Shown piece after piece: positions 1 to 64,000 of a stretch of DNA of 64,000 nt. Within the stretch, counting starts at the first letter, position 1. Each line of letters starts with the position of its first letter. The notes beneath the pieces were generated by a model. The model was not told where the DNA came from, searched no databases, and saw nothing but the letters and a program-made list of their open reading frames with translations. The translations under genes were made by a program, and so were the position numbers. The DNA is from an uncultured Chitinophagales bacterium (GTDB taxonomy: Bacteria > Bacteroidota > Bacteroidia > Chitinophagales > JABDMM01): NCBI GenBank assembly GCA_963991145.1, contig CAXDOZ010000001.1, positions 6,617 through 70,616 on the forward strand, in the 5' to 3' direction.

Positions 1-470
1 TCAAAAAGCAGGATGATTATTGTTGAGCAAATAGTGCTTAATAAAACTTTTAAAAGGGTGTAAAGGGGATTATAGAAAGTTCCAATTTCCAGAAAGAAGT
101 AAGCCAAATGATGGAAAAGGCAACCAATTGAAACATACAAAACAAACCAACCCGGTCCCTGAATACGCATGTTTGGCTCATCCTCTAATTCATACTTTGT
201 ACTTGAGATCACATTGATCAGGAAAGGTCTGATAAAGGCAAGCAATGTGGTGGCGGCCGCATTTAAACCGTAAGTTCCGGTAAAGAGATCAATTGTCAAT
301 CCAGAAAAGAAACCCAGTAATAAGAGCTGCCACCTTGGAATATTAAATGGCAATAGAAGGATAAACATTGGGTAAACCAATGGATTAACCAGAGAGGCTA
401 AATTCACATTCTTCAGCATTAACACCTGAACCAGGGTCAGCAAAATGAAGCGAATAAGATTTATGACCAA
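1..470 (-). CDS. mreD: Rod shape-determining protein MreD (partial; the 3' end runs off the left window edge)
   Basis: Absent from the ORF track because it is open at the window edge and has no ATG at its start. The minus strand read from TTG 470-468 (alternative ATG 419-417) is uninterrupted and hydrophobic: 'LVINLIRFILLTLVQVLMLKNVNLASLVNPLVYPMFILLLPFNIPRWQLLLLGFFSGLTIDLFTGTYGLNAAATTLLAFIRPF...'. It starts 4 nt after the mreC stop and completes the mreB-mreC-mreD order. Confidence 0.75.
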   Translation of the reverse strand, partial: MVINLIRFILLTLVQVLMLKNVNLASLVNPLVYPMFILLLPFNIPRWQLLLLGFFSGLTIDLFTGTYGLNAAATTLLAFIRPFLINVISSTKYELEDEPNMRIQGPGWFVLYVSIGCLFHHLAYFFLEIGTFYNPLYTLLKVLLSTICSTIIILLF

Positions 471-474
471 TTGA

Positions 475-1314
475 TTATTCAATTCCCAATTCCTCCTCTA
501 GTTTATTCAATTCTTCAATCCGCAAATGGTCTACAACATAGACATAGGAAAGGGAATTAAAATTCATATTCAACCGAACATCAACTTCAACAAAATTGGT
601 TCCCTCCATTCTTCTAAAATCTTCCACATGTCCAATTGAAATATCAGCAGGGAAAATATTGGAGTAGCCATTTGTTACTACTTCATCTCCAATATCAATT
701 CTGGTTGATTTTGGAATATCGATCAATCGCACCAGTCCAATATCACTTCCATCCCAATTAAGGATTCCGTTTGCATTTTGCTCCTTTAGCTTGGCACTCA
801 AAGAAATGTTTTGGTGCAGCAAAGACATGGCTACCGAGTAATTCTTCGAAACATCTACCACAATACCGGCAATTCCATTATTGGTTACTACACCCATTTC
901 CTTATCGATACCATGCTTAGTCCCACGGTTAATAAAGAAATAGTTTGCAGTAGCATTTGTAGTGTTACTAATTACACTCGCTTCAATAAATTCAAAAACC
1001 TGCTGGAAATTCTCACTCAAAGAATCGTAGATCACTGTTCTTCTGATCCCATCATCAGTATAAGAGTTTGCAAGTTGCGAGCGCAGTCTTGCATTCTCAC
1101 TGAGAAGGCTGTCATTTACCTCTTGAAGATTGAAGTAGTTGACCATCCCTGAGTAGTTTTCATACACAGATCCAGTGACTCCATTCGCAGCATGAAGGAA
1201 TCTGGAACGATGGTAATTCTGATTTTGAACGATAAGAATCCCTGATACCACTTCCAGAAATACAAAAAGGAAGAAGGCATGATAGCGAATCAGAAATCTG
1301 AACAGTTCACGCAT
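475..1314 (-). CDS. mreC: Rod shape-determining protein MreC
   Basis: 279-aa ORF with an N-terminal TM segment 'YHAFFLFVFLEVVSGILIV', a coiled-coil stretch 'LLSENARLRSQLA' and a beta-rich C-terminal region. It lies directly downstream of mreB (20-nt gap). Confidence 0.9.
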   Translation of the reverse strand: MRELFRFLIRYHAFFLFVFLEVVSGILIVQNQNYHRSRFLHAANGVTGSVYENYSGMVNYFNLQEVNDSLLSENARLRSQLANSYTDDGIRRTVIYDSLSENFQQVFEFIEASVISNTTNATANYFFINRGTKHGIDKEMGVVTNNGIAGIVVDVSKNYSVAMSLLHQNISLSAKLKEQNANGILNWDGSDIGLVRLIDIPKSTRIDIGDEVVTNGYSNIFPADISIGHVEDFRRMEGTNFVEVDVRLNMNFNSLSYVYVVDHLRIEELNKLEEELGIE

Positions 1315-1334
1315 CCGCCGTGTGGGATTTTATT

Positions 1335-2360
1335 TTAACTGATCAAGAAGGTAAATCGGTCCATATTCTTCAGGGCAATTCCTGTCCCTCTTGCAACAGC
1401 GCGAAGAGGATCGTCTGCCACATGAACCGGCAACTTGGTCTTTTGAGAAATTCGCTTGTCTAATCCGCGAAGCAATGCTCCACCACCGGTTAAATAAAGA
1501 CCGGTCTTATAAATATCCGCCGCTAATTCCGGTGGAGTAGTCTCAAGTGCTTTCAGGATCGCTTCTTCGATCTTAGCAATAGACTTATCAATTGCATGCG
1601 CTACTTCAGAATAAGAAATGATGATCTGCTTTGGAATACCAGTCATCAGATCTCTACCATTTACTGGATAATCCTCTGGAGGAACTTCCAGGTCGGTAAG
1701 AGCAGACCCAATATTTATTTTGATTTGCTCAGCTGTTCTTTCCCCGATCAGCATGTTATGCTGACGGCGCATATAATCTACAATGTCATTTGTGAACTCA
1801 TCACCCGCAACTCTGATCGATTGATCGCAAACGATTCCACTTAAAGCGATCACAGCGATCTCAGTGGTACCTCCTCCAATATCAATGATCATGTTTCCTT
1901 CCGGCTCCTCAACGTCAATACCGATACCAATCGCGGCTGCCATTGGCTCCTGTATAAGCTTCACCTCTTTCCCTCCGGCCTGCTCGGCCGAATCAATAAC
2001 TGCTCTCTTTTCCACTTCTGTAATCCCCGAAGGAATACAGATCACCATTCTGTAAGAGGGAGGAAAAACAAAGTTCTTTCCCTTGTACATCATGCGCATC
2101 ATCCCCCTGATCATGTCCTCAGCAGCCTTGAAATCTGCGATTACTCCATCTTTTAGTGGCCTGATGGTCTTAATATTCTCGTGGGTCTTCTCGTGCATCT
2201 GCATCGCCTTTTGACCAACCGCGATCACTTTTTCAGTCCTGCGATCTATCGCCACAATGGAAGGCTCGTCCACAACAACCTTGTCATTTCTAACTACAAT
2301 AGTGTTTGCCGTCCCGAGGTCGATGGCTATTTCATGCGTGAGTAGGTTGAATAAACCCAT
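1335..2360 (-). CDS. mreB: Actin-like rod shape-determining protein MreB
   Basis: 341 aa with actin-fold phosphate and adenosine motifs 'IAIDLGTANTIVV', 'DIGGGTTEIAVI' and 'GLYLTGGGALLRGLD'. Confidence 0.98.
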   Translation of the reverse strand: MGLFNLLTHEIAIDLGTANTIVVRNDKVVVDEPSIVAIDRRTEKVIAVGQKAMQMHEKTHENIKTIRPLKDGVIADFKAAEDMIRGMMRMMYKGKNFVFPPSYRMVICIPSGITEVEKRAVIDSAEQAGGKEVKLIQEPMAAAIGIGIDVEEPEGNMIIDIGGGTTEIAVIALSGIVCDQSIRVAGDEFTNDIVDYMRRQHNMLIGERTAEQIKINIGSALTDLEVPPEDYPVNGRDLMTGIPKQIIISYSEVAHAIDKSIAKIEEAILKALETTPPELAADIYKTGLYLTGGGALLRGLDKRISQKTKLPVHVADDPLRAVARGTGIALKNMDRFTFLIS

Positions 2361-2482
2361 ATATCTTATTGGAAATTAATATGTTATGTAACTATTTCGG
2401 GGGTGTTATGCACTTCTGCTAAATATACGTTGCTTTAACTAAAAAGATGCTCTAAGGCCTAGGAATATTAGGCGTCAGGAAA

Positions 2483-4000
2483 TTAATGCTTAAAGTGACG
2501 AACTCCGGTAAACACCATTGCCATATCATGAGCATTGCAATAATCAATGCTATCCTGATCCTTTATTGATCCTCCAGGCTGAACTACCGCAGTTACTCCT
2601 TCACCATCTGCTATCTCTACGCAGTCAGGGAATGGGAAGAATGCATCAGATGCCATTACCGATCCCTGTAAGTCGAATCCAAATGATTTTGCCTTTGCTG
2701 CTGCCTGTCTCAAAGCATCAACTCTTGAGGTTTGCCCGCAGCCCATACCGATCATTTGTTGACCTTTTGCCAAAACAATTGTATTTGATTTCAAATGCTT
2801 CGCACACTTTAATGCGAATTCAAGATCTTTCAACTCTTCAGCATTAGCCTGGCGATTCGTTTTAGATTCAAAGTCAGCTGCACCTTCAATATTTTTATCC
2901 TGATCCTGACTCAAAACACCGTTTAGGAGACTCTTGAATTGCTTTGGAGGAAATTCAAACATCTTCTGGCGAAGTAGAATTCTATTCTTTTTCCCCTTCA
3001 GAATTTCCAAAGCATCTTCATCAAAATCTGGAGCGATCACAACCTCACAAAATAGCTTGTGGATCTCCTCAGCAGTTTCTGCATCAATTTTTCTGTTTGA
3101 GATCAATATCCCGCCGAAGGCGGAAACATTATCGCAAGCTAAGGCAGCCAAATAAGCGTCTTTCAATGTCGATCTCGTTGCGACACCGCAGGGATTGGTA
3201 TGCTTAAGAATGGCAAAACTTGTATCCTCAAACTCTGCGATCAGATGAACAGCCGCATCGATATCAACCAGGTTGTTATAGCTCAAAGCCTTGCCGTGAA
3301 GCTTGTCAAAAACCTGATCGAAGTCTCCGTAAAATGTTCCGGTCTGATGCGGGTTCTCTCCATATCTCAAACCATGTCCAATCATCTGACTTGACTTGAA
3401 AAAATTGAATGCCTGAGCCTGATTGAACCAGTTGAAAATTGCCGAGTCGTAATGAGAACTCACTCCAAAAGCATAGATGGCAAACTTTTGTCTAAGCTGA
3501 ATGTCAGCTCTGGCGCCATGCTCATTTAAGTGTTCAAGAACTTCAGCGTATTGAGATCGCTCTGAAACGATCCAGGTGTCTCTGTAATTCTTCGCAGCTG
3601 CGCGGATAAGTGAGATACCTCCAATATCGATCTTCTCAATTATTGCTTGTTCGTCGTCCGTGGTTTTTACAGTCTCTTCAAATGGATATAGGTCAACTAT
3701 GATCAGATCAATCTCCGGAATTCCGTACTCCATCATCTCTTTTACATCAGAAGCTTCGTGGCGACGACCAAGGATTCCACCAAAGATCTTTGGATGAAGA
3801 GTTTTTACTCGACCACCGAGAATAGATGGATACTCTGTGAGCCCTTCCACAGGTTTAACCGGAATTCCCAGATCCTCAATAAATTTTTGAGTTCCTCCGG
3901 TGGAGTATAACTCAACACCTTCTTTATGTAATTTTTGAACGATTGGCCCCAAGCCGTCTTTGTGAAAAACGGATATTAAGGCAGACTGCAGCTTTTTCAT
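2483..4000 (-). CDS. purH: Bifunctional AICAR formyltransferase / IMP cyclohydrolase PurH
   Basis: 505 aa. The N-terminal MGS-like domain begins 'ALISVFHKDGL'; also 'TLHPKIFGGILGRR' and a C-terminal AICARFT region ending 'MVFTGVRHFKH'. Confidence 0.97.
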   Translation of the reverse strand: MKKLQSALISVFHKDGLGPIVQKLHKEGVELYSTGGTQKFIEDLGIPVKPVEGLTEYPSILGGRVKTLHPKIFGGILGRRHEASDVKEMMEYGIPEIDLIIVDLYPFEETVKTTDDEQAIIEKIDIGGISLIRAAAKNYRDTWIVSERSQYAEVLEHLNEHGARADIQLRQKFAIYAFGVSSHYDSAIFNWFNQAQAFNFFKSSQMIGHGLRYGENPHQTGTFYGDFDQVFDKLHGKALSYNNLVDIDAAVHLIAEFEDTSFAILKHTNPCGVATRSTLKDAYLAALACDNVSAFGGILISNRKIDAETAEEIHKLFCEVVIAPDFDEDALEILKGKKNRILLRQKMFEFPPKQFKSLLNGVLSQDQDKNIEGAADFESKTNRQANAEELKDLEFALKCAKHLKSNTIVLAKGQQMIGMGCGQTSRVDALRQAAAKAKSFGFDLQGSVMASDAFFPFPDCVEIADGEGVTAVVQPGGSIKDQDSIDYCNAHDMAMVFTGVRHFKH

Positions 4001-4043
4001 ATTAGGGAGAGAATTTGCTGCAAAATTAAGGATTTACAAAGCT

Positions 4044-4631
4044 TTAATTATCGCTTTTGCGCACATCTGTTAGCAGCTTATCAATGACTCTTGGGAAGTG
4101 ATAATGTTCGAGTTTCAGAACCTTTGAAGCGATCTCTTCAGGACTATCATTTGGCAGAATTTCCACCTTCTCCTGGAGTATATGTTCACCCTCGTCATAG
4201 TGCTCATTTACAAAGTGTATCGTGATCCCACTTTCTTTTTCATTTTGGGCCTTAACGGCCCGATGGACATTGATACCGTACATTCCCTTCCCTCCATACT
4301 TTGGCAAAAGGGCAGGGTGAATATTGATGATCTGGTTTGGAAATGCCTCGATCAGTTTTGATGGGATCAGTTTTAAATAGCCGGCCAGAATTATCAGCTC
4401 AATATTTCTTTCACGTAGGTAAGCAATCAAATTCTCTGTATCTGGAAAATTCGTCTTATTGAGAATTACGGCTTCGATTCCCTCTTTCTCAGCTCTTTGT
4501 AAAACCCCTGCTTCTGCTCTGTTTGAAGCAATGAGATCTACATTGATATCATCGCGACCTTTAAAGTATTCGATTATCGCCTGGGCATTAGACCCGTTTC
4601 CCGAAGCAAAAATGGCAATGTTTGAGGGCAT
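4044..4631 (-). CDS. purN: Phosphoribosylglycinamide formyltransferase PurN
   Basis: 195 aa with 'IAIFASGNGSNAQAI' and the formyltransferase motif 'INIHPALLPKYGGKGMYG'. Confidence 0.95.
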   Translation of the reverse strand: MPSNIAIFASGNGSNAQAIIEYFKGRDDINVDLIASNRAEAGVLQRAEKEGIEAVILNKTNFPDTENLIAYLRERNIELIILAGYLKLIPSKLIEAFPNQIINIHPALLPKYGGKGMYGINVHRAVKAQNEKESGITIHFVNEHYDEGEHILQEKVEILPNDSPEEIASKVLKLEHYHFPRVIDKLLTDVRKSDN

Positions 4632-4715
4632 AGGGCAAAGGTAGAAGAACCTTCGAAGCGACTAAGAATAAATCTTCTTCAAGTTTCAAGATTTTCTTTA
4701 ACCTTGAATTGAAGA

Positions 4716-5852
4716 ATGAAAGTCCCCTTTTTAAAACTTCATAGATCTGAGAATGATAGTGCTGCTATTCAGGAAGCCCTTCAGAGCGGCTCTTTAGCTG
4801 GTGGAGGGGTTTTTTATGAGCGAGCTAAAGAACTTTTGTCCTCTAAATTTGGATTTAAGGACCTGATCTTAACTCAGAGCTGCACCTCCGCTCTGGAGTT
4901 TTCGGCAGAACTACTTGATATTAAGCCAGGTGATGAAGTAATTGTTCCTTCCTACGCCTATGTCTCCACTGCAGGGGCATTCGCAAATAAAGGGGCACGA
5001 TTAAGGTTTGCTGATAGCACAAGTGAGCATCCAAACATTGACCCCGATTCAGTAGCAGATCTTATTAGCGATCAGACCAAAGCTATTGTTGCTCTTCATT
5101 ATGGAGGTGACTCATGTGAGATGGATAAGCTAACAAGTCTGGCCAGTGAGCAGAATATTGCACTGGTTGAAGATGCGGCACATTGTATTGGCTCAAAGTG
5201 GAGGGATTCCTATTTGGGATCAATTGGCGATCTCGGAGCCTTGTCTTTTCAGGAAACAAAGAATGTAAGTTCCGGAGAGGGTGGGGCATTAATAATAAAT
5301 GATCCGGAGCTGATACAAAGATCAAGAGTCTACTCAGAGAAGGGAACTAATAGATCAGATTTCCTTGAAGGGAAGATTGATAGATACGACTGGGTTGGAA
5401 GAGGTACTTCTGTAAAACCTGGAGAATTGATTTGTGCCGCTCTTTGGTCTCAACTTACTGAGGTTGATCTTATAAACAGTAAAAGGAAGAGCATTTGTCA
5501 GACCTACTCTGATGAATTATCCGGATTAGAATCTTCCGGTAGAATCACAATACCAATGTCTTACACGGAATCTACTGGGAATGGACATATCTTCTCCATA
5601 GTCCTCAACTCCCTGGCCGAGCGTGATCAACTTATTAATTATTTAAGTTCAAATGGGATTCAGGCATTCTTTCATTACGGAGCATTACACAATAGTCCTT
5701 TTTCAAAGAAGGAATTTAATGAGGGAAATGACCTTAAGAATGCAGAGCGATTTGCAATTGGTCTCATACGACTTCCTGTCTATCCCTCTTTAACTGAGCA
5801 GGAACTTGAATACGTAATTGAAAAAGTAAAACTTGGAATTCCTAGCGGATAG
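4716..5852 (+). CDS. wecE: DegT/DnrJ/EryC1-family PLP aminotransferase, WecE-like (dTDP-4-keto-6-deoxyhexose 4-aminotransferase)
   Basis: 378 aa. It aligns along its length with E. coli WecE as I recall that sequence: 'LTQSCTSALEFSAELLDIKPGDEVIVPSYAYVSTAGAF', the PLP-lysine region 'SFQETKNVSSGEGGALIIND', and 'EKGTNRSDFLEGKIDRYDWVGRGTS'. Confidence 0.8.
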   Translation: MKVPFLKLHRSENDSAAIQEALQSGSLAGGGVFYERAKELLSSKFGFKDLILTQSCTSALEFSAELLDIKPGDEVIVPSYAYVSTAGAFANKGARLRFADSTSEHPNIDPDSVADLISDQTKAIVALHYGGDSCEMDKLTSLASEQNIALVEDAAHCIGSKWRDSYLGSIGDLGALSFQETKNVSSGEGGALIINDPELIQRSRVYSEKGTNRSDFLEGKIDRYDWVGRGTSVKPGELICAALWSQLTEVDLINSKRKSICQTYSDELSGLESSGRITIPMSYTESTGNGHIFSIVLNSLAERDQLINYLSSNGIQAFFHYGALHNSPFSKKEFNEGNDLKNAERFAIGLIRLPVYPSLTEQELEYVIEKVKLGIPSG

Positions 5853-8800
5853 TGAAAGTCTTCTTGATCGGTTTTGAATCTGTTTTAATTTCGAAGTAGT
5901 AGTTCCCACTTGCATATGGAAGAACTGACAATGAAAGTGAGTTTTGCCCCTCTTCTAAAATCACCCCTTTATTCTGATAGACCAATTCTCCGTAACTACT
6001 ATAGATTCTAATATCTACCTGTTGTGAGCTGCTAACTACCAGCTCCATATTTACCGTGGTGCTTGTCGGGCTCGGATAGGGCCCAATAACCTGAACGACA
6101 TCATCAGTTGCAATACAAATAGAGTTATTATCAAGAGTATTTTCTCCTCCTCCATTTACATTAATTGCTTCAATGCATAATGCTTCTGAGTTGGCATTTG
6201 TATTAACCAAAACTTCAGAGTTTAATTGATACATCATCTGTTGGCCAACATCCAGAAATCCACTCCACGATTCAACGATCCTTGTGTTCTCACCATATCT
6301 GACAACCAGATCTGCTGAAACTATTGGTGTAGTGGCCAGATTCAAAAGTCTAACAGAAGGAGATAATGCTGATAGATCTGCCCCTACGATTCTCTCGGAA
6401 TAAGTTAGATCATCCAATGCAAGGTCAATGTCCGGTACTTCGAGAGTTATGCTCTGATTCGACATACTCAGGCAACCTTGATCTGAAATGGTTTGAAGCT
6501 CAATTTCAAAACTTCCGTTTGATTGATATGTATGAGTTGGATTTTCATCATTACTACCTGAGCTTCCATCCCCGAAATCCCAATTGTACTGGTCCCCTCC
6601 ACTACTTTCATTGGTGAATTGAATTTGAATAGGGGCATTGCCAAACTGCGGTGAGAATGTGAATCCTGAAACTGGATTTGGATAGACATTAAATCTCTGT
6701 GATGCTGAATCAAAGCATCCACCTTCTGTACTTATTGAAAGTGAAATAGATTGGCTTCCCGTATCTGAAAGGAAAATTGAATCTATTGGCTTGGTAGAAA
6801 AATTGATCCCATTGTAAGCCCAAACCTGAGAAATGATTGGATCTTGAGGAGATAAGCTTTGATTTTCAAGAATTAGGTAATTGTCCAGACAAGCAGTGTC
6901 CAAGTTAAAAACTGCAGCAGGGGGAGCCGTAATTCCAACCGTATCAGTGATGGAGTTTACACAGCCAATAGCATTGGTTACAGTAAGAGTAACCTCGAAA
7001 TCTCCAATGGAAGGAAAACTATTGCTCGGGTTTTGAGTATTGTAAACTGAGCCATCTCCCATTACCCAATTCCAGGATACTATTGACAATGAATTTGTCT
7101 CATCAAAGAAGTTTGTAGTGGCCCCGATGCAGGTATTTTCAAATGAGAATTCCGGTATGAGAGATGGAAAGATCTCGATCCTTTGGGCAAATGTATCTGG
7201 GCAAGCTTTATCTGAAATTGTAACCAGCTCAATAGTGTCAAAACCTGTCCCTGAGAATGAATAATTGAGATTGGAATTTGTACCAACGAGCAATCCATTA
7301 CGATACCAAAAATTCTGACTGATAGTATCTGGTGCCTGAACACTGGAGAGATTTATGAATTCACTCTCAACATTGGCGCAGATTACGGAAGATTGGAATA
7401 ATGCAGTAGGACTTTGATTGACGGGTACAAATCCAATGAAATTATCCGAACATCCCGAGTCAGTAATAACAACTAAGCTAACCTGATAGGAACCTGCATT
7501 AGGAAAAATGAAGCTTGGATTTTGAATTGAAGAGCTATCTAATCCATCAAAATCCCATTGCCAGGTTATAATGTTTTCTCCTGGTCCAGCCGAGGACTGG
7601 TCATTAAATGAACTGGAGGTCCCAAGACAGGCGGTATCAAAAGTGAAAGAAGCATTTGGCTTGTTCCCTTTTACTCTTACAAAGGAGCTATCAATTCCAA
7701 GACATCCATTTATAGATGTGGCCTGAAGGAAATAAACTCCAGTGACACTAACCTCTGCACTTAATCCCGTGTCTCCAGTATTCCATAGAGTTGATTGGAC
7801 TTCACTTGTGTCACTTACTATGAAAATCCTATCTCCAGAACATAGTGTGGTATCTGGACCAATATCGACAGAGATAGCAAATGAGTCAATTCTCAATCTG
7901 GTGGTATCAAGCACTCTTCTGCAACCTTGCTGGTTCTTGATTTGAACATAATAATCTCCATCAATGGATGTCGTAATGGAGCTAGATGTATCTCCTATAT
8001 TCCATAAGAATGAGTACGGCCCTGTTGCTCCAGCAAAAATTCGAATTGAATCTCCAAGGCAAATTGAGGTGTCTGTAGTCTCAGGAAGAAGGTCTCCTCG
8101 TACAAGAACTGTATCTGATTTTATCAATCCAAAAACATCTATCACACTTACCCAGTACTTTCCATTTGCCTGTATTGTAATAGATTGACTTGTGTCTCCG
8201 GTAGACCAGAGATAGGACACAAAACCATCTGCTGCAGCCAGGACACTATCGCATAAATTATCCAGGTTAAGGTCCTTCCCAAGGCTTAAAATGGGCGAGA
8301 GTTGTTGATACTGCCATTTTGATAAGATCTCCCTCTTTTCAGGGTCTATGTGACCTTTTAAGATCAATAGATTGTAAAGACTCCCATTAAAGTACTGGTT
8401 TGTGTTATTGACTGTACTCCAACCAATTCTAAAATTGGATGTCGCTGACATTGCAGTAGCAGGAGAGTCAATGCCCTGCGATACTTCATTTATTACGAGC
8501 TCAATATTTCCCTGGCTGTCAACAATCCCATTTACCAGACTAACTTTTGTGCTGTCAATTCCAGATATAGAATTCACAGAACTGCCTGTTGTAGCATCTC
8601 GAAATTGCCATATCCCTGTACTTAAGGTTCTAAGCAGAAGACCTCCTCCAGATGAACTTCCATTATTGAATACTCCAAATAGGGAACCGTTCAATGAGTT
8701 CTGATCAGGAATAACAGAGCTATAGACTGCAATAGGGTCAGAGGCCGAACCATTAAAAGGCAAATTAAAAAACTGGGAAGAACCATCGAACTTTACTACT

Positions 8801-11499
8801 GGCCTTCCAGCCAATTTTGGTTCAGAAGAAATTAGAATTGGCCTTCGCGAAGAGTTGCTTTGAGAGGCATCATTCATAAATATCCCTGCGTCAAGCCAGG
8901 TATTTATCTGACCATTACTGGTATCGATGATTAGAGAATCATTTGCTGATAAATAAACACAAACAGCACTGTCATTTTTCGGGTCAAAAAATAAAACCTC
9001 AACTGTCTCAGAAGAGATCGAGTCTAAGCAGGAATTAAAAGACCAAACTCTAATGAACAATGAGCTGATCCCTGCTGGGAAAGTAAAGTTTCCAGACAGG
9101 TCTCTACTGTAAGATGAGTTTTGGACAGTATTGGCAAATTGACTATCAAGTGCGATCTCCAATCGATAGTATTCGGCATTTAATACACTGTTCCATCCAA
9201 TAAAGAATGAAGCATTAGAAGATACCTGTCCATCAACCGGGGAATAAACTTCTGTAGAGAGCGGTAAATCTGGAGAAGCTTCAACATCTATCTGAAAACT
9301 GCTATCTATTGAACAGAATTCAGAGCTTGTTACAGTAAGACTTGCATTAAAGATTCCTGCAGTTGGGTAATTATAAATAGGATTTTGAATGAGGCTGCTA
9401 TCACCATTTCCAAACCTCCAAATCCATGAATTAATGCTACCAGTGCCACTAATAGAGCTCATGTCTATGAAAGAAACTGGAAGGAAACTGCAAACAACAT
9501 TTCCAGGATCGATTTGAAGTCCAACTTCAGGAACTGGGTTAACAAGGACAGTATCTGTAGTTTCTCCCACGCATCCTGAATCAGAGCTTACAAGGAGATT
9601 GACAATTTGAATCCCCGAATTTTGGAATACATGACCTGGATTTTGTTGGATGCTTTGGTTTCCATCCCCAAAATCCCATTGCCATGAGATGACAGTGCTG
9701 GGAGGTATAGTTGAACTCTGGTCAATGAAGAATGTCGTATCTCCAAGGCAAACAGTATCTGCAACAAAGCTCACCACAGGTGCCTGACCTGAGATTGTAA
9801 CATTGATTGTGTCTCTGGCTTCGCATCCTGCATTGTTTACCCCACGAAGCCAATATGGTCCGCTTGTGTCAACCTGAATTGTACTATTGCTAGAACCAGT
9901 ACTCCATAAGTAGGAAACAGTAAGACTATCTCCAATAAAAAGTCCTATGGAGTTCATAGCGCATAATGAAGTATCGTTTCCTAGTGAAAAGTTTACACTG
10001 TAGAGGTCAAAATCAATATATATAGTGTCGGAGTAGCGAGAGCATCCAATTGAGTCGGTAACTACTACGAAGTACATACCTGTATCAGCAATCAAAATAG
10101 AAGGACTTGTATCTCCTGTCGACCATTGGAAGCTGAAGCTACTATCAGAAATATTTATTGCTGTCCATTCAATGGTATCACCTTCACAGATGGTTGAATC
10201 CGAAAAGTTGTTTACTTCCGTGGGGAATGAAAGGGTGATGGTATCAAATTGGACCAGGCCAAGATGACTTTCCGCTTGAACATAGTATGTTCCTGAGCTT
10301 GAAACATTAATACTATCGATTGTAGACCCCGTACTCCAGCTTATAGATTTAAAATCCCCATCCACCTTAAGGGTTTGATCACAGAATCCATATTGCTCGC
10401 GACTTTTACCTAGTTCGAGCACTGGGCTATATTTTGATTGGAGGTAAACCTGAACTCTCTCCTGATCAAAGGAGATTAGTGATGTATCATATACAATCAC
10501 CTCGGCAATTTCCCCGAAGAGATACTGGTTTGAATTGCTAAGACCCGACCAACCAATTCTTATTGAATCGCTCAGTCCTTCAGGAGAAACATTATTTGCA
10601 CTTCCCTGTACATTGCCATCTCTGGAGAAAATCAGATTGGAATCTGACTGGATCCTAAGTTCAAACATATCCGCACTCGAGGTGTCATTTGCTTGTAGTG
10701 AAAACAGAAAAGTTGAGCCAGCTGGATACGAAAACTGCCAATCACCGGAAACATGATTCCTTATCAAATAGCCTCCTTGAGCTGGGACTCCATTTTGAAA
10801 TTGACCTATTACAGGTCCAAAATTTGTATTGTTAGCTGATCTGCAAATCACAAAATAGTGCGCAGCAGTAAAGGAATCGGAATCAAGTCCTAACTCCAAA
10901 TACTCGCCCCCTTGAAACTCAATGGATGGTTTGCCATTGAATCTAGAGGATGAAGGAACTATAATGGGTTCAAAACTTACACCGCCAGCCTGAGCATGAC
11001 GCCCGTTAGATGAGCGGTCTAACCAATTTGAAACCTGACCTGGTGTGTTTTCAATGATACCGGTATCGGCGGAGTACCAGGCTCTTGGGGCTACTCCGTT
11101 CCTTGGGGTAAAGATTGAAAATTTGCAGGTCTTGCTCCAGGGGCTGAAAACTCCAGCCGAATCTCCCCGGACTCTCCAGAAATAGCTATCTCCCATGAAA
11201 GGAAGGACCAGGTTGGTATCCATAGAGTTAAGGGAAATACTGATAATCGGACTACTAAATGATTGAGCAGTATCTATTTCAAGCTCATATGAATCGAATG
11301 TTTTTAAAGTGCCCCAGGAGAACTCAATACTGTCTGACTCAAAGGATTGCTGATTGTTTGGGGATGCCGGAATTGGGAGATTGCTCTGAGCTTGAATGGC
11401 AAAGCATTGAAACAGCATGGACAACCCAATGAGAAGTGCAGATTTTAGCTTATATATCTCTATGTAGCAAATAGCTTTTGAGGTTGGGATTGGTATCAA
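5842..11499 (-). CDS. Giant secreted multidomain surface protein and T9SS cargo. Architecture: signal peptide; 2x [FN3-like + LamG/concanavalin-like + 3 Ig-like 'W(S/N)TGDT' units + PKD]; extended PKD array; CARDB-like domain; T9SS C-terminal sorting domain
   Basis: 1885-aa ORF with TTG start at 11499. Signal peptide 'KLKSALLIGLSMLFQCFAIQAQ'. PKD signatures 'WQWDFGDGN', 'WIWRFGNGD', 'WQWDFDGLD', 'WNWVMGDGS', 'YNWDFGDGS'. LamG-type stretches 'VSNWLDRSSNGRHAQ..FNGKPSIEFQGG' and 'INTWLDAG..LAGRPVVKFDGS'. The last ~85 aa ('VIGPYPSPTSTTVNMELV...GNYYFEIKTDSKPIKKTFTIR') look like a Por_Secre_tail CTD. Confidence 0.9.
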   Translation of the reverse strand: MIPIPTSKAICYIEIYKLKSALLIGLSMLFQCFAIQAQSNLPIPASPNNQQSFESDSIEFSWGTLKTFDSYELEIDTAQSFSSPIISISLNSMDTNLVLPFMGDSYFWRVRGDSAGVFSPWSKTCKFSIFTPRNGVAPRAWYSADTGIIENTPGQVSNWLDRSSNGRHAQAGGVSFEPIIVPSSSRFNGKPSIEFQGGEYLELGLDSDSFTAAHYFVICRSANNTNFGPVIGQFQNGVPAQGGYLIRNHVSGDWQFSYPAGSTFLFSLQANDTSSADMFELRIQSDSNLIFSRDGNVQGSANNVSPEGLSDSIRIGWSGLSNSNQYLFGEIAEVIVYDTSLISFDQERVQVYLQSKYSPVLELGKSREQYGFCDQTLKVDGDFKSISWSTGSTIDSINVSSSGTYYVQAESHLGLVQFDTITLSFPTEVNNFSDSTICEGDTIEWTAINISDSSFSFQWSTGDTSPSILIADTGMYFVVVTDSIGCSRYSDTIYIDFDLYSVNFSLGNDTSLCAMNSIGLFIGDSLTVSYLWSTGSSNSTIQVDTSGPYWLRGVNNAGCEARDTINVTISGQAPVVSFVADTVCLGDTTFFIDQSSTIPPSTVISWQWDFGDGNQSIQQNPGHVFQNSGIQIVNLLVSSDSGCVGETTDTVLVNPVPEVGLQIDPGNVVCSFLPVSFIDMSSISGTGSINSWIWRFGNGDSSLIQNPIYNYPTAGIFNASLTVTSSEFCSIDSSFQIDVEASPDLPLSTEVYSPVDGQVSSNASFFIGWNSVLNAEYYRLEIALDSQFANTVQNSSYSRDLSGNFTFPAGISSLFIRVWSFNSCLDSISSETVEVLFFDPKNDSAVCVYLSANDSLIIDTSNGQINTWLDAGIFMNDASQSNSSRRPILISSEPKLAGRPVVKFDGSSQFFNLPFNGSASDPIAVYSSVIPDQNSLNGSLFGVFNNGSSSGGGLLLRTLSTGIWQFRDATTGSSVNSISGIDSTKVSLVNGIVDSQGNIELVINEVSQGIDSPATAMSATSNFRIGWSTVNNTNQYFNGSLYNLLILKGHIDPEKREILSKWQYQQLSPILSLGKDLNLDNLCDSVLAAADGFVSYLWSTGDTSQSITIQANGKYWVSVIDVFGLIKSDTVLVRGDLLPETTDTSICLGDSIRIFAGATGPYSFLWNIGDTSSSITTSIDGDYYVQIKNQQGCRRVLDTTRLRIDSFAISVDIGPDTTLCSGDRIFIVSDTSEVQSTLWNTGDTGLSAEVSVTGVYFLQATSINGCLGIDSSFVRVKGNKPNASFTFDTACLGTSSSFNDQSSAGPGENIITWQWDFDGLDSSSIQNPSFIFPNAGSYQVSLVVITDSGCSDNFIGFVPVNQSPTALFQSSVICANVESEFINLSSVQAPDTISQNFWYRNGLLVGTNSNLNYSFSGTGFDTIELVTISDKACPDTFAQRIEIFPSLIPEFSFENTCIGATTNFFDETNSLSIVSWNWVMGDGSVYNTQNPSNSFPSIGDFEVTLTVTNAIGCVNSITDTVGITAPPAAVFNLDTACLDNYLILENQSLSPQDPIISQVWAYNGINFSTKPIDSIFLSDTGSQSISLSISTEGGCFDSASQRFNVYPNPVSGFTFSPQFGNAPIQIQFTNESSGGDQYNWDFGDGSSGSNDENPTHTYQSNGSFEIELQTISDQGCLSMSNQSITLEVPDIDLALDDLTYSERIVGADLSALSPSVRLLNLATTPIVSADLVVRYGENTRIVESWSGFLDVGQQMMYQLNSEVLVNTNANSEALCIEAINVNGGGENTLDNNSICIATDDVVQVIGPYPSPTSTTVNMELVVSSSQQVDIRIYSSYGELVYQNKGVILEEGQNSLSLSVLPYASGNYYFEIKTDSKPIKKTFTIR
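7414..11379 (-). repeat. Intragenic tandem duplication of a ~620-700-aa super-module (FN3-like / LamG / 3 Ig-like units / PKD) inside the giant gene
   Basis: By my residue count, aa 41-742 (nt 9274-11379) and aa 743-1362 (nt 7414-9273) have the same domain order. Paired motifs include 'FSWGTL..YELEIDTAQSF' / 'IGWNSV..YRLEIALDSQF', 'IRIGWSGLSNSNQYLFGEIAEVIVY' / 'FRIGWSTVNNTNQYFNGSLYNLLIL', and 'SISWSTGSTIDSINV' / 'SYLWSTGDTSQSITI'. The copies are diverged and similarity is at protein level only. Confidence 0.7.
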
Positions 11500-11526
11500 A
11501 ATTCTCCTTTCTTTGCATCAATAGTA

Positions 11527-12381
11527 ATGGAAGCAGAAAAGATACAATCCTGGGATCGTGAAATCAAATCTACAAAGGGATTACTAGATATAAACCTGGG
11601 TGAAATTTGGAGGTATAGAGACCTTCTTTGGCTGTTTGTACGAAGAGACTTTGTCGCAATGTACAAGCAGACGATTCTGGGTCCGATCTGGTTTTTTATA
11701 CAACCGCTTTTAACCACCATTACATTCACAATAATATTCGGTCGTTTAGCTAAGATAAGCACTGACAGTATTCCGCCCTTAGCTTTCTATTTGGCAGGGG
11801 TCACTCTTTGGAACTACTTTGCCGATTGTATTGTAAAGACCTCAAACACATTTACTATAAATGCCAACATCTTCGGAAAGGTCTATTTCCCAAGAATGAT
11901 TGTCCCTTTATCAGTAGTGGTCTCCAATTTGTTAAAGCTAGGAGTCCAGCTAATTCTCTTTATCGCTGTATGGGGATATTATTACTCACAGGGAAGCATT
12001 AGCCCTACCTGGGCCCTTGTAATGCTTCCTTTTTTGATTTTGATTATGGCAGGACTGGGGCTGGGCTCGGGTATCCTGATTAGTTCGCTTACTACTAAGT
12101 ATAGGGATCTTCAGTTTTTGGTGCAATTTGGGGTTCAGCTTCTAATGTATGGATCACCAGTAGTTTTCCCTTATTCTGTTGCGAAAGGAACAAAGTTTGA
12201 AATTCTATTGCAGATCAATCCTGTGACTGGGGTGATTGAAGCATTTAGATATGCTACTCTGGGAACAGGAGAGCTAAGCATGTCATTATTGGCTTACAGT
12301 GTTGTGTTCATGATTATCCTACTCTTTGCAGGTGTTGTTTCCTTCAATAAAGTAGAGAAGAATTTCATGGATACTGTTTAA
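11527..12381 (+). CDS. wzm: ABC-2 type polysaccharide/O-antigen export permease (Wzm)
   Basis: 284 aa with 6 predicted TM segments. The N-terminal signature is 'EIWRYRDLLWLFVRRDFVAMYKQTILGPIWFFIQP'. The ATPase gene follows directly. Confidence 0.9.
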   Translation: MEAEKIQSWDREIKSTKGLLDINLGEIWRYRDLLWLFVRRDFVAMYKQTILGPIWFFIQPLLTTITFTIIFGRLAKISTDSIPPLAFYLAGVTLWNYFADCIVKTSNTFTINANIFGKVYFPRMIVPLSVVVSNLLKLGVQLILFIAVWGYYYSQGSISPTWALVMLPFLILIMAGLGLGSGILISSLTTKYRDLQFLVQFGVQLLMYGSPVVFPYSVAKGTKFEILLQINPVTGVIEAFRYATLGTGELSMSLLAYSVVFMIILLFAGVVSFNKVEKNFMDTV

Positions 12382-12397
12382 ATCGATCAAGCTTAAG

Positions 12398-13702
12398 ATG
12401 TCAGAAATTGCTTTAGATATAAAAAACCTGTCCAAACAGTATCGACTTGGATTAGTAGGCGTCAGAACTCTGAGTGATGACCTAAAGCGATTCTACTATA
12501 AGATCAGAGGAAAGGAAGATCCTTTCCGATTAGTTGGAGATGAAAATGATAGAACTTCAGTTGGGGGAGATTATGTTTGGGCCTTGCGCGACATAAATCT
12601 CAGTATTTCAAAAGGAGAAGTTGTTGGAATTATTGGAAGGAATGGTGCAGGGAAATCCACTCTTCTGAAGATCTTATCCCAGGTTACAGGACCTACCGAG
12701 GGCTCGATCAAGGTAAAAGGAAGAATATCGTCTCTTTTAGAAGTTGGTACGGGCTTTCATCCTGAACTTACCGGTAAGGAGAATGTCTATCTGAATGGAG
12801 CAATCCTTGGGATGGATAGAAAAGAGATTGCTGCGAAGTTTGATGCAATAGTTGATTTTGCAGGGATCAGGAAGTATATCGATACGCCAACTAAGCGATA
12901 TTCAAGCGGAATGAAAGTTAGACTTGGATTTGCTGTGGCTGCATTTCTCGAGCCAGACATCATGATCGTAGATGAGGTACTCGCTGTAGGTGATGCGGAG
13001 TTTCAAAGAAAAGCAATTGCGAAAATGAGAGAGATCAGCAAGCAAAAGGATCGCACTGTTCTTTTTGTAAGCCACAATATGAACTCGATCAGGAATCTTT
13101 GCAGCAGAGGAGTCCTGTTAGAAATGGGGCAGGTGAAACTTGATGGAGATGTAGATACAATTGTATCTCACTACTTATCTGCAAACTCCACTTCAGAGGA
13201 TAGATCTCAGATTCAACGAACTGGAATAGGTCAGATCAAGATCACAGGAATGAAAATTCTTGATGATCAGGAAAGAGAGATTGATCAATTAATCTCAGGG
13301 GATAAGATTTCTCTTCAATTTGCTTTTGAGAATAATGACCCAACTATCAATTCATCTGAGTTCATCTTTAGTCTGCAGATACGAGATGAGTTTGGTAGTC
13401 CAATCGCCTCCTATATTTCAGATGAGATGAAGATTTCATTCCAGGGCGAAAAGATCCCTCCTACCGGTATAATTGTAGTTGATATACCTAGTTTGATGCT
13501 AAGAGGTGGTAAGTATATCGTAAAAACCAGGATAAATCTCAAAGAAACCGGTTTCAAGCATATGCAGGATGAGATTAATAATCTTGGAGATCTAATTGTT
13601 TTACCTGGAGATCATTGGGATGTAGGCAAGGATAATCGAACTGGGCACCAGGCTCTGTTAGAAGGATCCATCTCAATCAAGGAGAATGCGGACTCTAATT
13701 GA
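12398..13702 (+). CDS. wzt: ABC polysaccharide export ATP-binding protein (Wzt) with a ~180-aa C-terminal extension (Wzt_C-like glycan-cap-binding domain)
   Basis: 434 aa with Walker A 'GRNGAGKST', ABC signature 'YSSGMKVRLGFA' and Walker B 'IMIVDEVLAVGD'. Residues ~255-434 (nt ~13160-13699) extend beyond the NBD, as in the Wzt proteins of ABC-dependent O-antigen systems. Confidence 0.9.
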   Translation: MSEIALDIKNLSKQYRLGLVGVRTLSDDLKRFYYKIRGKEDPFRLVGDENDRTSVGGDYVWALRDINLSISKGEVVGIIGRNGAGKSTLLKILSQVTGPTEGSIKVKGRISSLLEVGTGFHPELTGKENVYLNGAILGMDRKEIAAKFDAIVDFAGIRKYIDTPTKRYSSGMKVRLGFAVAAFLEPDIMIVDEVLAVGDAEFQRKAIAKMREISKQKDRTVLFVSHNMNSIRNLCSRGVLLEMGQVKLDGDVDTIVSHYLSANSTSEDRSQIQRTGIGQIKITGMKILDDQEREIDQLISGDKISLQFAFENNDPTINSSEFIFSLQIRDEFGSPIASYISDEMKISFQGEKIPPTGIIVVDIPSLMLRGGKYIVKTRINLKETGFKHMQDEINNLGDLIVLPGDHWDVGKDNRTGHQALLEGSISIKENADSN

Positions 13703-14498
13703 TAAATATCTGGTAGATCAAAAGAGGTCAATTCTTGAGGGGGTAAGATATACAGCCATTGTCTCCACAGGTCGCACGGGCACAAAGTTCCTGGGGAATT
13801 CATTCTCCCATATACCTTATGTTCTCAGCATTCACGAGCCTAAACCAGTTCTGAATGATGTTGGTAGAGATCTTACTGTGGGTAAATTAAATTCGGTTCA
13901 GGTCCAAAAGAGATTCTTAAATGGCCGACAACAAATTATAAAGGAAGCAAAAGGAAATAAGGTCAATCATATAATTGAATCGAATGGAGGCCTTACCTTT
14001 TTATTGGATGAACTGAATTCAATTATTCCTGACTTTAAGGTCATTCATATAATTAGAGATCCATTTGACATGATCTCATCTGGGGTTTCACGCATGGATA
14101 ATCAAAACGAGCAGCGATACTCAAAGGACTCCAATTGGTTATTCAAGACTCGGGATTATCCCAATGACCCTAATTTTCGCAACTGGAACTCTTTAGATAT
14201 CTATGAGCGCTTTGCATGGATATGGCAGTTTAAAAACCAGCACTTATCTGAATGGTGTGAGTCAAACGAGAATGGTATTTCAGTAAAGTTTGAAGAGATA
14301 TTTCATTCGGGATCTGCATGGTCACAGATTTTAAGTTTTCTAGACCTTGAATATTTCGATTTGTCGAATGAAAAGAAGTTTAAGAACTCAAATGAAGTTC
14401 AATTTGCTGATGATAGATCAACCTGGCCTTCTGCAAGGAAAGAGAAAGTTAGGGCCCTGATAGAGAGTCTCGCCAGGAAATTTGACTACAAGATCTGA
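13686..14498 (+). CDS. PAPS-dependent sulfotransferase (1 of 4; tandem paralogue A)
   Basis: 270 aa with a 5'-PSB-like P-loop 'IVSTGRTGTKFLGNSF', a 3'-PB-like 'VIHIIRDPFDMISS' and 'VKFEEIF'. The ATG overlaps the wzt 3' end by 17 nt. Confidence 0.8.
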   Translation: MRTLIDKYLVDQKRSILEGVRYTAIVSTGRTGTKFLGNSFSHIPYVLSIHEPKPVLNDVGRDLTVGKLNSVQVQKRFLNGRQQIIKEAKGNKVNHIIESNGGLTFLLDELNSIIPDFKVIHIIRDPFDMISSGVSRMDNQNEQRYSKDSNWLFKTRDYPNDPNFRNWNSLDIYERFAWIWQFKNQHLSEWCESNENGISVKFEEIFHSGSAWSQILSFLDLEYFDLSNEKKFKNSNEVQFADDRSTWPSARKEKVRALIESLARKFDYKI

Positions 14499-14499
14499 C

Positions 14500-15348
14500 A
14501 TGAAAGGACTGAAGTCAATTTTTAATTTGTTTAGTAATTCATCATCTGACTCATTTGATGATATTGACTATAAATGTATAGTTAGCTCGGGGAGAACCGG
14601 GACTCAGTTTTTTGGACAATTCTTTGATCATTTCTACGAGAACCTGATTTCTAGGCATGAACCTAGGCCTGACCTGTTCAACATTTTTATCGAGAAATAC
14701 AGGAATAAGGCTGGGACTGAAGAATTGGTGACCTTTCTCAGGAAGGATAGGCTTGCTTTAGTAAATGAGTGTAGGAAATCTCCTTCACAGGTTTTGATAG
14801 AAAGTAATCCTAATGCCAGTTTACTGATTCCGGAGCTTAAACTGACTTTCCCAAGTCATAAATTTTTGTGGATTGTTAGAGATCCAAAAACTTATTTGAA
14901 ATCAGCCTATTCTAAATCTCCTGATGGATCGGGGGAGATGATGTTTTATGGAGAGAATGATCATCGGGATAGGCTGAAACCATCAGATCTGACAGAGTCA
15001 GAAAACGTAGATTGGGATCGCTTTGACCGATTTCAAAAGATATGCTGGTATTGGAATGCGATTAATAAGATTCTATATTCCAACCTTAAGGATGATAACA
15101 ATTGCTTGATGCTTAGGTATGAGGACCTTTTTAGTAAAGAAGATAACTTGCATTACCTTTTGAAGGTTCTCGATTTTTTTGAACTAGATCATTCAGAAAT
15201 AGATCTGGACAGAGTTAATTCAAGAATGTTGGTGCCAAGCAATCAAACTAAATTCAGTATGATAAGATCATACGATGATTGGGATAAAAATAAAACAGAC
15301 TCATTTGAAGCCTTAACTTCTGAAATGAGAAGTATTTTAAACTATTAG
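14500..15348 (+). CDS. PAPS-dependent sulfotransferase (2 of 4; tandem paralogue B)
   Basis: Motifs 'IVSSGRTGTQFFGQFF', 'LWIVRDPKTYLKSAYS' and 'LRYEDLF'. It is colinear with the upstream paralogue ('HEPKP/HEPRP', 'IESNGG/IESNPN'). The ORF track starts at TTG 14482. I prefer ATG 14500, which lies 1 nt after the upstream stop. Confidence 0.8.
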   Translation: MKGLKSIFNLFSNSSSDSFDDIDYKCIVSSGRTGTQFFGQFFDHFYENLISRHEPRPDLFNIFIEKYRNKAGTEELVTFLRKDRLALVNECRKSPSQVLIESNPNASLLIPELKLTFPSHKFLWIVRDPKTYLKSAYSKSPDGSGEMMFYGENDHRDRLKPSDLTESENVDWDRFDRFQKICWYWNAINKILYSNLKDDNNCLMLRYEDLFSKEDNLHYLLKVLDFFELDHSEIDLDRVNSRMLVPSNQTKFSMIRSYDDWDKNKTDSFEALTSEMRSILNY

Positions 15349-15350
15349 AA

Positions 15351-16334
15351 ATGAAAGTTCTTGTTACCGGAGCAGATGGGTTTATTGGAAGCCATTTAGT
15401 TGAAGAATTATTAGATGCTGGATATGAGGTAAAAGCATTCGCATATTATAATTCATTTAATAGCTGGGGTTGGTTAGACACACTTCCGAAAGAGAAGTTG
15501 GACCAAATAGAAATTTTTACTGGAGATATAAGAGACCCAAATGGGGTTAAGACTGCAATGCAAGGAGTTGATCAGGTCTTCCACTTAGCTGCCCTGATTG
15601 CCATTCCATTCAGTTATCACAGTCCTGACAGTTATGTTGATACGAATGTGAAAGGGACACTCAATGTTCTTCAGGCAGGAAGAGATTTAGGACTTGATAG
15701 AATTTTGGTTACTTCTACATCTGAAGTTTATGGAACAGCACAGTTTGTTCCAATTACCGAAGAACACCCAAAACAGGGTCAATCGCCATATTCAGCAACT
15801 AAGATCGGAGCTGATGTATTGGCCGATTCCTTTTTCAGAAGTTTTGACCTGCCAATAACAATTGTTAGGCCCTTTAATACCTACGGTCCCCGACAATCTG
15901 CAAGAGCAGTTATCCCAACAATCATTTCACAACTCCTAAATGAAATGGATGAGATCAAGTTAGGAGACTTGACGCCTACTCGTGACCTTCTTTATGTAAA
16001 AGATACTGCGAGAGGTTTTATTGAGATCTCTAAATCAAATTCTTTGATCGGACAGGAGTGTAATATTGCTACAAACTCTGAGATCAGTATTGGAGATCTT
16101 GCACAGAATCTAATCGATCAAATCCGGCCTCAGGCGAAAATTATTCAAGACGAACAAAGGCTCAGGCCAGGTAAAAGTGAGGTTTTTAGGCTTTTTGGAA
16201 GTAATGCCAGGATCCTGGAGAATACTGATTGGAAGCCTGAATATGATTTGACAAAAGGATTAGCTGAAACAATAGAATGGTTCTCAAATTCAGAGAACTT
16301 GAAAGCCTACAAAGCTCATATCTACAATGTCTAA
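15351..16334 (+). CDS. NAD-dependent sugar-nucleotide 4,6-dehydratase/epimerase (SDR), LegB-like
   Basis: 327 aa with Rossmann motif 'VLVTGADGFIGSHL' and catalytic 'SPYSATKIGAD' (YxxxK). It resembles the dehydratase that pairs with a DegT aminotransferase in legionaminic-acid-type cassettes. Confidence 0.75.
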   Translation: MKVLVTGADGFIGSHLVEELLDAGYEVKAFAYYNSFNSWGWLDTLPKEKLDQIEIFTGDIRDPNGVKTAMQGVDQVFHLAALIAIPFSYHSPDSYVDTNVKGTLNVLQAGRDLGLDRILVTSTSEVYGTAQFVPITEEHPKQGQSPYSATKIGADVLADSFFRSFDLPITIVRPFNTYGPRQSARAVIPTIISQLLNEMDEIKLGDLTPTRDLLYVKDTARGFIEISKSNSLIGQECNIATNSEISIGDLAQNLIDQIRPQAKIIQDEQRLRPGKSEVFRLFGSNARILENTDWKPEYDLTKGLAETIEWFSNSENLKAYKAHIYNV

Positions 16335-17472
16335 TTCAGATGTAATAGAATTCATTAGGGAACTCTACAATGAACCAGATGGATTCATTCCTTTACATAT
16401 TCCACGATTTCGTGGGAGAGAGAAGGAGTATTTAATGAATTGCATTGATTCCACCTTTGTTTCAAGTGTGGGTGAGTATGTAAATCAATTTGAAGAAGAT
16501 ATTGCTTGCATTACAGGCGCCAGGTATGCCATTGCAGTTGTAAATGGCACAAATGCCTTACAGGTAGCCTTACGGCTGGCAGGTGTAAAAACAGAAGAAG
16601 AAGTTATAACACAGGCATTTAGCTTTGTCGCTACAGCCAATGCAATTTCCTATCTGGGAGCAAAACCAGTTTTTATTGATGTCGACAGGCAGCGAATGGG
16701 TATGTCGGCAGAAGCCCTAAGATCTTTTCTACAAGAGAGCACCGAGAGGAAAAATGGTCAGGTTTTTAATAAGAAGACAGGACGCCGAATTGCCGCTATA
16801 GTTCCTATGCACACCTTTGGCTTTGCTGCAGAGATTGACAGTTTAGTTTCTATTGCCAAGGAATGGGGTATTCCTTTAGTTGAAGATGCAGCGGAATCAC
16901 TTGGAACTACTTACAAGGGAAAACATACTGGAACTTTTGGTCTCTTTGGAACGATGAGTTTTAATGGGAATAAGATTGTTACTTGTGGTGGCGGTGGTGT
17001 AATAATTACCGATAGTGAAGAGCTTGCTAAAAAAGCCAAGCATCTTACAACTACTGCAAAGGTTCCTCACAAATGGGCATATGAGCATGATATGATGGGC
17101 TACAATTTTAGAATGCCCAATCTGAATGCAGCTTTGGCATGTGCTCAGCTTGAAATGCTTGATGAATTTTTAGCTAGCAAGAAGAAACAGGCAGATCAAT
17201 ATTCTAACTTTTTCTCTCAAACAGAGGATTACTCCTTTATCGGTGAGCAAGAGAATTCATCATCTAACTTCTGGTTGATGACGATTATTCTTTCTGATAA
17301 AACACACAGAGATAAGTTTCTCAAAGAAACCAATGAAGCAGGAGTAATGACGCGCCCAGCCTGGAATCTTCTCAACACTCTGGATATGTATAGAGACTGC
17401 CAATCTGATGATTTGCTAAATTCAAATTGGTTGTTCGAAAGGGTGGTGAATGTCCCAAGTTCTGTAGTTTAG
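16327..17472 (+). CDS. DegT/DnrJ/EryC1-family PLP aminotransferase (LegC/PglE-like sugar 4-aminotransferase)
   Basis: 381 aa with 'AIAVVNGTNALQVAL', 'VEDAAESLG' and the lysine region 'SFNGNKIVTCGGGGVIITD'. Overlaps the upstream gene by 8 nt. Confidence 0.85.
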   Translation: MSNSDVIEFIRELYNEPDGFIPLHIPRFRGREKEYLMNCIDSTFVSSVGEYVNQFEEDIACITGARYAIAVVNGTNALQVALRLAGVKTEEEVITQAFSFVATANAISYLGAKPVFIDVDRQRMGMSAEALRSFLQESTERKNGQVFNKKTGRRIAAIVPMHTFGFAAEIDSLVSIAKEWGIPLVEDAAESLGTTYKGKHTGTFGLFGTMSFNGNKIVTCGGGGVIITDSEELAKKAKHLTTTAKVPHKWAYEHDMMGYNFRMPNLNAALACAQLEMLDEFLASKKKQADQYSNFFSQTEDYSFIGEQENSSSNFWLMTIILSDKTHRDKFLKETNEAGVMTRPAWNLLNTLDMYRDCQSDDLLNSNWLFERVVNVPSSVV

Positions 17473-17475
17473 AGT

Positions 17476-18126
17476 ATGGCAAAAGATCTCTATATCATTG
17501 GTGCTGGCGGAATGGCAAAAGAAATCCTTCCTTTGGTAAATGATATAAACTACTCTGAGAACCTTTATAGATTAAAGGGATTTATTGATAAGTCTTCAGA
17601 ACTAAAGGAATTAAAAATTGGGGGTTCTAAGTTTCCTGTCTTAGAGGAGGATTTTTTTCTTGAAGAATTCAGGGGGTTTGATGTTGCATGTTGTCTAGGG
17701 ATTGGAGCAAGTCCTTATAACCCATCAATCATTAAGAGATTTGAAGATTTTGAGTTTCCTAATCTGGTCCATCCAAATGTAACTGGTGACCGAAAAAGTA
17801 TAAAGATTGGTAAAGGGAATCTGTTTTGCTCCAATTCTCAGTTTACAGTTAATTTATCAGGTGGCGATTTTAACATCTTTAATCGTGGCAGTCAGGTTGG
17901 CCATGATGTAGAAATTGGAAGTTTTAATCTATTTAATCCTGGCTCTATAGTTTCTGGATCGGTTTCAATTGGTGATTCAAATTTGATTGGGGCTGGATCG
18001 GTTATTCTCCAAAACTTAAAGATTAAGTCTAATTCTATTCTTGGAGCAGGAGCTGTTTTGACCAAAGATCTGGAATCAAATGTAATGGCTATGGGAGTTC
18101 CTGCAAAAGTTGTCAATAATCCTTGA
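17476..18126 (+). CDS. NeuD/PglD-family sugar N-acetyltransferase (left-handed beta-helix)
   Basis: 216 aa. The N-terminal 'LYIIGAGGMAKEILPLV' is followed by hexapeptide repeats ('IGSFNLFNPGSIVSGSVSIGDSNLIGAGSVIL'). Confidence 0.8.
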   Translation: MAKDLYIIGAGGMAKEILPLVNDINYSENLYRLKGFIDKSSELKELKIGGSKFPVLEEDFFLEEFRGFDVACCLGIGASPYNPSIIKRFEDFEFPNLVHPNVTGDRKSIKIGKGNLFCSNSQFTVNLSGGDFNIFNRGSQVGHDVEIGSFNLFNPGSIVSGSVSIGDSNLIGAGSVILQNLKIKSNSILGAGAVLTKDLESNVMAMGVPAKVVNNP

Positions 18127-18136
18127 AAAGATAAAA

Positions 18137-18805
18137 ATGAAAAATGTAGTTGTTGTGGCTGTCCATCCCGATGATGAGACTCTAGCTTGTGGAGGAACCT
18201 TATTGCGCCACAAGAATGAGGGAGATAAAGTCCATTGGATTATTGTAACAAATATTTCTGAAGATCAGGGCTTCTCTAAAGAGAAAGTAAAGTCAAGACA
18301 GGAGGAAATAAATCGAGTGGCAAGAGAATTTAATTTTGATTCAGTAGTGAAGTTTGATTTCCCAACAACTCAACTTGAAGAGTTTTCAAAGGGAAAGTTG
18401 ATTGCCTCTCTTTCAAAAGCCTTTCAGGATATTAAACCCAATGTAGTTTACCTTCCTTTCCCAGGGGACGCTCATAGCGAACACAAGTTTACATTTGAAT
18501 GTGCATTTGCATGTACGAAAACTTTTAGGTACCCATTTGTTGAGGAAGTGTATGCAATGGAAACTATAAGTGAAACGGAGTTTGGGCCCTCTTTTCAGAA
18601 CCAAGTATTTAACCCAAATTATTTTGTAGACGTAACAGAATATTTGCAAAGGAAGGTTGAGATCTTCTCAATTTTTGAATCTGAAATTGGAGAACATCCG
18701 TTCCCTCGTAGTAAAAGGAATCTTAAGGCTCAAGCCACTTTCAGAGGTGCTCAATCAGGTTTCGAATATGCTGAATCATTTATGTTGCTGAAACAAAGGA
18801 GATAA
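18137..18805 (+). CDS. PIG-L/LmbE-family N-acetyl-sugar deacetylase
   Basis: Signature 'VVVVAVHPDDETLACGGTLL' plus a later 'GDAHSEH'. The ORF track starts at TTG 18110. ATG 18137 places the HPDDE motif at the usual N-terminal position. Confidence 0.8.
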   Translation: MKNVVVVAVHPDDETLACGGTLLRHKNEGDKVHWIIVTNISEDQGFSKEKVKSRQEEINRVAREFNFDSVVKFDFPTTQLEEFSKGKLIASLSKAFQDIKPNVVYLPFPGDAHSEHKFTFECAFACTKTFRYPFVEEVYAMETISETEFGPSFQNQVFNPNYFVDVTEYLQRKVEIFSIFESEIGEHPFPRSKRNLKAQATFRGAQSGFEYAESFMLLKQRR

Positions 18806-19692
18806 TGAAAGCTATTTTTATCGGCACTGTAGAATTTAGCTTAAGAGCTCTTGAGGAGCTAATTAAGAGTGATTTAGATTTAGTGGGGGTGATCACAGCT
18901 GAAACAAGTTCCATCAATTCAGATTTTGTGGATTTAGAGCCAATTTGTCAGAAACATTGTATCCCAGTTAGAAAGACAAATAATGTTAATTCTCAGGAAT
19001 CTCTGGATTGGATTTCTTTAAAGAAGCCTGATGTTATTTTTTGTTTTGGATGGTCCAGATTATTAAAGAAACAATTGCTTGATATTCCCTTGCATGGGGT
19101 GATTGGCTTCCATCCTGCTGCCTTACCAAAGAATAGAGGTAGACATCCAATTATCTGGGCTCTTTTCCTTGGATTACAAGAAACTGGCACTACATTTTTT
19201 AGGATGGATGAATTTGCTGACAGTGGGGATATCTTATCCCAAAGTATTATTGAAATTGATCCAGCAGATGATGCAGGTTCTCTTTATGCCAAGATTGTAG
19301 ATACTGCATTGATACAGATAAGGTCATTTGTTCCAGATTTGATTTCAGGAAATGCTTCTTTCCAAAATCAAAGTGACAAGGGGTCCAATAATTGGAGAAA
19401 AAGAGCTATTCCAGATGGAAGAATAGATTTCCGTATGAGTATTACGGCAATCTACAATCAGGTGAGAGCATTGACTAAGCCTTACGTTGGTGCTCATATT
19501 GAATTCAAAGGCAAGGCCTATCAGGTTTGGAAAGTCAGAATCGAACGATCAGTAGAAGATAATATTGAACCTGGGAAAATCTTAAAAGTCAATGAGTCAG
19601 AGATTTTAGTAAAGGCCTATGATGGCGGAGTTTGGCTAATAGACTATGATGTTTCATTTTTACCTAAAGAAGGTGAATATATATTGCCATGA
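18805..19692 (+). CDS. Fmt-like (N10-formyl-THF dependent) sugar N-formyltransferase
   Basis: 295 aa with 'MKAIFIGTVEFS', the catalytic region 'GVIGFHPAALPKNRGRHPIIWAL' and a C-terminal Fmt_C-like beta domain. The start overlaps the upstream stop (TAATG). Confidence 0.75.
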   Translation: MKAIFIGTVEFSLRALEELIKSDLDLVGVITAETSSINSDFVDLEPICQKHCIPVRKTNNVNSQESLDWISLKKPDVIFCFGWSRLLKKQLLDIPLHGVIGFHPAALPKNRGRHPIIWALFLGLQETGTTFFRMDEFADSGDILSQSIIEIDPADDAGSLYAKIVDTALIQIRSFVPDLISGNASFQNQSDKGSNNWRKRAIPDGRIDFRMSITAIYNQVRALTKPYVGAHIEFKGKAYQVWKVRIERSVEDNIEPGKILKVNESEILVKAYDGGVWLIDYDVSFLPKEGEYILP

Positions 19693-20774
19693 TAGATAAC
19701 ACAGCACGCGTTAGATCTATAAGTATTGATTGCAGAGAAAGTCTCCTTTCAGCTATAAAGCAAATGGATAAGGAGTCATGCAAACTTCTCTTAGTGAAGA
19801 AAAATGGAGAATTCTTTTCCCTTATCAGTATTGGCGATATTCAAAGAGCCATATTGAATGAAGTCGACCTTGGGGATTCTATCGAGAATAATATCAGACC
19901 AAAAATACATGTTTGCTCAAGCTCCGATTCCGAGATCGAGATTAGAGAATCAATGAAAAAGTTCCGATCTGAGTTTATGCCAATCCTAAATTCTGGAGGG
20001 AAATTGACTCAGGTAGTCTTTTGGGATGAAGTATTTGAACAAAGTTTTAATCGTCATTCAAATACTGAATTTGACCTACCAGTAGTGATTATGGCAGGGG
20101 GAAAAGGAACTAGACTACAACCCATCACCAATATTATTCCTAAGCCGTTAGTTCCCTTGGGTGAAAAGCCGATTATGCAGGTCATAATTGATGATTTCGT
20201 AAATCTTGGGGTTTCTAAGTTCTACGCTTCCGTCAACTACAAATCAGAAATGATTGAGCAATTTTTCGACTCTATTCCGGAACGAAATTATAGTATCGAA
20301 TACTTTAAGGAAGATCAACCTTTAGGAACAGCAGGAAGTTTATCCTTGTTAAAGGATAAAATTTCCACCACCTTCTTTGTGAGTAATTGTGATATTCTTA
20401 TTGACCAGGATTATTCTGAGGTTCTCAAATTTCATAGAGAAAAAAAGAATGAGTTAACAGCTATGGCAGCCTTGAGGCATTATAAAATTCCATATGGCAC
20501 AATGGATATTGGAGAAGGAGGTCAACTGTTAAGACTAAGTGAAAAGCCTGAGCTTACCTTCACAGTAAACGCAGGTGTTTATATTCTAGAACCTCATCTC
20601 ATAGACGAGATTCCTGCGGGGGAATTTTTTCACATAACACACCTAATGGAACAAATTATGGCAAGAGATGGCCGTGTAGGAGTTTTTCCTGTAAGTGAAA
20701 AGAGTTGGATGGATATAGGTGAATGGAAAGAGTATGACAGAACCCAGGAACTTTTTAAACGTTGGGATCGATGA
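19689..20774 (+). CDS. CBS-domain sugar-phosphate nucleotidyltransferase (PtmE-like)
   Basis: 361 aa. An N-terminal CBS pair region (~aa 1-115) is followed by the NTP-transferase signature 'VVIMAGGKGTRLQPITNIIPKPLVPLGEKPIM'. ATGA overlap with the upstream gene. Confidence 0.8.
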   Translation: MIDNTARVRSISIDCRESLLSAIKQMDKESCKLLLVKKNGEFFSLISIGDIQRAILNEVDLGDSIENNIRPKIHVCSSSDSEIEIRESMKKFRSEFMPILNSGGKLTQVVFWDEVFEQSFNRHSNTEFDLPVVIMAGGKGTRLQPITNIIPKPLVPLGEKPIMQVIIDDFVNLGVSKFYASVNYKSEMIEQFFDSIPERNYSIEYFKEDQPLGTAGSLSLLKDKISTTFFVSNCDILIDQDYSEVLKFHREKKNELTAMAALRHYKIPYGTMDIGEGGQLLRLSEKPELTFTVNAGVYILEPHLIDEIPAGEFFHITHLMEQIMARDGRVGVFPVSEKSWMDIGEWKEYDRTQELFKRWDR

Positions 20775-22006
20775 AAGTGCTTTTCCTTGGTAGTAATCGC
20801 TTTGAAACAGTTAGAATTATTGCTGAGCACATCAAATCAAAGTATCCAGATTGGCAAATTGATGCTGTTGATCTAGTCCTTTTGCGTGAGGGAATGGATA
20901 TAGAACCTTTTAATAATAATTTGATCTCTACTGAATGGACAAAAGGTGAAAGGAGCACATTATTTCATTTTAGATTCCTTCTTAGAAAAGGGAAATTCTT
21001 TGGGGCTATAAAGAATGCTATAATAGACAGGAAACATGGTTTCTTTAATTCAATAAAGCACCTGTCAGAGTCCATTATGTTTGAGGAGAAAGCAGGTCAG
21101 TTGTTTTCGACTTATGACTTTTTTCATTTTCATTTCATAAGCCGAAAGGCTAGTAATTGGTTGAATTTCATTCCTTTAGAAAGTAAAGTAATTGCTTCCT
21201 TTTGGGGGTCAGATGCTTACAGAGTTCCAGATGAACCTACAATTTTTGCCCAAAGAGAGATCTTGAACCGGTCTAATATTGCCACTTGCCATTTTAACCA
21301 GATGCTTGAGGAAATCTTGATGAATTTAGGTGAAGAGTACAGGCCTAAATTCAAAACCATGCTTTTTGGTATGAAAGATTGGATGCGGGATAAAATTCTC
21401 CATTTTGATCAAATGAAGGGAAGGGATGCCTTTTTCCAACGATACTCTATCCCGTCAGGAAAAATTGCTATTCAGATTGCATATAGCAAAGCGAGAATAA
21501 TGCAACACCTTAAAGTGTTAAAAGGACTCGCTCCTTTGTCAGATGATGCTAAGGAACGATTTCACCTTGTCATTCCACTTACTTATGGCGAAGTTCATGA
21601 TTGGAATGAGTATAGATCAGAGATTGAGAAGGAAGCAGAGAAATCTGGTATATCCTTCACTTGCCTCTTTGATTATATGACTGATGATGAGGTTCTTGAA
21701 ATGGAAAGTGCTTGCGAAATCTTTATCAATTCGAGAACAACTGATGCCCTGAATGGAACAATGATGGAGCATTTTACTTTGTCTCATTTAGTTATTTCTG
21801 GGGGCTGGCTAAAGTATCAGATTTTAAAAGACTATGGCCTTTATATGCCAACATTTGATGAGTTTCAGGAACTGCCTGCTATCTTGGAATCATATCTAAT
21901 TAAACGGGAAGAATTAAGTGCAAAGTTTGAGTCTAACTCAAGAATTATTTCCGAAAGTTTTGTTTCATCAGCCTGGAGAGATCATTGGTTAAGTTTGTAT
22001 GACTAA
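20771..22006 (+). CDS. Putative glycosyltransferase, weakly WecF/GT56-like (tentative)
   Basis: About 411 aa. 'FHFHFISRKASNWLNFIPLESKVIASFWGSDAYR' resembles E. coli WecF 'FFHGQFNPTLWLALLSG..FWHIWGADLYE' as I recall it. A later 'HLVIPLTYGE..' region resembles WecF 'KVVVPMGYPP'. ATG 20771 (ATGA overlap) is preferred over the track's TTG 20762. Confidence 0.4.
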   Translation: MKVLFLGSNRFETVRIIAEHIKSKYPDWQIDAVDLVLLREGMDIEPFNNNLISTEWTKGERSTLFHFRFLLRKGKFFGAIKNAIIDRKHGFFNSIKHLSESIMFEEKAGQLFSTYDFFHFHFISRKASNWLNFIPLESKVIASFWGSDAYRVPDEPTIFAQREILNRSNIATCHFNQMLEEILMNLGEEYRPKFKTMLFGMKDWMRDKILHFDQMKGRDAFFQRYSIPSGKIAIQIAYSKARIMQHLKVLKGLAPLSDDAKERFHLVIPLTYGEVHDWNEYRSEIEKEAEKSGISFTCLFDYMTDDEVLEMESACEIFINSRTTDALNGTMMEHFTLSHLVISGGWLKYQILKDYGLYMPTFDEFQELPAILESYLIKREELSAKFESNSRIISESFVSSAWRDHWLSLYD

Positions 22007-23012
22007 GACCATGGAAGTATCTGTAGTAATCCCAGTATATAATGCCGGTAGGTATATTGAAGAGGCTGTTAGGTCTGCCCTCGATCAGAAAGAAACTATG
22101 GAGGTGATCCTGGTTGAAGACGGAAGTCCGGATGGCTCTCTTAAAGTTTGCAAAGAACTTGAAAAACTCGATTCCAGAGTTAAGCTCTTTACTCATCCCA
22201 ATAATGAGAATCGGGGGCCGGGCGAAACGCGGAATCTGGCATTATCTAAAGCATCACAGGAATGGATCGCATTTCTTGATGCCGATGATTTCTTTGATAA
22301 GAACCGATTCAGAGCAGAATTAGACTTGCTTAAAGAAGGGAATCTTTTAGATGGCTGCTATGGTGCCACTGGTTCTATTTTTGAAGAAAACATGTCTGAA
22401 GAAGAATTGAGTAAGTCAGGCATTTTAAAAGTGACCACATTTAAAAAGAAGATTCCGCCAGAAAGGTTGATCTATTCTATGCTTAGGGCAGATAAAGAGT
22501 ATTCAGGATTAGGCTACTTTTCAATTATTTCCCTCTTAGTAAATAGAAGAGTTGTAGATGATGGCATGATCTCATTCCCTGTTGATATGTATTATCACCA
22601 GGATACTTTCTTCAAATTGGCTGTAGCTGCCCTCTATAAATTGAATGCGGGGGATATTGAAAAACCAGTGGTTTATAGAAGAGTGCATCCGGAGAATAGA
22701 ATTACCAAAGTCAAGAATATTTCAAGAACAAAGGCCATTATGTTTGCCGAATTTGAAAAATGGTGCAAAGCTACTCCTACAGTCCCTCTAGATATATCTG
22801 AACTCGCCTGCGATCAGAAAGTCAATCATCAGTTAAGAGATCCAGACCAAAAAGGGAAGCTTGGAATTTTCCTCCGAAGGACGTTTAAATCAAAATCTTT
22901 TGTGTCCAACACTAACTTTTTTAATTCTGGAATTAGGAGTGCACTTGGGAATAATTTCCTTTCAAACTCTGTCATCAAGATAAAAGAGAAGATTCAATTT
23001 AGTGCTGTCTAG
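21999..23012 (+). CDS. GT2-family glycosyltransferase
   Basis: 337 aa with 'VSVVIPVYNAGRYIEEAVRSALDQ', 'VILVEDGSPDGS' and the DxD motif 'FLDADDFF'. Confidence 0.9.
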   Translation: MTKTMEVSVVIPVYNAGRYIEEAVRSALDQKETMEVILVEDGSPDGSLKVCKELEKLDSRVKLFTHPNNENRGPGETRNLALSKASQEWIAFLDADDFFDKNRFRAELDLLKEGNLLDGCYGATGSIFEENMSEEELSKSGILKVTTFKKKIPPERLIYSMLRADKEYSGLGYFSIISLLVNRRVVDDGMISFPVDMYYHQDTFFKLAVAALYKLNAGDIEKPVVYRRVHPENRITKVKNISRTKAIMFAEFEKWCKATPTVPLDISELACDQKVNHQLRDPDQKGKLGIFLRRTFKSKSFVSNTNFFNSGIRSALGNNFLSNSVIKIKEKIQFSAV

Positions 23013-23014
23013 AG

Positions 23015-23989
23015 ATGAAGTCATTAATCTGCATAAATACCTGTAATCGTCTGGATCTTTTAAGGTTCTACTCAGAGAGTTATTACAGGTTTTGTCTTTC
23101 GAATCCTGAGTTTGATTTCATTGTTTCCTTAGATGGAAACGAGCAGGATTATCTCAATTTTTTTGAGGAGCGGAAGATCCCTTATATCTCATCTGAAGAA
23201 AGAGCAGGAATTGGTATAGCTAAGAATAGAGTTCTTGACAAACTGCCAGATTATGATTTCTACTTTTTCATTGAGGACGATACTGAGATCAAAGATCTGA
23301 GCTATTTTGATGAGCAGATCAGAATTTCCCAAAAGACTGCAATTCCTCATTTCTCAGCCTTCGAGAAGAGCAGAATCCTGGATAAAAAGTCAGAGTTTGA
23401 ATTAGGAGAACAGAAAATAATCCAATCAATGCAAGGCTCCGCTCAAGTTAATTTTTTCTCTGGTGAAGGACTTCGAAAAGTAGGTGGCTGGCATACTGAA
23501 TTTGCCAAATACAAAAGATTTGGTCACACTGAGCATAGCTATCGTTTTGTAAATGCAGGATTGATGGATTACCCATTCAATGTTGTCGAATCTTTCATCA
23601 CCGATTGCTTCGATTTTCACGATCCACCTACTGTTACACGATCTACGAAGTTCGAGTTAAACCCAAAAACCAATTTAGCACTGGTAGAGGAGGCGATCAT
23701 CGATCAGAAGCTATCCTCCTTTCCAATAGAAGTTCCTGGATCATACAGTTTTGGAAACCTTGATTCCTGGCGTGATCAGCCACAGCCCGAGCCATTTTTA
23801 ACAGTACAGGAGAGAAAAGCATTTCTTTCTGAACGATATTTTGAAGAGGGTAGTAACAAGCTTTTCAGGAGGGACAAGGATGGACTTGGAATGCTATGGA
23901 AGTCAATTGTCTATAGCCCTTCCGGGCCAGATACAGGTAAGAAGATCAAAACATTGATGCGTCACCTGCCTCTTTTGTTCAATCGTTAA
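23015..23989 (+). CDS. GT-A-fold glycosyltransferase-like protein
   Basis: 324 aa with 'LICINTCNRLDLL', 'FIVSLDGNEQDY', 'GIGIAKNRVL' and a DxD-like 'FFIEDDTEI'. The family assignment is approximate. Confidence 0.5.
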   Translation: MKSLICINTCNRLDLLRFYSESYYRFCLSNPEFDFIVSLDGNEQDYLNFFEERKIPYISSEERAGIGIAKNRVLDKLPDYDFYFFIEDDTEIKDLSYFDEQIRISQKTAIPHFSAFEKSRILDKKSEFELGEQKIIQSMQGSAQVNFFSGEGLRKVGGWHTEFAKYKRFGHTEHSYRFVNAGLMDYPFNVVESFITDCFDFHDPPTVTRSTKFELNPKTNLALVEEAIIDQKLSSFPIEVPGSYSFGNLDSWRDQPQPEPFLTVQERKAFLSERYFEEGSNKLFRRDKDGLGMLWKSIVYSPSGPDTGKKIKTLMRHLPLLFNR

Positions 23990-24036
23990 TTTTTCGTCAA
24001 TTTAAATCATTGTGAGCCTAGCCGGAACCAATTATA

Positions 24037-24044
24037 TAAATTTG
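24037..24044 (+). promoter_or_regulatory. Candidate internal -7 box (TAAATTTG) in the 77-nt gap upstream of the GT2/7C-like gene
   Basis: An exact TAnnTTTG match lies 23 nt upstream of ATG 24067. The nearest upstream TTG (24010-24012) gives a 24-nt spacer, which is longer than typical. Confidence 0.3.
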
Positions 24045-24066
24045 GCTCCCGTTAAACGACTGAAGT

Positions 24067-25200
24067 ATGAATGCAGATCTAAGTCTCGTATTTTCTTATC
24101 GAGACAGAGAGGTAGATAGGGTAAAAAGATGTCTTGATTCCCTTTCTACTCAAACCGATGCCAATTTCAAGGTGATCTTCGTGGATTACGGTTCCAATGA
24201 TCAGTTCAGAAAGGAGATTGAGAGCCTGGTAAATTCGTATGATTTCTGCGAGTACATTTATTCTCATACTTATCAGCAGTTTTGGAATCGGTCCAAAGCC
24301 TTGAACATAGGTATTCAGCTAGTAGACACTCCTTATTACGCTACTACAGATATCGACCTGATCTTTGAGCCAAACTTTATCGAGGTAATGAGGTCAGAGA
24401 TGGGCCCGGATAAATTTGTGCATGGTCATGCTTTGTTTCTTGAAGAGGGGTTTTCAGATTATAAGAATCTCGACAAGCTTAATAAGAGTAATCTAGATCA
24501 ATCTAAGGCTGGAGTTCAGTACGGCCTTTTCCAGCTTGTTCCTACAAAGGTAATCAGGCAGCTTGACGGCTTTGATGAGTTCTTTAGAATATGGGGATTA
24601 GAAGATGTCGATCTAAATAAGAGATTACTCGCTCTTGGATTAAAGGAAAATTGGATCGATCCTTTGAAAACTCATGCCTGGCATCAATGGCACCCTCATA
24701 TTGGAGATCCACTTTTTACAAGAGATTGGTATCGTTTTATGGAGGATTATTTCTTTAGACAAACAAGCTCGAAAAGAAATAATGGAAACTGGGGTCAAAC
24801 TAAAGGTGAACAAGAAAGAAAAGTACTGAATCTGAAGTCTGATGAAGCTACTGTTCAAATTGAAAGAGACTTCCCCAGTAAAACCTCTGCCTTATATGAG
24901 TATCACATCCTTGAGCAGGTCTTTGATGAATTATCAGCTGGAGAGGTATTATCTGTGAAGTTCAATGACAAAGCCAGTGATATTAGTTTTTTTGAAAAAC
25001 TAAGAAACTCCTTGGTTCACAGAATAGGAGTCGACCTGAAAGTTGATATTGACAAGTACTATCAAAAACGAACTGACTTTATTGATGCATGCCGGGGATT
25101 GGTTTGGTTAATCGCTAAGAAGGAAAATCAGGGTACAATTGCCGACTATTGCTTTTATCGTGAAGGCAGATCATTTTACGTAAAACTTGAACGTAGATGA
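24067..25200 (+). CDS. GT2-like glycosyltransferase with a galactosyltransferase-type (Glyco_transf_7C-like) C-terminal motif
   Basis: 377 aa with 'LSLVFSYRDREVDRVKRCLDSLSTQ', 'KVIFVDYGSND', 'TTDIDLIF' and 'FFRIWGLEDVDLNKRL', which is a beta-1,4-GalT/chondroitin-GalNAcT-like WGxEDxD motif. Confidence 0.65.
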   Translation: MNADLSLVFSYRDREVDRVKRCLDSLSTQTDANFKVIFVDYGSNDQFRKEIESLVNSYDFCEYIYSHTYQQFWNRSKALNIGIQLVDTPYYATTDIDLIFEPNFIEVMRSEMGPDKFVHGHALFLEEGFSDYKNLDKLNKSNLDQSKAGVQYGLFQLVPTKVIRQLDGFDEFFRIWGLEDVDLNKRLLALGLKENWIDPLKTHAWHQWHPHIGDPLFTRDWYRFMEDYFFRQTSSKRNNGNWGQTKGEQERKVLNLKSDEATVQIERDFPSKTSALYEYHILEQVFDELSAGEVLSVKFNDKASDISFFEKLRNSLVHRIGVDLKVDIDKYYQKRTDFIDACRGLVWLIAKKENQGTIADYCFYREGRSFYVKLERR

Positions 25201-26099
25201 TTTTCGGACTCTCAAATGTTTCCTATTGCGATGATAGCGCCGTTAAGTTTGAAGAGTTATGCGAACTCGAGTACTTAGAGGGGATTTTTTCAAATTTGAG
25301 ATCAGACCTTGGGAGTACATTTGAAGGCTATGATTTTCAAATTTATTCCGCAAATAATACAAAAGGACCAACTCAAAAGACAAGTTCAAAGAAGACTGTA
25401 TTGATCTACATTTCAGATGAGACAATGCGAATCCCTGAACACCTGTCGGATAAGTACCATGCCATCTTTAAGTGTTACATCCCTGTTGATAGAATAGGAA
25501 ATATATTCTCACTTCCACTAGGATATGTGAATGGTAGAAAACAAAGTGATAGAGTTGAAATACTAAATAGAGATAACAATGTTTTCTTCTCTGGAAACCT
25601 CAATGAGAACAGATTCCCATTGTATCAGCATTTTAATTTATTCCGCTATTTACCTACCTGGGTTTTTACCAGATTATATTATAGGATCAAATCAAAATTA
25701 AAGTTTAATTACTCCGACTACTTCCCCAACTCCTATATAAACTTCACACACAAGTTTAACTCTGGTTTAAGTCCAGAGGAGTATACCAGGTACCTCTATA
25801 ACAGTAAGATCATTTTATGTCCCAAAGGATTTACTAGTGCGGAGACCTTTAGACATTATGAAGCAATGCAATCCGGCGGCATTGTCATTTCCCAGAGACT
25901 ACCAGATGTATTCTATTACAAGAACAGTCCAATAATTCAAATCGACTCCTGGGCGCAACTAGACGAGAAGGTAGGTGAATTGATTGGTGATGATGACAGG
26001 ATGAAAAAGATTCAACAGCAGACTTATAAGTGGTGGGATGAGGTTTGCTCAGAAAAAGCTGTTTCGAAGTATATTGCACAATCGCTTTCCCAATTGTAA
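25197..26099 (+). CDS. Exostosin-like (GT47-like) glycosyltransferase
   Basis: 300 aa with 'NVFFSGNLNENRFPLYQHF' and the exostosin C-terminal pattern 'SKIILCPKGFTSAETFRHYEAMQSGGIVIS'. ATGA overlap with the upstream gene. Confidence 0.6.
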   Translation: MIFGLSNVSYCDDSAVKFEELCELEYLEGIFSNLRSDLGSTFEGYDFQIYSANNTKGPTQKTSSKKTVLIYISDETMRIPEHLSDKYHAIFKCYIPVDRIGNIFSLPLGYVNGRKQSDRVEILNRDNNVFFSGNLNENRFPLYQHFNLFRYLPTWVFTRLYYRIKSKLKFNYSDYFPNSYINFTHKFNSGLSPEEYTRYLYNSKIILCPKGFTSAETFRHYEAMQSGGIVISQRLPDVFYYKNSPIIQIDSWAQLDEKVGELIGDDDRMKKIQQQTYKWWDEVCSEKAVSKYIAQSLSQL

Positions 26100-26104
26100 C
26101 ACCT

Positions 26105-26971
26105 GTGAATCCTATATTCTTATTAGCAGTATCCCCTAGATCAGGAAGTAACTACCTCTTCAGGTTACTATCTCGTCACCCAGATATTTGTCCGACGGGA
26201 ATCACAGGAGAGGACTTTCTTTTACGTTACAGTGATTCCCTAATCAACCATATTGATAAAGTTTCTGGCAATTGGAAAGAGAGTTGGGGGAATAGCAAAC
26301 AGGAACTTCAGGATTGCATGGCAGAAGGATGGATCAATTTTCTTCTCCCCGAGAAGATCCGAGATGATCAAAGATTAATAACTAAGACCCCAATGCCCTA
26401 TGGGGCGGAAAACTTCTTCCGCCTGTTTCCCAAAGGACAACTTCTTATCATAATCAGAAATGGTCCAGATGCCGTGGAATCATACCAAAAGACATTTGAT
26501 AAGAGCTTTGAAGCCTCAGTTAATAATTGGGCTCTTGGAGCCAGGACGATTCTTGAGTTAAGAAAGAATCACGCTGCTCTGGAGAATAAAAGCTTTAAGA
26601 TCGTCAGGTATGAGGATCTGTATTCAAATACTTCTGATAGCATAAAGGAGATCTTTAGCTTCCTCAATCTTGACCCTTCAAAATTTGACATGGAAGAAGC
26701 CCTTTCACAAGGAGTTATAGGCTCATCATCCCAAAGAGACAAGGGAGAAGAAGTTTCATGGAAGCAGGAAGAGGTTAAATCTCCGGACTTTGACCCAACG
26801 AGCAGGGCAAAAAACTGGACCAATGCAGAGAGATCAAGGTTTGATTATCTGGCGGGAACTGAACAAGCAGAATTGGGATATTCAAAGCTTTTGGAAAGGA
26901 AGTCACCTTTGTTTTTGATACAGAATTGGGCAAAAAGTGCATTCATTCGCTTCGGCCTCTCTAAAGCTTGA
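26105..26971 (+). CDS. PAPS-dependent sulfotransferase (3 of 4)
   Basis: Motifs 'FLLAVSPRSGSNYLFRLL' (5'-PSB), 'LLIIIRNGPDAVESY' (3'-PB) and 'KIVRYEDLYSN'. The track start TTG 26045 overlaps the upstream gene by 55 nt. GTG 26105, 5 nt after the upstream stop, puts the P-loop at the N-terminus. Confidence 0.8.
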   Translation: MNPIFLLAVSPRSGSNYLFRLLSRHPDICPTGITGEDFLLRYSDSLINHIDKVSGNWKESWGNSKQELQDCMAEGWINFLLPEKIRDDQRLITKTPMPYGAENFFRLFPKGQLLIIIRNGPDAVESYQKTFDKSFEASVNNWALGARTILELRKNHAALENKSFKIVRYEDLYSNTSDSIKEIFSFLNLDPSKFDMEEALSQGVIGSSSQRDKGEEVSWKQEEVKSPDFDPTSRAKNWTNAERSRFDYLAGTEQAELGYSKLLERKSPLFLIQNWAKSAFIRFGLSKA

Positions 26972-27014
26972 TGATAAAGAAACCTTAGGGAGGCTTCCAG
27001 GGAATCTAATTGCA

Positions 27015-27022
27015 TATATTTG
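27015..27022 (+). promoter_or_regulatory. Candidate internal -7 box (TATATTTG) in the 76-nt gap upstream of gmd
   Basis: An exact TAnnTTTG match lies 26 nt upstream of ATG 27048. I found no convincing -33 TTG at the usual spacing. Confidence 0.3.
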
Positions 27023-27047
27023 TTGCCCCTCAAATGCACTATAGTCA

Positions 27048-28160
27048 ATGAAAAAGGCACTTATTACAGGAATTACAGGGCAAGATGGTGCCTATCTTGC
27101 CAAATTTCTCCTTTCAAAGGGATATGAGGTTCACGGAATCAAGCGCCGTAGCTCTCTTTTCAATACTGGAAGGATCGATGATATCTATACAGATCCACAT
27201 ACAGACAACCAAAAGTTCATTCTCCATTTCGGAGATCTTTCCGACAGTGGGAACCTGATTCGATTGGTTCAGGAGATCCAACCCGATGAGATCTACAATC
27301 TGGGAGCGATGTCTCATGTTAAGGTGAGTTTCGATATGCCGGATTATACAGCAAACGTAGATGCAGTTGGAGCACTAAGGATCCTTGAAGCAATTCGTCT
27401 GCTAAACCTTCAGGATAAAACAAGATTCTATCAGGCCTCTACTTCTGAACTTTATGGTAAGGTTCAGGAGATCCCTCAATCTGAAACAACTCCATTCTAT
27501 CCAAGGTCACCTTATGCAGTTGCTAAGATGTATGCCTACTGGATCACTGTGAATTATAGAGAGGCTTATGACCTTTACGCCTGTAACGGAATTCTTTTCA
27601 ATCATGAATCTCCACTGCGGGGCGAGACATTTGTAACGCGTAAGATCACTCGTGCAATCTCAAGAATTGCTTTAGGTCTTCAGAAGACATGCTATCTGGG
27701 AAATCTGGATGCCAAGAGGGACTGGGGACATGCTAAAGATTATGTAGAAGCCATGTGGTTGATGCTGCAGCAAGATGAAGCTGAAGACTTTGTAATTGCT
27801 ACAGGTAAAACAACTACCGTAAGAGACTTTGTTGTAGAAAGCTGCAAGCAAGTTGGATGGGAGATCGAGTTCTCAGGAGAAGGAGAGGCAGAAAAGGGTA
27901 AAGTGGTTTCTTCTAATAACCCGGATTATCCAATTGAACCCGGTACCGTGATCATTGAAGTTGATCCAGCCTACTTTAGACCAACCGAAGTAGATCTGCT
28001 ACTTGGAGATCCAACAAAAGCAAAGCAGAAATTGAATTGGGAACCTAAGTATGACCTGGCAGAGATGGTCAGGGAAATGATGGAATCCGATATCGATCTA
28101 TTCAAAAGAGAGAAACTATTACTTGAAGGAGGACATATCGTTCACGAGGTAAAGGAGTAA
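27048..28160 (+). CDS. gmd: GDP-mannose 4,6-dehydratase
   Basis: 370 aa with '[35 protein letters not shown]', '[12 protein letters not shown]' and '[17 protein letters not shown]'. Confidence 0.97.
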
Positions 28161-28161
28161 A

Positions 28162-29142
28162 ATGGAATCGCTGAAGAATAAGAGAATACTGATTACAGGA
28201 GGAGCAGGATTCTTGGGAAAACATACGGTTGCTGCTTTTAAAAATGCCGGTGTAAAAGAAGAAGATATAATCATTCCAAGATCATCTGATTTTGATCTTC
28301 GATCGCTCGATAAAGCAAACGAACTAATTGAAGCAACTTCTCCGGATCTTGTAGTGAATATCGCTGCCAGACTTGGAGGAATTGGTGATAACAGAAGATA
28401 CCCCGCTTCATATTTCTACGACAACCTAATGATCGGGATCAACATGATCGAAGCCTGTCGTAAGCACCAAATTGGAAAACTCGTCAACATTGGGACTGTA
28501 TGTAGTTATCCCAAGATCCTTGAAGCACCATTCAAAGAAGAGGATCTTTGGAATGGCTATCCCGAAGAGACAAATGCACCTTACGGAGTTTCAAAAAAGT
28601 CGGTAATGGTCTATGGAGAGGCTGTTTATAGACAATATGGATTCAATAATGTAAACCTGCTTCTCACAAACCTTTACGGTCCCGGTGATGATTTCCGTGA
28701 AGCCACTTCTCATGTTATTCCGGCTATCATTAAGAAAATCGCAAATGCTAAGGATAATGGAGATGCTTTTATCGAAGCCTGGGGCGACGGCTCACCATCA
28801 AGGGATTTCCTTTACGTAGAGGATGCAGCACTTGCAATAGTAAAAGCCACCGCTTCACACGATGATCCTATGCCTGTAAATATTGGCGCAGGGAAAGAGA
28901 TCACTGTAAAAGAACTGATCGAGCTACTTGCAAAGTTGATCGGTTTTGATGGTGAAGTGAGATGGGATACTTCAAAGCCTAATGGGCAGCCAAGAAGGCT
29001 TCTTGATGTTTCAAAAGCAAAAGAAGGATTTGATTTTAGTTCTAATACAGATTTTGAAGACGGTTTGAGAAATACCATCGATTGGTACCTTTCAAACAGA
29101 TCGGAGATCGATCAATTACCTCCTAAATTTCAAATGGCATAA
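28162..29142 (+). CDS. fcl: GDP-L-fucose synthase (GDP-4-keto-6-deoxymannose 3,5-epimerase/4-reductase)
   Basis: 326 aa with 'ILITGGAGFLGKH', 'YPASYFYDNLMIGINMIEA', 'GTVCSYPK', 'NAPYGVSKK' and 'TNLYGPGDDF..SHVIPAII'. It starts 1 nt after the gmd stop. Confidence 0.88.
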   Translation: MESLKNKRILITGGAGFLGKHTVAAFKNAGVKEEDIIIPRSSDFDLRSLDKANELIEATSPDLVVNIAARLGGIGDNRRYPASYFYDNLMIGINMIEACRKHQIGKLVNIGTVCSYPKILEAPFKEEDLWNGYPEETNAPYGVSKKSVMVYGEAVYRQYGFNNVNLLLTNLYGPGDDFREATSHVIPAIIKKIANAKDNGDAFIEAWGDGSPSRDFLYVEDAALAIVKATASHDDPMPVNIGAGKEITVKELIELLAKLIGFDGEVRWDTSKPNGQPRRLLDVSKAKEGFDFSSNTDFEDGLRNTIDWYLSNRSEIDQLPPKFQMA

Positions 29143-30125
29143 TGGCTGATCAGAAAAGAGCACTTGTAACAGGAGGCGGAGGTTTTATTGGGTCTCACCT
29201 GGTGAAAAAGCTGAAGAAAGAAGGGTTTTGGGTAAGAGTAGCAGACTTGAAGTATCCTGAGTTTTCTCCTACGGTGGCCGATGACTTTATGCAGGGAGAT
29301 TTGAGAGATCAGGAATTCTGCGCAAGAGTCATAGATCAACCTTTCGACCATCTTTATACCCTTGCAGCTGACATGGGTGGGGCAGGTTATCTGTTCACCG
29401 GTGAGAACGATGCTGATGTGATGCACAACTCGGCGATGATCAATCTAAACGTGGCTCATTTAGCTGTAAAGCATAATGTTGGAAGAGTATTTTACTCCTC
29501 TAGCGCCTGTATTTACCCTGAATTCAATCAGCTTGACCCAGATAATCCAAACTGCGAAGAGAGCACTGCATATCCAGCTCAACCGGATAGTGAATACGGA
29601 TGGGAAAAACTGTTCAGCGAAAGGATGTTCCTGAATTTTGCAAAGAACTATGGGCTTGATGTTAAGATTGCCCGCTTTCACAACATTTTTGGACCTGAAG
29701 GAACCTGGACAGGAGGAAAGGAAAAAGTACCGGCTGCAATGTGCAGAAAAGTGGCAGAAGCAGAAGATGGTTCTTCTATTGAGGTTTGGGGGGATGGTCT
29801 TCAAACGAGATCATTTCTTTACATCGATGAGTGCCTTGAAGGAGTATGGAACCTTATGAATAGCGACAAATCCGGACCATTCAATATTGGTTCAGAAGAG
29901 ATGGTAAGTATCAATGAGCTCGCTGAAATTGTAATTGCTATATCAGGAAAGAACCTTTCATTAGATCACATTCCTGGTCCACAAGGAGTAAGAGGAAGAA
30001 CCTCGGATAATAAGCTCATTCAGGAGCAGATCGGCTGGAAGCCAAACTATCCTCTCAAAAAAGGACTGGAGAAGACTTTCTCATGGATCAATGAGCAGGT
30101 TCATGCTCATAGTACAAAGAGTTAA
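29142..30125 (+). CDS. gme: GDP-mannose 3,5-epimerase (plant GME-type; makes GDP-L-galactose/GDP-L-gulose)
   Basis: 327 aa, colinear with Arabidopsis GME as I recall that sequence: 'LAADMGGAGY', 'SSACIYPEFNQL' (catalytic Cys), 'SEYGWEKL' (Tyr), 'RFHNIFGPEGTWTGGKEKVPAAMCRK' (Lys), 'VWGDGLQTRSFLYIDECLEGV', 'HIPGPQGVRGRTSDN'. Confidence 0.85.
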   Translation: MADQKRALVTGGGGFIGSHLVKKLKKEGFWVRVADLKYPEFSPTVADDFMQGDLRDQEFCARVIDQPFDHLYTLAADMGGAGYLFTGENDADVMHNSAMINLNVAHLAVKHNVGRVFYSSSACIYPEFNQLDPDNPNCEESTAYPAQPDSEYGWEKLFSERMFLNFAKNYGLDVKIARFHNIFGPEGTWTGGKEKVPAAMCRKVAEAEDGSSIEVWGDGLQTRSFLYIDECLEGVWNLMNSDKSGPFNIGSEEMVSINELAEIVIAISGKNLSLDHIPGPQGVRGRTSDNKLIQEQIGWKPNYPLKKGLEKTFSWINEQVHAHSTKS

Positions 30126-30126
30126 G

Positions 30127-31305
30127 ATGACAGATAAGGGAATCCTTGGACATATTTTAAGGAAGTCGACCTATATCTGGCTTCATCTTGATATGGCTTT
30201 CTGTAAGACAGTAGCTAGAGTCTACGCTGCAATTCATGCGAAGAAGCCCAAGAAAGAAATTAAAAAAATTGCTGCTGTCTGGTATTGGCCAGAGAACTTC
30301 AATTCAGACGAATTGAGATTGGCCTATTGGGGAAAGTACTTCGAGAAAGACGGCTATCAATTTGACAATTTTAAAATTCTCGATGTAAAAGAATTTGTCG
30401 AGGAATATGAGAAGGGAACCTGGCCACAGAAGTACCTTTTCTACCGAAGAAACTACCTGAGACGTTGGAGGCAATTTTTTAAAATGAAGGATTACGATGT
30501 CGTTTGGATCGATCGTGCCTTCATGCCTTTTTATCCTTTTAAGTCAGCTGTTTATGAGCCATTGATCAAAAAGATGGGTGCTCATTTGGTTATGGATACC
30601 ACAGATGCATCTGACTATGAGAATAATCCGGATCTGGTTCTCTCAACGCTATCTCAGGCAGATAGAATTACGGCCGCATTTAAAAAGCTTGTAGAGTTTT
30701 ATCAACCCAAGTATCACAATGTTACTCGTCTAAATTGGACAGTACCTATTGAAGGATATGTTGTGAAGGATAATTGGAAACTAAAGGATCCGATCATCAT
30801 TGGTTGGATGGGCAGCCCGGGTAACTTTGAGTATTTAAGAGAAACCCTGGAACAGTTAAAGGAAGTAGCGAAAGAAGTCCCATTTACTTTTAGATATATC
30901 TGCAGGATCAAGCAGGATATTGATATCCCCGGAGCAACAATAGAACATCACTATTACGGAGATGATTATCACGATATCATTGGGACATTCGATATTGGAT
31001 TGGCTCCATTTACCAAGGTGTCTTTTGCCACAGAAGGTAAGATCGGAATGAAGCATCAGGAATTTATGATCTGCAAGATTCCGCAGGTTTGTAGTCCGGT
31101 TGCGATCTCTGAGCATGCTAAACATGAGGAGCATGTCCTTATCGCAAAGGATATAAGTGACTGGAAAGGCCTTATCTTAAGATTGCTTTCCGATGAAGAT
31201 CTAAGGACCAGATTGGGCAATAACAGCCGAGAGCTATTTGATGAGCACTATAATTATGACACCTGGTATCCAACTCTGAAGGAAGTCCTCACCGATTTTG
31301 ATTAA
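30127..31305 (+). CDS. GT-B-fold glycosyltransferase (GT4/GT1-like), paralogue of the 48164-49252 gene
   Basis: 'IIIGWMGSPGNFEYLRETLEQLKEV' and 'FDIGLAPF..GKIGMKHQEFMICKIPQVCSPV' parallel 'ITIGWTGSHSTLKYL' and 'IDIGLYPL..GKSGCKTITYMSIAIPSV' in the other gene. The track start 30091 overlaps gme. ATG 30127 lies 1 nt after the gme stop. Confidence 0.7.
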   Translation: MTDKGILGHILRKSTYIWLHLDMAFCKTVARVYAAIHAKKPKKEIKKIAAVWYWPENFNSDELRLAYWGKYFEKDGYQFDNFKILDVKEFVEEYEKGTWPQKYLFYRRNYLRRWRQFFKMKDYDVVWIDRAFMPFYPFKSAVYEPLIKKMGAHLVMDTTDASDYENNPDLVLSTLSQADRITAAFKKLVEFYQPKYHNVTRLNWTVPIEGYVVKDNWKLKDPIIIGWMGSPGNFEYLRETLEQLKEVAKEVPFTFRYICRIKQDIDIPGATIEHHYYGDDYHDIIGTFDIGLAPFTKVSFATEGKIGMKHQEFMICKIPQVCSPVAISEHAKHEEHVLIAKDISDWKGLILRLLSDEDLRTRLGNNSRELFDEHYNYDTWYPTLKEVLTDFD

Positions 31306-31311
31306 GAAGTA

Positions 31312-32418
31312 ATGGCAGACCGAATCCGAGTGCTTGTATATCCAAACTGGAAACGTGGAAGCGTTTACATGAATAAGCTGGAGGAAGCTGTTGAGGAGAA
31401 TGATATTGGCCTGGACTACACGAGTTTTCACGGAGCGATCTTCCCTCTTTCTAAGCAGTACATGAAGGGCTATCATTCAGTTCTTCAAATTCATTGGGTT
31501 AGTGTGCTCTTTGCCGCAGAAGTCAGGAACCCTGTTAAATTTTGGATAAGATACATTCTGGCATATCTCGACATCTGGTACGTTAGAAATATCCTCTCTG
31601 CCAAAATTGTATGGACAGTTCACAATCTTTATTCCCATGATGCAATCAGGAAAAACCTGGACCTTCGAGCGCGTAGATTTCTTGCTAAGCAATCTGATAT
31701 CCTTTTGTTACATGGACCCAGCGCTATCCCTCTGGTGACAGAAGCCTATAAAGTCGATAAGTCGAAATGCGTTTGTATTCCTCATGGAAATCAAAAAGGG
31801 GCCTTCCCCATGGAGATCTCCAAATTCGACGCAAGAGAAAAGCTCCAGATCGGTCAAAATAAAAAGGTGCTTCTGTTCTTCGGAACTTTAAGAAAGTATA
31901 AAGGGGTTGAGGAATTGATAGAGGCTTTTAAGTCAATTGATGATGAGAACCTCTTCCTGCTGATTGCAGGAAAGTGCCGAGACGAGTCTTACAGAAAAGA
32001 ATTAATGGGAATGGCAGATGATCGCACCTTGATCACTGACTCCTTTGTTCCGATTGATGAGGTTCAGGTATATATGGCTGCCGCGGATATTGTGGTCTTA
32101 CCGTTTAAAGAGATCCTCACTTCAGGATCGCTCTTGCTGGCAATGACCTTTGGAAAAATGATTGTGGCACCGAGGATGGGTACACTCCCGGATTATCTTC
32201 TGCCAGAAGGAGGTATTCTTTATGATGAGAAGAATGAAAACTTGAAAATTGCCTTGAACAGGGCAATGGAAATGGATACTGAGAAAGCGGGTGACTTTAA
32301 TAAAGAGAAAGTTGATCTATTTGACTGGGACAGAATTGGCGACTCAGTTGCCGATTGGTATAGAAAGCTGATCGATTCAAATAACCCTCATCCGAAAAAG
32401 AAGAATTGGTTCCAGTGA
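31312..32418 (+). CDS. GT4-family glycosyltransferase
   Basis: 368 aa with 'KKVLLFFGTLRKYKGVEELIEAF', 'LLIAGKC' and 'ADIVVLPFKEILTSGSLLLAMTFGKMIVAPRMG'. Confidence 0.85.
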   Translation: MADRIRVLVYPNWKRGSVYMNKLEEAVEENDIGLDYTSFHGAIFPLSKQYMKGYHSVLQIHWVSVLFAAEVRNPVKFWIRYILAYLDIWYVRNILSAKIVWTVHNLYSHDAIRKNLDLRARRFLAKQSDILLLHGPSAIPLVTEAYKVDKSKCVCIPHGNQKGAFPMEISKFDAREKLQIGQNKKVLLFFGTLRKYKGVEELIEAFKSIDDENLFLLIAGKCRDESYRKELMGMADDRTLITDSFVPIDEVQVYMAAADIVVLPFKEILTSGSLLLAMTFGKMIVAPRMGTLPDYLLPEGGILYDEKNENLKIALNRAMEMDTEKAGDFNKEKVDLFDWDRIGDSVADWYRKLIDSNNPHPKKKNWFQ

Positions 32419-33365
32419 TTGAAGGATTGAAATATCGGGTCTCTAAAATTCAGGGGAAAATTGAAGCCAAAAAGATCGCTTCAGAGTTCAAAGACCAGAG
32501 TTTGAGAACTCCCCCGGTTTTTATTTTGGGTGCCCCAAGAACTGGCAGTACGATCCTATACCAATTACTAAGTTCACAGGGCGATTTTTTTTATTTCAAT
32601 AATTATCTGGCTAAGAATCATCAAACTCCTGCAAAAGCTTTAAAGACCTTTGCAAGTAAAGGAGGACAATTTAAGCACGACTCTTTTAACTCCAAATTCG
32701 GAGAGACTTCAGGAGACAATGCCCCAAGTGAGGCTGGATACTTTTGGTACAGATGGATCCCAGAAGGACATCATGAATTGAAAAAATCCGATCTAAGTAA
32801 AGATGACCTGGACCAGATCTCGTCCTACTTTAAATTCTTTGAATCCCAATCTCAACTCCCGATCCTCATTAAGAACCTAAACATGGGATTGAGGATGGAT
32901 CTGATAAGGTCAATTCACCCGCAAGCAAGAATCATTCACATTGTAAGGAATACCCTTGACAACTCAAGGTCAATACTGAAGGGAAGAATTAAGTATGGGA
33001 ATTCAGAGGATTTTTGGTTTGGATCAAAACCCAATGAATGGCAGGACTGGCAAAATGGCTCAGTAGCCGAGCAAATCGTGGGACAGATTGAGTGGATGAA
33101 TAATTCTATCCTGAAGGGTGCCAAACAGTTAGGTGATGAGTGTTATTTGCGAATCCGATATGAGGATCTGGTGAAGGACACTGATTCCACGATCAAAGAG
33201 ATCAAGAACTTTTTAAAGAATGGAAACATAGAAATTGAGCATGGATTTCCATCTTTGAGCAAAGAATCCCAAAATGAAGAGCAGCTTGAGCTCTCTGATT
33301 TTGATAAAGAAGTAATTGAATTGGTTAAGAGTAAGGGTACAGAAAGCAATACCCTTTATCTATAG
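32415..33365 (+). CDS. PAPS-dependent sulfotransferase (4 of 4)
   Basis: Motifs 'VFILGAPRTGSTILYQLL' (5'-PSB), 'ARIIHIVRNTLDNSRSIL' (3'-PB) and 'LRIRYEDLVKD'. The track start is TTG 32406. GTG 32415 gives a GTGA overlap with the upstream stop. Confidence 0.8.
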   Translation: MIEGLKYRVSKIQGKIEAKKIASEFKDQSLRTPPVFILGAPRTGSTILYQLLSSQGDFFYFNNYLAKNHQTPAKALKTFASKGGQFKHDSFNSKFGETSGDNAPSEAGYFWYRWIPEGHHELKKSDLSKDDLDQISSYFKFFESQSQLPILIKNLNMGLRMDLIRSIHPQARIIHIVRNTLDNSRSILKGRIKYGNSEDFWFGSKPNEWQDWQNGSVAEQIVGQIEWMNNSILKGAKQLGDECYLRIRYEDLVKDTDSTIKEIKNFLKNGNIEIEHGFPSLSKESQNEEQLELSDFDKEVIELVKSKGTESNTLYL

Positions 33366-33382
33366 CTAATATCACCCCAAGT

Positions 33383-34324
33383 ATGAGCAGCCAGAACAGC
33401 CCCAAAAACTGGAAAGAAGAATACATCAATAGTGCCAGGGATGATTGGTATCTCTATCATCAACCATACTATTTAGATGCAGTTACAAATGGAAACTGGG
33501 ATGTAGTTAGATTCCCGGAAGAGGGTCAGGCAAAGGCTTTTTTACCCTATGTGACGAGGAAAGAGAGAGATGGCAATGCTATTGTCATGCCTCCCTACAC
33601 TGCATTTCTAGGCCCTGTTTTCCTGGAAGATCTTAGTACCTCCAAACAATATGCTGCCATTGAAGGCCTGTTGGATAATTTGCCTGATTGTCCTTTCATT
33701 GAGCAGAGATGGAATCCATCGATTGAAAATTGGCTGCCTGCTTATTGGAAGAATTTCGAACAGCAGACCAGGTACACCTACATTATTGACTGCCCCGGAG
33801 ATGAAGAACAGATCTGGAAAGAGATCTCATCCAAGAAGCGAAATGCGATCCGTAAGGCAGAAAAGAATCTGACAATTGAAGAGGCGCCCAAAGATGTACT
33901 CCTAGAAAAGACATCATGGATGGCCTTCCTGAATCACGATAAGAATGCCCTTTCAAATATCATTGATACTCTTGGTGAGCGAGGTCAAATGAAGATCCTG
34001 GGAACAAAGAATGATCAGGGAGAGTGGAGTAATCTGGCCCTGTTTGTTTGGGATAAGAGCAGGATGTACTATTTGGTTGGCTTGAGAGATAATTCTAAAA
34101 AGGACGATGAAGGGATGAATCTTCTCCTTTGGACAGCCATGAAAGATGCACCTGAAGGAATTGAGATATTCGATTTCGAAGGAAGCATGATCAAAGGAAT
34201 TGAGACCTTCTTCAGATTGTTGGGAGGGAAGCCGCAAGCATATTTTCAGATCTCAAAGTCATTTTCCAGATATCGTAACTTTAGAAAAGGAGTTTCATTC
34301 CTGCTCAAAGCACTAAAGGGTTAA
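33383..34324 (+). CDS. FemAB/Acetyltransf_6-like GNAT-fold acyl- or aminoacyl-transferase (VimA-like candidate)
   Basis: 313 aa with 'IWKEISSKKRNAIRKAEKN' (typical of the FemAB-related/CelD-like family), 'LALFVWDKSRMYYLVG' and 'NLLLWTAMKDA'. Confidence 0.6.
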   Translation: MSSQNSPKNWKEEYINSARDDWYLYHQPYYLDAVTNGNWDVVRFPEEGQAKAFLPYVTRKERDGNAIVMPPYTAFLGPVFLEDLSTSKQYAAIEGLLDNLPDCPFIEQRWNPSIENWLPAYWKNFEQQTRYTYIIDCPGDEEQIWKEISSKKRNAIRKAEKNLTIEEAPKDVLLEKTSWMAFLNHDKNALSNIIDTLGERGQMKILGTKNDQGEWSNLALFVWDKSRMYYLVGLRDNSKKDDEGMNLLLWTAMKDAPEGIEIFDFEGSMIKGIETFFRLLGGKPQAYFQISKSFSRYRNFRKGVSFLLKALKG

Positions 34325-35598
34325 TGTCTGATCTTTCAACCGAACAATTATCTATCTACCTCAAAGCCCAAACCTTTGAATGGCTGGTCAGCTATTCTAA
34401 TGAAACTGAATGGCAGGTAATTGTTGAAGGAGATTCAATTTCCATCGGCCTGAAAGGCCAGATCTATAAGGAGGATTTGCCAGAGAAAATACCTGACAGA
34501 AATCAAATCACCTCTCTTTTAAATTCCTTAGAATCCAATCAAAGCTTAAAGCAGGATCTTCCATTTATCTCTTTGCTGGATTTCTTTTGGCGTGAACAGT
34601 ATTTAAAGAAACCCCTTCAACTTGATGCTCATAAACGAGTTTCTAAAGATTCAATTCAACCCGAATATCTTGAAATTCTAGGCTGGCCGATCTTTGATAT
34701 TCTAATGCACTCTCTGCTGGATCAATTTGGAGTAAAGCCTCAAAGGGGAAAGACTGTTACGCTAAGCTGTGATTATGATTTCGCCAATATCTGGAATCAG
34801 CTGAACGAGTTATCTGCGGCTAAGCAATTATTGAGAATAGGCGCAGGAAAAGGTCTTAGCGCTTTTTATAAGTCATTTCAGTCAATGTCAAATGCTGAGA
34901 AAGAATTGAAATGGAATGGCTCTTTGAACAGAGAAATGTTTTCACCAGATCTGGATCTGGGAAATGAAATTGAAATAAATCGGATTGCATTCCTCCTAAT
35001 TCATCAGACCAATAAAAATTTCGATCCAAAGAATAATACTAGCAGCAATTCATATTCAAACTTCCTATCTCAACTAGCTAAAGAGGGAATTGAAGTTGGT
35101 CTTCATCCGGGATATGATACCAGATATCAGGGAGAGGAAAGTATGATTCTTCAAAAGGATATGCTCCAATCAATTTCTTCCTCAATTATTCAGAAGTTGA
35201 GATTCCATTATTTGAATGCTGATCTCCCTCATGACCTGCGTTTGTTGGAGGCTGCAGGAATTAAGGAGGATTATTCATTTGCTTTTGCAGACACCCTCCT
35301 CTTTAGATCGGGAAGGTCCACTCCCTGCAGGTACTGGGATTTTGAATTAGAAAGAATGATTGATGTCCTTTCTGTTCCTCTTACAATAATGGATACAACA
35401 TTGGTAGAATACTCAGCTGGAAATGGTAACATGAGCAGCCATTTAGAGAGAGCCTGGACCTTTGGGCAATCCATAAATATTCTGTTTCACAATCAATACT
35501 TTGACCCCTTTATCGAATACCCCAAAGCCGCCGAGGTTCAATCATTGTATTCCCAATGCATAGAACACTTACAAGCTTTAAGTTCAGGCAACATTTGA
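34324..35598 (+). CDS. Conserved hypothetical protein (candidate VimE-like/divergent sugar deacetylase; function not established)
   Basis: 424 aa, with its start overlapping the upstream stop (TAATG). There are no TM segments. Possible metal or acid-base patches are 'TLSCDYDF' and 'VGLHPGYDT'. I recognise no firm family signature. Confidence 0.45.
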   Translation: MSDLSTEQLSIYLKAQTFEWLVSYSNETEWQVIVEGDSISIGLKGQIYKEDLPEKIPDRNQITSLLNSLESNQSLKQDLPFISLLDFFWREQYLKKPLQLDAHKRVSKDSIQPEYLEILGWPIFDILMHSLLDQFGVKPQRGKTVTLSCDYDFANIWNQLNELSAAKQLLRIGAGKGLSAFYKSFQSMSNAEKELKWNGSLNREMFSPDLDLGNEIEINRIAFLLIHQTNKNFDPKNNTSSNSYSNFLSQLAKEGIEVGLHPGYDTRYQGEESMILQKDMLQSISSSIIQKLRFHYLNADLPHDLRLLEAAGIKEDYSFAFADTLLFRSGRSTPCRYWDFELERMIDVLSVPLTIMDTTLVEYSAGNGNMSSHLERAWTFGQSINILFHNQYFDPFIEYPKAAEVQSLYSQCIEHLQALSSGNI

Positions 35599-35636
35599 GG
35601 GTCAATTTTTTCTAAGTTTGCACCAAATTTGAATTG

Positions 35637-37484
35637 ATGTCGAAGAATTATACTCTTGGTATCCATATTGGACACGACTCTACGGTTTGCCTTATTGACG
35701 AACAGGGTGAAGTAATTTACGCTGTAGCTGAAGAGAGAGTAACAAGAATAAAGTATCATCTGGGTTTCCCTTATGATGGAGTCAAAGAAATGCTTAGATA
35801 CACCGGGGTTGATCCTAAGGATATCAAGTACGTTGCTGGCTCGACAAAGCGTCTGGTCTTCCACGGACAGGATGCCTATAATGACCTTCTATTTACCGAG
35901 GACAAAGACAAACTGAGATCAGTAGATTTCGGTAATCAGGCTTTGAACCCTTCTCCTGTGGGGAGAGTAATGGAAGTGATATCCGCAAATCTTGGCAATC
36001 AGAAAGCCTTAAGTCCAGAGGAATTCAAGTCAAAGAGCGAAGCATTGACTTTAGAGATGATGAGCGATGCTTTGAAGAAAGTTGGACTTGGCCATGCCGA
36101 GATAAAGACCTTTGATCATCACCTTTGCCATGCTGCAAGTGCATATTACTGCTCTGGCCAGGGTGATGCCCTGATCATTACTATGGATGGAGCAGGAGAT
36201 GGTCTCTGTGCTTCAGCAAATGTGATCAAAGACGGCAAGGTTACAAGGATCTCTGGCGCAAGCGCCGATGTCTCACCTGGTCGATTGTACTCTGAAGTAA
36301 CAGGCTTTGTTGGATTCAAAAGACTGCGTCACGAAGGAAAGATCACCGGTTTGGCAGCTTACGGAGATCCGGATAGATTTTATGCTGATTTCAAGAAGTT
36401 CCTTCGCTTTAATCCCGAGACTGAGCAATTTGATTTTGATATACCTAAGCGCTCCGCCCTTGCATCAAAATGGAAAACTCTGAACAGAGTTGTTGCAGGA
36501 ATTCAAACTGGCCGTCCACATATTGCTGAATTCTCAGATCACCTTTCAAAAATTGCAGATCCAAAAGATGATATGCAGGATTTGGCAGCTGCAGCTCAAA
36601 GGGTGCTGGAAGAAATTTCAGTCGAATACGTAAAGCATTTCCTACAAAAATCTACCAGTAAGAAAGTACTTCTCGCTGGAGGTGTTTTTGCCAATGTCCG
36701 GGTTAACCAATTGATAGCTGAGATTCCCGGAGTTGAATTCGTCTACATCCATCAGAACATGGGTGATGGAGGATTGGCTTTAGGTGCAGCTATGCTTGAT
36801 TACTATGAAGAGAATGGTCGACCTTATAATGGATACCAACCATTAAATGTATACTTCGGTAGCGCATACACAGATGATGAAATTGAAAAAGACATCATCG
36901 AATCAGGCATCCCTTATGAGAAGTTTGACAATGTAGAGAAGAAGATCGCTGAACTGATCCACGATGGAAAGGTAATCGGACGATTCAATGGCGGAATGGA
37001 ATACGGTCCAAGAGCTCTTGGGAACAGAACCATTATGGCCCGCACTACGGATAGAAGCATCAATGACTGGCTGAACAAGCAGCTGAACAGAACTGAATTC
37101 ATGCCTTTCGCTCCAAGTGTTTACGGTCCGGAAGCAGGCAATATACTTGTTGATTACGATCGCAAGGTGGCCAACTTTGCTGATCGCTTTATGACCATTA
37201 CTTATCACGTAATTCCTGAGTGGAGAGATAAATTGCAGGCAGTAACTCACGTAGATGGAACTGCTCGTCCGCAAGTGGTTTGGGAAGAAGGGAATCCTTC
37301 TTACTACAAGATCCTGGAGGAGTATTTCAAATTGAGTGGAATACCTGCAGTGATCAACACCAGCTTTAATATGCACGAAGAGCCAATCGTTCGTACTCCT
37401 GCAGAAGGTATCAAGTCTTATAATCAGGGTTGTCTTGATTACTTAGCTATTGGTAGCTTTATAGTAGGCCAGCCAAGATCCTAA
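35637..37484 (+). CDS. NodU/CmcH-family carbamoyltransferase
   Basis: About 615 aa with 'YTLGIHIGHDSTVCLIDEQGEVIYAVAEERVTRIKY', 'DHHLCHAASAYY', 'ITMDGAGDG' and the C-terminal 'THVDGTARPQVV', 'VINTSFNMHEEPIV'. The track start TTG 35634 is immediately followed by ATG 35637. Confidence 0.9.
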   Translation: MSKNYTLGIHIGHDSTVCLIDEQGEVIYAVAEERVTRIKYHLGFPYDGVKEMLRYTGVDPKDIKYVAGSTKRLVFHGQDAYNDLLFTEDKDKLRSVDFGNQALNPSPVGRVMEVISANLGNQKALSPEEFKSKSEALTLEMMSDALKKVGLGHAEIKTFDHHLCHAASAYYCSGQGDALIITMDGAGDGLCASANVIKDGKVTRISGASADVSPGRLYSEVTGFVGFKRLRHEGKITGLAAYGDPDRFYADFKKFLRFNPETEQFDFDIPKRSALASKWKTLNRVVAGIQTGRPHIAEFSDHLSKIADPKDDMQDLAAAAQRVLEEISVEYVKHFLQKSTSKKVLLAGGVFANVRVNQLIAEIPGVEFVYIHQNMGDGGLALGAAMLDYYEENGRPYNGYQPLNVYFGSAYTDDEIEKDIIESGIPYEKFDNVEKKIAELIHDGKVIGRFNGGMEYGPRALGNRTIMARTTDRSINDWLNKQLNRTEFMPFAPSVYGPEAGNILVDYDRKVANFADRFMTITYHVIPEWRDKLQAVTHVDGTARPQVVWEEGNPSYYKILEEYFKLSGIPAVINTSFNMHEEPIVRTPAEGIKSYNQGCLDYLAIGSFIVGQPRS

Positions 37485-38029
37485 TGCTTAAGCAGCTTAA
37501 AGAGATTTACTACGAGAATGAGGTTTACAGATTTCTGATTAACCTGATTTTCCTTGTAGGACTTTATGAGCTGGCTATCTACATCTTTTCAATTATTCCC
37601 GGATTCTACTACTGGGATCTATTCCATCTGAAAGTAATTTACAACGGAGTTGATATTGCAGAATGGGTGCTTTCATTAATGGGATACGAGCTGGGCGAAT
37701 TTGACAATCAGCAGTATTTCCAAATTATTGGAGGTAGTGTTCTAAAGGCTGGTAAGCCTTGTTCAGGAGTAAACCTGATGGCTTATTATACCATCATCAT
37801 TCTTGCTTACCCAGGTACTATTAAGAGCAAGATGATCTTCATTCCTGTTGGTATTCTCCTGATCCATTTGGTCAATGTTGGTCGCTATGTAGCACTGGCA
37901 TTATCCGACCTGTACACCAAAGAGTATTTCGAATTACATCATCATGTTATCTTCAAAGCAGTAGCCTACATACTGATATTTATTTTCTGGCTGGTGTATG
38001 TAAAGGTGAACTCAAGAGCGAAAAGTTAA
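37484..38029 (+). CDS. Exosortase/archaeosortase-family polytopic membrane protein (short, XrtF-like)
   Basis: 181 aa with ~5 TM segments. It carries an ordered candidate Cys-Arg-His triad: 'GKPCSGVNLM', 'HLVNVGRYVAL', 'ELHHHVIFK'. The size matches the short Bacteroidota exosortase class. TAATG overlap with the carbamoyltransferase stop. Confidence 0.6.
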   Translation: MLKQLKEIYYENEVYRFLINLIFLVGLYELAIYIFSIIPGFYYWDLFHLKVIYNGVDIAEWVLSLMGYELGEFDNQQYFQIIGGSVLKAGKPCSGVNLMAYYTIIILAYPGTIKSKMIFIPVGILLIHLVNVGRYVALALSDLYTKEYFELHHHVIFKAVAYILIFIFWLVYVKVNSRAKS

Positions 38030-38039
38030 GCTCAGGAAA

Positions 38040-39332
38040 ATGGAACCGGTTTTAATTCTATCCTACTTCTATCCTCCATGCAATCTAACTGCATCACAGC
38101 GCACAGATGCATGGGTGAGGTACTTTCCTGAATTTGGCCTTGAGCCGATTTTAATTACCCGCAACTGGGACATCCCGATAAAGAACCAGTACGATATTAA
38201 TCTCCCTACAGGAGAGAAAGAAAGGGTCGAGAAGCTTGATATTGGTGAAGTTCATTACCTGCCATTCAAGGGAAACTTAAGAGACAGGATTCAGGCCAAG
38301 CACGGTCCGGATAGCAAGAAACTCATTCGAAGACTTTTGACGATGTGGGAGCTTTTTGCCCAGAATTATACAAATTCAGCTATCCCGTATAACAACATGC
38401 TGGATAAAGCTCGCGAGATCTTAAAGGCTAGACCAGAGATCAAAAAGCTCATCGTGAGCACGAATCCTTATCAGCAATTTGCCTTCGCCTATCAACTTAA
38501 GAAAGAGTTTCCGAGACTTGAGTGGTATGCTGATTACCGAGATGATTGGACAACAAGAGAACTTAATGCCCAATCGGGAACGCTATTTAAGATCATTCGA
38601 TCCATTGAAGCTAAAAGTGAAAAGAAGTGGTTATCAAACTCCACTGGGATCATTTCGGTTACAGAGGTCCTAACGGACCGAATTTCCAGGTTTCTCAATA
38701 AGCCGGGATTCACTGCCCTCAATGGTTTTTTTGAAGAAGACTTCACTGAACTGAGTAGTCAGAACAAGTCTGATTCTTTTGTTTTCAACTATACCGGTTA
38801 TCTCTACAATGATCAACCTGTAGAGCAGGTGACAGAGGCTTTTAAGAAATTGATTGAAAAGTATAGTGGAATGATAGATATCGTATTTCGCTTTCTCGGA
38901 ACTGCCTATCACCCTCCATCAAAAGAGCGTATACTTTTAGCGGCAAACGGTATCGAATCCAATATGGATGTAACGGAGAGGATCTCGCGCCAGGAGTGTC
39001 TTCAATTCGAAGCTGATGCAGATGCATTTATCATGATGCCATACATCGGGCATAAGGGAATACCCGGCTCCAAGCTCTATCAATATTTGGGGCACAATAA
39101 ACCGATCATTCTTTATCCTTCCGATGATGATATCATTGAAAGAACAATTAAAGACGCTAATTCCGGCTTTGTTTGTCGCAGTGAAGAGGAGTTCATTGAG
39201 CAGTGCTCAAGACTCATTGACCATAAGATCGAGAGCGGAAGCAATTTAAAACTGGACTCTCATCCCGAGCTCTATTCGCGCCGTTATTCTACGAAGCAAA
39301 TAGCTGAGCTACTCAAGGGTTCAAATAGCTGA
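38040..39332 (+). CDS. GT-B-fold glycosyltransferase (GT4-like; VimF-like candidate)
   Basis: 430 aa. The N-terminus 'VLILSYFYPPCNLTASQRTDAWVRYFPEFGLEPILITRN' is typical of GT4-like EPS transferases. The C-terminal region has 'ADAFIMMPYIGHKGIPGSKLYQYLGHNKPII'. Confidence 0.65.
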   Translation: MEPVLILSYFYPPCNLTASQRTDAWVRYFPEFGLEPILITRNWDIPIKNQYDINLPTGEKERVEKLDIGEVHYLPFKGNLRDRIQAKHGPDSKKLIRRLLTMWELFAQNYTNSAIPYNNMLDKAREILKARPEIKKLIVSTNPYQQFAFAYQLKKEFPRLEWYADYRDDWTTRELNAQSGTLFKIIRSIEAKSEKKWLSNSTGIISVTEVLTDRISRFLNKPGFTALNGFFEEDFTELSSQNKSDSFVFNYTGYLYNDQPVEQVTEAFKKLIEKYSGMIDIVFRFLGTAYHPPSKERILLAANGIESNMDVTERISRQECLQFEADADAFIMMPYIGHKGIPGSKLYQYLGHNKPIILYPSDDDIIERTIKDANSGFVCRSEEEFIEQCSRLIDHKIESGSNLKLDSHPELYSRRYSTKQIAELLKGSNS

Positions 39333-39345
39333 ATATATTTGCAGG

Positions 39346-40440
39346 ATGAAACGCATCCTTACTTGCGTTGGAACTCGCCCCAACCTCATTAAGATCTCTA
39401 AGCTTCAAAGCTGTATTTCCAATTACGATAATCTAGAGCATAAGCTTCTGCATACCGGTCAGCACTTTGATCATCAAATGAATGAGATCTTCTTTAAACA
39501 GCTTGGGATGAAGGAGCCTGATGTCTTTCTGAATATTCAGGGCTCCGGGCAAATTCAGGTGATCGCAGAGATCATGAAGGCTTTTGAGAAGGAGCTTCTG
39601 GAGATCAAACCTGATCTGGTATTGGTGCCAGGAGATGTGAATAGTTCTCTTGCCTGTGCACTCGTTGCCCAGCGACATGGAATTCCGGTTGGGCACATTG
39701 AGAGCGGATTGCGCTCAGGTGATATGACTATGCCCGAAGAGGTAAACAGGATCTTGATCGATGAGCTGAGTTCGATCTTTTTCATCACAGAGAAATCAGG
39801 TCAGGAAAATCTGGAGAAGCTTGGGAAAGATAAGAGCAGTCTTGTCTTCACGGGAAATACAATGATTGACAGCCTTGAATTAAGTAAGGAAATGATTGCT
39901 CAGTCATCTGTATTGGATGAACTGAAGCTAAAGCCTAAAGAATATGCTTTGGTGACTTTTCACCGTCCGCAGAATGTAGATAGACCTGAGGATCTTCAAA
40001 AGGTCATCGACATTCTCAAAATGGCTGCAAACAAGATCCATGTTGTCTTTCCAATGCACCCAAGAACGAGAAAGAACCTGGAGCAATTCGGCATGCAGGC
40101 AGAGCTGGACCACCCCAACATAACCACAGTTGGACCGCTCGGTTACATTGATTTTATGTCTTTGATCCAGAATTCAAGACTTGTACTTACTGATTCAGGA
40201 GGTGTTCAGGAAGAGACTACCTATCTGGAAGTTCCATGTTTGACCGTGCGTCCAAACACTGAAAGACCTATCACCATTGAGCTTGGAACCAATACTTTGG
40301 TAAATCTGGATGTCGATAGAATAAGCTCATTGATTGACGATATCATCCAAGGATCTTATAAGTCGGGAAGCATTCCTCCAATGTGGGATGGGAATGCCAC
40401 TGAACGTATGGTAAAAGCCATAAATGATTTCCTTTCCTAA
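39346..40440 (+). CDS. UDP-N-acetylglucosamine-type 2-epimerase (WecB/WbpI family)
   Basis: 364 aa with 'ILTCVGTRPNLIKISKL', 'HIESGLRSGDMTMPEEVNRILID' and 'LTDSGGVQEETTYLEVPCLTVRPNTERP'. Confidence 0.9.
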   Translation: MKRILTCVGTRPNLIKISKLQSCISNYDNLEHKLLHTGQHFDHQMNEIFFKQLGMKEPDVFLNIQGSGQIQVIAEIMKAFEKELLEIKPDLVLVPGDVNSSLACALVAQRHGIPVGHIESGLRSGDMTMPEEVNRILIDELSSIFFITEKSGQENLEKLGKDKSSLVFTGNTMIDSLELSKEMIAQSSVLDELKLKPKEYALVTFHRPQNVDRPEDLQKVIDILKMAANKIHVVFPMHPRTRKNLEQFGMQAELDHPNITTVGPLGYIDFMSLIQNSRLVLTDSGGVQEETTYLEVPCLTVRPNTERPITIELGTNTLVNLDVDRISSLIDDIIQGSYKSGSIPPMWDGNATERMVKAINDFLS

Positions 40441-40522
40441 GCGAATTTATCCTCGCTATTTGCCTATCTTGCGTACCTTGAAATTTCAATGTTTATAAGC
40501 CTTTCGCAAGTCTAAAGCGCCT

Positions 40523-41656
40523 ATGAAACCAATTAGAATGGTCGATCTTGAAGGACAATATCTCAAGATCAAAGAGGAGATCGATTCAGCGATCCAGGAA
40601 GTAATAGATTCCACAATTTATATTGGAGGAGAACAAGTGAAATCATTTGGCCAGGAACTGGCCGATTACTGTAATGTTCCTCATGTAATTCCATGCGCGA
40701 ATGGTACGGATGCCCTTCAAATTGCAATGATGGCTCTTGACCTTCAGCCGGGTGATGAGGTGATCCTTCCGGTTTGGACCTATGTTGCCACAGCAGAGGT
40801 CATTGCTTTATTAAGACTTAAGCCTGTCTTTGTCGATGTTGAGCCTGATTACTTCAATATTGATCCAAATAAGATCGAGGAGCTGATCACCGATCGTACC
40901 AGATGCATCGTACCCGTTCACCTTTACGGTCAGTGCGCTGATATGGAGCCGATACTAAGAATTGCTCAAAAGCATCAGTTGTATGTGATTGAGGATACCG
41001 CTCAGGCAATTGGAGCTGATTACACCTTTTCAGATGGTGACACCATGAAAGCCGGCACCATGAGCCAGGTAGGAACAACATCATTCTTCCCTTCGAAGAA
41101 TCTTGGTTGCTATGGCGACGGCGGGGCCATGATCGTTCCGGATGATGGACTTGCTGCTCAGATCAGGATTGTAGCAAACCACGGTCAAACAAGAAGATAT
41201 TATCACGATTTCATTGGTGTGAATAGCAGACTAGATGCCATTCAAGCCGCAGTTCTAAGACAGAAACTTCCTCATTTGGATGAGTATGCAGCTGCCAGGA
41301 ATAAAGTAGCAAGCTCTTATGATGAAGCATTCGCTGATATCGATAGATTGATTACTCCAAAGAGAGATCCTAAATCAACCCACGTATTCCATCAATACAC
41401 GATGAAAACAAGTGGCATCGATAGAAATCATATGCAAAGTTGGTTGGCTGAGAAGGAAGTTCCTTCGATGATCTACTACCCGGTTCCACTTCATAAGCAG
41501 AAAGCCTATGAAATGTACAATACTGATGGTAGAGACTTTGAGGTGTCGAACGACCTGGCCGATAGAGTGATCAGCTTGCCGGTTCACACCGAAATGCAGG
41601 ATGATCAATTAGCTCACATTATTGATTGCGTGCAGGAGTACTTTAAAACTCATTAA
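40523..41656 (+). CDS. wbpE: UDP-2-acetamido-2-deoxy-3-oxo-glucuronate aminotransferase (WbpE-like, DegT family)
   Basis: 377 aa with '[36 protein letters not shown]', '[16 protein letters not shown]' and '[18 protein letters not shown]'. Confidence 0.85.
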
Positions 41657-41657
41657 T

Positions 41658-42245
41658 ATGTCTCAAGACTTTTTCGCCCACGAAACAGCAGTAATTGACG
41701 AAGGATCCGAGATCGGCGCAGGAACGAAGATCTGGCACTTTAGTCATGTAATGCCTAATTGTAAGATCGGTGAGAAGTGCAATATTGGTCAGAATGTAGT
41801 TATCTCACCTGAAGTGATTCTTGGCAAGAATGTGAAAGTCCAGAACAACGTATCCATCTACACCGGAGTGATTTGTGAAGACGATGTTTTCTTAGGCCCA
41901 AGCATGGTATTTACCAATATTGTCAATCCAAGATCCGGAGTTGTTCGAAGAGGTCAATACACCAAAACAGTAGTGAAGCACGGAGCCAGTATCGGAGCGA
42001 ATGCGACCATAGTTTGTGGACATGATATTGGAAAATTTGCATTTATCGGAGCTGGAGCGGTAGTTACAAAAGAGGTACCTGCCTACGCTTTGGTAGTTGG
42101 AAATCCCGCGAAGCAAATTGGATGGATGAGCGAATTCGGCCATCGTCTGGACTTTGATGAAAATAACATAGCCGTATGCGAGGAAAGCAATGAACGGTAT
42201 ATCTTGGAAAATAATACAGTAAGGAAACTGCCTGCTGAAAATTAA
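41658..42245 (+). CDS. wbpD: UDP-2-acetamido-3-amino-2,3-dideoxy-glucuronate N-acetyltransferase (WbpD-like, hexapeptide)
   Basis: '[43 protein letters not shown]' and '[16 protein letters not shown]'. The track start 41622 overlaps wbpE. ATG 41658 lies 1 nt after the wbpE stop. Confidence 0.85.
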
Positions 42246-42249
42246 AGAG

Positions 42250-43230
42250 ATGAAGAATTTCGTACTGATTGGAGCTGCCGGGTATATCGCCCCAAGACAT
42301 TATAAAGCAATCAAGGAAACTGATAATAAACTTCTGGCCGCGCTAGATCGCACAGATAGCGTAGGTATCATTGATAGCTTTTTCCCTAAGGCTGATTTCT
42401 TTGTAGAGTTTGAGCGATTCGATCGCCATGTTGAGAAACTAAGGAGAAACGGTACTCATATCGATTACACTACTGTATGTACACCTAATTATCTCCACGA
42501 TGCGCACATTCGATTTGGACTGCGAAACAAATCTGACGTGATCTGCGAGAAGCCACTTGTGCTTAATCCATGGAATATCGATGCCCTGAAAGATATCGAG
42601 GAGGAGACTGGCCAGAAAGTCTACAATATCCTTCAACTGAGACTTCATGAAAGCATCATTGCCCTTAAAAAGAAGGTAGACGAAGGTCCAAAGGATAAGA
42701 TCTATGATGTTGACCTTACCTACATTACCTCCCGAGGACATTGGTACTACACTTCCTGGAAGGGCGATCTAAAAAAATCTGGCGGTATCGCCACAAATAT
42801 TGGCGTTCACTTCTACGATATGCTGGGTTACATTTTTGGAGACCTGAAAGAGAATATCGTTCATGTTCACACGCATGATCGCGCTGCGGGTTATCTCGAG
42901 TTTGAAAGAGCTCGCGTAAGGTGGTTCCTGAGCATTAATGCTGATACTCTTCCTCAGGAAGTTAAAGATGAAGGGCTAACCACTTTCAGAAGTCTAACAA
43001 TGGAAGGAGAAGAAGTAGAATTCTCAAAAGGCTTCACAGATCTTCATACCAGAAGTTATGAAGCGATCTTAAATGGAAATGGCTATGGACTGGATGAGGC
43101 TTATCCTTCAATCAATATTGTGCATGGAATTCGCCATGCTGAGCCAGTGGGACTCAAGGGAGAATATCACCCCTTTGCTGCTTTAGCGACGGAAAAACAT
43201 CCTTTTTCCATTAAGCCGAAATCTAATTAG
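42250..43230 (+). CDS. wbpB: UDP-N-acetylglucosaminuronate 3-dehydrogenase (WbpB-like, Gfo/Idh/MocA)
   Basis: 326 aa. 'MKNFVLIGAAGYIAPRHYKAIKETDNKLLAALDRTDSVGIIDS', 'CTPNYLH' and 'VICEKPLVLNP..YNILQLRLH' closely parallel P. aeruginosa WbpB as I recall it. Confidence 0.88.
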   Translation: MKNFVLIGAAGYIAPRHYKAIKETDNKLLAALDRTDSVGIIDSFFPKADFFVEFERFDRHVEKLRRNGTHIDYTTVCTPNYLHDAHIRFGLRNKSDVICEKPLVLNPWNIDALKDIEEETGQKVYNILQLRLHESIIALKKKVDEGPKDKIYDVDLTYITSRGHWYYTSWKGDLKKSGGIATNIGVHFYDMLGYIFGDLKENIVHVHTHDRAAGYLEFERARVRWFLSINADTLPQEVKDEGLTTFRSLTMEGEEVEFSKGFTDLHTRSYEAILNGNGYGLDEAYPSINIVHGIRHAEPVGLKGEYHPFAALATEKHPFSIKPKSN

Positions 43231-43232
43231 AG

Positions 43233-45080
43233 ATGTGCGGGATCGCAGGATTCGTCCTTAAAAACTGCGACAACTCAAAAGAGCTGATTGATGGAATGAC
43301 ATCGGCTCTATCACACAGAGGCCCTGATGCACAGGGAACTTATCTGGATGGAGATCTGGCTTTTGGCCATCGACGATTAAGTATTCTTGACCTTAGAGAT
43401 TCTGCCAATCAGCCCATGCATTCTGAGGATGGGCGATATACAATGGTCTTCAATGGCGAGGTCTACAATTTCCAGGAAATTGCCACTGAGCTCGGTTCTG
43501 AAATGCAAACCACTGGCGACTCAGAAGTGATCCTGAAAGCATTTCAGAAATGGGGTCCGGATTGTCTCCAAAGGTTCAATGGGATGTTTTCATTGGCTAT
43601 TTGGGACAGAGAAGAACAGTCGTTATTCATTGCTCGTGATAGAATTGGAATTAAACCATTGTATGTCTACCAGCAAGATGGCGAAATAGCCTTCGCTTCA
43701 GAGTTAAAAAGTTTTGGTGCTTGCGCACCGATTAAAGAAAAGCTGAGCATTGATCACGAAGCCATCTATCACTATCTCTATCTGAGCTTTATTCCTGCTC
43801 CATATTCTGCTTATAAGCAGATCAGAAAATTCCCCAAAGGCTCATACGGCATCTTTAAGAATGGGGAATTAAGTATTCAAAGCTATTGGAATCTCGAAGA
43901 TCAAATTGATGGGAAACTCATAAGCGATGAGAGATCTGCGATCGAGCAGCTTGATGAAGCGCTTCAAAAATCTATCAGTTACAGAATGATCAGTGATGTT
44001 CCATTTGGAGCATTTCTTTCAGGTGGAACCGATAGCTCAACTGTTTGCGCGGTAGCTCAGGCATGCTCAGATAAGAATTTAAAAACCTTCTCCATCGGTT
44101 TTAAGGAGAGCAAGTTCAATGAAGCTCCTTTTGCCAAAGAGGTAGCCAAAGCAATTGGAACCGAGCATACTGAGTTCATGCTTTCTGAAATGGATGCGCT
44201 GGATATGTTTCCCCAGATCCTTGATACCTACGACGAGCCATTTGCAGATAGCTCTTCAATTCCTACAATGCTGGTTTCAAAGCTTGCAAGAAAGGATGTT
44301 ACCGTTGTCCTTACCGGTGATGGGGGCGATGAGCTTTTCCATGGTTATGGATCATATAATTGGGCTCAGCGAATTCAAAATCCTCTTTTAAGAGCAGGGA
44401 GAAAACTGATCGGACCGGCAATGTCTTTAGCCGGTGAGCGATTTGAACGGGCCGGAAAGCTGATCAACTACTCAGATAAAAATAGGCTCAAGAGCCACAT
44501 CTTCTCTCAGGAACAATACGCTTTTACTGATAAGGAGCTTTCTGAGATGTGGAATGGAAGGGGTGAAATTAAATTGGATGAGCTTGTAAAGTCCTCCAAA
44601 AGAGACTTGAGTCCTGTAGAAGAACAGGCCCTTTTTGATCTCCGATATTATATGCCTGATGATTTATTGGTCAAAGTAGATAGAGCCAGCATGCTTACTG
44701 CCCTGGAAGCAAGAGTGCCAATTTTGGACCACCATGTGGTAAGCCTTGCATTGAATATCGATCCCAGTTTAAAGATCAAAAATGGCGATTCAAAGTGGGT
44801 CCTGAAGCAGGTGCTTTACAGGTATCTCCCGGAATCTCTTTTTGATCGCCCTAAATGGGGATTTGGAATGCCATTGGTAAACTGGCTCAAAGGCCCGCTA
44901 TCAGGCTGGATCGACCTGTATCTATCCGATGAGATCGTGGAAGAAGCAGGTCTGGTGAACTTGCAATTTGTTAAAGCTCTGCGGACTTCTTTTTTTGAGG
45001 GTAAGACATATCTTTACCACCGCTTATGGCTGCTGATACTGCTACACAAGTGGTATAGCGAAACTAGTTTGGTAAAATGA
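43233..45080 (+). CDS. Glutamine-hydrolysing asparagine-synthase-family amidotransferase (WbpS-like; probable uronic acid to uronamide)
   Basis: 615 aa with the Ntn glutaminase start 'MCGIAGFV', 'GHRRLSILD', the PP-loop 'FLSGGTDSS' and 'LTGDGGDELF'. Its context is directly after wbpB. Confidence 0.8.
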   Translation: MCGIAGFVLKNCDNSKELIDGMTSALSHRGPDAQGTYLDGDLAFGHRRLSILDLRDSANQPMHSEDGRYTMVFNGEVYNFQEIATELGSEMQTTGDSEVILKAFQKWGPDCLQRFNGMFSLAIWDREEQSLFIARDRIGIKPLYVYQQDGEIAFASELKSFGACAPIKEKLSIDHEAIYHYLYLSFIPAPYSAYKQIRKFPKGSYGIFKNGELSIQSYWNLEDQIDGKLISDERSAIEQLDEALQKSISYRMISDVPFGAFLSGGTDSSTVCAVAQACSDKNLKTFSIGFKESKFNEAPFAKEVAKAIGTEHTEFMLSEMDALDMFPQILDTYDEPFADSSSIPTMLVSKLARKDVTVVLTGDGGDELFHGYGSYNWAQRIQNPLLRAGRKLIGPAMSLAGERFERAGKLINYSDKNRLKSHIFSQEQYAFTDKELSEMWNGRGEIKLDELVKSSKRDLSPVEEQALFDLRYYMPDDLLVKVDRASMLTALEARVPILDHHVVSLALNIDPSLKIKNGDSKWVLKQVLYRYLPESLFDRPKWGFGMPLVNWLKGPLSGWIDLYLSDEIVEEAGLVNLQFVKALRTSFFEGKTYLYHRLWLLILLHKWYSETSLVK

Positions 45081-46027
45081 GAATAACCCTCACCGGAGCA
45101 GCCGGATTCATCGGTTCACATACTTGCAAAAGACTTCTTGATCAGGGGCATGAGATTGTAGGAATAGACAATTACGATCCATTCTACGACCGCGGAATCA
45201 AGCAGAAGAATCTTGAGGCTCTAATTGAGCATCCCAACTTTACTTTCAAAGAGATCGACTTCCGCTTTGCGGATCAACTTCAGGAATTAGAGGGATCGGA
45301 TATGCTGATCCATTTAGCTGCAAAAGCAGGTGTACTTCCTTCAAAGAAAGATCCATCTGGTTATGTAGAAACCAATATTGGAGGTACAATGAACTTGCTG
45401 GAGTGGATGCGCTCCCGCGATATGAAAAAGCTTCTTTTTGCAAGTTCATCATCCGTTTACGGAAACAATAAGAAGATCCCTTTCAATGAGGATGACTTTG
45501 TAGGAGAGCCTATCTCACCATACGCTTTCACCAAGAGGTCATGCGAGCTGATGAACCATAGCTATCATCACCTTTATGATTTTGATATCCTCAACCTAAG
45601 ATTCTTTACAGTTTATGGTCCGGCCCAAAGACCGGATCTCGCAATACACAAGTTTGTGCGCCTTTTTGATGAGGGCAAAACAATTCAAATGTATGGCGAT
45701 GGTACCACTGCCAGAGACTACACTTATGTTCAGGATACCGTTACAGGAATCGTCTCAGCAGTAAAATATCTTCAGGAACACGATAATGTTTTTGAGATCA
45801 TCAATCTTGGAAATAATCAGCCTGTGAAACTGAAAATATTGATAGACAGTATCGCAGAAGCAATGAACATCACTCCAAAGATTGAACAGGTTCCCCCAAA
45901 ATCTGGTGATGTAGATATTACCTTTGCCGACATTAGCAAGGCTAAAGAACTACTGAACTACAATCCCCAAACCAGTCTTCAGGAAGGTCTGAAGAATTTC
46001 TTAGAATGGTATGAGCACAACCGCTAA
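45077..46027 (+). CDS. NAD-dependent SDR epimerase, UDP-uronate 4-epimerase-like
   Basis: 316 aa with 'ITLTGAAGFIGSH', 'SPYAFTKRSCE' (YxxxK) and 'RFFTVYGPAQRPDLA', typical of Cap1J/LpsL-type uronate 4-epimerases. ATGA overlap with the upstream gene. Confidence 0.7.
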   Translation: MRITLTGAAGFIGSHTCKRLLDQGHEIVGIDNYDPFYDRGIKQKNLEALIEHPNFTFKEIDFRFADQLQELEGSDMLIHLAAKAGVLPSKKDPSGYVETNIGGTMNLLEWMRSRDMKKLLFASSSSVYGNNKKIPFNEDDFVGEPISPYAFTKRSCELMNHSYHHLYDFDILNLRFFTVYGPAQRPDLAIHKFVRLFDEGKTIQMYGDGTTARDYTYVQDTVTGIVSAVKYLQEHDNVFEIINLGNNQPVKLKILIDSIAEAMNITPKIEQVPPKSGDVDITFADISKAKELLNYNPQTSLQEGLKNFLEWYEHNR

Positions 46028-47255
46028 ACCGCGTATCCTTTACATTGCCTACGACGGATTAACTGACAACCTGGGCCAATCACAGATTCTGGCTTACATA
46101 AAGCTTCTGGCTCAAAAAGGTCTTAGCTATACAGTTTTTAGTCATGAAAAGCCTGAGCTCTACGAAGCAAATAAGCAAACGGTTCTAGATGCGATTGAAG
46201 GACTTGATATCAAGTGGGTTCCAAATACCTATCATAAGTCTCCACCCGTGCTTTCTACTTATGGAGATGTGCAGAGAGGATGGAAAAACCTTCAGGAACT
46301 GGTAAAGACCGATGGAGTTTTTGACGTGGTCCATTGTCGCTCTTATATAGCTTCCATCTTAGGATTGCGCCTGAAACGGAAGTATGGAACCAAGTTCTAC
46401 TTTGATATGCGTGGTTGGTTCGCAGATGAAAGGAAAGAGAGTGGCTTCTGGTCGGGCTTTCCCTACAATTTCGTCTACAACTACTTCAAAGATCTGGAGA
46501 AGACCTTCTTCAGAGAATGTGATTACGCCAATAGTCTGACTTTCGTAGGTCAAAGAGAGATCGAGAAACAAGGATTGAAATCACCTGACCTGGTAAGTGT
46601 GATCCCTACCTGTGTTGACCTCAATCTATTCAAAGAATATAATGACGCCCTCCGGGCGGATGTCCGTTCAGAGTTGAATATTAAAGAGGGAGCCAGAGTG
46701 CTCGTTTACTCCGGCACCATCGAAGGAAAGTATAGAGAAGAGTCGATCATGAATGTCTACAAGGCTCTTTTAAATATCGATCCTGACGCTTACTTCCTTC
46801 TTTTGACAACTACGCCGGAAGACTATGTCAGGAATTGTGTTGACGAATACGATCTGCCTCAGGATAAGGTGAGAATTACTTACTCGCAGTTTAAGAATGT
46901 GCACCGTTATCTGATCGCTTCAGATATTGGATTGATCATGTATGATAATGCCTTTTCCGTCATCGGGCGGAGCCCAACAAAACTGGGTGAATACTGGGCA
47001 TGTGGCGTACCGGCAATTTCACATGGTGATTTTGGAGACCTTAGATTCCTGATGGAGAAGTATCCTGCAGGAGGAGCTCTCTTTGAGGATTTCAATGTTG
47101 AGTCCTATCAAAAAGCTCTTCAATCCTGTATTGATTCTAATCCTGCAAAAGAAACCTTGAGATCTTATGCTGAGGATTATTTTGATGTAGGGAAGGGCGC
47201 AGATAACTATAAGATTTACCTCGATAAAATGCTTAACGATGTCACAGGGTCTTAG
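46011..47255 (+). CDS. GT4-family glycosyltransferase
   Basis: 414 aa with 'RILYIAYDGLTDNLGQSQILAYIKLLAQKG', 'RVLVYSGTIEGKY' and 'SPTKLGEYWACGVPAISHG'. Confidence 0.8.
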   Translation: MSTTAKPRILYIAYDGLTDNLGQSQILAYIKLLAQKGLSYTVFSHEKPELYEANKQTVLDAIEGLDIKWVPNTYHKSPPVLSTYGDVQRGWKNLQELVKTDGVFDVVHCRSYIASILGLRLKRKYGTKFYFDMRGWFADERKESGFWSGFPYNFVYNYFKDLEKTFFRECDYANSLTFVGQREIEKQGLKSPDLVSVIPTCVDLNLFKEYNDALRADVRSELNIKEGARVLVYSGTIEGKYREESIMNVYKALLNIDPDAYFLLLTTTPEDYVRNCVDEYDLPQDKVRITYSQFKNVHRYLIASDIGLIMYDNAFSVIGRSPTKLGEYWACGVPAISHGDFGDLRFLMEKYPAGGALFEDFNVESYQKALQSCIDSNPAKETLRSYAEDYFDVGKGADNYKIYLDKMLNDVTGS

Positions 47256-48162
47256 CTGGAACTATGAAGAAGTAGGTTGCCCGGTTTGTGGTCAGGCAGC
47301 ATATGAAAAGCTGGGTATTCGCGGAAACAGAGAGTACAGTGGAGCGGATCCAAAGGCTGAGCCCCATATGGTTACCAATGTAGCTCGATGCAAAAATTGT
47401 GGCTTCATCTACACCAATCCAATGATTCGTGGGGTAGAGCATCTTGAACTCGAGCATTACAGAAATGCAGAAGCATATCAGTCCAGCAGGATTGATGATG
47501 TTTCAGGGATGTTCAGGTCCAGGGTAGATGTACTGAAGAAAATCAAGCCAGCAGGAGATCTCTTAGATGTTGGTGCAGGCAAAGGGGAATTCCTCAGTGA
47601 GGCTATTAAGGCCGGATTTACTGGCGAAGGAGTTGAACCTTCAGGAGTTTTCTGTGAGTTTGCAAGGAAGAATTACGGCGTTACAATGCATCAGGGTCTG
47701 TTGGGACAAACAGATTCAGTGGATGGTAAAACCTATGATCTGATTTCATTACTCCATGTTCTTGAGCATGTGGATGACCCAAATTCTTTGATGGAGACCT
47801 TCAAGAATTACTTGAAAAAGGATGGGGTCTTATTTATCGAAGTCCCTAATACTGAGTCTACCTTCCTGAAGATCATCGATCGCTATTACAAGATGAAAGG
47901 TCTGAACTGGTCCAGCCGATTGTCGCCGCTTCATCCTCCATTTCATAAGTATGGATACAATCCCAGGAGCTTGAGGTACATATTGGAGAGTCATGGCTTT
48001 GAGGTATTAAAAATGTGGACGCTCAGCGGCAAAGACAGAGGCTTTGAAAAGAAGAAAGGTGTCGCCGGATTGGAAGTTGGACTAAGAGATCTGGCAACGA
48101 ATATGATCGATATGTGGGGTAACCGTGAACTTCTATGCGCAGTTGCGCGTCAAAAGCAGTAG
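47239..48162 (+). CDS. Class I SAM-dependent methyltransferase with an N-terminal Cys4 zinc ribbon
   Basis: 307 aa with 'CPVCGQ...CKNCGF', SAM motif I 'LLDVGAGKGEF' and 'LISLLHVLEHVDDP'. Confidence 0.85.
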   Translation: MSQGLSWNYEEVGCPVCGQAAYEKLGIRGNREYSGADPKAEPHMVTNVARCKNCGFIYTNPMIRGVEHLELEHYRNAEAYQSSRIDDVSGMFRSRVDVLKKIKPAGDLLDVGAGKGEFLSEAIKAGFTGEGVEPSGVFCEFARKNYGVTMHQGLLGQTDSVDGKTYDLISLLHVLEHVDDPNSLMETFKNYLKKDGVLFIEVPNTESTFLKIIDRYYKMKGLNWSSRLSPLHPPFHKYGYNPRSLRYILESHGFEVLKMWTLSGKDRGFEKKKGVAGLEVGLRDLATNMIDMWGNRELLCAVARQKQ

Positions 48163-48163
48163 C

Positions 48164-49252
48164 ATGGCTAAGAAGAAAAGGATACTTGTTTTAAGCCCAT
48201 CCCCCGAAGGGGTAAATCCCGGACAGAGACTGAAGTACGAGCAGTATTATGACTACCTGCGTGAGAACGGGTATGAGCTCACTCTTTCCTCTTTCCAGAC
48301 CATGCGATTCTGGAACATCATTTACAAGCCCGGTAGGTTTTTCGAGAAGGTCTTTTGGACACTTTGGGGCTATACAAAGAGATTGTACGATATCATGCGT
48401 GCTCCATTCTATGATGGGGTTTACATGTTCTTATGGGTGACTCCATTTGGGACTCCACTATACGAATGGCTGCTTCACAAAATGAATAGCAAGATCATTT
48501 TTGATCTTGACGATATGGTTTTTCTCGGCCATAAGAGTGAGGCAAATGCCCTGATTGCACCTTTGAAGGGCAAATCAAAAATGCTCTACATGATGAAAGT
48601 GTCGAAGCATGTGATCATTTGCACGCCCAAGCTTGAAGAGATCGCCAGGCAGTATAATGATCGTGTAACCGATATCTCCAGCACCTTTGACACCGACCGT
48701 TTTATCCCAGTCAAGGAGTATAAGAATAATGGTAGGATCACCATTGGCTGGACCGGTAGTCACAGTACGCTTAAGTATTTGCACCTCCTCGACGATGTAA
48801 TTCAGGAAGTGGCAAAGCAGCGAGATATCAAGTTGCGGGTAATTGCAGATAAAGAATTTGAACTGGATGGGGTTGATGTAGAATACATTCCATGGACCAG
48901 CGAGAATGAAGTAGCAGACCTGCATGCCATTGACATTGGGCTCTATCCACTACCTATCGAGGATTGGGTACTTGGGAAGAGCGGCTGTAAGACCATAACC
49001 TATATGTCCATTGCTATTCCATCCGTATCGACGGGCTATGGTACCATCTTCAGAGTAGTTGAAGATGAGAAGGAAGGACTGCTTGTGGTAGAGAAGGAAG
49101 AATGGGTTGAAGCCATAATTCGCCTGATTGATGATGTCGAGCTGAGAGAGCGAATTGGAAAAGCAGGCCGGGAAAAGGTTCTCAATAATTTTTCTGTCTA
49201 CGCTAATAGAGATAAGTACCTCTCCATCTATCGCGAAGTCTACGGAGCATAA
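48164..49252 (+). CDS. GT-B-fold glycosyltransferase (GT4/GT1-like), paralogue of the 30127-31305 gene
   Basis: 'KKKRILVLSPSPEG', 'ITIGWTGSHSTLKYL' and 'EKEGLLVVEKEEWVEAIIRLIDDVELRERIGKAGRE'. ATG 48164 lies 1 nt after the upstream stop. The track start 48125 overlaps the upstream gene. Confidence 0.75.
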   Translation: MAKKKRILVLSPSPEGVNPGQRLKYEQYYDYLRENGYELTLSSFQTMRFWNIIYKPGRFFEKVFWTLWGYTKRLYDIMRAPFYDGVYMFLWVTPFGTPLYEWLLHKMNSKIIFDLDDMVFLGHKSEANALIAPLKGKSKMLYMMKVSKHVIICTPKLEEIARQYNDRVTDISSTFDTDRFIPVKEYKNNGRITIGWTGSHSTLKYLHLLDDVIQEVAKQRDIKLRVIADKEFELDGVDVEYIPWTSENEVADLHAIDIGLYPLPIEDWVLGKSGCKTITYMSIAIPSVSTGYGTIFRVVEDEKEGLLVVEKEEWVEAIIRLIDDVELRERIGKAGREKVLNNFSVYANRDKYLSIYREVYGA

Positions 49253-49324
49253 CAAAGCCTGCCTTTAATGTTTTATTAAGTTTTGGGATGTCATTTTATT
49301 CTATTTTAGCCGCCTGAAACCCCT

Positions 49325-50254
49325 ATGAGTATGAGATCTGAAAGAGTTTTGATTACAGGCTGCGGTGGAATGTTAGGAAGAGCGGCCTATGAGATCTTTT
49401 CTTCTAAGTATGAAACTGTAAAAGCCACTGATATCGATCTGAATCAGGATTGGCTTTCCTATTTAGATGTTCGCAAGCTGGATGAGTGTATTGCTGTGTT
49501 TGAGGACTTCAAACCCGACCTTGTTTTGCACCTTGCTGCTCATACAGACCTAGAGTACTGTGAGCAGAATGAGGAGGATTCCTGGTTAACAAATGCCCTG
49601 GGGACTGAGAATATCGCTTTACTTGCTGAGAAGCACGGCTGTGAGATGGTTTATATCTCTACCGCTGGGATCTTTGGTGGTGAGCAGGAGTACTTTACAG
49701 ACTTTGACGCCCCAAATCCTTTGAGCCATTATGCCAAAGGAAAGTATTACGGGGAGCTATTTGTGTTGAATAGAGTTTCTAAATCTTATGTTTTCCGTCC
49801 GGGATGGATGATGGGTGGCGGTCCTGATAAGGATAAGAAGTTTGTAAACAAGATCTTCAAGCAGATCACGGCTGGTCAGAAAGAGCTTTTTGTTGTTGAC
49901 GATAAACTGGGAACTCCGACCTATACCTACGATTTTGCCGGTTCTATATCAAAGGTGATTGAAACCGGTTTCTACGGATTATACAATCAGGTTTGTGGAG
50001 GTTCATGCAGCCGATATGATGTCGCTGTTGAGTTTGTAAAACTCCTGGGCCTTGATGACGAGATCAAAGTGACCAAGGTTGATTCAGATTATTTCAAGAA
50101 CGACTATTTCGCGCCAAGACCTTATTCTGAAAAACTCATCAACCTAAAGCTTGATGCTCGTGGAATTAACCACATGCGCGATTGGAAAGTATGTCTTGAG
50201 GAGTATGCTGAGGTATACAAAGAGTATCTGGTAGAACACGGAATTCAGGCCTAG
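49325..50254 (+). CDS. RmlD-like NAD(P)-dependent sugar-nucleotide reductase (SDR, RmlD substrate-binding family)
   Basis: 309 aa with 'RVLITGCGGMLGRA', 'VLHLAAHTDLEYCE', 'YAKGKYYGE' (YxxxK) and 'VVDDKLGTPTYTYDFA'. Confidence 0.75.
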   Translation: MSMRSERVLITGCGGMLGRAAYEIFSSKYETVKATDIDLNQDWLSYLDVRKLDECIAVFEDFKPDLVLHLAAHTDLEYCEQNEEDSWLTNALGTENIALLAEKHGCEMVYISTAGIFGGEQEYFTDFDAPNPLSHYAKGKYYGELFVLNRVSKSYVFRPGWMMGGGPDKDKKFVNKIFKQITAGQKELFVVDDKLGTPTYTYDFAGSISKVIETGFYGLYNQVCGGSCSRYDVAVEFVKLLGLDDEIKVTKVDSDYFKNDYFAPRPYSEKLINLKLDARGINHMRDWKVCLEEYAEVYKEYLVEHGIQA

Positions 50255-51567
50255 CCAGGCTGGATTCTTCCTTTCTTTATTTCCCATAAGTAAGCCAATA
50301 CCATTGCATAGAATGGTAAGCAGGGGATCTTATATCTAACCAGTGCTCCGAAATTGTAGGAGGTGAAACCCACTCCAAATGCAAAGATCAAAGCAAAGAT
50401 CAGGGCGAACACGATGTATGGGTTTGACCATATGTGCGCGAAGGCTTTAAAGGGCCGGAGAAGAATCAGAATTATAGTGAAATAGAGAAAGAGGTTTGAT
50501 TCCAGGAATGCAAGAAAGAGTACTGGGTTTCCAGCTTCCCAGAGATAGGGTCTGAAAAGAGTAACATTAACAGCCTGAGGGAATTTTGAAGCTAATCCTG
50601 CTGGAGTAAATGAAACATCCCCAAGAGAATAATGCGAACCCTCATCGATCTTCTCCTCAACCACAGTATGCCAGCGCTGCATGTCTGTGGCCTTAGTTTC
50701 GATATTTTCAATCGAGAATTTCTGAAACTGATTTGCTAAAACCTGGAGAGTGACCGAGCCCAGGCCAAGTGATATGGCTATAACTACTGGCATAAGTACC
50801 CATCTGAATGCCGCACTCTTGATTCTATACTGGAATCTTAGGAATAGGAGAAAGAAAATTGATGGCATAAGTACCATCAGGATATAGCTTTTGATTACTC
50901 CAATTAGCCAAATAGAAACAATAAGAATAAACCACCTAAGGGGGGTCGTTCGTCCCTTTTCGACCAGATCATGGGCTATTGCAAAGACCCAACACAAACA
51001 TGAATAGGTTATAGTATCCTTAAATATTCCTGATCCCCAAAAGAAAGTTGAGGGCACAAACAGCGCTGCTACAGCAATTGCTGTTCCTCCTTTTGGAAAG
51101 ATCTTATGCCAGGCAACGAACATGGCCCAAACACCCAGGTAAGAAATACAGGCAAAGATTACAGCGATGGCGAAGTAACTTCCTAAAGAGAACAGATAAA
51201 AGATCGAGGCAATTTTGGGCACAATTACGGAGCTTTGATCTCTTGATACGATGGCATCAAGATGCACCTGAACATATGGATCCATAGATTCAGCCCCACT
51301 GAACATCACCTCAATGTACGTTCCAATATCATCGAGAAACAGGTCGGCGAGATAAGATGCCCGCTTATAATAGAAAACCGTATCTCCTGATTCGTAATAG
51401 TAGAAGTAAATGACTCCAGTTGCCAGGGCTCCTATAAGCTTGACCTGCAGACCTCTAACAAAGTACTTTTTCAGAAATGGATCATTGATTCCATTTTGAA
51501 TACCCTTTGCAAAGAAGTTTGCAAAAACGGCTAAGATGATCCCAAAAAGCAGGTCGAAAATTCCCAC
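50251..51567 (-). CDS. Polytopic inner-membrane protein of unknown function (candidate Wzy-like polymerase or ligase)
   Basis: 438 aa with a GTG start and ~11-12 hydrophobic segments. A ~60-aa hydrophilic loop reads 'QFQKFSIENIETKATDMQRWHTVVEEKIDEGSHYSLGDVSF...RPYLWE'. It is the only minus-strand gene inside the glycan locus. I recognise no family motif. Confidence 0.4.
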   Translation of the reverse strand: MGIFDLLFGIILAVFANFFAKGIQNGINDPFLKKYFVRGLQVKLIGALATGVIYFYYYESGDTVFYYKRASYLADLFLDDIGTYIEVMFSGAESMDPYVQVHLDAIVSRDQSSVIVPKIASIFYLFSLGSYFAIAVIFACISYLGVWAMFVAWHKIFPKGGTAIAVAALFVPSTFFWGSGIFKDTITYSCLCWVFAIAHDLVEKGRTTPLRWFILIVSIWLIGVIKSYILMVLMPSIFFLLFLRFQYRIKSAAFRWVLMPVVIAISLGLGSVTLQVLANQFQKFSIENIETKATDMQRWHTVVEEKIDEGSHYSLGDVSFTPAGLASKFPQAVNVTLFRPYLWEAGNPVLFLAFLESNLFLYFTIILILLRPFKAFAHIWSNPYIVFALIFALIFAFGVGFTSYNFGALVRYKIPCLPFYAMVLAYLWEIKKGRIQPG

Positions 51568-51656
51568 AGTCCAAATATCCTTAAATAAGCTTGTTCAAGG
51601 TGAATTAGATGCTCATTATTTAATTCCCCCAGACTATTGAAACTAGAAGGATTGCA

Positions 51657-51687
51657 TTGGGTTTATAGGTCATTCCTTCTATTTTTG
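51657..51687 (+). promoter_or_regulatory. Candidate Bacteroidota sigma-A-type promoter (-33 TTG / -7 TATTTTTG) for the 51713-58446 block
   Basis: 'TATTTTTG' at 51680-51687 matches the TAnnTTTG -7 consensus exactly. 'TTG' at 51657-51659 lies 20 nt upstream. The TTG start codon of the methyltransferase is at 51713. Confidence 0.4.
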
Positions 51688-51712
51688 ACCTCAAGTAAAT
51701 CAACCCCTGCTT

Positions 51713-52468
51713 TTGGACTCTCAGAATAATCAGGCGAAGGAATTCTTTAACGATATCGCCGATACCTACAAAGACAAGTACAAGAATTACAATAAGTTCC
51801 ACCATTACTTTTTCAATGAGAGGCTTAGAAAAGCATCTGAGGGATTCGATTTCCGAAATGCCACCATTCTGGATATTGGAACTGGTACCGGGGACCTTTA
51901 CGACCATCTTAAGTCAATAGATCTAAGCATAAATTTTTACGGCTCTGATATCGCTGAGAAGATGATTGCGGAAAGCAATATTCCAAAGGAAAATCAATTC
52001 GTGGGTAAGATCACTGAAATCGACCTGCCAAGGTCCGACTTTGATTATATCTATATGCTTGGGGTTACGACTTATCTTCCGGAGGATGAAATGGTTGAGA
52101 CATTGAAGACCATTGAGGCAAATCTTGCTCAGAATGGAAAGGCAATTTTGACTTTTACCAATTCAAACTCTTTCGACAATTTCAATCGAACTCTATTAAA
52201 GCTTCCAGTGAAACTGATGAAGTCAAAGAGGTCTGTTCTTGGTCAGGGGTTTAAGATCTATAAGTATAGTGTTTCGTCTGCAAAGGAGCTTGTAAATCCT
52301 TGGTTCAATGTGCAAGAGGTTAGGTATTTGAATCATACAGTTTTCCCCTGGAACCTGATTCTTAAGTCGGCAAGTGTTTCTTTGGCTAATCAGATAGATA
52401 AAATGGATGAGGGTCCTTTGCTTAGATCTTTATCTTCTGACTTTATGCTAGTCCTGTCTAAAAAGTAG
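51713..52468 (+). CDS. Class I SAM-dependent methyltransferase
   Basis: 251 aa with a TTG start; an in-frame stop lies at 51686-51688. SAM motif I 'ILDIGTGTGDL', then 'YIYMLGVTTYLPEDE' and 'NGKAILTFTN'. Confidence 0.8.
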   Translation: MDSQNNQAKEFFNDIADTYKDKYKNYNKFHHYFFNERLRKASEGFDFRNATILDIGTGTGDLYDHLKSIDLSINFYGSDIAEKMIAESNIPKENQFVGKITEIDLPRSDFDYIYMLGVTTYLPEDEMVETLKTIEANLAQNGKAILTFTNSNSFDNFNRTLLKLPVKLMKSKRSVLGQGFKIYKYSVSSAKELVNPWFNVQEVRYLNHTVFPWNLILKSASVSLANQIDKMDEGPLLRSLSSDFMLVLSKK

Positions 52469-52470
52469 AA

Positions 52471-53640
52471 ATGCCCAGAGTTCTAAGAATCATAAATCGA
52501 TTAAATCTGGGTGGACCTACATTCAATGCTTCCTATCTCAGTCGTTACCTACCGGATCAGTATGAGACGCTCTTGGTTGCCGGGATGAAAGATGCCACAG
52601 AAGCCAGCTCTGATTTTATTCCCTTAAGCATGGGCCTGGAACCGCATTATGTAAAGCATATGCACCGGGAGATTAATCCTTTGAAAGACAGGAAGGCGTA
52701 TAAGGAAATGAAGGGGATCATCAAGGACTTTAGGCCTGACATTGTTCATACCCACGCCGCAAAAGCTGGAGCATTAGGAAGGTTAGCAGCTGCAAATTGC
52801 AAAGTTCCGGTAATCGTACACACATTCCATGGTCATGTGTTTCATTCCTATTTCAATCCAGTCAAGACAAGGGCATTTGTGAAGATTGAGCAATATCTGG
52901 CCTCGAAAAGCTCCAAAATCATAGCTATTTCAAATAAGCAGAAGAAAGAGATCGGAGAGGATTTCGGAGTTGCGCCCTTAGATAAGATCGAAGTTATTCC
53001 CCTCGGTTTTGACCTTAGTCGCTTTCAGGAGAATATTGATCTGAAGAGAAAGAAATTCAGAGAGGAATGGGGAATTGAGGATGAAGAGGTTGCAATTGGG
53101 ATCATTGGAAGGCTCGTTCCAATAAAGAACCACCAGTTCTTTCTGGAAGCAATTCAAAGCTTGAGTGAAAAGACCAATATCCCATTTAAGGCATTCATCA
53201 TTGGAGATGGAGAAGATAGAGCTGTCATAGAGAACAAGGCTCGTGAACTGGGATTGATTGATTCAGAGAAGATAATTTTCACCTCCTGGATAAAGGATGT
53301 TGATGAAGCAAATGCCGGGATGGATATTATTGCTTTGACAAGTTTTAATGAGGGCACCCCTGTTTCATTGATTGAAGCACAAGCAGCCAATAAGCCTATT
53401 GTATCGACAAATGTTGGTGGGATTCAGGATATAATACTTGAAAATGATACTGGCTTTCTTAGCGAGCTAAACGAACAAGAAAAATTCGTTTCGGATCTTC
53501 AAAAATTGGTTGAAGATGCCGACCTGAGGAAAAGAATGGGGCAACAGGGATTTGACCATGTAAAAGAGAAGTTTAGCTACCAAAGATTGGTCAATGATAT
53601 GGATAGACTTTATACAAAGCTTCTTAAGGGAGATACTTAA
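52471..53640 (+). CDS. GT4-family glycosyltransferase
   Basis: 389 aa with 'RVLRIINRLNLGGPTFNA', 'IVHTHAAKAGALGR', 'IGRLVPIKNHQFFLEA' and 'SFNEGTPVSLIEAQAANKPIVSTNVGG'. Confidence 0.88.
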   Translation: MPRVLRIINRLNLGGPTFNASYLSRYLPDQYETLLVAGMKDATEASSDFIPLSMGLEPHYVKHMHREINPLKDRKAYKEMKGIIKDFRPDIVHTHAAKAGALGRLAAANCKVPVIVHTFHGHVFHSYFNPVKTRAFVKIEQYLASKSSKIIAISNKQKKEIGEDFGVAPLDKIEVIPLGFDLSRFQENIDLKRKKFREEWGIEDEEVAIGIIGRLVPIKNHQFFLEAIQSLSEKTNIPFKAFIIGDGEDRAVIENKARELGLIDSEKIIFTSWIKDVDEANAGMDIIALTSFNEGTPVSLIEAQAANKPIVSTNVGGIQDIILENDTGFLSELNEQEKFVSDLQKLVEDADLRKRMGQQGFDHVKEKFSYQRLVNDMDRLYTKLLKGDT

Positions 53641-53666
53641 GAGGTGTTAGGTCTAATTTATTAGTT

Positions 53667-54461
53667 TTGTCAAACATCAAAAGAGTGCAATTGAAGTCTT
53701 ATCACATCCGCTATTTTCTACTTCTGGTAGGACTTGCCTTTTTCCTTAATTCATGTAAACTTTTCTATCCTAACAGGATGTTCAAGCAGAAGGATTACCA
53801 ATCTTTCGCTTTAGACCAACCACCTCCTGATGAATATATCATTCAACCAGGAGATGAGCTTTCTTTGAGAGTTTTCTCAAGATCAGGATTTGATCTTGTA
53901 GATGTAGTTGGGAGGTCCAATCAGGGAGGAGCAATGAGACAGGGCAATAATCAATCCTTAGGATTTCCATATTATGTTGATGTCGATGGTTATGTAGATC
54001 TTCCATTACTAGGAATGTACTATGTGGAGGGCTTTACTCAGGCTCAATTGGAAGAGCAACTGGAATCAGAATTCTCTTCTCAATTCAATGATCCTTTTGT
54101 TATGCTCAGGGTCTCAAACAGAAGGGCTTTTGTTTATTTGGGATCAAGTGCAAAAGTGGTCAGGCTAAATAACGCCCCGACCAATCTACTTGAGGTGATT
54201 GCATCTGCAGGAGGATTGGGTAGGGATCTTAAGGCATATAAGATCAAAATCATCAGAGGGGATCTAAGCAATCCTCAGATTATTAAGGTAGACCTTTCAA
54301 CAATTGCAGGTCTAAGAGATGCAGATTTACTTATACAAACAAATGATGTGGTCTATGTAGAGGAGAGATATAAGGTTGTCTCTACTCTTCTAAAAGAACT
54401 TACTCCACTTATCGGACTACTTACTCTTACACTTACCACTATTGCACTTATAAAGAACTAG
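53667..54461 (+). CDS. wza: Outer-membrane polysaccharide export lipoprotein (Wza/OPX family)
   Basis: 264 aa with lipoprotein signal 'LLLVGLAFFLNSC', Poly_export motif 'YIIQPGDELSLRVF' and an SLBB-like 'IKIIRGD...VVYV'. The start is TTG 53667 (alternative GTG 53685). Confidence 0.85.
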   Translation: MSNIKRVQLKSYHIRYFLLLVGLAFFLNSCKLFYPNRMFKQKDYQSFALDQPPPDEYIIQPGDELSLRVFSRSGFDLVDVVGRSNQGGAMRQGNNQSLGFPYYVDVDGYVDLPLLGMYYVEGFTQAQLEEQLESEFSSQFNDPFVMLRVSNRRAFVYLGSSAKVVRLNNAPTNLLEVIASAGGLGRDLKAYKIKIIRGDLSNPQIIKVDLSTIAGLRDADLLIQTNDVVYVEERYKVVSTLLKELTPLIGLLTLTLTTIALIKN

Positions 54462-54473
54462 AGACTTAGGAAC

Positions 54474-56954
54474 GTGAGTCAACCCCAAACAGATAATAAT
54501 ACTCAACAGGAAACCAAGGAAGAAGTAAGATCCACGGTTGTCCAGGATTTCAATCTCGGACTATTAATCTTTGTCTTTAAGGAGAACTGGATCTGGTTGG
54601 TTGTTCTAATTGCTGTCTCTTTTTCTTTTGCTCATATCTATCTGAGATACACACCAGATACCTATCAATCTTCTGCAGAAATAATGCTTACTACCAAGGC
54701 TGAACAGCAGATTCTTGGGGTTGGAGACATTCTGGCAGATAATCAGTTGGAGATAAATAGAGAGATGCAATTGATCAAGTCATCTCTAATTCTTTCAAGG
54801 CTTATAGATAAGCTTCCTTTGAGTGTTTCCTATTTCTCTCAAGGGAGATCAAAGTTTGTTACAACTGACCTCTATAGAAAGTCTCCAGTCACTGTCATTC
54901 CAGGAGATATTGCAAATCCGGCTTTTTCAATTCCAATTACTGTTGAGATTCTTAATGATAAAGAGTATTTGCTGAGTTATGAATTGAATAATGATAATAT
55001 CGGTCTTACCAAAGAATTTGGTGACCAGTATTCTACTCCTCATTTCACAGTAACTATTGTAAAGGAGGAAGATTTTTTTGATGAGTATAATGGCCAATCA
55101 ATTTTCTTCAAGTTTAACTCCGATGACCAGATCGTGAATGATCTATCTAAGAGAATTGAAGTCACACCCATAAACAAGGTGACCAGGTCATTTAACATTT
55201 TATATACAGATCAAACTCCTCAAAAAGCACTTGATATTACAGCAGAACTTACTGAAGAGTTTATCCTTTATGACAAGGAGACCAAGGCTCAAAATATTGA
55301 CCAAATCTTAGGATTCTTAAATATTCAAATTGACACCTTCTCCAAAGGTTATAATATCTATCAGGATTCTATCACAGATTTTCAGACCAGACTGGGGTAT
55401 ATGGGTCCTGATCAAAGGATGAGCAATCTAGTAAGTGATATGAGATCACTTGAAGGAGGGATTACAAAACTTGAGTTGGAGAAAAGTATGCTAAACTGGT
55501 TGTTAAATTATACCAGAACAACAACAGACCTTCAACCGGTAATGGTTTTTGATGAAGCCAATGTCTTTAATAATTTTTCAAAGCAGGTATCTGAGATAAA
55601 CAGACTTGAAACTGAGATTGCCACTCTTAAACTCGACGTTTCTAACAATTACCCAGAGTTAAAGCTGTCAGAGGACCTGCTTTCAAAAGCGAGGCAGAAC
55701 CTGGAGTTGTCTATTGAGAATGCCTTGATAGCCAATGATTCATCAAAAAATCAGGCTCTCTCAAATCTTCAGGAGATCATGCAGAATCTCAACGTGATGC
55801 CTGAAGAACAAAAAGATTATAGCCGAATAGATCGGCAAAAGGGATTTCAGGAAGAGTTCTATGTTGACCTGATCGGGAAAAGAACTAGCTATCAAATTGC
55901 CAAAGCGGGAATTGTAGAGGATTATGTAATTCTTACTAATCCCAAATTACCGAGATCACCAATTGCCCCAAACAAGTTCCTTATTAGATTAGCCAGTATA
56001 GGTGTCGGGATTTTTCTTGGGATTCTATTGATTGCTATTAGATACCTACTTCACCAAAGTATTATCTCAGTACAGGATATTGCGAATAGAACATCCGCCG
56101 CAATCCTCGGTATCATCCCGCGACATAAAGAGAAGCTGGAAAGATCAGCGATCGTAGTTACTCAGAATCCAAAGTCTACGATCTCTGAGTCATTTAGATC
56201 GATCAGAACTAACCTTAAGTTCTTATCAAGTGATGATGGAACTAAAGTGCTTACAGTTACCTCTACTATTCCTGGTGAAGGGAAAACATTCGTTGCGCTA
56301 AATCTAGGGGCTATCTTAAGCCTTTTGCAGAAAAAAGTGATAATGATCGATTGCGATCTTAGAAAGCCTCGTTTGGATAAGATCTTTAAGATCGATTCAC
56401 ATAAAGGAGTTTCTACGATTCTTAGCGGTCAAAGTGATTGGAAGGATTGCATCTATGAAAGTGGAGAAGAGTTTCTGGATTTCATTCCTTCAGGACCTGT
56501 TCCACCAAACCCTTCAGAGCTTATCATGAGGCCAGAGATGCAGCAAATGGTTGATGAGCTGAAGGAGCACTACGATTATATAATAATTGATACACCTCCT
56601 GTTGGTCTTGTTACCGATGCTATCGATTTGATGCACAAAGCCGACATTCCTATCTACATAACACGTGCTGATTATTCCCAGAGATCATTCGTTGAGAATA
56701 TCAATAAGATCATTTATGATAATGATGTAAAGAATATCTCTGTAGTTCTGAATGACTTTGGATCAGGAGCCTCAGGATATGCCTACGGTTATGGTTATAG
56801 CTATGGTTACGGTTACGGTTACGGTTATGGCTATGGCTACGGATATGGTTACGGCTACGGATATGGCGGCTACGGATATGGCCAGGGTTACTATAGTGAT
56901 GATGATGAAGTGAGACCGGGATTCTTTAAACGATTATTCCGACGAAAGAAGTAG
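54474..56954 (+). CDS. wzc: Polysaccharide co-polymerase / BY-kinase (Wzc, PCP-2a) with an extended Tyr/Gly C-terminal tail
   Basis: 826 aa with a GTG start and two TM segments flanking a long coiled-coil periplasmic domain. Walker A is 'STIPGEGKTFVALNLG', Walker A' is 'VIMIDCDLRKPRL' and Walker B is 'YDYIIIDTPPVG'. The C-terminal tyrosine cluster follows. Confidence 0.92.
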   Translation: MSQPQTDNNTQQETKEEVRSTVVQDFNLGLLIFVFKENWIWLVVLIAVSFSFAHIYLRYTPDTYQSSAEIMLTTKAEQQILGVGDILADNQLEINREMQLIKSSLILSRLIDKLPLSVSYFSQGRSKFVTTDLYRKSPVTVIPGDIANPAFSIPITVEILNDKEYLLSYELNNDNIGLTKEFGDQYSTPHFTVTIVKEEDFFDEYNGQSIFFKFNSDDQIVNDLSKRIEVTPINKVTRSFNILYTDQTPQKALDITAELTEEFILYDKETKAQNIDQILGFLNIQIDTFSKGYNIYQDSITDFQTRLGYMGPDQRMSNLVSDMRSLEGGITKLELEKSMLNWLLNYTRTTTDLQPVMVFDEANVFNNFSKQVSEINRLETEIATLKLDVSNNYPELKLSEDLLSKARQNLELSIENALIANDSSKNQALSNLQEIMQNLNVMPEEQKDYSRIDRQKGFQEEFYVDLIGKRTSYQIAKAGIVEDYVILTNPKLPRSPIAPNKFLIRLASIGVGIFLGILLIAIRYLLHQSIISVQDIANRTSAAILGIIPRHKEKLERSAIVVTQNPKSTISESFRSIRTNLKFLSSDDGTKVLTVTSTIPGEGKTFVALNLGAILSLLQKKVIMIDCDLRKPRLDKIFKIDSHKGVSTILSGQSDWKDCIYESGEEFLDFIPSGPVPPNPSELIMRPEMQQMVDELKEHYDYIIIDTPPVGLVTDAIDLMHKADIPIYITRADYSQRSFVENINKIIYDNDVKNISVVLNDFGSGASGYAYGYGYSYGYGYGYGYGYGYGYGYGYGYGGYGYGQGYYSDDDEVRPGFFKRLFRRKK
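56778..56894 (+). repeat. Imperfect hexanucleotide (TAY-GGN)n repeat encoding the (YG)n tail of Wzc
   Basis: The 39 codons 'YAYGYGYSYGYGYGYGYGYGYGYGYGYGGYGYGQGYY' contain 19 Tyr. The codons alternate tat/tac and ggt/ggc/gga. Confidence 0.95.
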
Positions 56955-56956
56955 TC

Positions 56957-58072
56957 ATGCTTGCCCTCTCAGATTATCTATACCCCTTTTACACCGTAGT
57001 ACTGTTGATGTCAGTGCTCTTTTCGGTTTTGATTAATCGATTGATGCTGAAGTTCTCCACTAATCTGGGTGTTAGAAATAAGGATAATATACAACAGGTG
57101 AGATGGTCATCAACCTCAAAACCCGCTCTAGGAGGAATCTCCTTTTTTATCATTTTTCTTATTTCAATCAGCCTTTTAGGAGCTATCCCAACAGAGAATT
57201 CAGACGTTTTTGATCAAAGGGTACTTGGTATTGTAACAGCCTGTATTCTTGGATTCCTTTTGGGTCTGGCAGACGATGCATATAACACTAATCCTCTTGT
57301 GAAATTTATTGGTCAGCTTACCTGTGCATTCATTTTGATCACAACAGGAGTGTCAATTGAATTAACAGGTATCGCCTCTGTGGACTTCATTTTTACAACG
57401 GTTTGGGTTATTGGGCTAATGAACTCGATAAACATGTTGGACAACATGGATGCCATTACCACCACAACATCCATTTTCATCATTCTTGGAGCCATAGTTA
57501 TTCTTGCTGTTTCAGGTCAGTATAACAGCATGTATATGGTTCTGCTGTTAGGAGTACTTGGTGCCTTGATCGGCTTTCTATTCTTCAACTGGAACCCATC
57601 AAGCATGTATATGGGTGATACCGGAAGTCAGTTTCTGGGAGTATATCTGGCAGCTATTTCCATTATTTTCATGTGGAATGGCTTTAAACTGCAGAATGCG
57701 GAAATACTTCAGGTAAAGCAATTCGTTATTCCTGCTTTGCTATTCATTGTTCCTTTAATCGACACAACGACAGTTACCTTTAGAAGACTAATGAGGAAAC
57801 AATCCCCATTCGTAGGAGGCAAGGATCATATAACTCATCAATTAGCAATTCTTGGTCTTTCTGATCGTGGGGTGGCAATAGCTTTAAGTTCCGTTTCTGC
57901 TTTTTCAGTTGTAATAGTAGGATTGCTGGTAAGCGGAACTATAGAGTGGACCTATCAGGTCACATTTGCCTGTGTAATTTATTTCTTCGCCATGCTTGCT
58001 TTCATGCAAGTATTATACAATCGAGCTCAGGCAAAGCTCAAAGCCCGGGAAGCTGATAATCAGGGATCGTGA
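56957..58072 (+). CDS. Polyprenyl-phosphate HexNAc-1-phosphate transferase (WecA/MraY family, initiating transferase)
   Basis: 371 aa with ~10-11 TM segments. Motifs: 'GLADDAYNTNP' (DDxxN), 'LMNSINMLDNMDAI' (a variant of NxxDGxDGL that keeps both Asp) and 'MGDTGSQFLG'. Confidence 0.85.
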   Translation: MLALSDYLYPFYTVVLLMSVLFSVLINRLMLKFSTNLGVRNKDNIQQVRWSSTSKPALGGISFFIIFLISISLLGAIPTENSDVFDQRVLGIVTACILGFLLGLADDAYNTNPLVKFIGQLTCAFILITTGVSIELTGIASVDFIFTTVWVIGLMNSINMLDNMDAITTTTSIFIILGAIVILAVSGQYNSMYMVLLLGVLGALIGFLFFNWNPSSMYMGDTGSQFLGVYLAAISIIFMWNGFKLQNAEILQVKQFVIPALLFIVPLIDTTTVTFRRLMRKQSPFVGGKDHITHQLAILGLSDRGVAIALSSVSAFSVVIVGLLVSGTIEWTYQVTFACVIYFFAMLAFMQVLYNRAQAKLKAREADNQGS

Positions 58073-58446
58073 ATTTATTAGCAGTCTTTATTGGAGGTGG
58101 ATTAGGTAGCGTTTGTCGATACCTTCTTACCATTGCATATCCACTTCAGCCAAATAGCTTCCCCTTTGCAACATTCTTTGCAAACCTGATCAGCTGTTTT
58201 GTTCTAGGCATAGCATTTTACTTCTTCCTAAATAAAGCTGAGGTAAATGAGCCTTTTAAATTGCTTTTAACGGTAGGATTCTGTGGCGGTTTTTCCACCT
58301 TTTCAACCTTCAGTCTGGAGAACCTTCAATTGTATGAGAATGGCAATTATCAAATGCTCATTCTGAATATTGTTCTAAGTATTCTATTAGGAGTAGCCTT
58401 ATGCTGGCTGGGAGTTAAAACAGGAAAGCTTGCTTTTGGCGCTTAG
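58069..58446 (+). CDS. crcB: Fluoride ion channel CrcB/Fluc
   Basis: 125 aa with 'FIGGGLGSVCRY' and 'GFCGGFSTFSTFS'. The GTG start overlaps the upstream stop (GTGA). Confidence 0.92.
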   Translation: MNLLAVFIGGGLGSVCRYLLTIAYPLQPNSFPFATFFANLISCFVLGIAFYFFLNKAEVNEPFKLLLTVGFCGGFSTFSTFSLENLQLYENGNYQMLILNIVLSILLGVALCWLGVKTGKLAFGA

Positions 58447-58874
58447 TCCTGTATCGCAGCGATACACTTTAGCTCAATTGCTATCGGCGTAGGTAGCGCA
58501 TTGATCTCCATGGTTGTACGACAAGGTTGATTATCCTTAAAGTATTCAGCGTACAAGCGGTTAAAAGTTTGGAAGTCGCGCTTCATATCTACTAGAAAGA
58601 CAGTCACGTCAACAAGGTCTTCCCATTTGGAACCACTAGCTTCTAATATTGATCTCACATTATTGAAGACCGAGTGCACCTGAGCTTCGAAATCGAACTC
58701 TTTGAAATTGCCATTGTGATCTAATTCCAGGCCTGGGACTCCGCTGTCATTTGCACCTGATCCTGCAATTCTTGGGCCTACGCCACTTAAAAAAAGAAGG
58801 TTTCCAACTCGTCTCGCATGCGGGTATGAGCCCACTGCCTTTGGTGCTTTATCTGTAGAGATTCTATCGCTCAT
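58443..58874 (-). CDS. RidA/YjgF/TdcF-family enamine/imine deaminase (2-aminomuconate deaminase-like context)
   Basis: 143 aa with 'TDKAPKAVGSYPHARRVGNLLFLSG', 'RTTMEINALP' and 'IELKCIA'. It lies downstream of the ALDH8-like gene. Confidence 0.8.
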   Translation of the reverse strand: MSDRISTDKAPKAVGSYPHARRVGNLLFLSGVGPRIAGSGANDSGVPGLELDHNGNFKEFDFEAQVHSVFNNVRSILEASGSKWEDLVDVTVFLVDMKRDFQTFNRLYAEYFKDNQPCRTTMEINALPTPIAIELKCIAAIQD

Positions 58875-58902
58875 GTCAATTTTTTTTAGTGCTTCGCACC
58901 GA

Positions 58903-60345
58903 TTAGTGATACTTTATGCATACGTTCTTTGGCTCCGTAAAAAAGCGCAGGGCTTCCCATCCTCCTTCACGTCCAACTCCTGATTGCTTTACACCACCAA
59001 ATGGAGTTCTAAGATCGCGCAGCAACCAGCAATTGATCCATACAATACCTGATTGAAGATTCTCAGCTACTCGATGCGCTCTGTTCAGATCCTGAGTCCA
59101 CACCGTTGCAGATAATCCATAAGGAGTGCTATTTGCCATTTCAAGGGCTTCCTCTTCTGTCTCAAAAGGCATAAGAGTTACAACCGGACCAAAGATCTCT
59201 TCCTGATTTGTTCGGCAGGTATGAGCCAGCCCCTCAATGATTGTAGGTCTTAGGAAAAATCCATTCTCACATCTGCCCCCGGGATTCACTTTCTCTCCTC
59301 CGGTTAATACTGTTCCCCCTTCCTCCTTTGCAAGTTGAATGTAACTGTAAACCTTTTCCATATGATCCCTGGAAACGATAGCACCTATATTGGTGTCTCC
59401 CTCGTTTGGATCTCCAACTTTTGCCTTGGAGGTTTTCTCTACCAGGGCATCTCTAAACTTCTCATAGATTCCTTTCTGGATCAGGATCCTACTTCCGCAT
59501 AAGCAGATCTGACCCTGATTTGCAAATGAAGATCGCAGGGTTGTAGCAAGAGCTTCTTCAAAATTGCAATCATCAAAAATGATGTTGGGGTTCTTGCCTC
59601 CAAGTTCAAGTGATAACTTCTTGAACATAGGAGCTGCCGTTCTTGCAAGATGTTCTCCAGTCTTGGTTCCTCCGGTAAAAGAGATCGCTTTAATATCGGG
59701 GTGTTCCACTATGGCCTGGCCGGCCGATGGACCAAGGCCATGAACGATATTCAACACTCCGGGAGGCATTCCTGCTTCAATGCAGATCTCGCTTAGGAGA
59801 TATGCAGTCATTGGAGTTACTTCTGATGGTTTTGCAACAACTGTGTTTCCTGCTGCAATTGCAGGAGCTATTTTCCAGGTAAACAGATAAAGAGGGAGAT
59901 TCCATGGTGAAATACATCCCACTACTCCTATCGGTCTTCTCAGAGTGTAGTTGATCGCTGTTGCTTCCATGAAATGCGACTCCGAAGCAAAATGCATAAT
60001 GGAAGTAGCAAAGAATCTGAAATTACTCGATGCTCTAGGGATGTCAATTGCTGTGGCCAGCTTAACAGGTTTCCCATTGTCCTTCGACTCAGCTGCGGCA
60101 AGGGTAGAAAGCTTTGCTTCAATTAGATCTGCAACCTTTGTCATGATGCGAGATCTTTCAGCTGCCGGTGTATTAGACCATTTAGGAAAAGCAGCTTTCG
60201 CAGCTTCGTAAGCCTTCTGAATATCCTCTGATTGAGAATCAGGGATCTCGGAGTAGACCTCTCCGGTAGCAGGCTCAACATTAGGAAGGTATTGTCCACC
60301 TAAAGGAGCGATAAGCTCACCGTTTATGTAATTCTTCAATTGCAT
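58903..60345 (-). CDS. NAD-dependent aldehyde dehydrogenase, ALDH8A1-like / 2-aminomuconate-(or 2-hydroxymuconate-)semialdehyde dehydrogenase-like
   Basis: 480 aa, colinear with human ALDH8A1 as I recall it: 'SPWNLPLYLFTWKIAPAIAAGNTVVAKPSE', 'LSLELGGKNPNIIF' (catalytic Glu), 'FANQGQICLCGSRI' (catalytic Cys) and 'EEIFGPV'. Confidence 0.8.
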   Translation of the reverse strand: MQLKNYINGELIAPLGGQYLPNVEPATGEVYSEIPDSQSEDIQKAYEAAKAAFPKWSNTPAAERSRIMTKVADLIEAKLSTLAAAESKDNGKPVKLATAIDIPRASSNFRFFATSIMHFASESHFMEATAINYTLRRPIGVVGCISPWNLPLYLFTWKIAPAIAAGNTVVAKPSEVTPMTAYLLSEICIEAGMPPGVLNIVHGLGPSAGQAIVEHPDIKAISFTGGTKTGEHLARTAAPMFKKLSLELGGKNPNIIFDDCNFEEALATTLRSSFANQGQICLCGSRILIQKGIYEKFRDALVEKTSKAKVGDPNEGDTNIGAIVSRDHMEKVYSYIQLAKEEGGTVLTGGEKVNPGGRCENGFFLRPTIIEGLAHTCRTNQEEIFGPVVTLMPFETEEEALEMANSTPYGLSATVWTQDLNRAHRVAENLQSGIVWINCWLLRDLRTPFGGVKQSGVGREGGWEALRFFTEPKNVCIKYH

Positions 60346-60346
60346 T

Positions 60347-61231
60347 CTAAGCCGATTTCTTTGGCCACGGAATTAAGTTAGAAGTTCTGTCGAGATACTC
60401 CTGATAACCAGGTCGACGCTCAAGACTTCTTTTGTCTAACATTGGAATTGAGGCAAAGATGAACATCACTGTAATGGCAAATGCTCCGATGGCTGTCCAC
60501 CAGTATGCTGGATTAGCAGCAATAGCGAATATTACCAGACCCCACCAGAACATGATCTCCCCAAAGTAATTTGGATGAGCTGAGTATGCCCAAAGGCCTT
60601 TATCCATAATGTCGCCTTTCTTTTTTGTTTTGGCAAAGTCTCTCATTTGCTCATCGGAAACAAGCTCAATGGTTACAGCTCCAAAAGTTACGATTGCAGC
60701 TAGAATATCTAAAGCTCCAAATGAATTTACCGCATCAAGCATGGCTGGGTACATAGGAAGACATCCAAGGTATACCATAACTGTAGGGAATAAATGAACC
60801 CCACTTAAGCTCACCAGCCAATAGGTTTTAGGGAACTGGGTTCTAAAATCCGCGTAGCGCCAATCTTCATGAACCAGACCTGGCCAACCTCTAAGGAAGT
60901 TATAGGTAAGACGTATTCCATAATACCAGGACAAGCCAATAACAAGCCAGGATCTAATATCAACTTCTCCGGTAGTTTCATAGGCTACAAAGCCAAGGTA
61001 AGCGGCAATAACCATTGGTTTAACACTCCAATATGGATCATACATGGAGCTGTTATTTACGGCAACACTAAATCCAAAGATCACAAAGGTTGCGGCGATG
61101 TCGGCAATTGCAATAACCCAGAATGGATGCATTTCTGCAGGAAGTTGTTTCCCAACAATGATCGCTACAGAAATCGCAGTAAGGTAGGCGAGGGTCTGAG
61201 TAAGTACTCCTCTGGTTTTAACACTATTCAT
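60347..61231 (-). CDS. DUF1295 / steroid-5-alpha-reductase-like polytopic membrane protein
   Basis: 294 aa, multi-TM, with the C-terminal motif 'GLWAYSAHPNYFGEIMFWWGL'. Its stop lies 1 nt before the ALDH start. Confidence 0.7.
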   Translation of the reverse strand: MNSVKTRGVLTQTLAYLTAISVAIIVGKQLPAEMHPFWVIAIADIAATFVIFGFSVAVNNSSMYDPYWSVKPMVIAAYLGFVAYETTGEVDIRSWLVIGLSWYYGIRLTYNFLRGWPGLVHEDWRYADFRTQFPKTYWLVSLSGVHLFPTVMVYLGCLPMYPAMLDAVNSFGALDILAAIVTFGAVTIELVSDEQMRDFAKTKKKGDIMDKGLWAYSAHPNYFGEIMFWWGLVIFAIAANPAYWWTAIGAFAITVMFIFASIPMLDKRSLERRPGYQEYLDRTSNLIPWPKKSA

Positions 61232-61316
61232 GCAGCCAAAATAGCCAAATTTTGACCTTTGACTTTCAGCTGAACAGATTTAGAAAAGCACTGTCGTGCG
61301 TTGTTTAAAATGCTAA

Positions 61317-62030
61317 TTATCTGCTTCGAAGTTTTGCGAGTAGTCTTAGTATTTCGAGGTATAGCCAAATCAGGGTAACCATCAGGCCGAAGGCCGCATA
61401 CCACTCCATGTATTTTGGGGCTCCTGAGGCAGATCCTTTCTCGAAAAAATCAAAATCTAAGAGAAGATTGAAGGATGCGATTCCAACTACAACTACTGAG
61501 AAACCAATTCCAATCCAGCCATTGCTATGGATATATGGTATTGAGATCCCAAACAATCCAAGAACTAAAGTGATGATATAAACCAGAGCAATTGCTCCGG
61601 TAGCCATTATGATCCCCGCCCGAAGACCCGCTGTCACTTTAATTATTCTTGACTTATACAGGAACAACATTAAGAACAAAACACCCAGGGTTAACATAAC
61701 AGCCTGCATTACTATTCCGGGGAACATACTATTAAATAAGAAAGAGATCGCCCCCAGAAACAATCCTTCGAATACCGCATAAAGTGGAGCTGAAATATTT
61801 GAGTATTGGGGTTTCCAAATGGTGAACATTGCAGTTGCAAAACCTAAAATTGCCATTACCATAAGCAGGCCAGAGAAAGTATATGCATAAGTCCAACTTA
61901 TCATAGCACCACCAAGAACAATGAATGAGAGAATTATGGTCTTGTTTACACAGCCCTCAACCGTCACTACATCTCCTGCGATCTGTTCCTGTTTGATAAA
62001 AGTTTTTTCGTCTAGTACGGGGTTAGCCAT
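61317..62030 (-). CDS. Bax-inhibitor-1/YccA-like membrane protein
   Basis: 237 aa with N-terminal 'MANPVL', 7 hydrophobic segments and a basic tail 'LLAKLRSR'. Confidence 0.65.
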   Translation of the reverse strand: MANPVLDEKTFIKQEQIAGDVVTVEGCVNKTIILSFIVLGGAMISWTYAYTFSGLLMVMAILGFATAMFTIWKPQYSNISAPLYAVFEGLFLGAISFLFNSMFPGIVMQAVMLTLGVLFLMLFLYKSRIIKVTAGLRAGIIMATGAIALVYIITLVLGLFGISIPYIHSNGWIGIGFSVVVVGIASFNLLLDFDFFEKGSASGAPKYMEWYAAFGLMVTLIWLYLEILRLLAKLRSR

Positions 62031-62140
62031 TTTCTTAAGTTTTGATTAAAGATAAGTGTCGATGTGAAAAATCTAAATATGTTTTAGGGCTTTCAAAGCC
62101 TGTGGTTTTTTTCGTATCCTAGACATTAAAATAAAGATTA

Positions 62141-62974
62141 ATGGATAAGTATATAGAAATGATCAAGGAGGGAGCAGCCTTATATGCTCCAAAAGTGGTA
62201 ATCGCGATATTGATCCTGGTAGTTGGATTCTGGGTGATCAAAAGAATCGCTAAGTATGCCGATAAAGGAATGGCAGCCAGAGGAGTGGAAATTTCCCTTA
62301 GGAAGTTCTTAGATAGCCTCATTAATATTGGTCTTAAGCTATTACTCATTATTACAGCTGCAGGGGTTTTAGGTTTTCAAACAACATCATTTGTAGCAAT
62401 CCTGGGTGCAGCTTCTCTTGCTGTTGGTTTAGCTCTTCAGGGTAGTTTGAGCAATTTTGCCGGAGGAGTTTTGATCTTAATATTCAAACCATACAAGGTT
62501 GGAGATCTTATAGATGCTCAGGGGCAGTTTGGTGAGGTCAAGGAGATACAGATATTCAATACGATCATCTTAACACCTACACTTAAGACTGTGATCATTC
62601 CAAATGGATTAATCAGCAATGGTGTGATCACTAATGTGAGTGCAAAGGGAGAATTGAGAGTTGATCTAAGTATTGGAATTTCATACGATTCTGATATTCA
62701 GAAGGCTAAGGATATCTGCATGGAGGTGATGAAAAACCATGCTGCAGTTTTAGAATCACCTGCTCCTGAGGTACATGTAGAAACGCTTGCAGACAGTTCT
62801 GTAAATCTGGCCGTAAGGCCATATGCTACGCCTGCAAATTACTGGCATGCATACTTTGGAATAACGGAAGAGTGCAAGATCGCACTAGATAAGGCGGGGG
62901 TTGAAATTCCATTCCCTCAGAGAGATCTGAATATTAAAAGTCCACTTGGGAAGATGACAGATCTCCTTAAGTAA
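62141..62974 (+). CDS. Small-conductance mechanosensitive channel (MscS family)
   Basis: 277 aa with 3 N-terminal TM segments and the pore helix 'ILGAASLAVGLALQGSLSNFAGGVLILIFKPYKVGD', followed by a beta-domain. Confidence 0.88.
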   Translation: MDKYIEMIKEGAALYAPKVVIAILILVVGFWVIKRIAKYADKGMAARGVEISLRKFLDSLINIGLKLLLIITAAGVLGFQTTSFVAILGAASLAVGLALQGSLSNFAGGVLILIFKPYKVGDLIDAQGQFGEVKEIQIFNTIILTPTLKTVIIPNGLISNGVITNVSAKGELRVDLSIGISYDSDIQKAKDICMEVMKNHAAVLESPAPEVHVETLADSSVNLAVRPYATPANYWHAYFGITEECKIALDKAGVEIPFPQRDLNIKSPLGKMTDLLK

Positions 62975-62981
62975 TTGAAAC

Positions 62982-63020
62982 AAAAAACCCCGACCAATTG
63001 GACGGGGTTTTCTATTTTAT
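62982..63020. terminator. Bidirectional rho-independent terminator between convergent mscS and tsf
   Basis: A-tract 62982-62987; stem CCCCG (62988-62992) / CGGGG (63003-63007) extended by CC/GG (62994-95 / 63000-01) around an AATT loop; T-tract from 63008 ('ttttctatttt'). The reverse strand also reads hairpin plus 'tttttt'. Confidence 0.8.
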
Positions 63021-63032
63021 CTCAGATGAGAA

Positions 63033-63866
63033 TTAGTCAGCAAGACTAACTCTGCTGAAAGAATTAACGGTTAGTCCGTTATGTGATTCGTTCAATGCCT
63101 GAGCAACAGTTTTCTTAGCATCCTTTACGAAAGGTTGGTTAAGAAGCGTGTTCTCTTTCAAGAACTTGTTCACTGATCCTTCAGCGATCTTGTCTACGAT
63201 ATTTTCAGGTTTACCTTCAGCAAGAGCTTTTTCTCTTCCGATTGCCATTTCGCGATCGATAGTCTCTTGAGGAACCTGATCTTTATCAACTGCTACCGGA
63301 TTCATTGCAGCTACTTGCATAGCAACATCTCTTCCGATCTCATTAACACCGTTCTCAACTGCAGCGTTTACTTCAACAAGAACACCGATTCTATATCCAG
63401 CGTGGATATAAGGTACGATGCCTGCTCCTGTAATGTACTCGTATTTAGAAAGGCTAACGTTTTCACCGATTGCAGCGATTTTCTCAGCCATGATATCCTT
63501 AATAACTGTACCGTCAAGTTCAGCTTCCATAAGGCTATCAAGATCTTTGATATCATTTGCAAGAGCCATGTCAGCAACAGACTGGGCGAAATCGATGAAT
63601 TCCTGGTTCTTCGCAACGAAGTCAGTTTCGCAGCTTAGACGAAGGATAATTCCTTTGGTAGCATCCTCGTTAGTTTGAGCGATAACAACACCTTCATTGG
63701 CGTCGCGACCAGCACGTAGCTCAGCTACCTTTGCTCCTTTCTTTCGAAGAAGGTCGATAGCAGCTTCGAGATCCCCATTTGTTTCGGTTAGGGCTTTTTT
63801 ACAGTCCATCAAACCTGCACCAGTTTTTTTGCGCAGCTCATTGACTTCTTTAGCACTAATAGCCAT
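63033..63866 (-). CDS. tsf: Translation elongation factor Ts
   Basis: 277 aa with the UBA-like N-terminus 'ISAKEVNELRKKTGAGLMDCKKALTETNGDLEAAIDLLRKKG', plus 'LSCETDFVAKN'. Confidence 0.97.
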   Translation of the reverse strand: MAISAKEVNELRKKTGAGLMDCKKALTETNGDLEAAIDLLRKKGAKVAELRAGRDANEGVVIAQTNEDATKGIILRLSCETDFVAKNQEFIDFAQSVADMALANDIKDLDSLMEAELDGTVIKDIMAEKIAAIGENVSLSKYEYITGAGIVPYIHAGYRIGVLVEVNAAVENGVNEIGRDVAMQVAAMNPVAVDKDQVPQETIDREMAIGREKALAEGKPENIVDKIAEGSVNKFLKENTLLNQPFVKDAKKTVAQALNESHNGLTVNSFSRVSLAD

Positions 63867-63962
63867 GATTAATTCCTTATTTGGTTTTTAAATGAATTGT
63901 CAAATTAAAAAAATTGGGAAGCCGAAATCGACGTTCCCAATTTGATTACAGTTTAATAAGAA

Positions 63963-64000
63963 TTAGGTCTTCTTATTTTTTTGTTTTGCGAACGACTTTC
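63963..64000 (-). CDS. rpsB: Probable 3' end of 30S ribosomal protein S2 gene (only the last 12 codons are in the window)
   Basis: The minus strand reads '..KSFAKQKNKKT*' with stop TAA at 63965-63963. The call rests mainly on the conserved rpsB-tsf order. The sequence evidence alone is minimal. Confidence 0.35.
   Translation of the reverse strand, partial: KSFAKQKNKKT

Follow-up and report, generated by a model that had tools for sequence, protein, structure and literature searches.

A gmd–fcl–gme gene triad and an adjoining GT-B glycosyltransferase gene in a Bacteroidota surface-polysaccharide locus

Organisation of the locus

The stretch of DNA analysed here (the window, 64,000 nucleotides) contained a 46 kb surface-polysaccharide locus (Table 1). 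Besides the genes described below, this locus encoded LegB/LegC diamino-sugar enzymes, WecB, a carbamoyltransferase, methyltransferases, an asparagine synthase-like amidotransferase and at least nine glycosyltransferases, together with further aminotransferases, acetyltransferases and RmlD-like and GalE-like short-chain dehydrogenases/reductases (SDRs). The gmd, fcl and gme open reading frames lay on the + strand where a preliminary description of this DNA had placed them, and the junctions of +1, −1 and +1 nt that it had given for the triad were each confirmed on the sequence. The gmd stop codon (TAA, 28,158 bp–28,160 bp) was separated by one base from the ATG of fcl at 28,162 bp; the last A of the fcl TAA (29,140 bp–29,142 bp) was also the first base of the gme ATG at 29,142 bp (TAATG); and the gme TAA (30,123 bp–30,125 bp) was followed, after one base, by the ATG of a glycosyltransferase gene at 30,127 bp. 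Homologues of this glycosyltransferase aligned from 30,127 bp, which was also the start chosen by two of three independent gene calls; an in-frame ATG was also present at 30,091 bp.

The triad may open a sub-operon of approximately 27,048 bp–35,598 bp, the putative boundaries of which are drawn only from a short promoter-like motif. This motif was located in the 76 nt gap preceding the triad and fits TAnnTTTG, the −7 promoter consensus of Bacteroidota. There were 20 + strand matches to TAnnTTTG in the locus, four of which fell in short intergenic gaps totalling 461 nt (approximately 0.2 expected), and the matches at 24,037 bp, 27,015 bp and 51,680 bp were 22–25 nt ahead of start codons. The box upstream of gmd is a possible promoter element. 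A scan for sigma-70 promoters and terminators around the triad returned fewer sites than in shuffled sequence.

Table 1 Features of the surface-polysaccharide locus, with positions in the window
Feature	Position (bp)	Strand	Evidence
Surface-polysaccharide locus containing the triad	11,527–58,072	+	42 + strand ORFs, from Wzm/Wzt to Wza/Wzc and an initiating transferase
Two sulfotransferase-like ORFs (13,686–14,498 and 14,482–15,348)	13,686–15,348	+	PF13469, 25.7 and 36.2 bits
Sulfotransferase directly upstream of the triad	26,045–26,971	+	PF13469; weak PF00685
Possible Bacteroidota-type −7 promoter box	27,015–27,022	+	TATATTTG, a match to TAnnTTTG; lies 25 nt upstream of the gmd start
gmd, encoding a GDP-mannose 4,6-dehydratase	27,048–28,160	+	TIGR01472 equivalog and PF16363
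fcl, GDP-4-keto-6-deoxy-D-mannose 3,5-epimerase/4-reductase (GDP-L-fucose synthase type), 326 aa	28,162–29,142	+	PDB matches, signature, pairing with gmd
gme, GDP-mannose 3,5-epimerase homologue, 327 aa	29,142–30,125	+	Similarity to 2c59, conserved residues
Glycosyltransferase (GT-B fold, 392 aa), candidate GDP-L-fucose/GDP-L-galactose-dependent transferase	30,127–31,305	+	Neighbourhood survey, AlphaFold model
Second glycosyltransferase (GT4-type, 368 aa)	31,312–32,418	+	PF00534, PF13692; same sub-operon
Sulfotransferase, 319 aa, same sub-operon	32,406–33,365	+	PF00685, PF13469
Carbamoyltransferase (NodU/CmcH type)	35,634–37,484	+	PF02543, PF16861

Neither a mannose-1-phosphate guanylyltransferase nor a phosphomannomutase could be recognised in the window. 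The only NTP-transferase (19,689 bp–20,774 bp) was considered as a GDP-mannose pyrophosphorylase and rejected, as it fell below all cut-offs and had a 130-residue N-terminal extension; its likelier place is in the LegB/LegC branch. As this sole candidate scored below every cut-off, the GDP-mannose supply was assumed to be encoded elsewhere. A PDB sequence search with the RXYLT1_C-like protein encoded between 25,197 bp and 26,099 bp gave no match. Bacteroidota was inferred as the host phylum from a T9SS sorting domain on a neighbouring protein and from PurH, the nearest named relatives of which were 65–67% identical and bore names that appear to be those of marine Flavobacteriaceae genera.

Identity of the gmd, fcl and gme products

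The preliminary assignments of the first two genes as gmd and fcl were supported. Gmd passed the curated equivalog TIGR01472 with 588 bits (cut-off 415; residues 2–350 covered) and matched the Pfam family PF16363 at 506 bits. The 18 best PDB matches of Fcl were all GDP-L-fucose synthases (E = 1.6e-62 to 2.4e-28). Fcl missed the NCBIfam equivalog NF047922, scoring 275 bits where 500 are required, but this was still its best-scoring family and the match was full length (residues 5–315 of 326). The aligned signature columns of Fcl read T-C-Y-K-N-H, showing the Ser/Thr-Tyr-Lys triad and the Cys/His epimerisation pair to be present, and its translation contained GTVCSYP, APYGVSKK and TSHVIPA. Orthologues of Fcl with 55–81% identity always followed gmd, in seven loci. 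Adjacent gmd and fcl (wcaG) genes are the classical bacterial pair for GDP-L-fucose, as in the colanic acid locus of Escherichia coli (structures 1BSV and 1E6U). Like the window pair, the colanic acid genes are adjacent in a polysaccharide locus, and the window Fcl matched the E. coli GDP-fucose synthetase (E = 4e-57) and had the Cys/His signature. The colanic acid pair, however, is without a GME, whereas the third gene of the window would add a second, 6-hydroxylated L-galacto donor.

The assignment of this third gene as a GDP-mannose 3,5-epimerase, or GME, was borne out by an E-value of 8.3e-103 to the Arabidopsis thaliana GME (2c59), compared to 1.1e-30 for the best non-GME SDR, a UDP-glucuronate decarboxylase. 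The gap between the GME structures and the next SDR was more than 70 orders of magnitude in E-value. The alignment extended over residues 6–325 of 327, which agreed with the colinearity with the plant enzyme noted earlier, and the two proteins were 50.5% identical over 315 aligned residues. All eight residues listed as defining the GME family (PMC8787198) were kept: S121, C123, Y152 and K156 aligned with S143, C145, Y174 and K178 of the Arabidopsis enzyme, and N181, K195, R223 and R286 with N203, K217, R243 and R306. These comprise the catalytic triad Ser…Tyr-x3-Lys (S121, Y152, K156), the Cys/Lys acid–base pair (C123, K195), the Cys-acidifying R286, the diphosphate-binding R223 and the conserved N181. 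The motifs SSACIYPE, SEYGWEK and GGKEKVPAA, which had been proposed as catalytic contexts, were found in the translation and aligned to Cys145, Tyr174/Lys178 and Lys217, respectively. The extended-SDR Rossmann domain was recognised from GGGGFIG at residues 11–17 and from PF01370 at 157 bits. The Arabidopsis GME (2C59/2C54/2C5A/2C5E) differs in having a GxxGxxA motif in place of GGGGFIG and extensions of approximately 25 residues at the N-terminus and 30 at the C-terminus, and it feeds ascorbate and cell-wall synthesis, whereas the window GME is encoded in a bacterial polysaccharide operon.

GME is told apart from GDP-fucose synthase by a Lys where the latter has His (PMC8787198). The window Fcl carried His at the column where the window GME had Lys and, by this criterion and by overall similarity, the possibility that gme is a second fcl was ruled out. 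Judged from these alignments, the three enzyme assignments are not explained by chance, and the triad very probably makes GDP-L-fucose and GDP-L-galactose.

Distribution of GME homologues and of the glycosyltransferase family

The preliminary description had called the epimerase plant-type, a label that proved misleading as the family is abundant in bacteria, where it is found in thousands. A homology search with the window GME gave at least 8000 matches at E ≤ 1e-20, the best 120 of which were all at least 69% identical, and homologues with 64–83% identity occurred across many bacterial phyla. Approximately 1,025 clusters (50% identity) scored E ≤ 1e-30, and at least 80 GTDB species-level GME loci, from many bacterial phyla, were obtained. 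The best match to the window GME among the GTDB species representatives was 74% identical. Relatedness was assessed by pairwise identities and by a census of the active-site signature, in which SCYKNKRR was common to 67 of 101 full-length family representatives. As early as 2011, 43 bacterial GME homologues had been counted (PMC3220709), and several of the relatives found here were already labelled ‘GDP-D-mannose 3′,5′-epimerase’ by JGI. The nearest relatives were from Bacteroidota, the phylum of the host itself, and thus gave no indication of horizontal acquisition from plants or algae; a recent transfer from these sources was rejected on the basis of 50% identity to Arabidopsis versus 70–83% to Bacteroidota and other bacteria. 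The triad is thus a sound annotation and no surprise, the epimerase family being already widespread in bacteria.

The accompanying statement, that characterised GMEs from bacteria are few, did hold, as the Methylacidiphilum fumariolicum enzyme was the only one in a table of characterised enzymes (PMC8787198). This enzyme (MfGM35E of strain SolV, UniProt I0K0X9; PMC6678494) and the window GME are both bacterial single-domain extended SDRs of approximately 320–330 aa, each approximately 50% identical to the Arabidopsis GME and each with the Ser/Tyr/Lys triad, the Cys/Lys acid–base pair and the Cys-acidifying Arg. Both also adjoin glycosyltransferase genes, and for both a part in the synthesis of surface glycans is proposed. 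MfGM35E differs in being from a thermoacidophile of the Verrucomicrobiota rather than from Bacteroidota and in not being joined to gmd–fcl, according to the gene-neighbourhood description in PMC6678494. BlmG of bleomycin synthesis and the epimerase of the A201A pathway (cited in PMC6678494) are likewise GME homologues from bacteria, providing a glycoconjugate with L-gulose or L-galactose, but they belong to secondary-metabolite clusters of Actinobacteria, with no surface-polysaccharide locus; BlmG is also more distant, with 42% identity to the plant enzyme (PMC6678494).

As a rule, GME genes of bacteria lie beside glycosyltransferase genes in polysaccharide loci: GT2 genes were found in 22 of the 80 species-level loci and GT4 genes in 14, in addition to flippases and WbaP-type transferases. 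What is unusual is the gmd–fcl–gme arrangement, since gmd was present within 6 kb in one of the 80 loci and fcl in none. The whole module was common to one related metagenome contig (L084), on which the products of gmd, fcl, gme and the adjoining glycosyltransferase gene were 82%, 81%, 82% and 84% identical to those of the window. The sulfotransferase encoded directly upstream of the triad was missing from this syntenic contig.

The glycosyltransferase encoded at 30,127 bp–31,305 bp gave only a weak match to PF13524 in Pfam and none in a PDB sequence search. Its AlphaFold model (pLDDT 94) was nearest to BshA, PimA and other GT4 enzymes, which are retaining enzymes using UDP- or GDP-α-D-sugars; at 10–15% identity and TM 0.6–0.65, the fold alone is held in common. 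It belongs to an uncharacterised GT-B family, which is new here. The fucosyltransferase family of Bacteroidetes O-glycosylation (PMC8698959) was considered as a match and rejected, as it is an unrelated GT2 family with a DXD motif. Among 20 dereplicated lineages, genes of the GT-B family lay beside gmd/fcl in 10, beside GME in five, beside both in two and beside neither in three, and all of the partner GMEs carried the full signature. This linkage, in 17 of 20 lineages, would fit an L-fucose/L-galactose transferase and favours L-galactose over L-gulose as the sugar used. The second glycosyltransferase followed the first in three other loci also, including L084, and a carbamoyltransferase recurred near the family in five, again including L084.

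Predicted supply and use of two L-sugar donors

We consider it probable, from gene content and neighbourhood, that the triad splits one pool of GDP-D-mannose into two L-sugar donors that are used by the downstream glycosyltransferase in the surface-polysaccharide locus. Gmd would dehydrate GDP-mannose to its 4-keto-6-deoxy form, in which Fcl would epimerise C3 and C5 by means of its Cys/His pair and reduce C4, giving GDP-β-L-fucose; this branch should be effectively irreversible. GME would transiently oxidise C4 with bound NAD+, invert C5 and C3 by Cys123/Lys195, with Arg286 acidifying the Cys, and re-reduce C4 to yield GDP-β-L-galactose and some GDP-L-gulose. The equilibrium of the characterised bacterial enzyme is unfavourable (approximately 80:15:5), so that glycosyl transfer would be needed to draw flux forward. 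The glycosyltransferase encoded one base downstream, the family of which was found beside either supply route, is the most likely consumer. It is plausible that the glycan carries both L-fucose and L-galactose, as the preliminary description had proposed, and the survey of glycosyltransferase neighbourhoods strengthens this suggestion, if indirectly.

The two sugars could instead be alternatives at one position, with a donor-tolerant glycosyltransferase adding either, as microheterogeneity or as a back-up route. L-galactose is 6-hydroxy-L-fucose, fucosyltransferases accept GDP-L-galactose (PMC8787198, section 12), and the family, being partnered by gmd–fcl in one set of lineages and by GME in another, is shown to be open to service by either donor route. 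With at least nine glycosyltransferases in the locus, however, separate L-fucose and L-galactose transferases are possible, and the retention of the full triad at 81–82% identity in a second lineage suggests selection on both routes; we regard interchangeable sugars at a single position as rather unlikely. Somewhat less probable still is that the glycosyltransferase is a GDP-mannose-dependent mannosyltransferase, such that its linkage to gmd, fcl and gme reflects a shared GDP-mannose pool and is uninformative on L-galactose. Its nearest solved folds do include GDP-mannose enzymes (the methylmannose-polysaccharide mannosyltransferase, PimA and PimB′), but the resemblance is one of fold alone, and in the 17 lineages above the family was accompanied by a converter of GDP-mannose to an L-galacto sugar; no GDP-mannose synthesis gene lay with it in the window.

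A glycan with L-gulose made from the 5-epimer GDP-L-gulose, in line with the GME homologue proposed as L-gulose supplier for bleomycin, appears improbable because in other lineages genes for GDP-L-fucose serve the adjacent glycosyltransferase family; as L-fucose is of L-galacto configuration, its counterpart among the GME products is L-galactose, which is also the major one (approximately 15% versus 5%). The unusual linkage of gme to gmd–fcl would be explained if GME acted on the 6-deoxy GDP-sugars of its neighbours, for example interconverting GDP-L-fucose with either GDP-D-rhamnose or GDP-6-deoxy-L-gulose. Such an activity was not described in the GME literature examined, and the window enzyme was 64–83% identical to GMEs without gmd or fcl nearby and had an identical active-site signature, so a change of substrate is not indicated; we find this reading highly improbable.

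The supply of two L-sugar donors by the triad does not overturn current understanding. There are few reports of L-galactose from bacterial glycans, although GME homologues abound in polysaccharide loci of bacteria, and a full-text search of the literature for L-galactose in bacterial capsules and O-antigens found almost only work on plant ascorbate, GDP-L-galactose and O-antigen being named together in only two of the papers covered. L-galactose or L-gulose may be under-detected in bacterial surface glycans, because D- and L-galactose go undistinguished in routine composition analysis, and the window offers a compact, conserved module in which this could be tested. The neighbourhood survey additionally nominates a transferase family as the user of GDP-L-fucose or GDP-L-galactose, which could serve enzymatic L-galactosylation. 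More tentatively, though this is less likely than not, the gmd–fcl–gme–glycosyltransferase arrangement may define a hitherto unrecognised GT-B family that uses GDP-L-fucose and GDP-L-galactose interchangeably, in a lineage that builds a sulfated, carbamoylated surface glycan with both L-fucose and L-galactose. If true, bacteria would have an equivalent of the sulfated galactofucans of algae, and L-galactosyltransferases would have a natural source.

The polymer of the locus would be decorated by its sulfo-, carbamoyl- and methyltransferases. Four sulfotransferases had been counted initially, three of which (14,482 bp–15,348 bp, 26,045 bp–26,971 bp and 32,406 bp–33,365 bp) matched Pfam families; the fourth (13,686 bp–14,498 bp) was just below threshold, 1.3 bits under the PF13469 cut-off of 27, and shared the GRTGT and RDP motifs of the ORF that follows it. 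The 32,406 bp–33,365 bp translation contained PRTGST, a 5′-PSB-like motif. The analogy drawn earlier to algal sulfated fucan or galactofucan is speculative, as the glycan encoded here is far more complex; the content of the locus would argue for a complex heteroglycan and not a fucan. Loci of Pontiella (PMC7356697) and ‘Ca. Phaeomarinobacter’ (PMC4110880) similarly place PF13469 sulfotransferases among GT2/GT4 and amino-sugar enzymes, a comparison between predictions as the sulfotransferases are predicted on both sides. These loci differ in that they have been read as glycosaminoglycan-like or undefined, with GME or L-galactose unreported. The carbamoyltransferase of L084 was 78% identical to that of the window.

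Identity of the three gene products

The preliminary description had placed three back-to-back ORFs, gmd, fcl and gme, at 27048-30125, supplying GDP-L-fucose and GDP-L-galactose. All three were present there on the plus strand, and the three motifs it had quoted for GME, the GDP-mannose 3,5-epimerase, were found in the window translation. Reading of the sequence revealed one base between the gmd stop codon and the fcl ATG, whereas fcl and gme overlapped in TAATG, such that the last A of the fcl stop codon TAA was the first base of the gme ATG. One base also separated the gme stop codon from the ATG (30127) of the downstream glycosyltransferase (GT) gene. An in-frame ATG at 30091 is a second possible GT start; full-length homologues align from 30127, which was used by two of three independent gene calls. 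These one-base junctions are compatible with co-translation of the gene set.

The gmd product is a predicted GDP-mannose 4,6-dehydratase (588 bits against TIGR01472; cut-off 415). The fcl product is a predicted GDP-L-fucose synthase homologue. Its best 18 matches among solved structures were GDP-L-fucose synthases throughout (E=1.6e-62 to 2.4e-28), and it contained the Ser/Thr-Tyr-Lys triad and the Cys/His pair; it scored 275 bits against the curated NCBIfam equivalog, below the cut-off of 500. The assignment is further supported by its orthologues in other contigs (55-81% identity), which always lay 3′ of gmd.

As judged from its sequence, the gme product is a GME homologue. It matched Arabidopsis GME structures over residues 6-325 with E=8.3e-103, compared to 1.1e-30 for the best non-GME SDR, and shared 50.5% identity with Arabidopsis GME over 315 aligned positions. 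MfGM35E, the sole biochemically characterised bacterial GME, shares the same degree of identity with the plant GME. Eight residues (S143, C145, Y174, K178, N203, K217, R243 and R306) define the GME family and set it apart from GDP-fucose synthase and GalE (Beerens et al., PMC8787198). The window GME retained all eight, as S121, C123, Y152, K156, N181, K195, R223 and R286. Taken as a set, the predicted enzyme assignments of the triad are very probably correct.

GDP-Man would be the shared substrate for which Gmd and GME compete. Gmd and Fcl would convert it irreversibly to GDP-L-Fuc, and GME would convert it to GDP-L-Gal; the equilibrium of the GME reaction is unfavourable and would have to be pulled by the product of the adjacent transferase gene. 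ManC and ManB were not recognised within the window. It is somewhat probable that L-Gal is really built into the glycan; that the locus product is a sulfated fucan-like polymer is doubtful. The observation in the preliminary description was confirmed and its core interpretation was right; rarity and novelty had been over-estimated. The GME family was already known; the gmd-fcl-gme arrangement is uncommon.

Distribution of GME and of the gene arrangement

A homology search returned at least 8000 GME homologues at E<=1e-20; the best 120 were all at least 69% identical to the window GME and several of these were already labelled GDP-D-mannose 3′,5′-epimerase by JGI. By 2011, 43 close bacterial homologues had been counted (Yin et al., PMC3220709). 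A GTDB scan with one genome per species identified 119 confirmed relatives; the 80 listed among them showed 64-74% identity and came from Bacteroidota, Acidobacteriota, Alpha-, Beta-, Gamma- and Deltaproteobacteria/Myxococcota, Chloroflexota, Nitrospirota, Thermotogae and others. When 1.84 billion cluster representatives were searched exhaustively with HMMER, 1,025 clusters scored E<=1e-30, and the eight-residue signature was identical in 67 of 101 full-length representatives. With so many homologues across many bacterial phyla, the earlier label 'plant-type' describes this GME poorly. There was no sign of a recent transfer of gme from plants or algae, as the nearest GMEs in named genomes, among the 80 GTDB relatives listed, belonged to Bacteroidota, the host's own phylum. 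The phylum of the host was read from the T9SS sorting domain of the adjacent 1885-aa protein and from PurH, whose closest named relatives (65-67% identity) seem to bear the names of marine Flavobacteriaceae genera. Some cluster representatives (P0243, P0245, P0246, P0247 and P0248; 665-769 aa) were GME fusions, in which an entire GME domain occupied one terminus and was joined to a second domain.

The gmd-fcl-gme arrangement is unusual. Among 80 species-level loci surveyed up to 6 kb each side of GME, fcl was found near none and gmd near one (L012). The usual neighbours of bacterial GMEs encoded GT2 or GT4 glycosyltransferases, flippases and WbaP-type transferases, which marks these GMEs as polysaccharide genes. 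The full triad was found again in one metagenome contig, L084, in the order GT2, RXYLT1_C-like, gmd, fcl, gme, GT, GT4, sulfotransferase, two unknowns and carbamoyltransferase. Identities to the window were 82% (gmd), 81% (fcl), 82% (gme) and 84% (GT), and the module is thus conserved in at least two lineages.

The glycosyltransferase downstream of gme

The GT (30127-31305) had a weak Pfam match and no match to PDB sequences, and its family comprised about 90 homologous clusters. Gene contexts were read on long contigs and in metagenomes scanned with the alignment of the family. Those homologues that shared at least 40% identity and had some upstream sequence gave 20 lineages after dereplication at 90% identity. 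The neighbours were gmd and/or fcl in 10, GME in five, both in two (the window and L084) and neither in three. All partner GMEs, including a divergent subgroup, had the full signature, all partner Fcl proteins had the Cys/His signature, and GT relatives at 23-34% identity showed the same neighbour pattern. The divergent GMEs (L096, L097, L099, L100 and L106), 48% identical to the window GME and with full SCYKNKRR, were encoded on the opposite strand ~1.3 kb upstream of the GT-family gene.

L-fucose is 6-deoxy-L-galactose. Fucosyltransferases accept GDP-L-Gal (PMC8787198). On the simplest reading of the gene contexts, GDP-L-Fuc or GDP-L-Gal would be the donor from which the family transfers a sugar of L-galacto configuration, its members being candidate transferases for these donors. 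An AlphaFold model of the GT (pLDDT 94) had a GT-B fold, and the closest solved folds were those of GT4 enzymes, BshA, PimA and MshA among them (10-15% identity); because some of these use GDP-Man, the GT may instead be a mannosyltransferase. If the family does transfer L-galacto-configured sugars, L-Gal would be favoured over L-Gul as the relevant GME product. The GT offers a lead, both useful and testable, on this uncharacterised family. A module of GT, GT4 and carbamoyltransferase was seen again in L086, L088, L091 and L093.

The surrounding polysaccharide locus

The triad lay inside a 46.5-kb run of 42 plus-strand ORFs (11527-58072).

Features of the polysaccharide locus and its flank, in gene order
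Feature	Position	Strand	Details
PKD-repeat protein	5842-11499	-	1885 aa; T9SS C-terminal sorting domain; abuts locus
ABC-transporter pair Wzm, Wzt	11527-13702	+	Wzt with Wzt_C domain; locus start
Two sulfotransferase-like ORFs		+	After Wzm/Wzt
LegB	within 15351-20774	+	496 bits (cut-off 475)
LegC	within 15351-20774	+	545 bits (cut-off 420)
NeuD/PglB-type acetyltransferase, PIG-L deacetylase, formyltransferase	within 15351-20774	+	After LegB/LegC
NTP-transferase	end of 15351-20774	+	130-residue N-terminal extension
Several glycosyltransferases, then sulfotransferase		+	Directly before triad
gmd	27048-28160	+	370 aa
fcl	28162-29142	+	326 aa
gme	29142-30125	+	327 aa
Two glycosyltransferases, sulfotransferase, carbamoyltransferase		+	After triad
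Short exosortase-like protein	37484-38029	+	181 aa; three-segment membrane protein; weak exosortase (EpsH) match; mid-locus, immediately 3′ of carbamoyltransferase
WecB, more aminotransferase, acetyltransferase and oxidoreductase genes, asparagine-synthase-like protein		+	After exosortase-like ORF
Methyltransferases, RmlD-like reductase		+	Later in locus
Membrane protein	50251-51567	-	438 aa; eight or more hydrophobic segments; sole minus-strand gene inside locus
Wza-like, Wzc-like, Glycos_transf_4 initiating transferase	53667-58072	+	Locus end

The gene content of the LegB/LegC stretch resembles a branch that would make a nucleotide-linked 2,4-diamino-2,4,6-trideoxyhexose, which may be N-formylated; a nonulosonic acid synthase was not seen. 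The minus-strand membrane protein had no Pfam match and could be a polymerase, a ligase or a GT-C-like protein.

The Bacteroidota -7 box consensus is TAnnTTTG. The 76-nt gap 5′ of gmd contained TATATTTG at 27015-27022, a match to this consensus at a distance of 25 nt from the start codon; by inference, gmd may be the first gene of a transcription unit that extends to about 35598. Similar boxes at 24037-24044 and 51680-51687 preceded the starts at 24067 and 51713. Each of the three motifs lay 22-25 nt 5′ of a start codon in an intergenic gap, of which the locus has few. The three boxes are consistent with Bacteroidota -7 promoters that divide the locus into sub-operons. The run starts with Wzm/Wzt and ends with Wza-like, Wzc-like and initiating-transferase genes, and may represent either a pair of neighbouring systems or a hybrid arrangement for export.

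Follow-up and report, generated by a model that had tools for sequence, protein, structure and literature searches.

The 64-kb window, by which we mean the whole stretch of DNA analysed here, encodes a 181-aa exosortase-family protein (positions 37484-38029, plus strand) that resembles XrtX without reaching its cutoff and is the founding member of a rare clade whose genes lie within glycan operons. Judged from its sequence, the protein is best explained as an active intramembrane cysteine enzyme of the exosortase/archaeosortase family. Its catalytic residues are conserved, its setting among glycan genes recurs in other metagenome loci, and no substrate or partner gene occurs in the 64 kb. The best explanation of its history is that the clade derives from XrtX-like enzymes normally found in a three-gene cassette of substrate, exosortase and partner, and that within the clade the exosortase alone became a conserved component of a polysaccharide operon, to which it is translationally coupled.

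The protein is a true member of the exosortase/archaeosortase family, as the initial annotation had proposed: it matches the TIGR04178 signature in NCBIfam with 58.4 bits (cutoff 23; E = 6.8e-16), far above chance, and in alignments its Cys, Arg and His fall on the conserved triad. Among the curated families XrtX (NF046081) comes nearest, yet the score of 107 bits lies below the cutoff of 170; bona fide XrtX proteins, which are the nearest named relatives, score 176-213 bits on the same model. Scores also fall short for XrtY (NF046083; 62.2 bits against a cutoff of 160) and for the Pfam EpsH model (PF09721; 20.0 bits against a gathering score of 25.7), which sets the protein outside XrtA/EpsH. 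The earlier label 'XrtF-like' was wrong in detail; XrtF identity is rejected by a TIGR04128 score of 52.6 bits (cutoff 90) and by the lack of a partner gene in the window, and XrtX is the closer family. For XrtX, both a PID-CTERM sorting signal (NF046080, PF28310) and a partner membrane protein (NF046082) are curated. A literature search found no paper mentioning PID-CTERM, XrtX or XrtY in the exosortase sense.

The residues expected of an exosortase, whose Cys/Arg/His triad is described in Haft 2023 (10.1101/2023.06.07.544157), occur in the noted order in this polytopic protein and align across 40 relatives. In particular, the putative nucleophile Cys93 (codon TGT, 37760-37762, plus strand) lies within a PCSG motif (residues 92-95) where the second transmembrane helix is predicted to end on the periplasmic side, and is invariant both in the 40-sequence alignment (A2) and in the alignment of the clade including P0005 (A3). 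Arg134 (codon CGC, 37883-37885, plus strand), which ends an NVGR motif (residues 131-134), is retained by at least 90% of the A2 sequences and invariant in A3, while Asn131, three residues before it, is invariant in both. Of the three consecutive histidines His152-His153-His154 (37937-37945, plus strand), His153 corresponds to the conserved His of the family (FNHxY in XrtX); at least 90% of the 40 relatives retain it, and it is invariant throughout the clade. The HHH run itself is clade-specific, with NHH in P0005.

Both hydropathy and the secondary structure from AlphaFold2 point to a polytopic membrane protein. The AlphaFold2 model is confident (mean pLDDT of 94) and has a predicted topology with a cytoplasmic N-terminus, four membrane spans, and a periplasmic amphipathic helix and beta-hairpin. 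Because positive charges cluster in the N-terminus, in the loop at residues 110-116, and in the C-terminal tail, Cys93 and His153 are placed on the periplasmic side, and the model indicates that Cys93, Arg134 and His153 would lie near the periplasmic face. The motifs FYYWDL, NGVDxAEW and HHH, all predicted to be periplasmic, are specific to the clade. The structural comparison suggested by the initial annotation gave no sequence or fold match in the PDB (best Foldseek E-value of 0.39).

The exosortase gene is tightly packed between its neighbours. The TAA stop codon of the upstream 616-aa carbamoyltransferase ORF (37482-37484) overlaps the exosortase ATG (37484-37486) in a TAATG junction (raw sequence 'cctaatgctt'), and the exosortase TAA stop codon (38027-38029) is separated by a 10-nt gap from the ATG of the next gene at 38040. 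The gene is translationally coupled within the glycan operon, in agreement with the initial annotation. Its GC and GC3 contents agree with those of the adjacent genes, and a recent horizontal insertion was rejected on this ground. No enrichment of promoter or terminator signals separates the exosortase from the flanking operon genes, and an Rfam scan of the 64-kb window yielded zero matches.

A long plus-strand operon begins with a Wzm/Wzt ABC exporter (11527-13702, plus strand; Pfam ABC2_membrane, ABC_tran and Wzt_C). Within the window, BLASTP and Pfam context delimit a conserved glycan module (30091-51567, mixed strands), shared with the metagenome locus L009, whose first half runs GT4, GT4, sulfotransferase, FemAB-like protein, deacetylase, carbamoyltransferase and exosortase, and whose second half runs GT4-like protein, a Wbp-like block (missing from L009), AsnB, epimerase, GT4, methyltransferase, GT and RmlD-like protein. 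The module is closed by a divergently transcribed polytopic membrane protein, recognised by its transmembrane segment count (50251-51567, minus strand). Further downstream lie a Wza-like exporter, a Wzc-like tyrosine autokinase and a WecA/MraY-family initiating transferase (53667-58072, plus strand).

Immediately upstream of the exosortase are three enzymes that may modify a sugar. A putative aminoacyl or acyl transferase of the FemAB superfamily, VimA-like (33383-34324, plus strand), has as its sole NCBIfam match the XrtA-associated FemAB model TIGR03019 (30.8 bits, cutoff 260; E = 1.5e-7), with weaker matches to Pfam FemAB (E = 0.0027) and to PDB FemX 6snr (E = 0.077). The adjoining gene (34324-35598, plus strand) encodes a VimE-like, CE4-type putative sugar N-deacetylase, which matches VimE (NF053580) with 74.5 bits against a cutoff of 440 (E = 5.9e-21) over residues 207-392, the C-terminal half only. 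It is followed by a NodU/CmcH-type carbamoyltransferase (35634-37484, plus strand; Pfam Carbam_trans_N and Carbam_trans_C), whose match to NodU (E = 1.4e-30) lies far under the curated cutoff. On the other side of the exosortase, a 430-aa GT4-like (GT-B) glycosyltransferase (38040-39332, plus strand) matches Pfam Glycos_transf_1 under the gathering score (E = 4.7e-4) and has no NCBIfam match; it has at least 261 homologs, which carry PF00534 or PF13692.

The next genes form a WbpI/WbpE/WbpD/WbpB-like block (39346-43230, plus strand) of WecB 2-epimerase, with its model above cutoff at 307.8 bits, DegT aminotransferase, hexapeptide acetyltransferase and GFO/IDH/MocA oxidoreductase, which together could make a 2,3-diamino-uronic sugar. 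They are followed by an AsnB/WbpS-type amidotransferase (43233-45080, plus strand), whose best NCBIfam match is TIGR03108, the XrtA/PEP-CTERM system amidotransferase (514 bits, cutoff 817). GT4 genes of the window score 143.7 and 42.4 bits on the stp2/stp3 models (cutoffs 409 and 442), and the Wza-like exporter scores 33.8 bits on TIGR03027 (cutoff 180). The XYAG1 model reaches 51.8 bits (400 being its cutoff) on a distant GT of the window that does not neighbour the exosortase. The accessory set thus resembles that of XrtA-type EPS loci, as first noted, in its TIGR03019, TIGR03108 and stp2/stp3 matches and in the presence of Wza and Wzc; the resemblance is below the model cutoffs. The description of the same genes as T9SS-type linking-sugar enzymes is over-specific and amounts to no more than a resemblance at the superfamily level, as the VimE score shows; WbpB/E/D/I-type enzymes are present at the family level, and the FemAB-like protein is distantly related. 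No WbpA-type UDP-GlcNAc 6-dehydrogenase was found among the window genes scanned, and a few operon genes matched no family.

The searches for substrates and partners covered the 64-kb window, which is part of a 220,746-nt source contig, and all four routes agreed with the initial annotation in showing neither a PEP-CTERM-type protein nor a small partner gene there. In particular, the PID motif P[ILV]DGG, or the looser [PA][ILVM][DEN]GG, is absent from all six frames of the window; hmmsearch and phmmer with three XrtX partners and three PID-CTERM proteins detected no significant homolog in the six-frame window; a scan of C-terminal tails across ORFs of at least 80 aa gave no sorting-signal candidate; and among the window's 35-200-aa ORFs none combines a signal peptide, a C-terminal transmembrane helix and a basic tail. 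One marginal partner match (31237-31476, minus strand, E = 0.0023) was dismissed as antisense within a GT gene. Moreover, the internal intergenic gaps of the window are all 145 nt or shorter, every small membrane ORF is otherwise assigned, and the gene 3' of the exosortase is the GT4-like glycosyltransferase. Neither kind of neighbour that marks XrtX membership, an adjacent PID-CTERM gene or an adjacent NF046082 partner, occurs in the window.

Seven other relatives whose loci were examined are organised differently. A PID-CTERM ORF (P[ILV]DGG) lies directly 5' of the exosortase in all seven (L005, L006, L007, L011, L012, L013 and L014), and a small gene (about 130-165 aa) lies directly 3' in each of the six where the contig continues beyond the exosortase; the three small genes tested all match the XrtX-associated partner model, one of them above its cutoff. 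These PID-CTERM-bearing relatives include P0041, the nearest tree outgroup of the window-exosortase clade, which itself has 100% bootstrap support and is joined by P0005 at 34%. In contrast, neither a PID-CTERM nor a partner gene occurs in the window, in L008, in the 19 kb of L009, or in the readable part of L016, and the cassette-free state of these four loci is best explained as derived. Polysaccharide loci with Wzc, UpxY(NusG) and Wzm/Wzt likewise have canonical XrtX cassettes at their edge (L006, L011 and L012), so that being associated with EPS loci is a general trait of the XrtX family.

The placement of the exosortase inside a glycan module recurs in three further metagenome loci, where its identity to the window protein is 58% (L008), 49% (L016) and 33% (L009). 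The GT4-like gene adjoins the exosortase in four of four loci, the window included, and the carbamoyltransferase lies directly 5' of it in L008 and L016, with a single gene intervening in L009. The last of these has about 15 orthologous neighbours in common with the window (BLASTP identities of 39-80%), including the FemAB-like protein (52%), the VimE-like deacetylase (39%) and the AsnB-type amidotransferase (52%); no gene of the module has diverged more than the exosortase. Overlapping or abutting stop and start codons are seen in the window (TAATG), in L008 (TGATG) and in L009 (TAATG), where it is the AsnB-type ortholog that starts at the exosortase stop codon. The case for the observation is strengthened because the arrangement is conserved in three other loci and contrasts with the PID-exosortase-partner cassettes.

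The clade is rare. At E <= 1e-30, the exosortase forms two representative clusters, compared with the at least 261 homologs of the GT4-like protein; therefore most related glycan modules probably do without an exosortase, and the enzyme is therefore probably an accessory rather than a core step of the pathway. Pattern searches derived from alignments A1 and A3 returned chance matches alone among at least about 600 stretches. A 36-nt degenerate pattern for [EQ]Y[FM]x[LI][HN]HH[FVY][IV]FK had no match in 185,579 species genomes and one metagenome match, L010, which was rejected as a syntenic relative: its short exosortase is a different one, with Dtd-like and MazG-like genes as neighbours.

As a tentative mechanism, to which we give somewhat less than an even chance, the enzyme would act as a Cys transpeptidase, joining a protein whose gene lies elsewhere to an amine-bearing sugar from the same operon; we infer the substrate, the acceptor and the chemistry. 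The operon's enzyme types would make a diamino-uronic(amide) sugar, which would be de-N-acetylated and then given an amino acid or acyl group by the FemAB-like enzyme. A lipid carrier would serve for assembly of the glycan, and Wzm/Wzt or Wza/Wzc for its export. The exosortase would cleave the C-terminal anchor of at least one protein encoded outside the window to form a Cys93 thioester, which would be resolved by the modified sugar of the periplasmic lipid-linked glycan through its free amine, leaving the protein amide-linked to the polymer. This logic would parallel that of FemABX and lipid II with sortase A, and of VimA, VimE and WbpS with PorU.

The proposal draws on the FemAB-like, VimE-like and AsnB/WbpS-like enzymes, which are conserved alongside the exosortase in the window and L009. 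In P. gingivalis, this trio builds an amine-bearing linking sugar used by a sortase-type enzyme (Veith 2020, PMC7468200). The same authors observed the trio beside exosortase genes and already speculated along these lines for XrtA loci (PMC7468200), and it was thus an overstatement to call such a role undescribed. Counting against the mechanism, the FemAB-like and VimE-like assignments are distant by their bit scores, and one-step transpeptidation is unproven even for ArtA (10.1101/2023.06.07.544157). The lack of a WbpA-type enzyme among the genes scanned, the rarity of the clade, the divergence of the exosortase (33% identity against 39-80% for its neighbours in L009) and the 34% bootstrap support for P0005 weigh on the same side. 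Overall, the initial interpretation holds for the exosortase family, the operon coupling and the missing substrate and partner genes, and gives way on XrtF, on T9SS and on novelty.

The enzyme could instead carry out ordinary XrtX-type sorting of PID-CTERM-like proteins encoded elsewhere, maybe together with a partner likewise encoded elsewhere, using a lipid or another acceptor that has nothing to do with this glycan, with its place in the operon reflecting no more than co-regulation with EPS. We consider this rather unlikely. XrtX is the best-scoring subfamily, the EPS association is not special to the window's clade, the rarity of the exosortase against the GT4-like family fits an add-on role, and lipid-type acceptors are used by ArtA and rhombosortase (10.1101/2023.06.07.544157; PMC7468200). 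However, the substrate gene is adjacent in all seven relatives, an adjacency lost in this clade, and co-regulation alone hardly explains a tight, coupled position in four loci down to 33% identity. The lack of substrate and partner genes in the window and L009 also favours an improbable reading without any protein substrate, in which the enzyme is repurposed for the glycan's aminoacyl or peptidyl substituent, for example to cross-link chains or to move the polymer off its carrier onto an amine acceptor. The small partner gene found next to the exosortase in the six relatives with sufficient contig is missing here, the gene is set among sugar-modifying enzymes with overlapping stop and start codons, and the periplasmic motifs are clade-specific. 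To our knowledge, however, no member of the exosortase family takes anything other than a protein as its substrate; most glycan modules of this kind appear to manage without the enzyme, and the divergence to 33% identity better fits co-evolution with a variable protein signal than an activity directed at a conserved sugar group. There is likewise only a slight chance that the clade dropped the PID-CTERM and partner cassette to become a glycan-pathway enzyme, which either uses the operon's amino-acid-modified diamino-uronic sugar as its acceptor or acts directly on the aminoacyl or peptidyl substituent with no protein substrate.

It is very unlikely that the enzyme acts on, or together with, T9SS-secreted glycan-anchored cargo, for example by preparing or handling the linking-sugar glycolipid of PorU. 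The source organism has a T9SS, as indicated by a 1885-aa PKD protein with a Por_Secre_tail CTD encoded just upstream of the operon and divergently transcribed, and VimE-like, FemAB-like and WbpS-like genes are present; further, F. johnsoniae mutants in xrtF and its partner share biofilm and colonisation phenotypes with porU and porZ mutants (PMC10936215). Against this, the Vim-like genes are far from the T9SS equivalogs, their best or only matches being XrtA-associated families, and PorU attaches its cargo at the outer membrane, whereas the exosortase resides in the inner membrane. The cargo gene is the only tie, and the specific T9SS link drawn by the initial annotation is not supported. Were the gene a decaying or catalytically inactive relic of an XrtX cassette that the operon merely carries, this would agree with its divergence, the greatest in the module, and with its place under every subfamily cutoff. 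Such a relic is extremely improbable, given that the reading frame is intact in five contigs and across four divergent loci, that Cys93, Asn131, Arg134 and His153 are invariant in the clade, and that a confident structure model and translational coupling are retained.

The acceptor of exosortases, and the reason why they reside in EPS loci, have been unsettled for almost twenty years. Here, a minimal exosortase is parted from its usual substrate and partner genes and set among FemAB-like, deacetylase, AsnB-type and Wbp-like enzyme types, making it a rare candidate for testing the attachment of proteins to amino-acid-decorated sugars. If the functional link is true, the operon would provide a compact genetic system to test the published idea that exosortases ligate proteins to amino-acid-modified sugars, and if the operon's sugar is the acceptor, it would be the first one defined for any exosortase. 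If the link is not functional, the gene is merely another unclassified short exosortase in the EPS operon of an uncultured bacterium.

Compared with known systems, the window gene resembles XrtX in its architecture of about 180 aa, in its catalytic Cys/Arg/His, in belonging to a Bacteroidota host and in its association with polysaccharide loci that have Wzc and Wzm/Wzt; it differs in its sub-cutoff score, in having no PID-CTERM or partner gene in 64 kb, and in lying inside a glycan operon, where XrtX forms a stand-alone cassette. XrtY, which we take from the model names alone to be NF046083 with XrtY-associated glycosyltransferases (NF046085), would be a curated case in which a short exosortase is defined jointly with the glycosyltransferases next to it, yet the window exosortase scores 62 against 160 and its adjacent GT4-like protein matches no NCBIfam model. 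The PEP-CTERM EPS loci of XrtA/EpsH, reportedly described by Haft in 2006, contain the same accessory types (FemAB TIGR03019, deacetylase, TIGR03108, stp2/stp3 GT4s and Wza/Wzc-type proteins), and XrtA-associated models are the best or only NCBIfam matches of several window proteins. These matches all lie under the equivalog cutoffs, however, and the window differs further in its 181-aa minimal exosortase (EpsH score of 20 against 25.7), in its Bacteroidota rather than Proteobacteria host, and in having no visible PEP-CTERM proteins.

XrtF and the exosortase F system-associated protein of Flavobacterium johnsoniae (Fjoh_1448/1449) offer another short Bacteroidota exosortase, whose mutants have biofilm and colonisation phenotypes and whose substrates are unknown (PMC10936215); the window gene differs in its TIGR04128 score and in having no partner gene in the window. 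The T9SS pathway of PorU with Wbp/Vim enzymes in P. gingivalis and T. forsythia, in which the amine-bearing sugar that accepts the protein C-terminus is produced by a deacetylase and a FemAB-like aminoacyl transferase, at times with an amidotransferase as well (PMC7468200), has Wbp-like counterparts in the window operon and the same deacetylase/FemAB-like/amidotransferase logic. The transpeptidases are unrelated, PorU being an outer-membrane gingipain-family enzyme and the exosortase an inner-membrane one, and the window's Vim-like genes are distant homologs with no WbpA among the genes scanned. Sortase A of Gram-positive bacteria is a Cys/His/Arg transpeptidase that uses the pentaglycine built by FemABX on lipid II. 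Although its fold, cell envelope and acceptor are all unrelated, it provides an analogy, and an analogy only, for Cys/His/Arg transpeptidation with a FemAB-installed amine on a lipid-linked glycan precursor.

The initial annotation described an exosortase-like gene of 181 aa, and the ORF at 37484–38029 (+) conforms to that description: in the raw sequence, its start codon overlaps the stop of the 616-aa upstream ORF as TAATG, its own stop is followed by a 10-nt gap and an ATG at 38040, and the motifs PCSG (residues 92–95), NVGR (131–134) and HHH (152–154) occur in that order. The protein passes the NCBIfam exosortase/archaeosortase signature TIGR04178 (58.4 bits; cutoff 23), in agreement with the proposed family membership, and it fails the models for XrtX (107 bits; cutoff 170), XrtY (62 bits; cutoff 160) and XrtF (52.6 bits; cutoff 90) as well as Pfam EpsH (20 bits; cutoff 25.7). 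The XrtF identity proposed earlier was dropped because its score falls under the curated cutoff. The Cys/Arg/His triad is the proposed catalytic set of the exosortase family (Haft 2023, 10.1101/2023.06.07.544157); an alignment of the 40 nearest relatives shows no variation at Cys93 or Asn131 and at least 90% conservation of Arg134 and His153, and none of the four residues varies among the five closest sequences. Judged by these scores and residues, the protein is a real exosortase-family enzyme that is not XrtF and lies outside every curated subfamily.

The AlphaFold2 model of the enzyme (mean pLDDT 94, pTM 0.87) and its hydropathy together place helices at residues 13–37, 42–65 (amphipathic), 96–108, 113–144 and 149–180. 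Lys/Arg clusters occur at the N-terminus, in the loop at 110–116 and in the C-terminal tail, and their positions suggest that the N-terminus would be cytoplasmic, with Cys93, Arg134 and His153 near the periplasmic face. Solved structures yielded no match by sequence or by fold.

The gene sits in the middle of a plus-strand operon of about 39 kb (11527–50254) that begins with Wzm/Wzt and beyond which, also on the plus strand, lie a GT4 gene, Wza, Wzc and a WecA-like transferase. Its neighbours include a FemAB-like gene (33383) whose sole NCBIfam match is the XrtA-associated FemAB family TIGR03019, a VimE-like deacetylase (34324; E = 5.9e-21, well under the equivalog cutoff), a NodU-type carbamoyltransferase (35634; Pfam Carbam_trans_N and Carbam_trans_C), a GT4-like protein (38040; Pfam Glycos_transf_1, under the gathering score), a block of WecB, DegT, hexapeptide acetyltransferase and GFO/IDH/MocA genes with family-level matches (39346–43230), and an AsnB-type amidotransferase (43233) whose top match is the XrtA-system amidotransferase TIGR03108 (514 bits). 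The GC content of the exosortase gene agrees with that of its neighbours, and no signal of a promoter or a terminator sets it apart. The operon also carries four sulfotransferase-family genes (13686–15348, 26045–26971 and 32406–33365), three with a significant Pfam match and one (13686–14498) just under the gathering score, together with the carbamoyltransferase, two methyltransferases, a formyltransferase and a PIG-L deacetylase; the glycan it makes is probably sulfated and heavily decorated.

The arrangement of carbamoyltransferase, exosortase and GT4-like gene recurs in two metagenome loci, L008 and L016, whose exosortases are 58% and 49% identical to that of the window. In a third metagenome locus, L009, about 15 genes of the window stretch 30091–51567 have orthologs whose order is preserved, with two exceptions: the exosortase has changed places with the GT4-like gene, and L009 lacks the WecB-to-WbpB block; there, the AsnB start codon overlaps the exosortase stop codon. 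The L009 exosortase (10001–10558) is only 33% identical to that of the window, compared to 39–80% for the roughly 15 neighbours, which makes it the most diverged and fastest-evolving gene of the shared module, even as its catalytic residues are invariant. Whether the L009 gene is an ortholog or was recruited independently, the arrangement points to a functional tie between exosortase and glycan module. Two L009 glycosyltransferase genes are in fragments (13405–13713, 13796–14635 and 15541–16631) relative to their window orthologs (46011–47255 and 48125–49252), and the 2x coverage indicated by the contig name suggests that these are probably assembly frameshifts. The module closes, in a conserved position on the opposite strand, with a 438-aa polytopic membrane protein (50251–51567, −) that has about nine hydrophobic segments and no Pfam or NCBIfam match; the ortholog in L009 weakly matches DUF2142, and the protein is possibly an enzyme of the GT-C type or one like a polymerase/ligase.

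This clade of exosortases is rare. Its motif had no match in 185,579 species-representative genomes and a single occurrence in the JGI metagenome set, at L010, in an unrelated context. The L010 gene (6829–7452) encodes another short exosortase-family protein of 207 aa with no PID-CTERM ORF upstream, indicating that orphan short exosortases occur in further contexts; the genes before it, from their translations judged by eye, resemble a D-aminoacyl-tRNA deacylase and a MazG-family protein. In contrast to the rare motif, the family of the GT4-like neighbour counts at least 261 members, about 40% identical, from which we infer that most related glycan modules probably lack an exosortase, and that the enzyme serves as an accessory, not as a core step of biosynthesis.

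When 1.84 billion representative proteins were searched exhaustively with a profile, there were 1754 hits, of which only two clusters, the enzyme's own and that of its relative P0005, reached E <= 1e-30; the next-best matches include bona fide XrtX (189–200 bits). Seven relatives' loci were read (L005, L006, L007, L011, L012, L013 and L014). In all seven, a small ORF directly upstream of the exosortase ends with [CN][IV]PIDGG, followed by a TM helix and then a basic tail, and in all six whose contig extends beyond the exosortase, a 132–165-aa gene lies directly downstream. NCBIfam identifies the tested upstream genes as PID-CTERM (NF046080), and all three downstream genes tested hit NF046082, the model of the XrtX-associated membrane protein, with a single score above cutoff. 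These PID-CTERM substrates of XrtX are tiny proteins (about 60–90 aa) with a signal peptide and a Gly/Pro-rich stretch, usually with CW(x)PPC directly before [IV]PIDGG; their genes are at L005 9788–9967, L006 ~9760–9985 (+), L007 8484–8717 and 8883–9125, L011 4905–5183, L012 6971–7189 and L014 1–147, the L006 ORF having been missed or mis-stranded by the gene caller. Wzc, UpxY-like NusG and Wzm/Wzt polysaccharide loci border several of the cassettes: in L006, L011 and L012, the gene immediately before the cassette is that of a divergent Wzc-like kinase, and an UpxY-like NusG gene and Wzm/Wzt lie beyond it, and in L007 a Wzc-like gene lies further upstream. A serine hydroxymethyltransferase gene (glyA) directly follows the cassette in four independent loci (L006, L007, L011 and L012). 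A search of the literature library found no mention of PID-CTERM or XrtX, so the system is known from curated models only. Neighbour joining recovers the window clade with 100% bootstrap support and places P0005 next to it as sister, at only 34%; the next outgroup, the relative P0041, has a PID-CTERM ORF upstream, making the PID cassette the likely ancestral state.

Across all frames of the 64-kb window, the scans detected neither a PID-like motif nor a homolog of the XrtX partner or the PID-CTERM proteins; none of the small ORFs has a signal peptide together with a C-terminal TM helix and basic tail, and the longest internal intergenic gap is at most 145 nt. The earlier observation that no substrate or partner gene is visible thus holds. 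The reading best supported, though still a tentative one, is that a Cys93-dependent endopeptidase/transpeptidase would process proteins whose genes lie outside the window, attaching them to an amine-bearing sugar produced by the operon. An ordinary XrtX-type enzyme, its substrate and partner encoded elsewhere and its acceptor unrelated to the operon, is somewhat unlikely; XrtX as the best-scoring subfamily speaks for it, and the place kept among sugar-modifying genes in all four loci against it. That the enzyme has no protein substrate and processes the glycan itself is improbable, and that the gene is a relic, scarcely credible, given the invariant catalytic residues.

A T9SS-linked role, also put forward in the initial annotation, is very doubtful. 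The organism is a T9SS-bearing Bacteroidota, as indicated by a 1885-aa protein with multiple PKD domains and a T9SS C-terminal sorting domain (Por_Secre_tail) adjoining the operon (5842–11499, −; divergent, with about 27 nt between annotated start codons), which could be cargo anchored to the operon's glycan; and in F. johnsoniae, mutants of xrtF and its partner phenocopy porU and porZ mutants in biofilm formation (PMC10936215). However, the Vim-like genes of the window are only distantly homologous and match XrtA-associated models best, the window genes that were scanned include no WbpA, and PorU works at the outer membrane, leaving the link unsupported. Of the earlier interpretation, the exosortase family and the missing substrate and partner stand, XrtF does not, and the T9SS link is unsupported.

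Overall, the window enzyme belongs to an orphan clade that descends from XrtX-like enzymes and has become a fixed part of a Wbp/Vim-like glycan module. The locus holds promise for tracing the acceptor that exosortases use, although its host is uncultured and the central idea is already published speculation. Enzymes of three kinds encoded in the operon, a deacetylase, a FemAB-like transferase and an AsnB-type amidotransferase, build the T9SS linking sugar of P. gingivalis, and Veith et al. (PMC7468200) place the same trio beside proteobacterial exosortase genes, speculating that it is the source of the unknown exosortase acceptor. The idea of an acceptor sugar is therefore not new; what is new is its Bacteroidota version, with a minimal, cassette-free exosortase.
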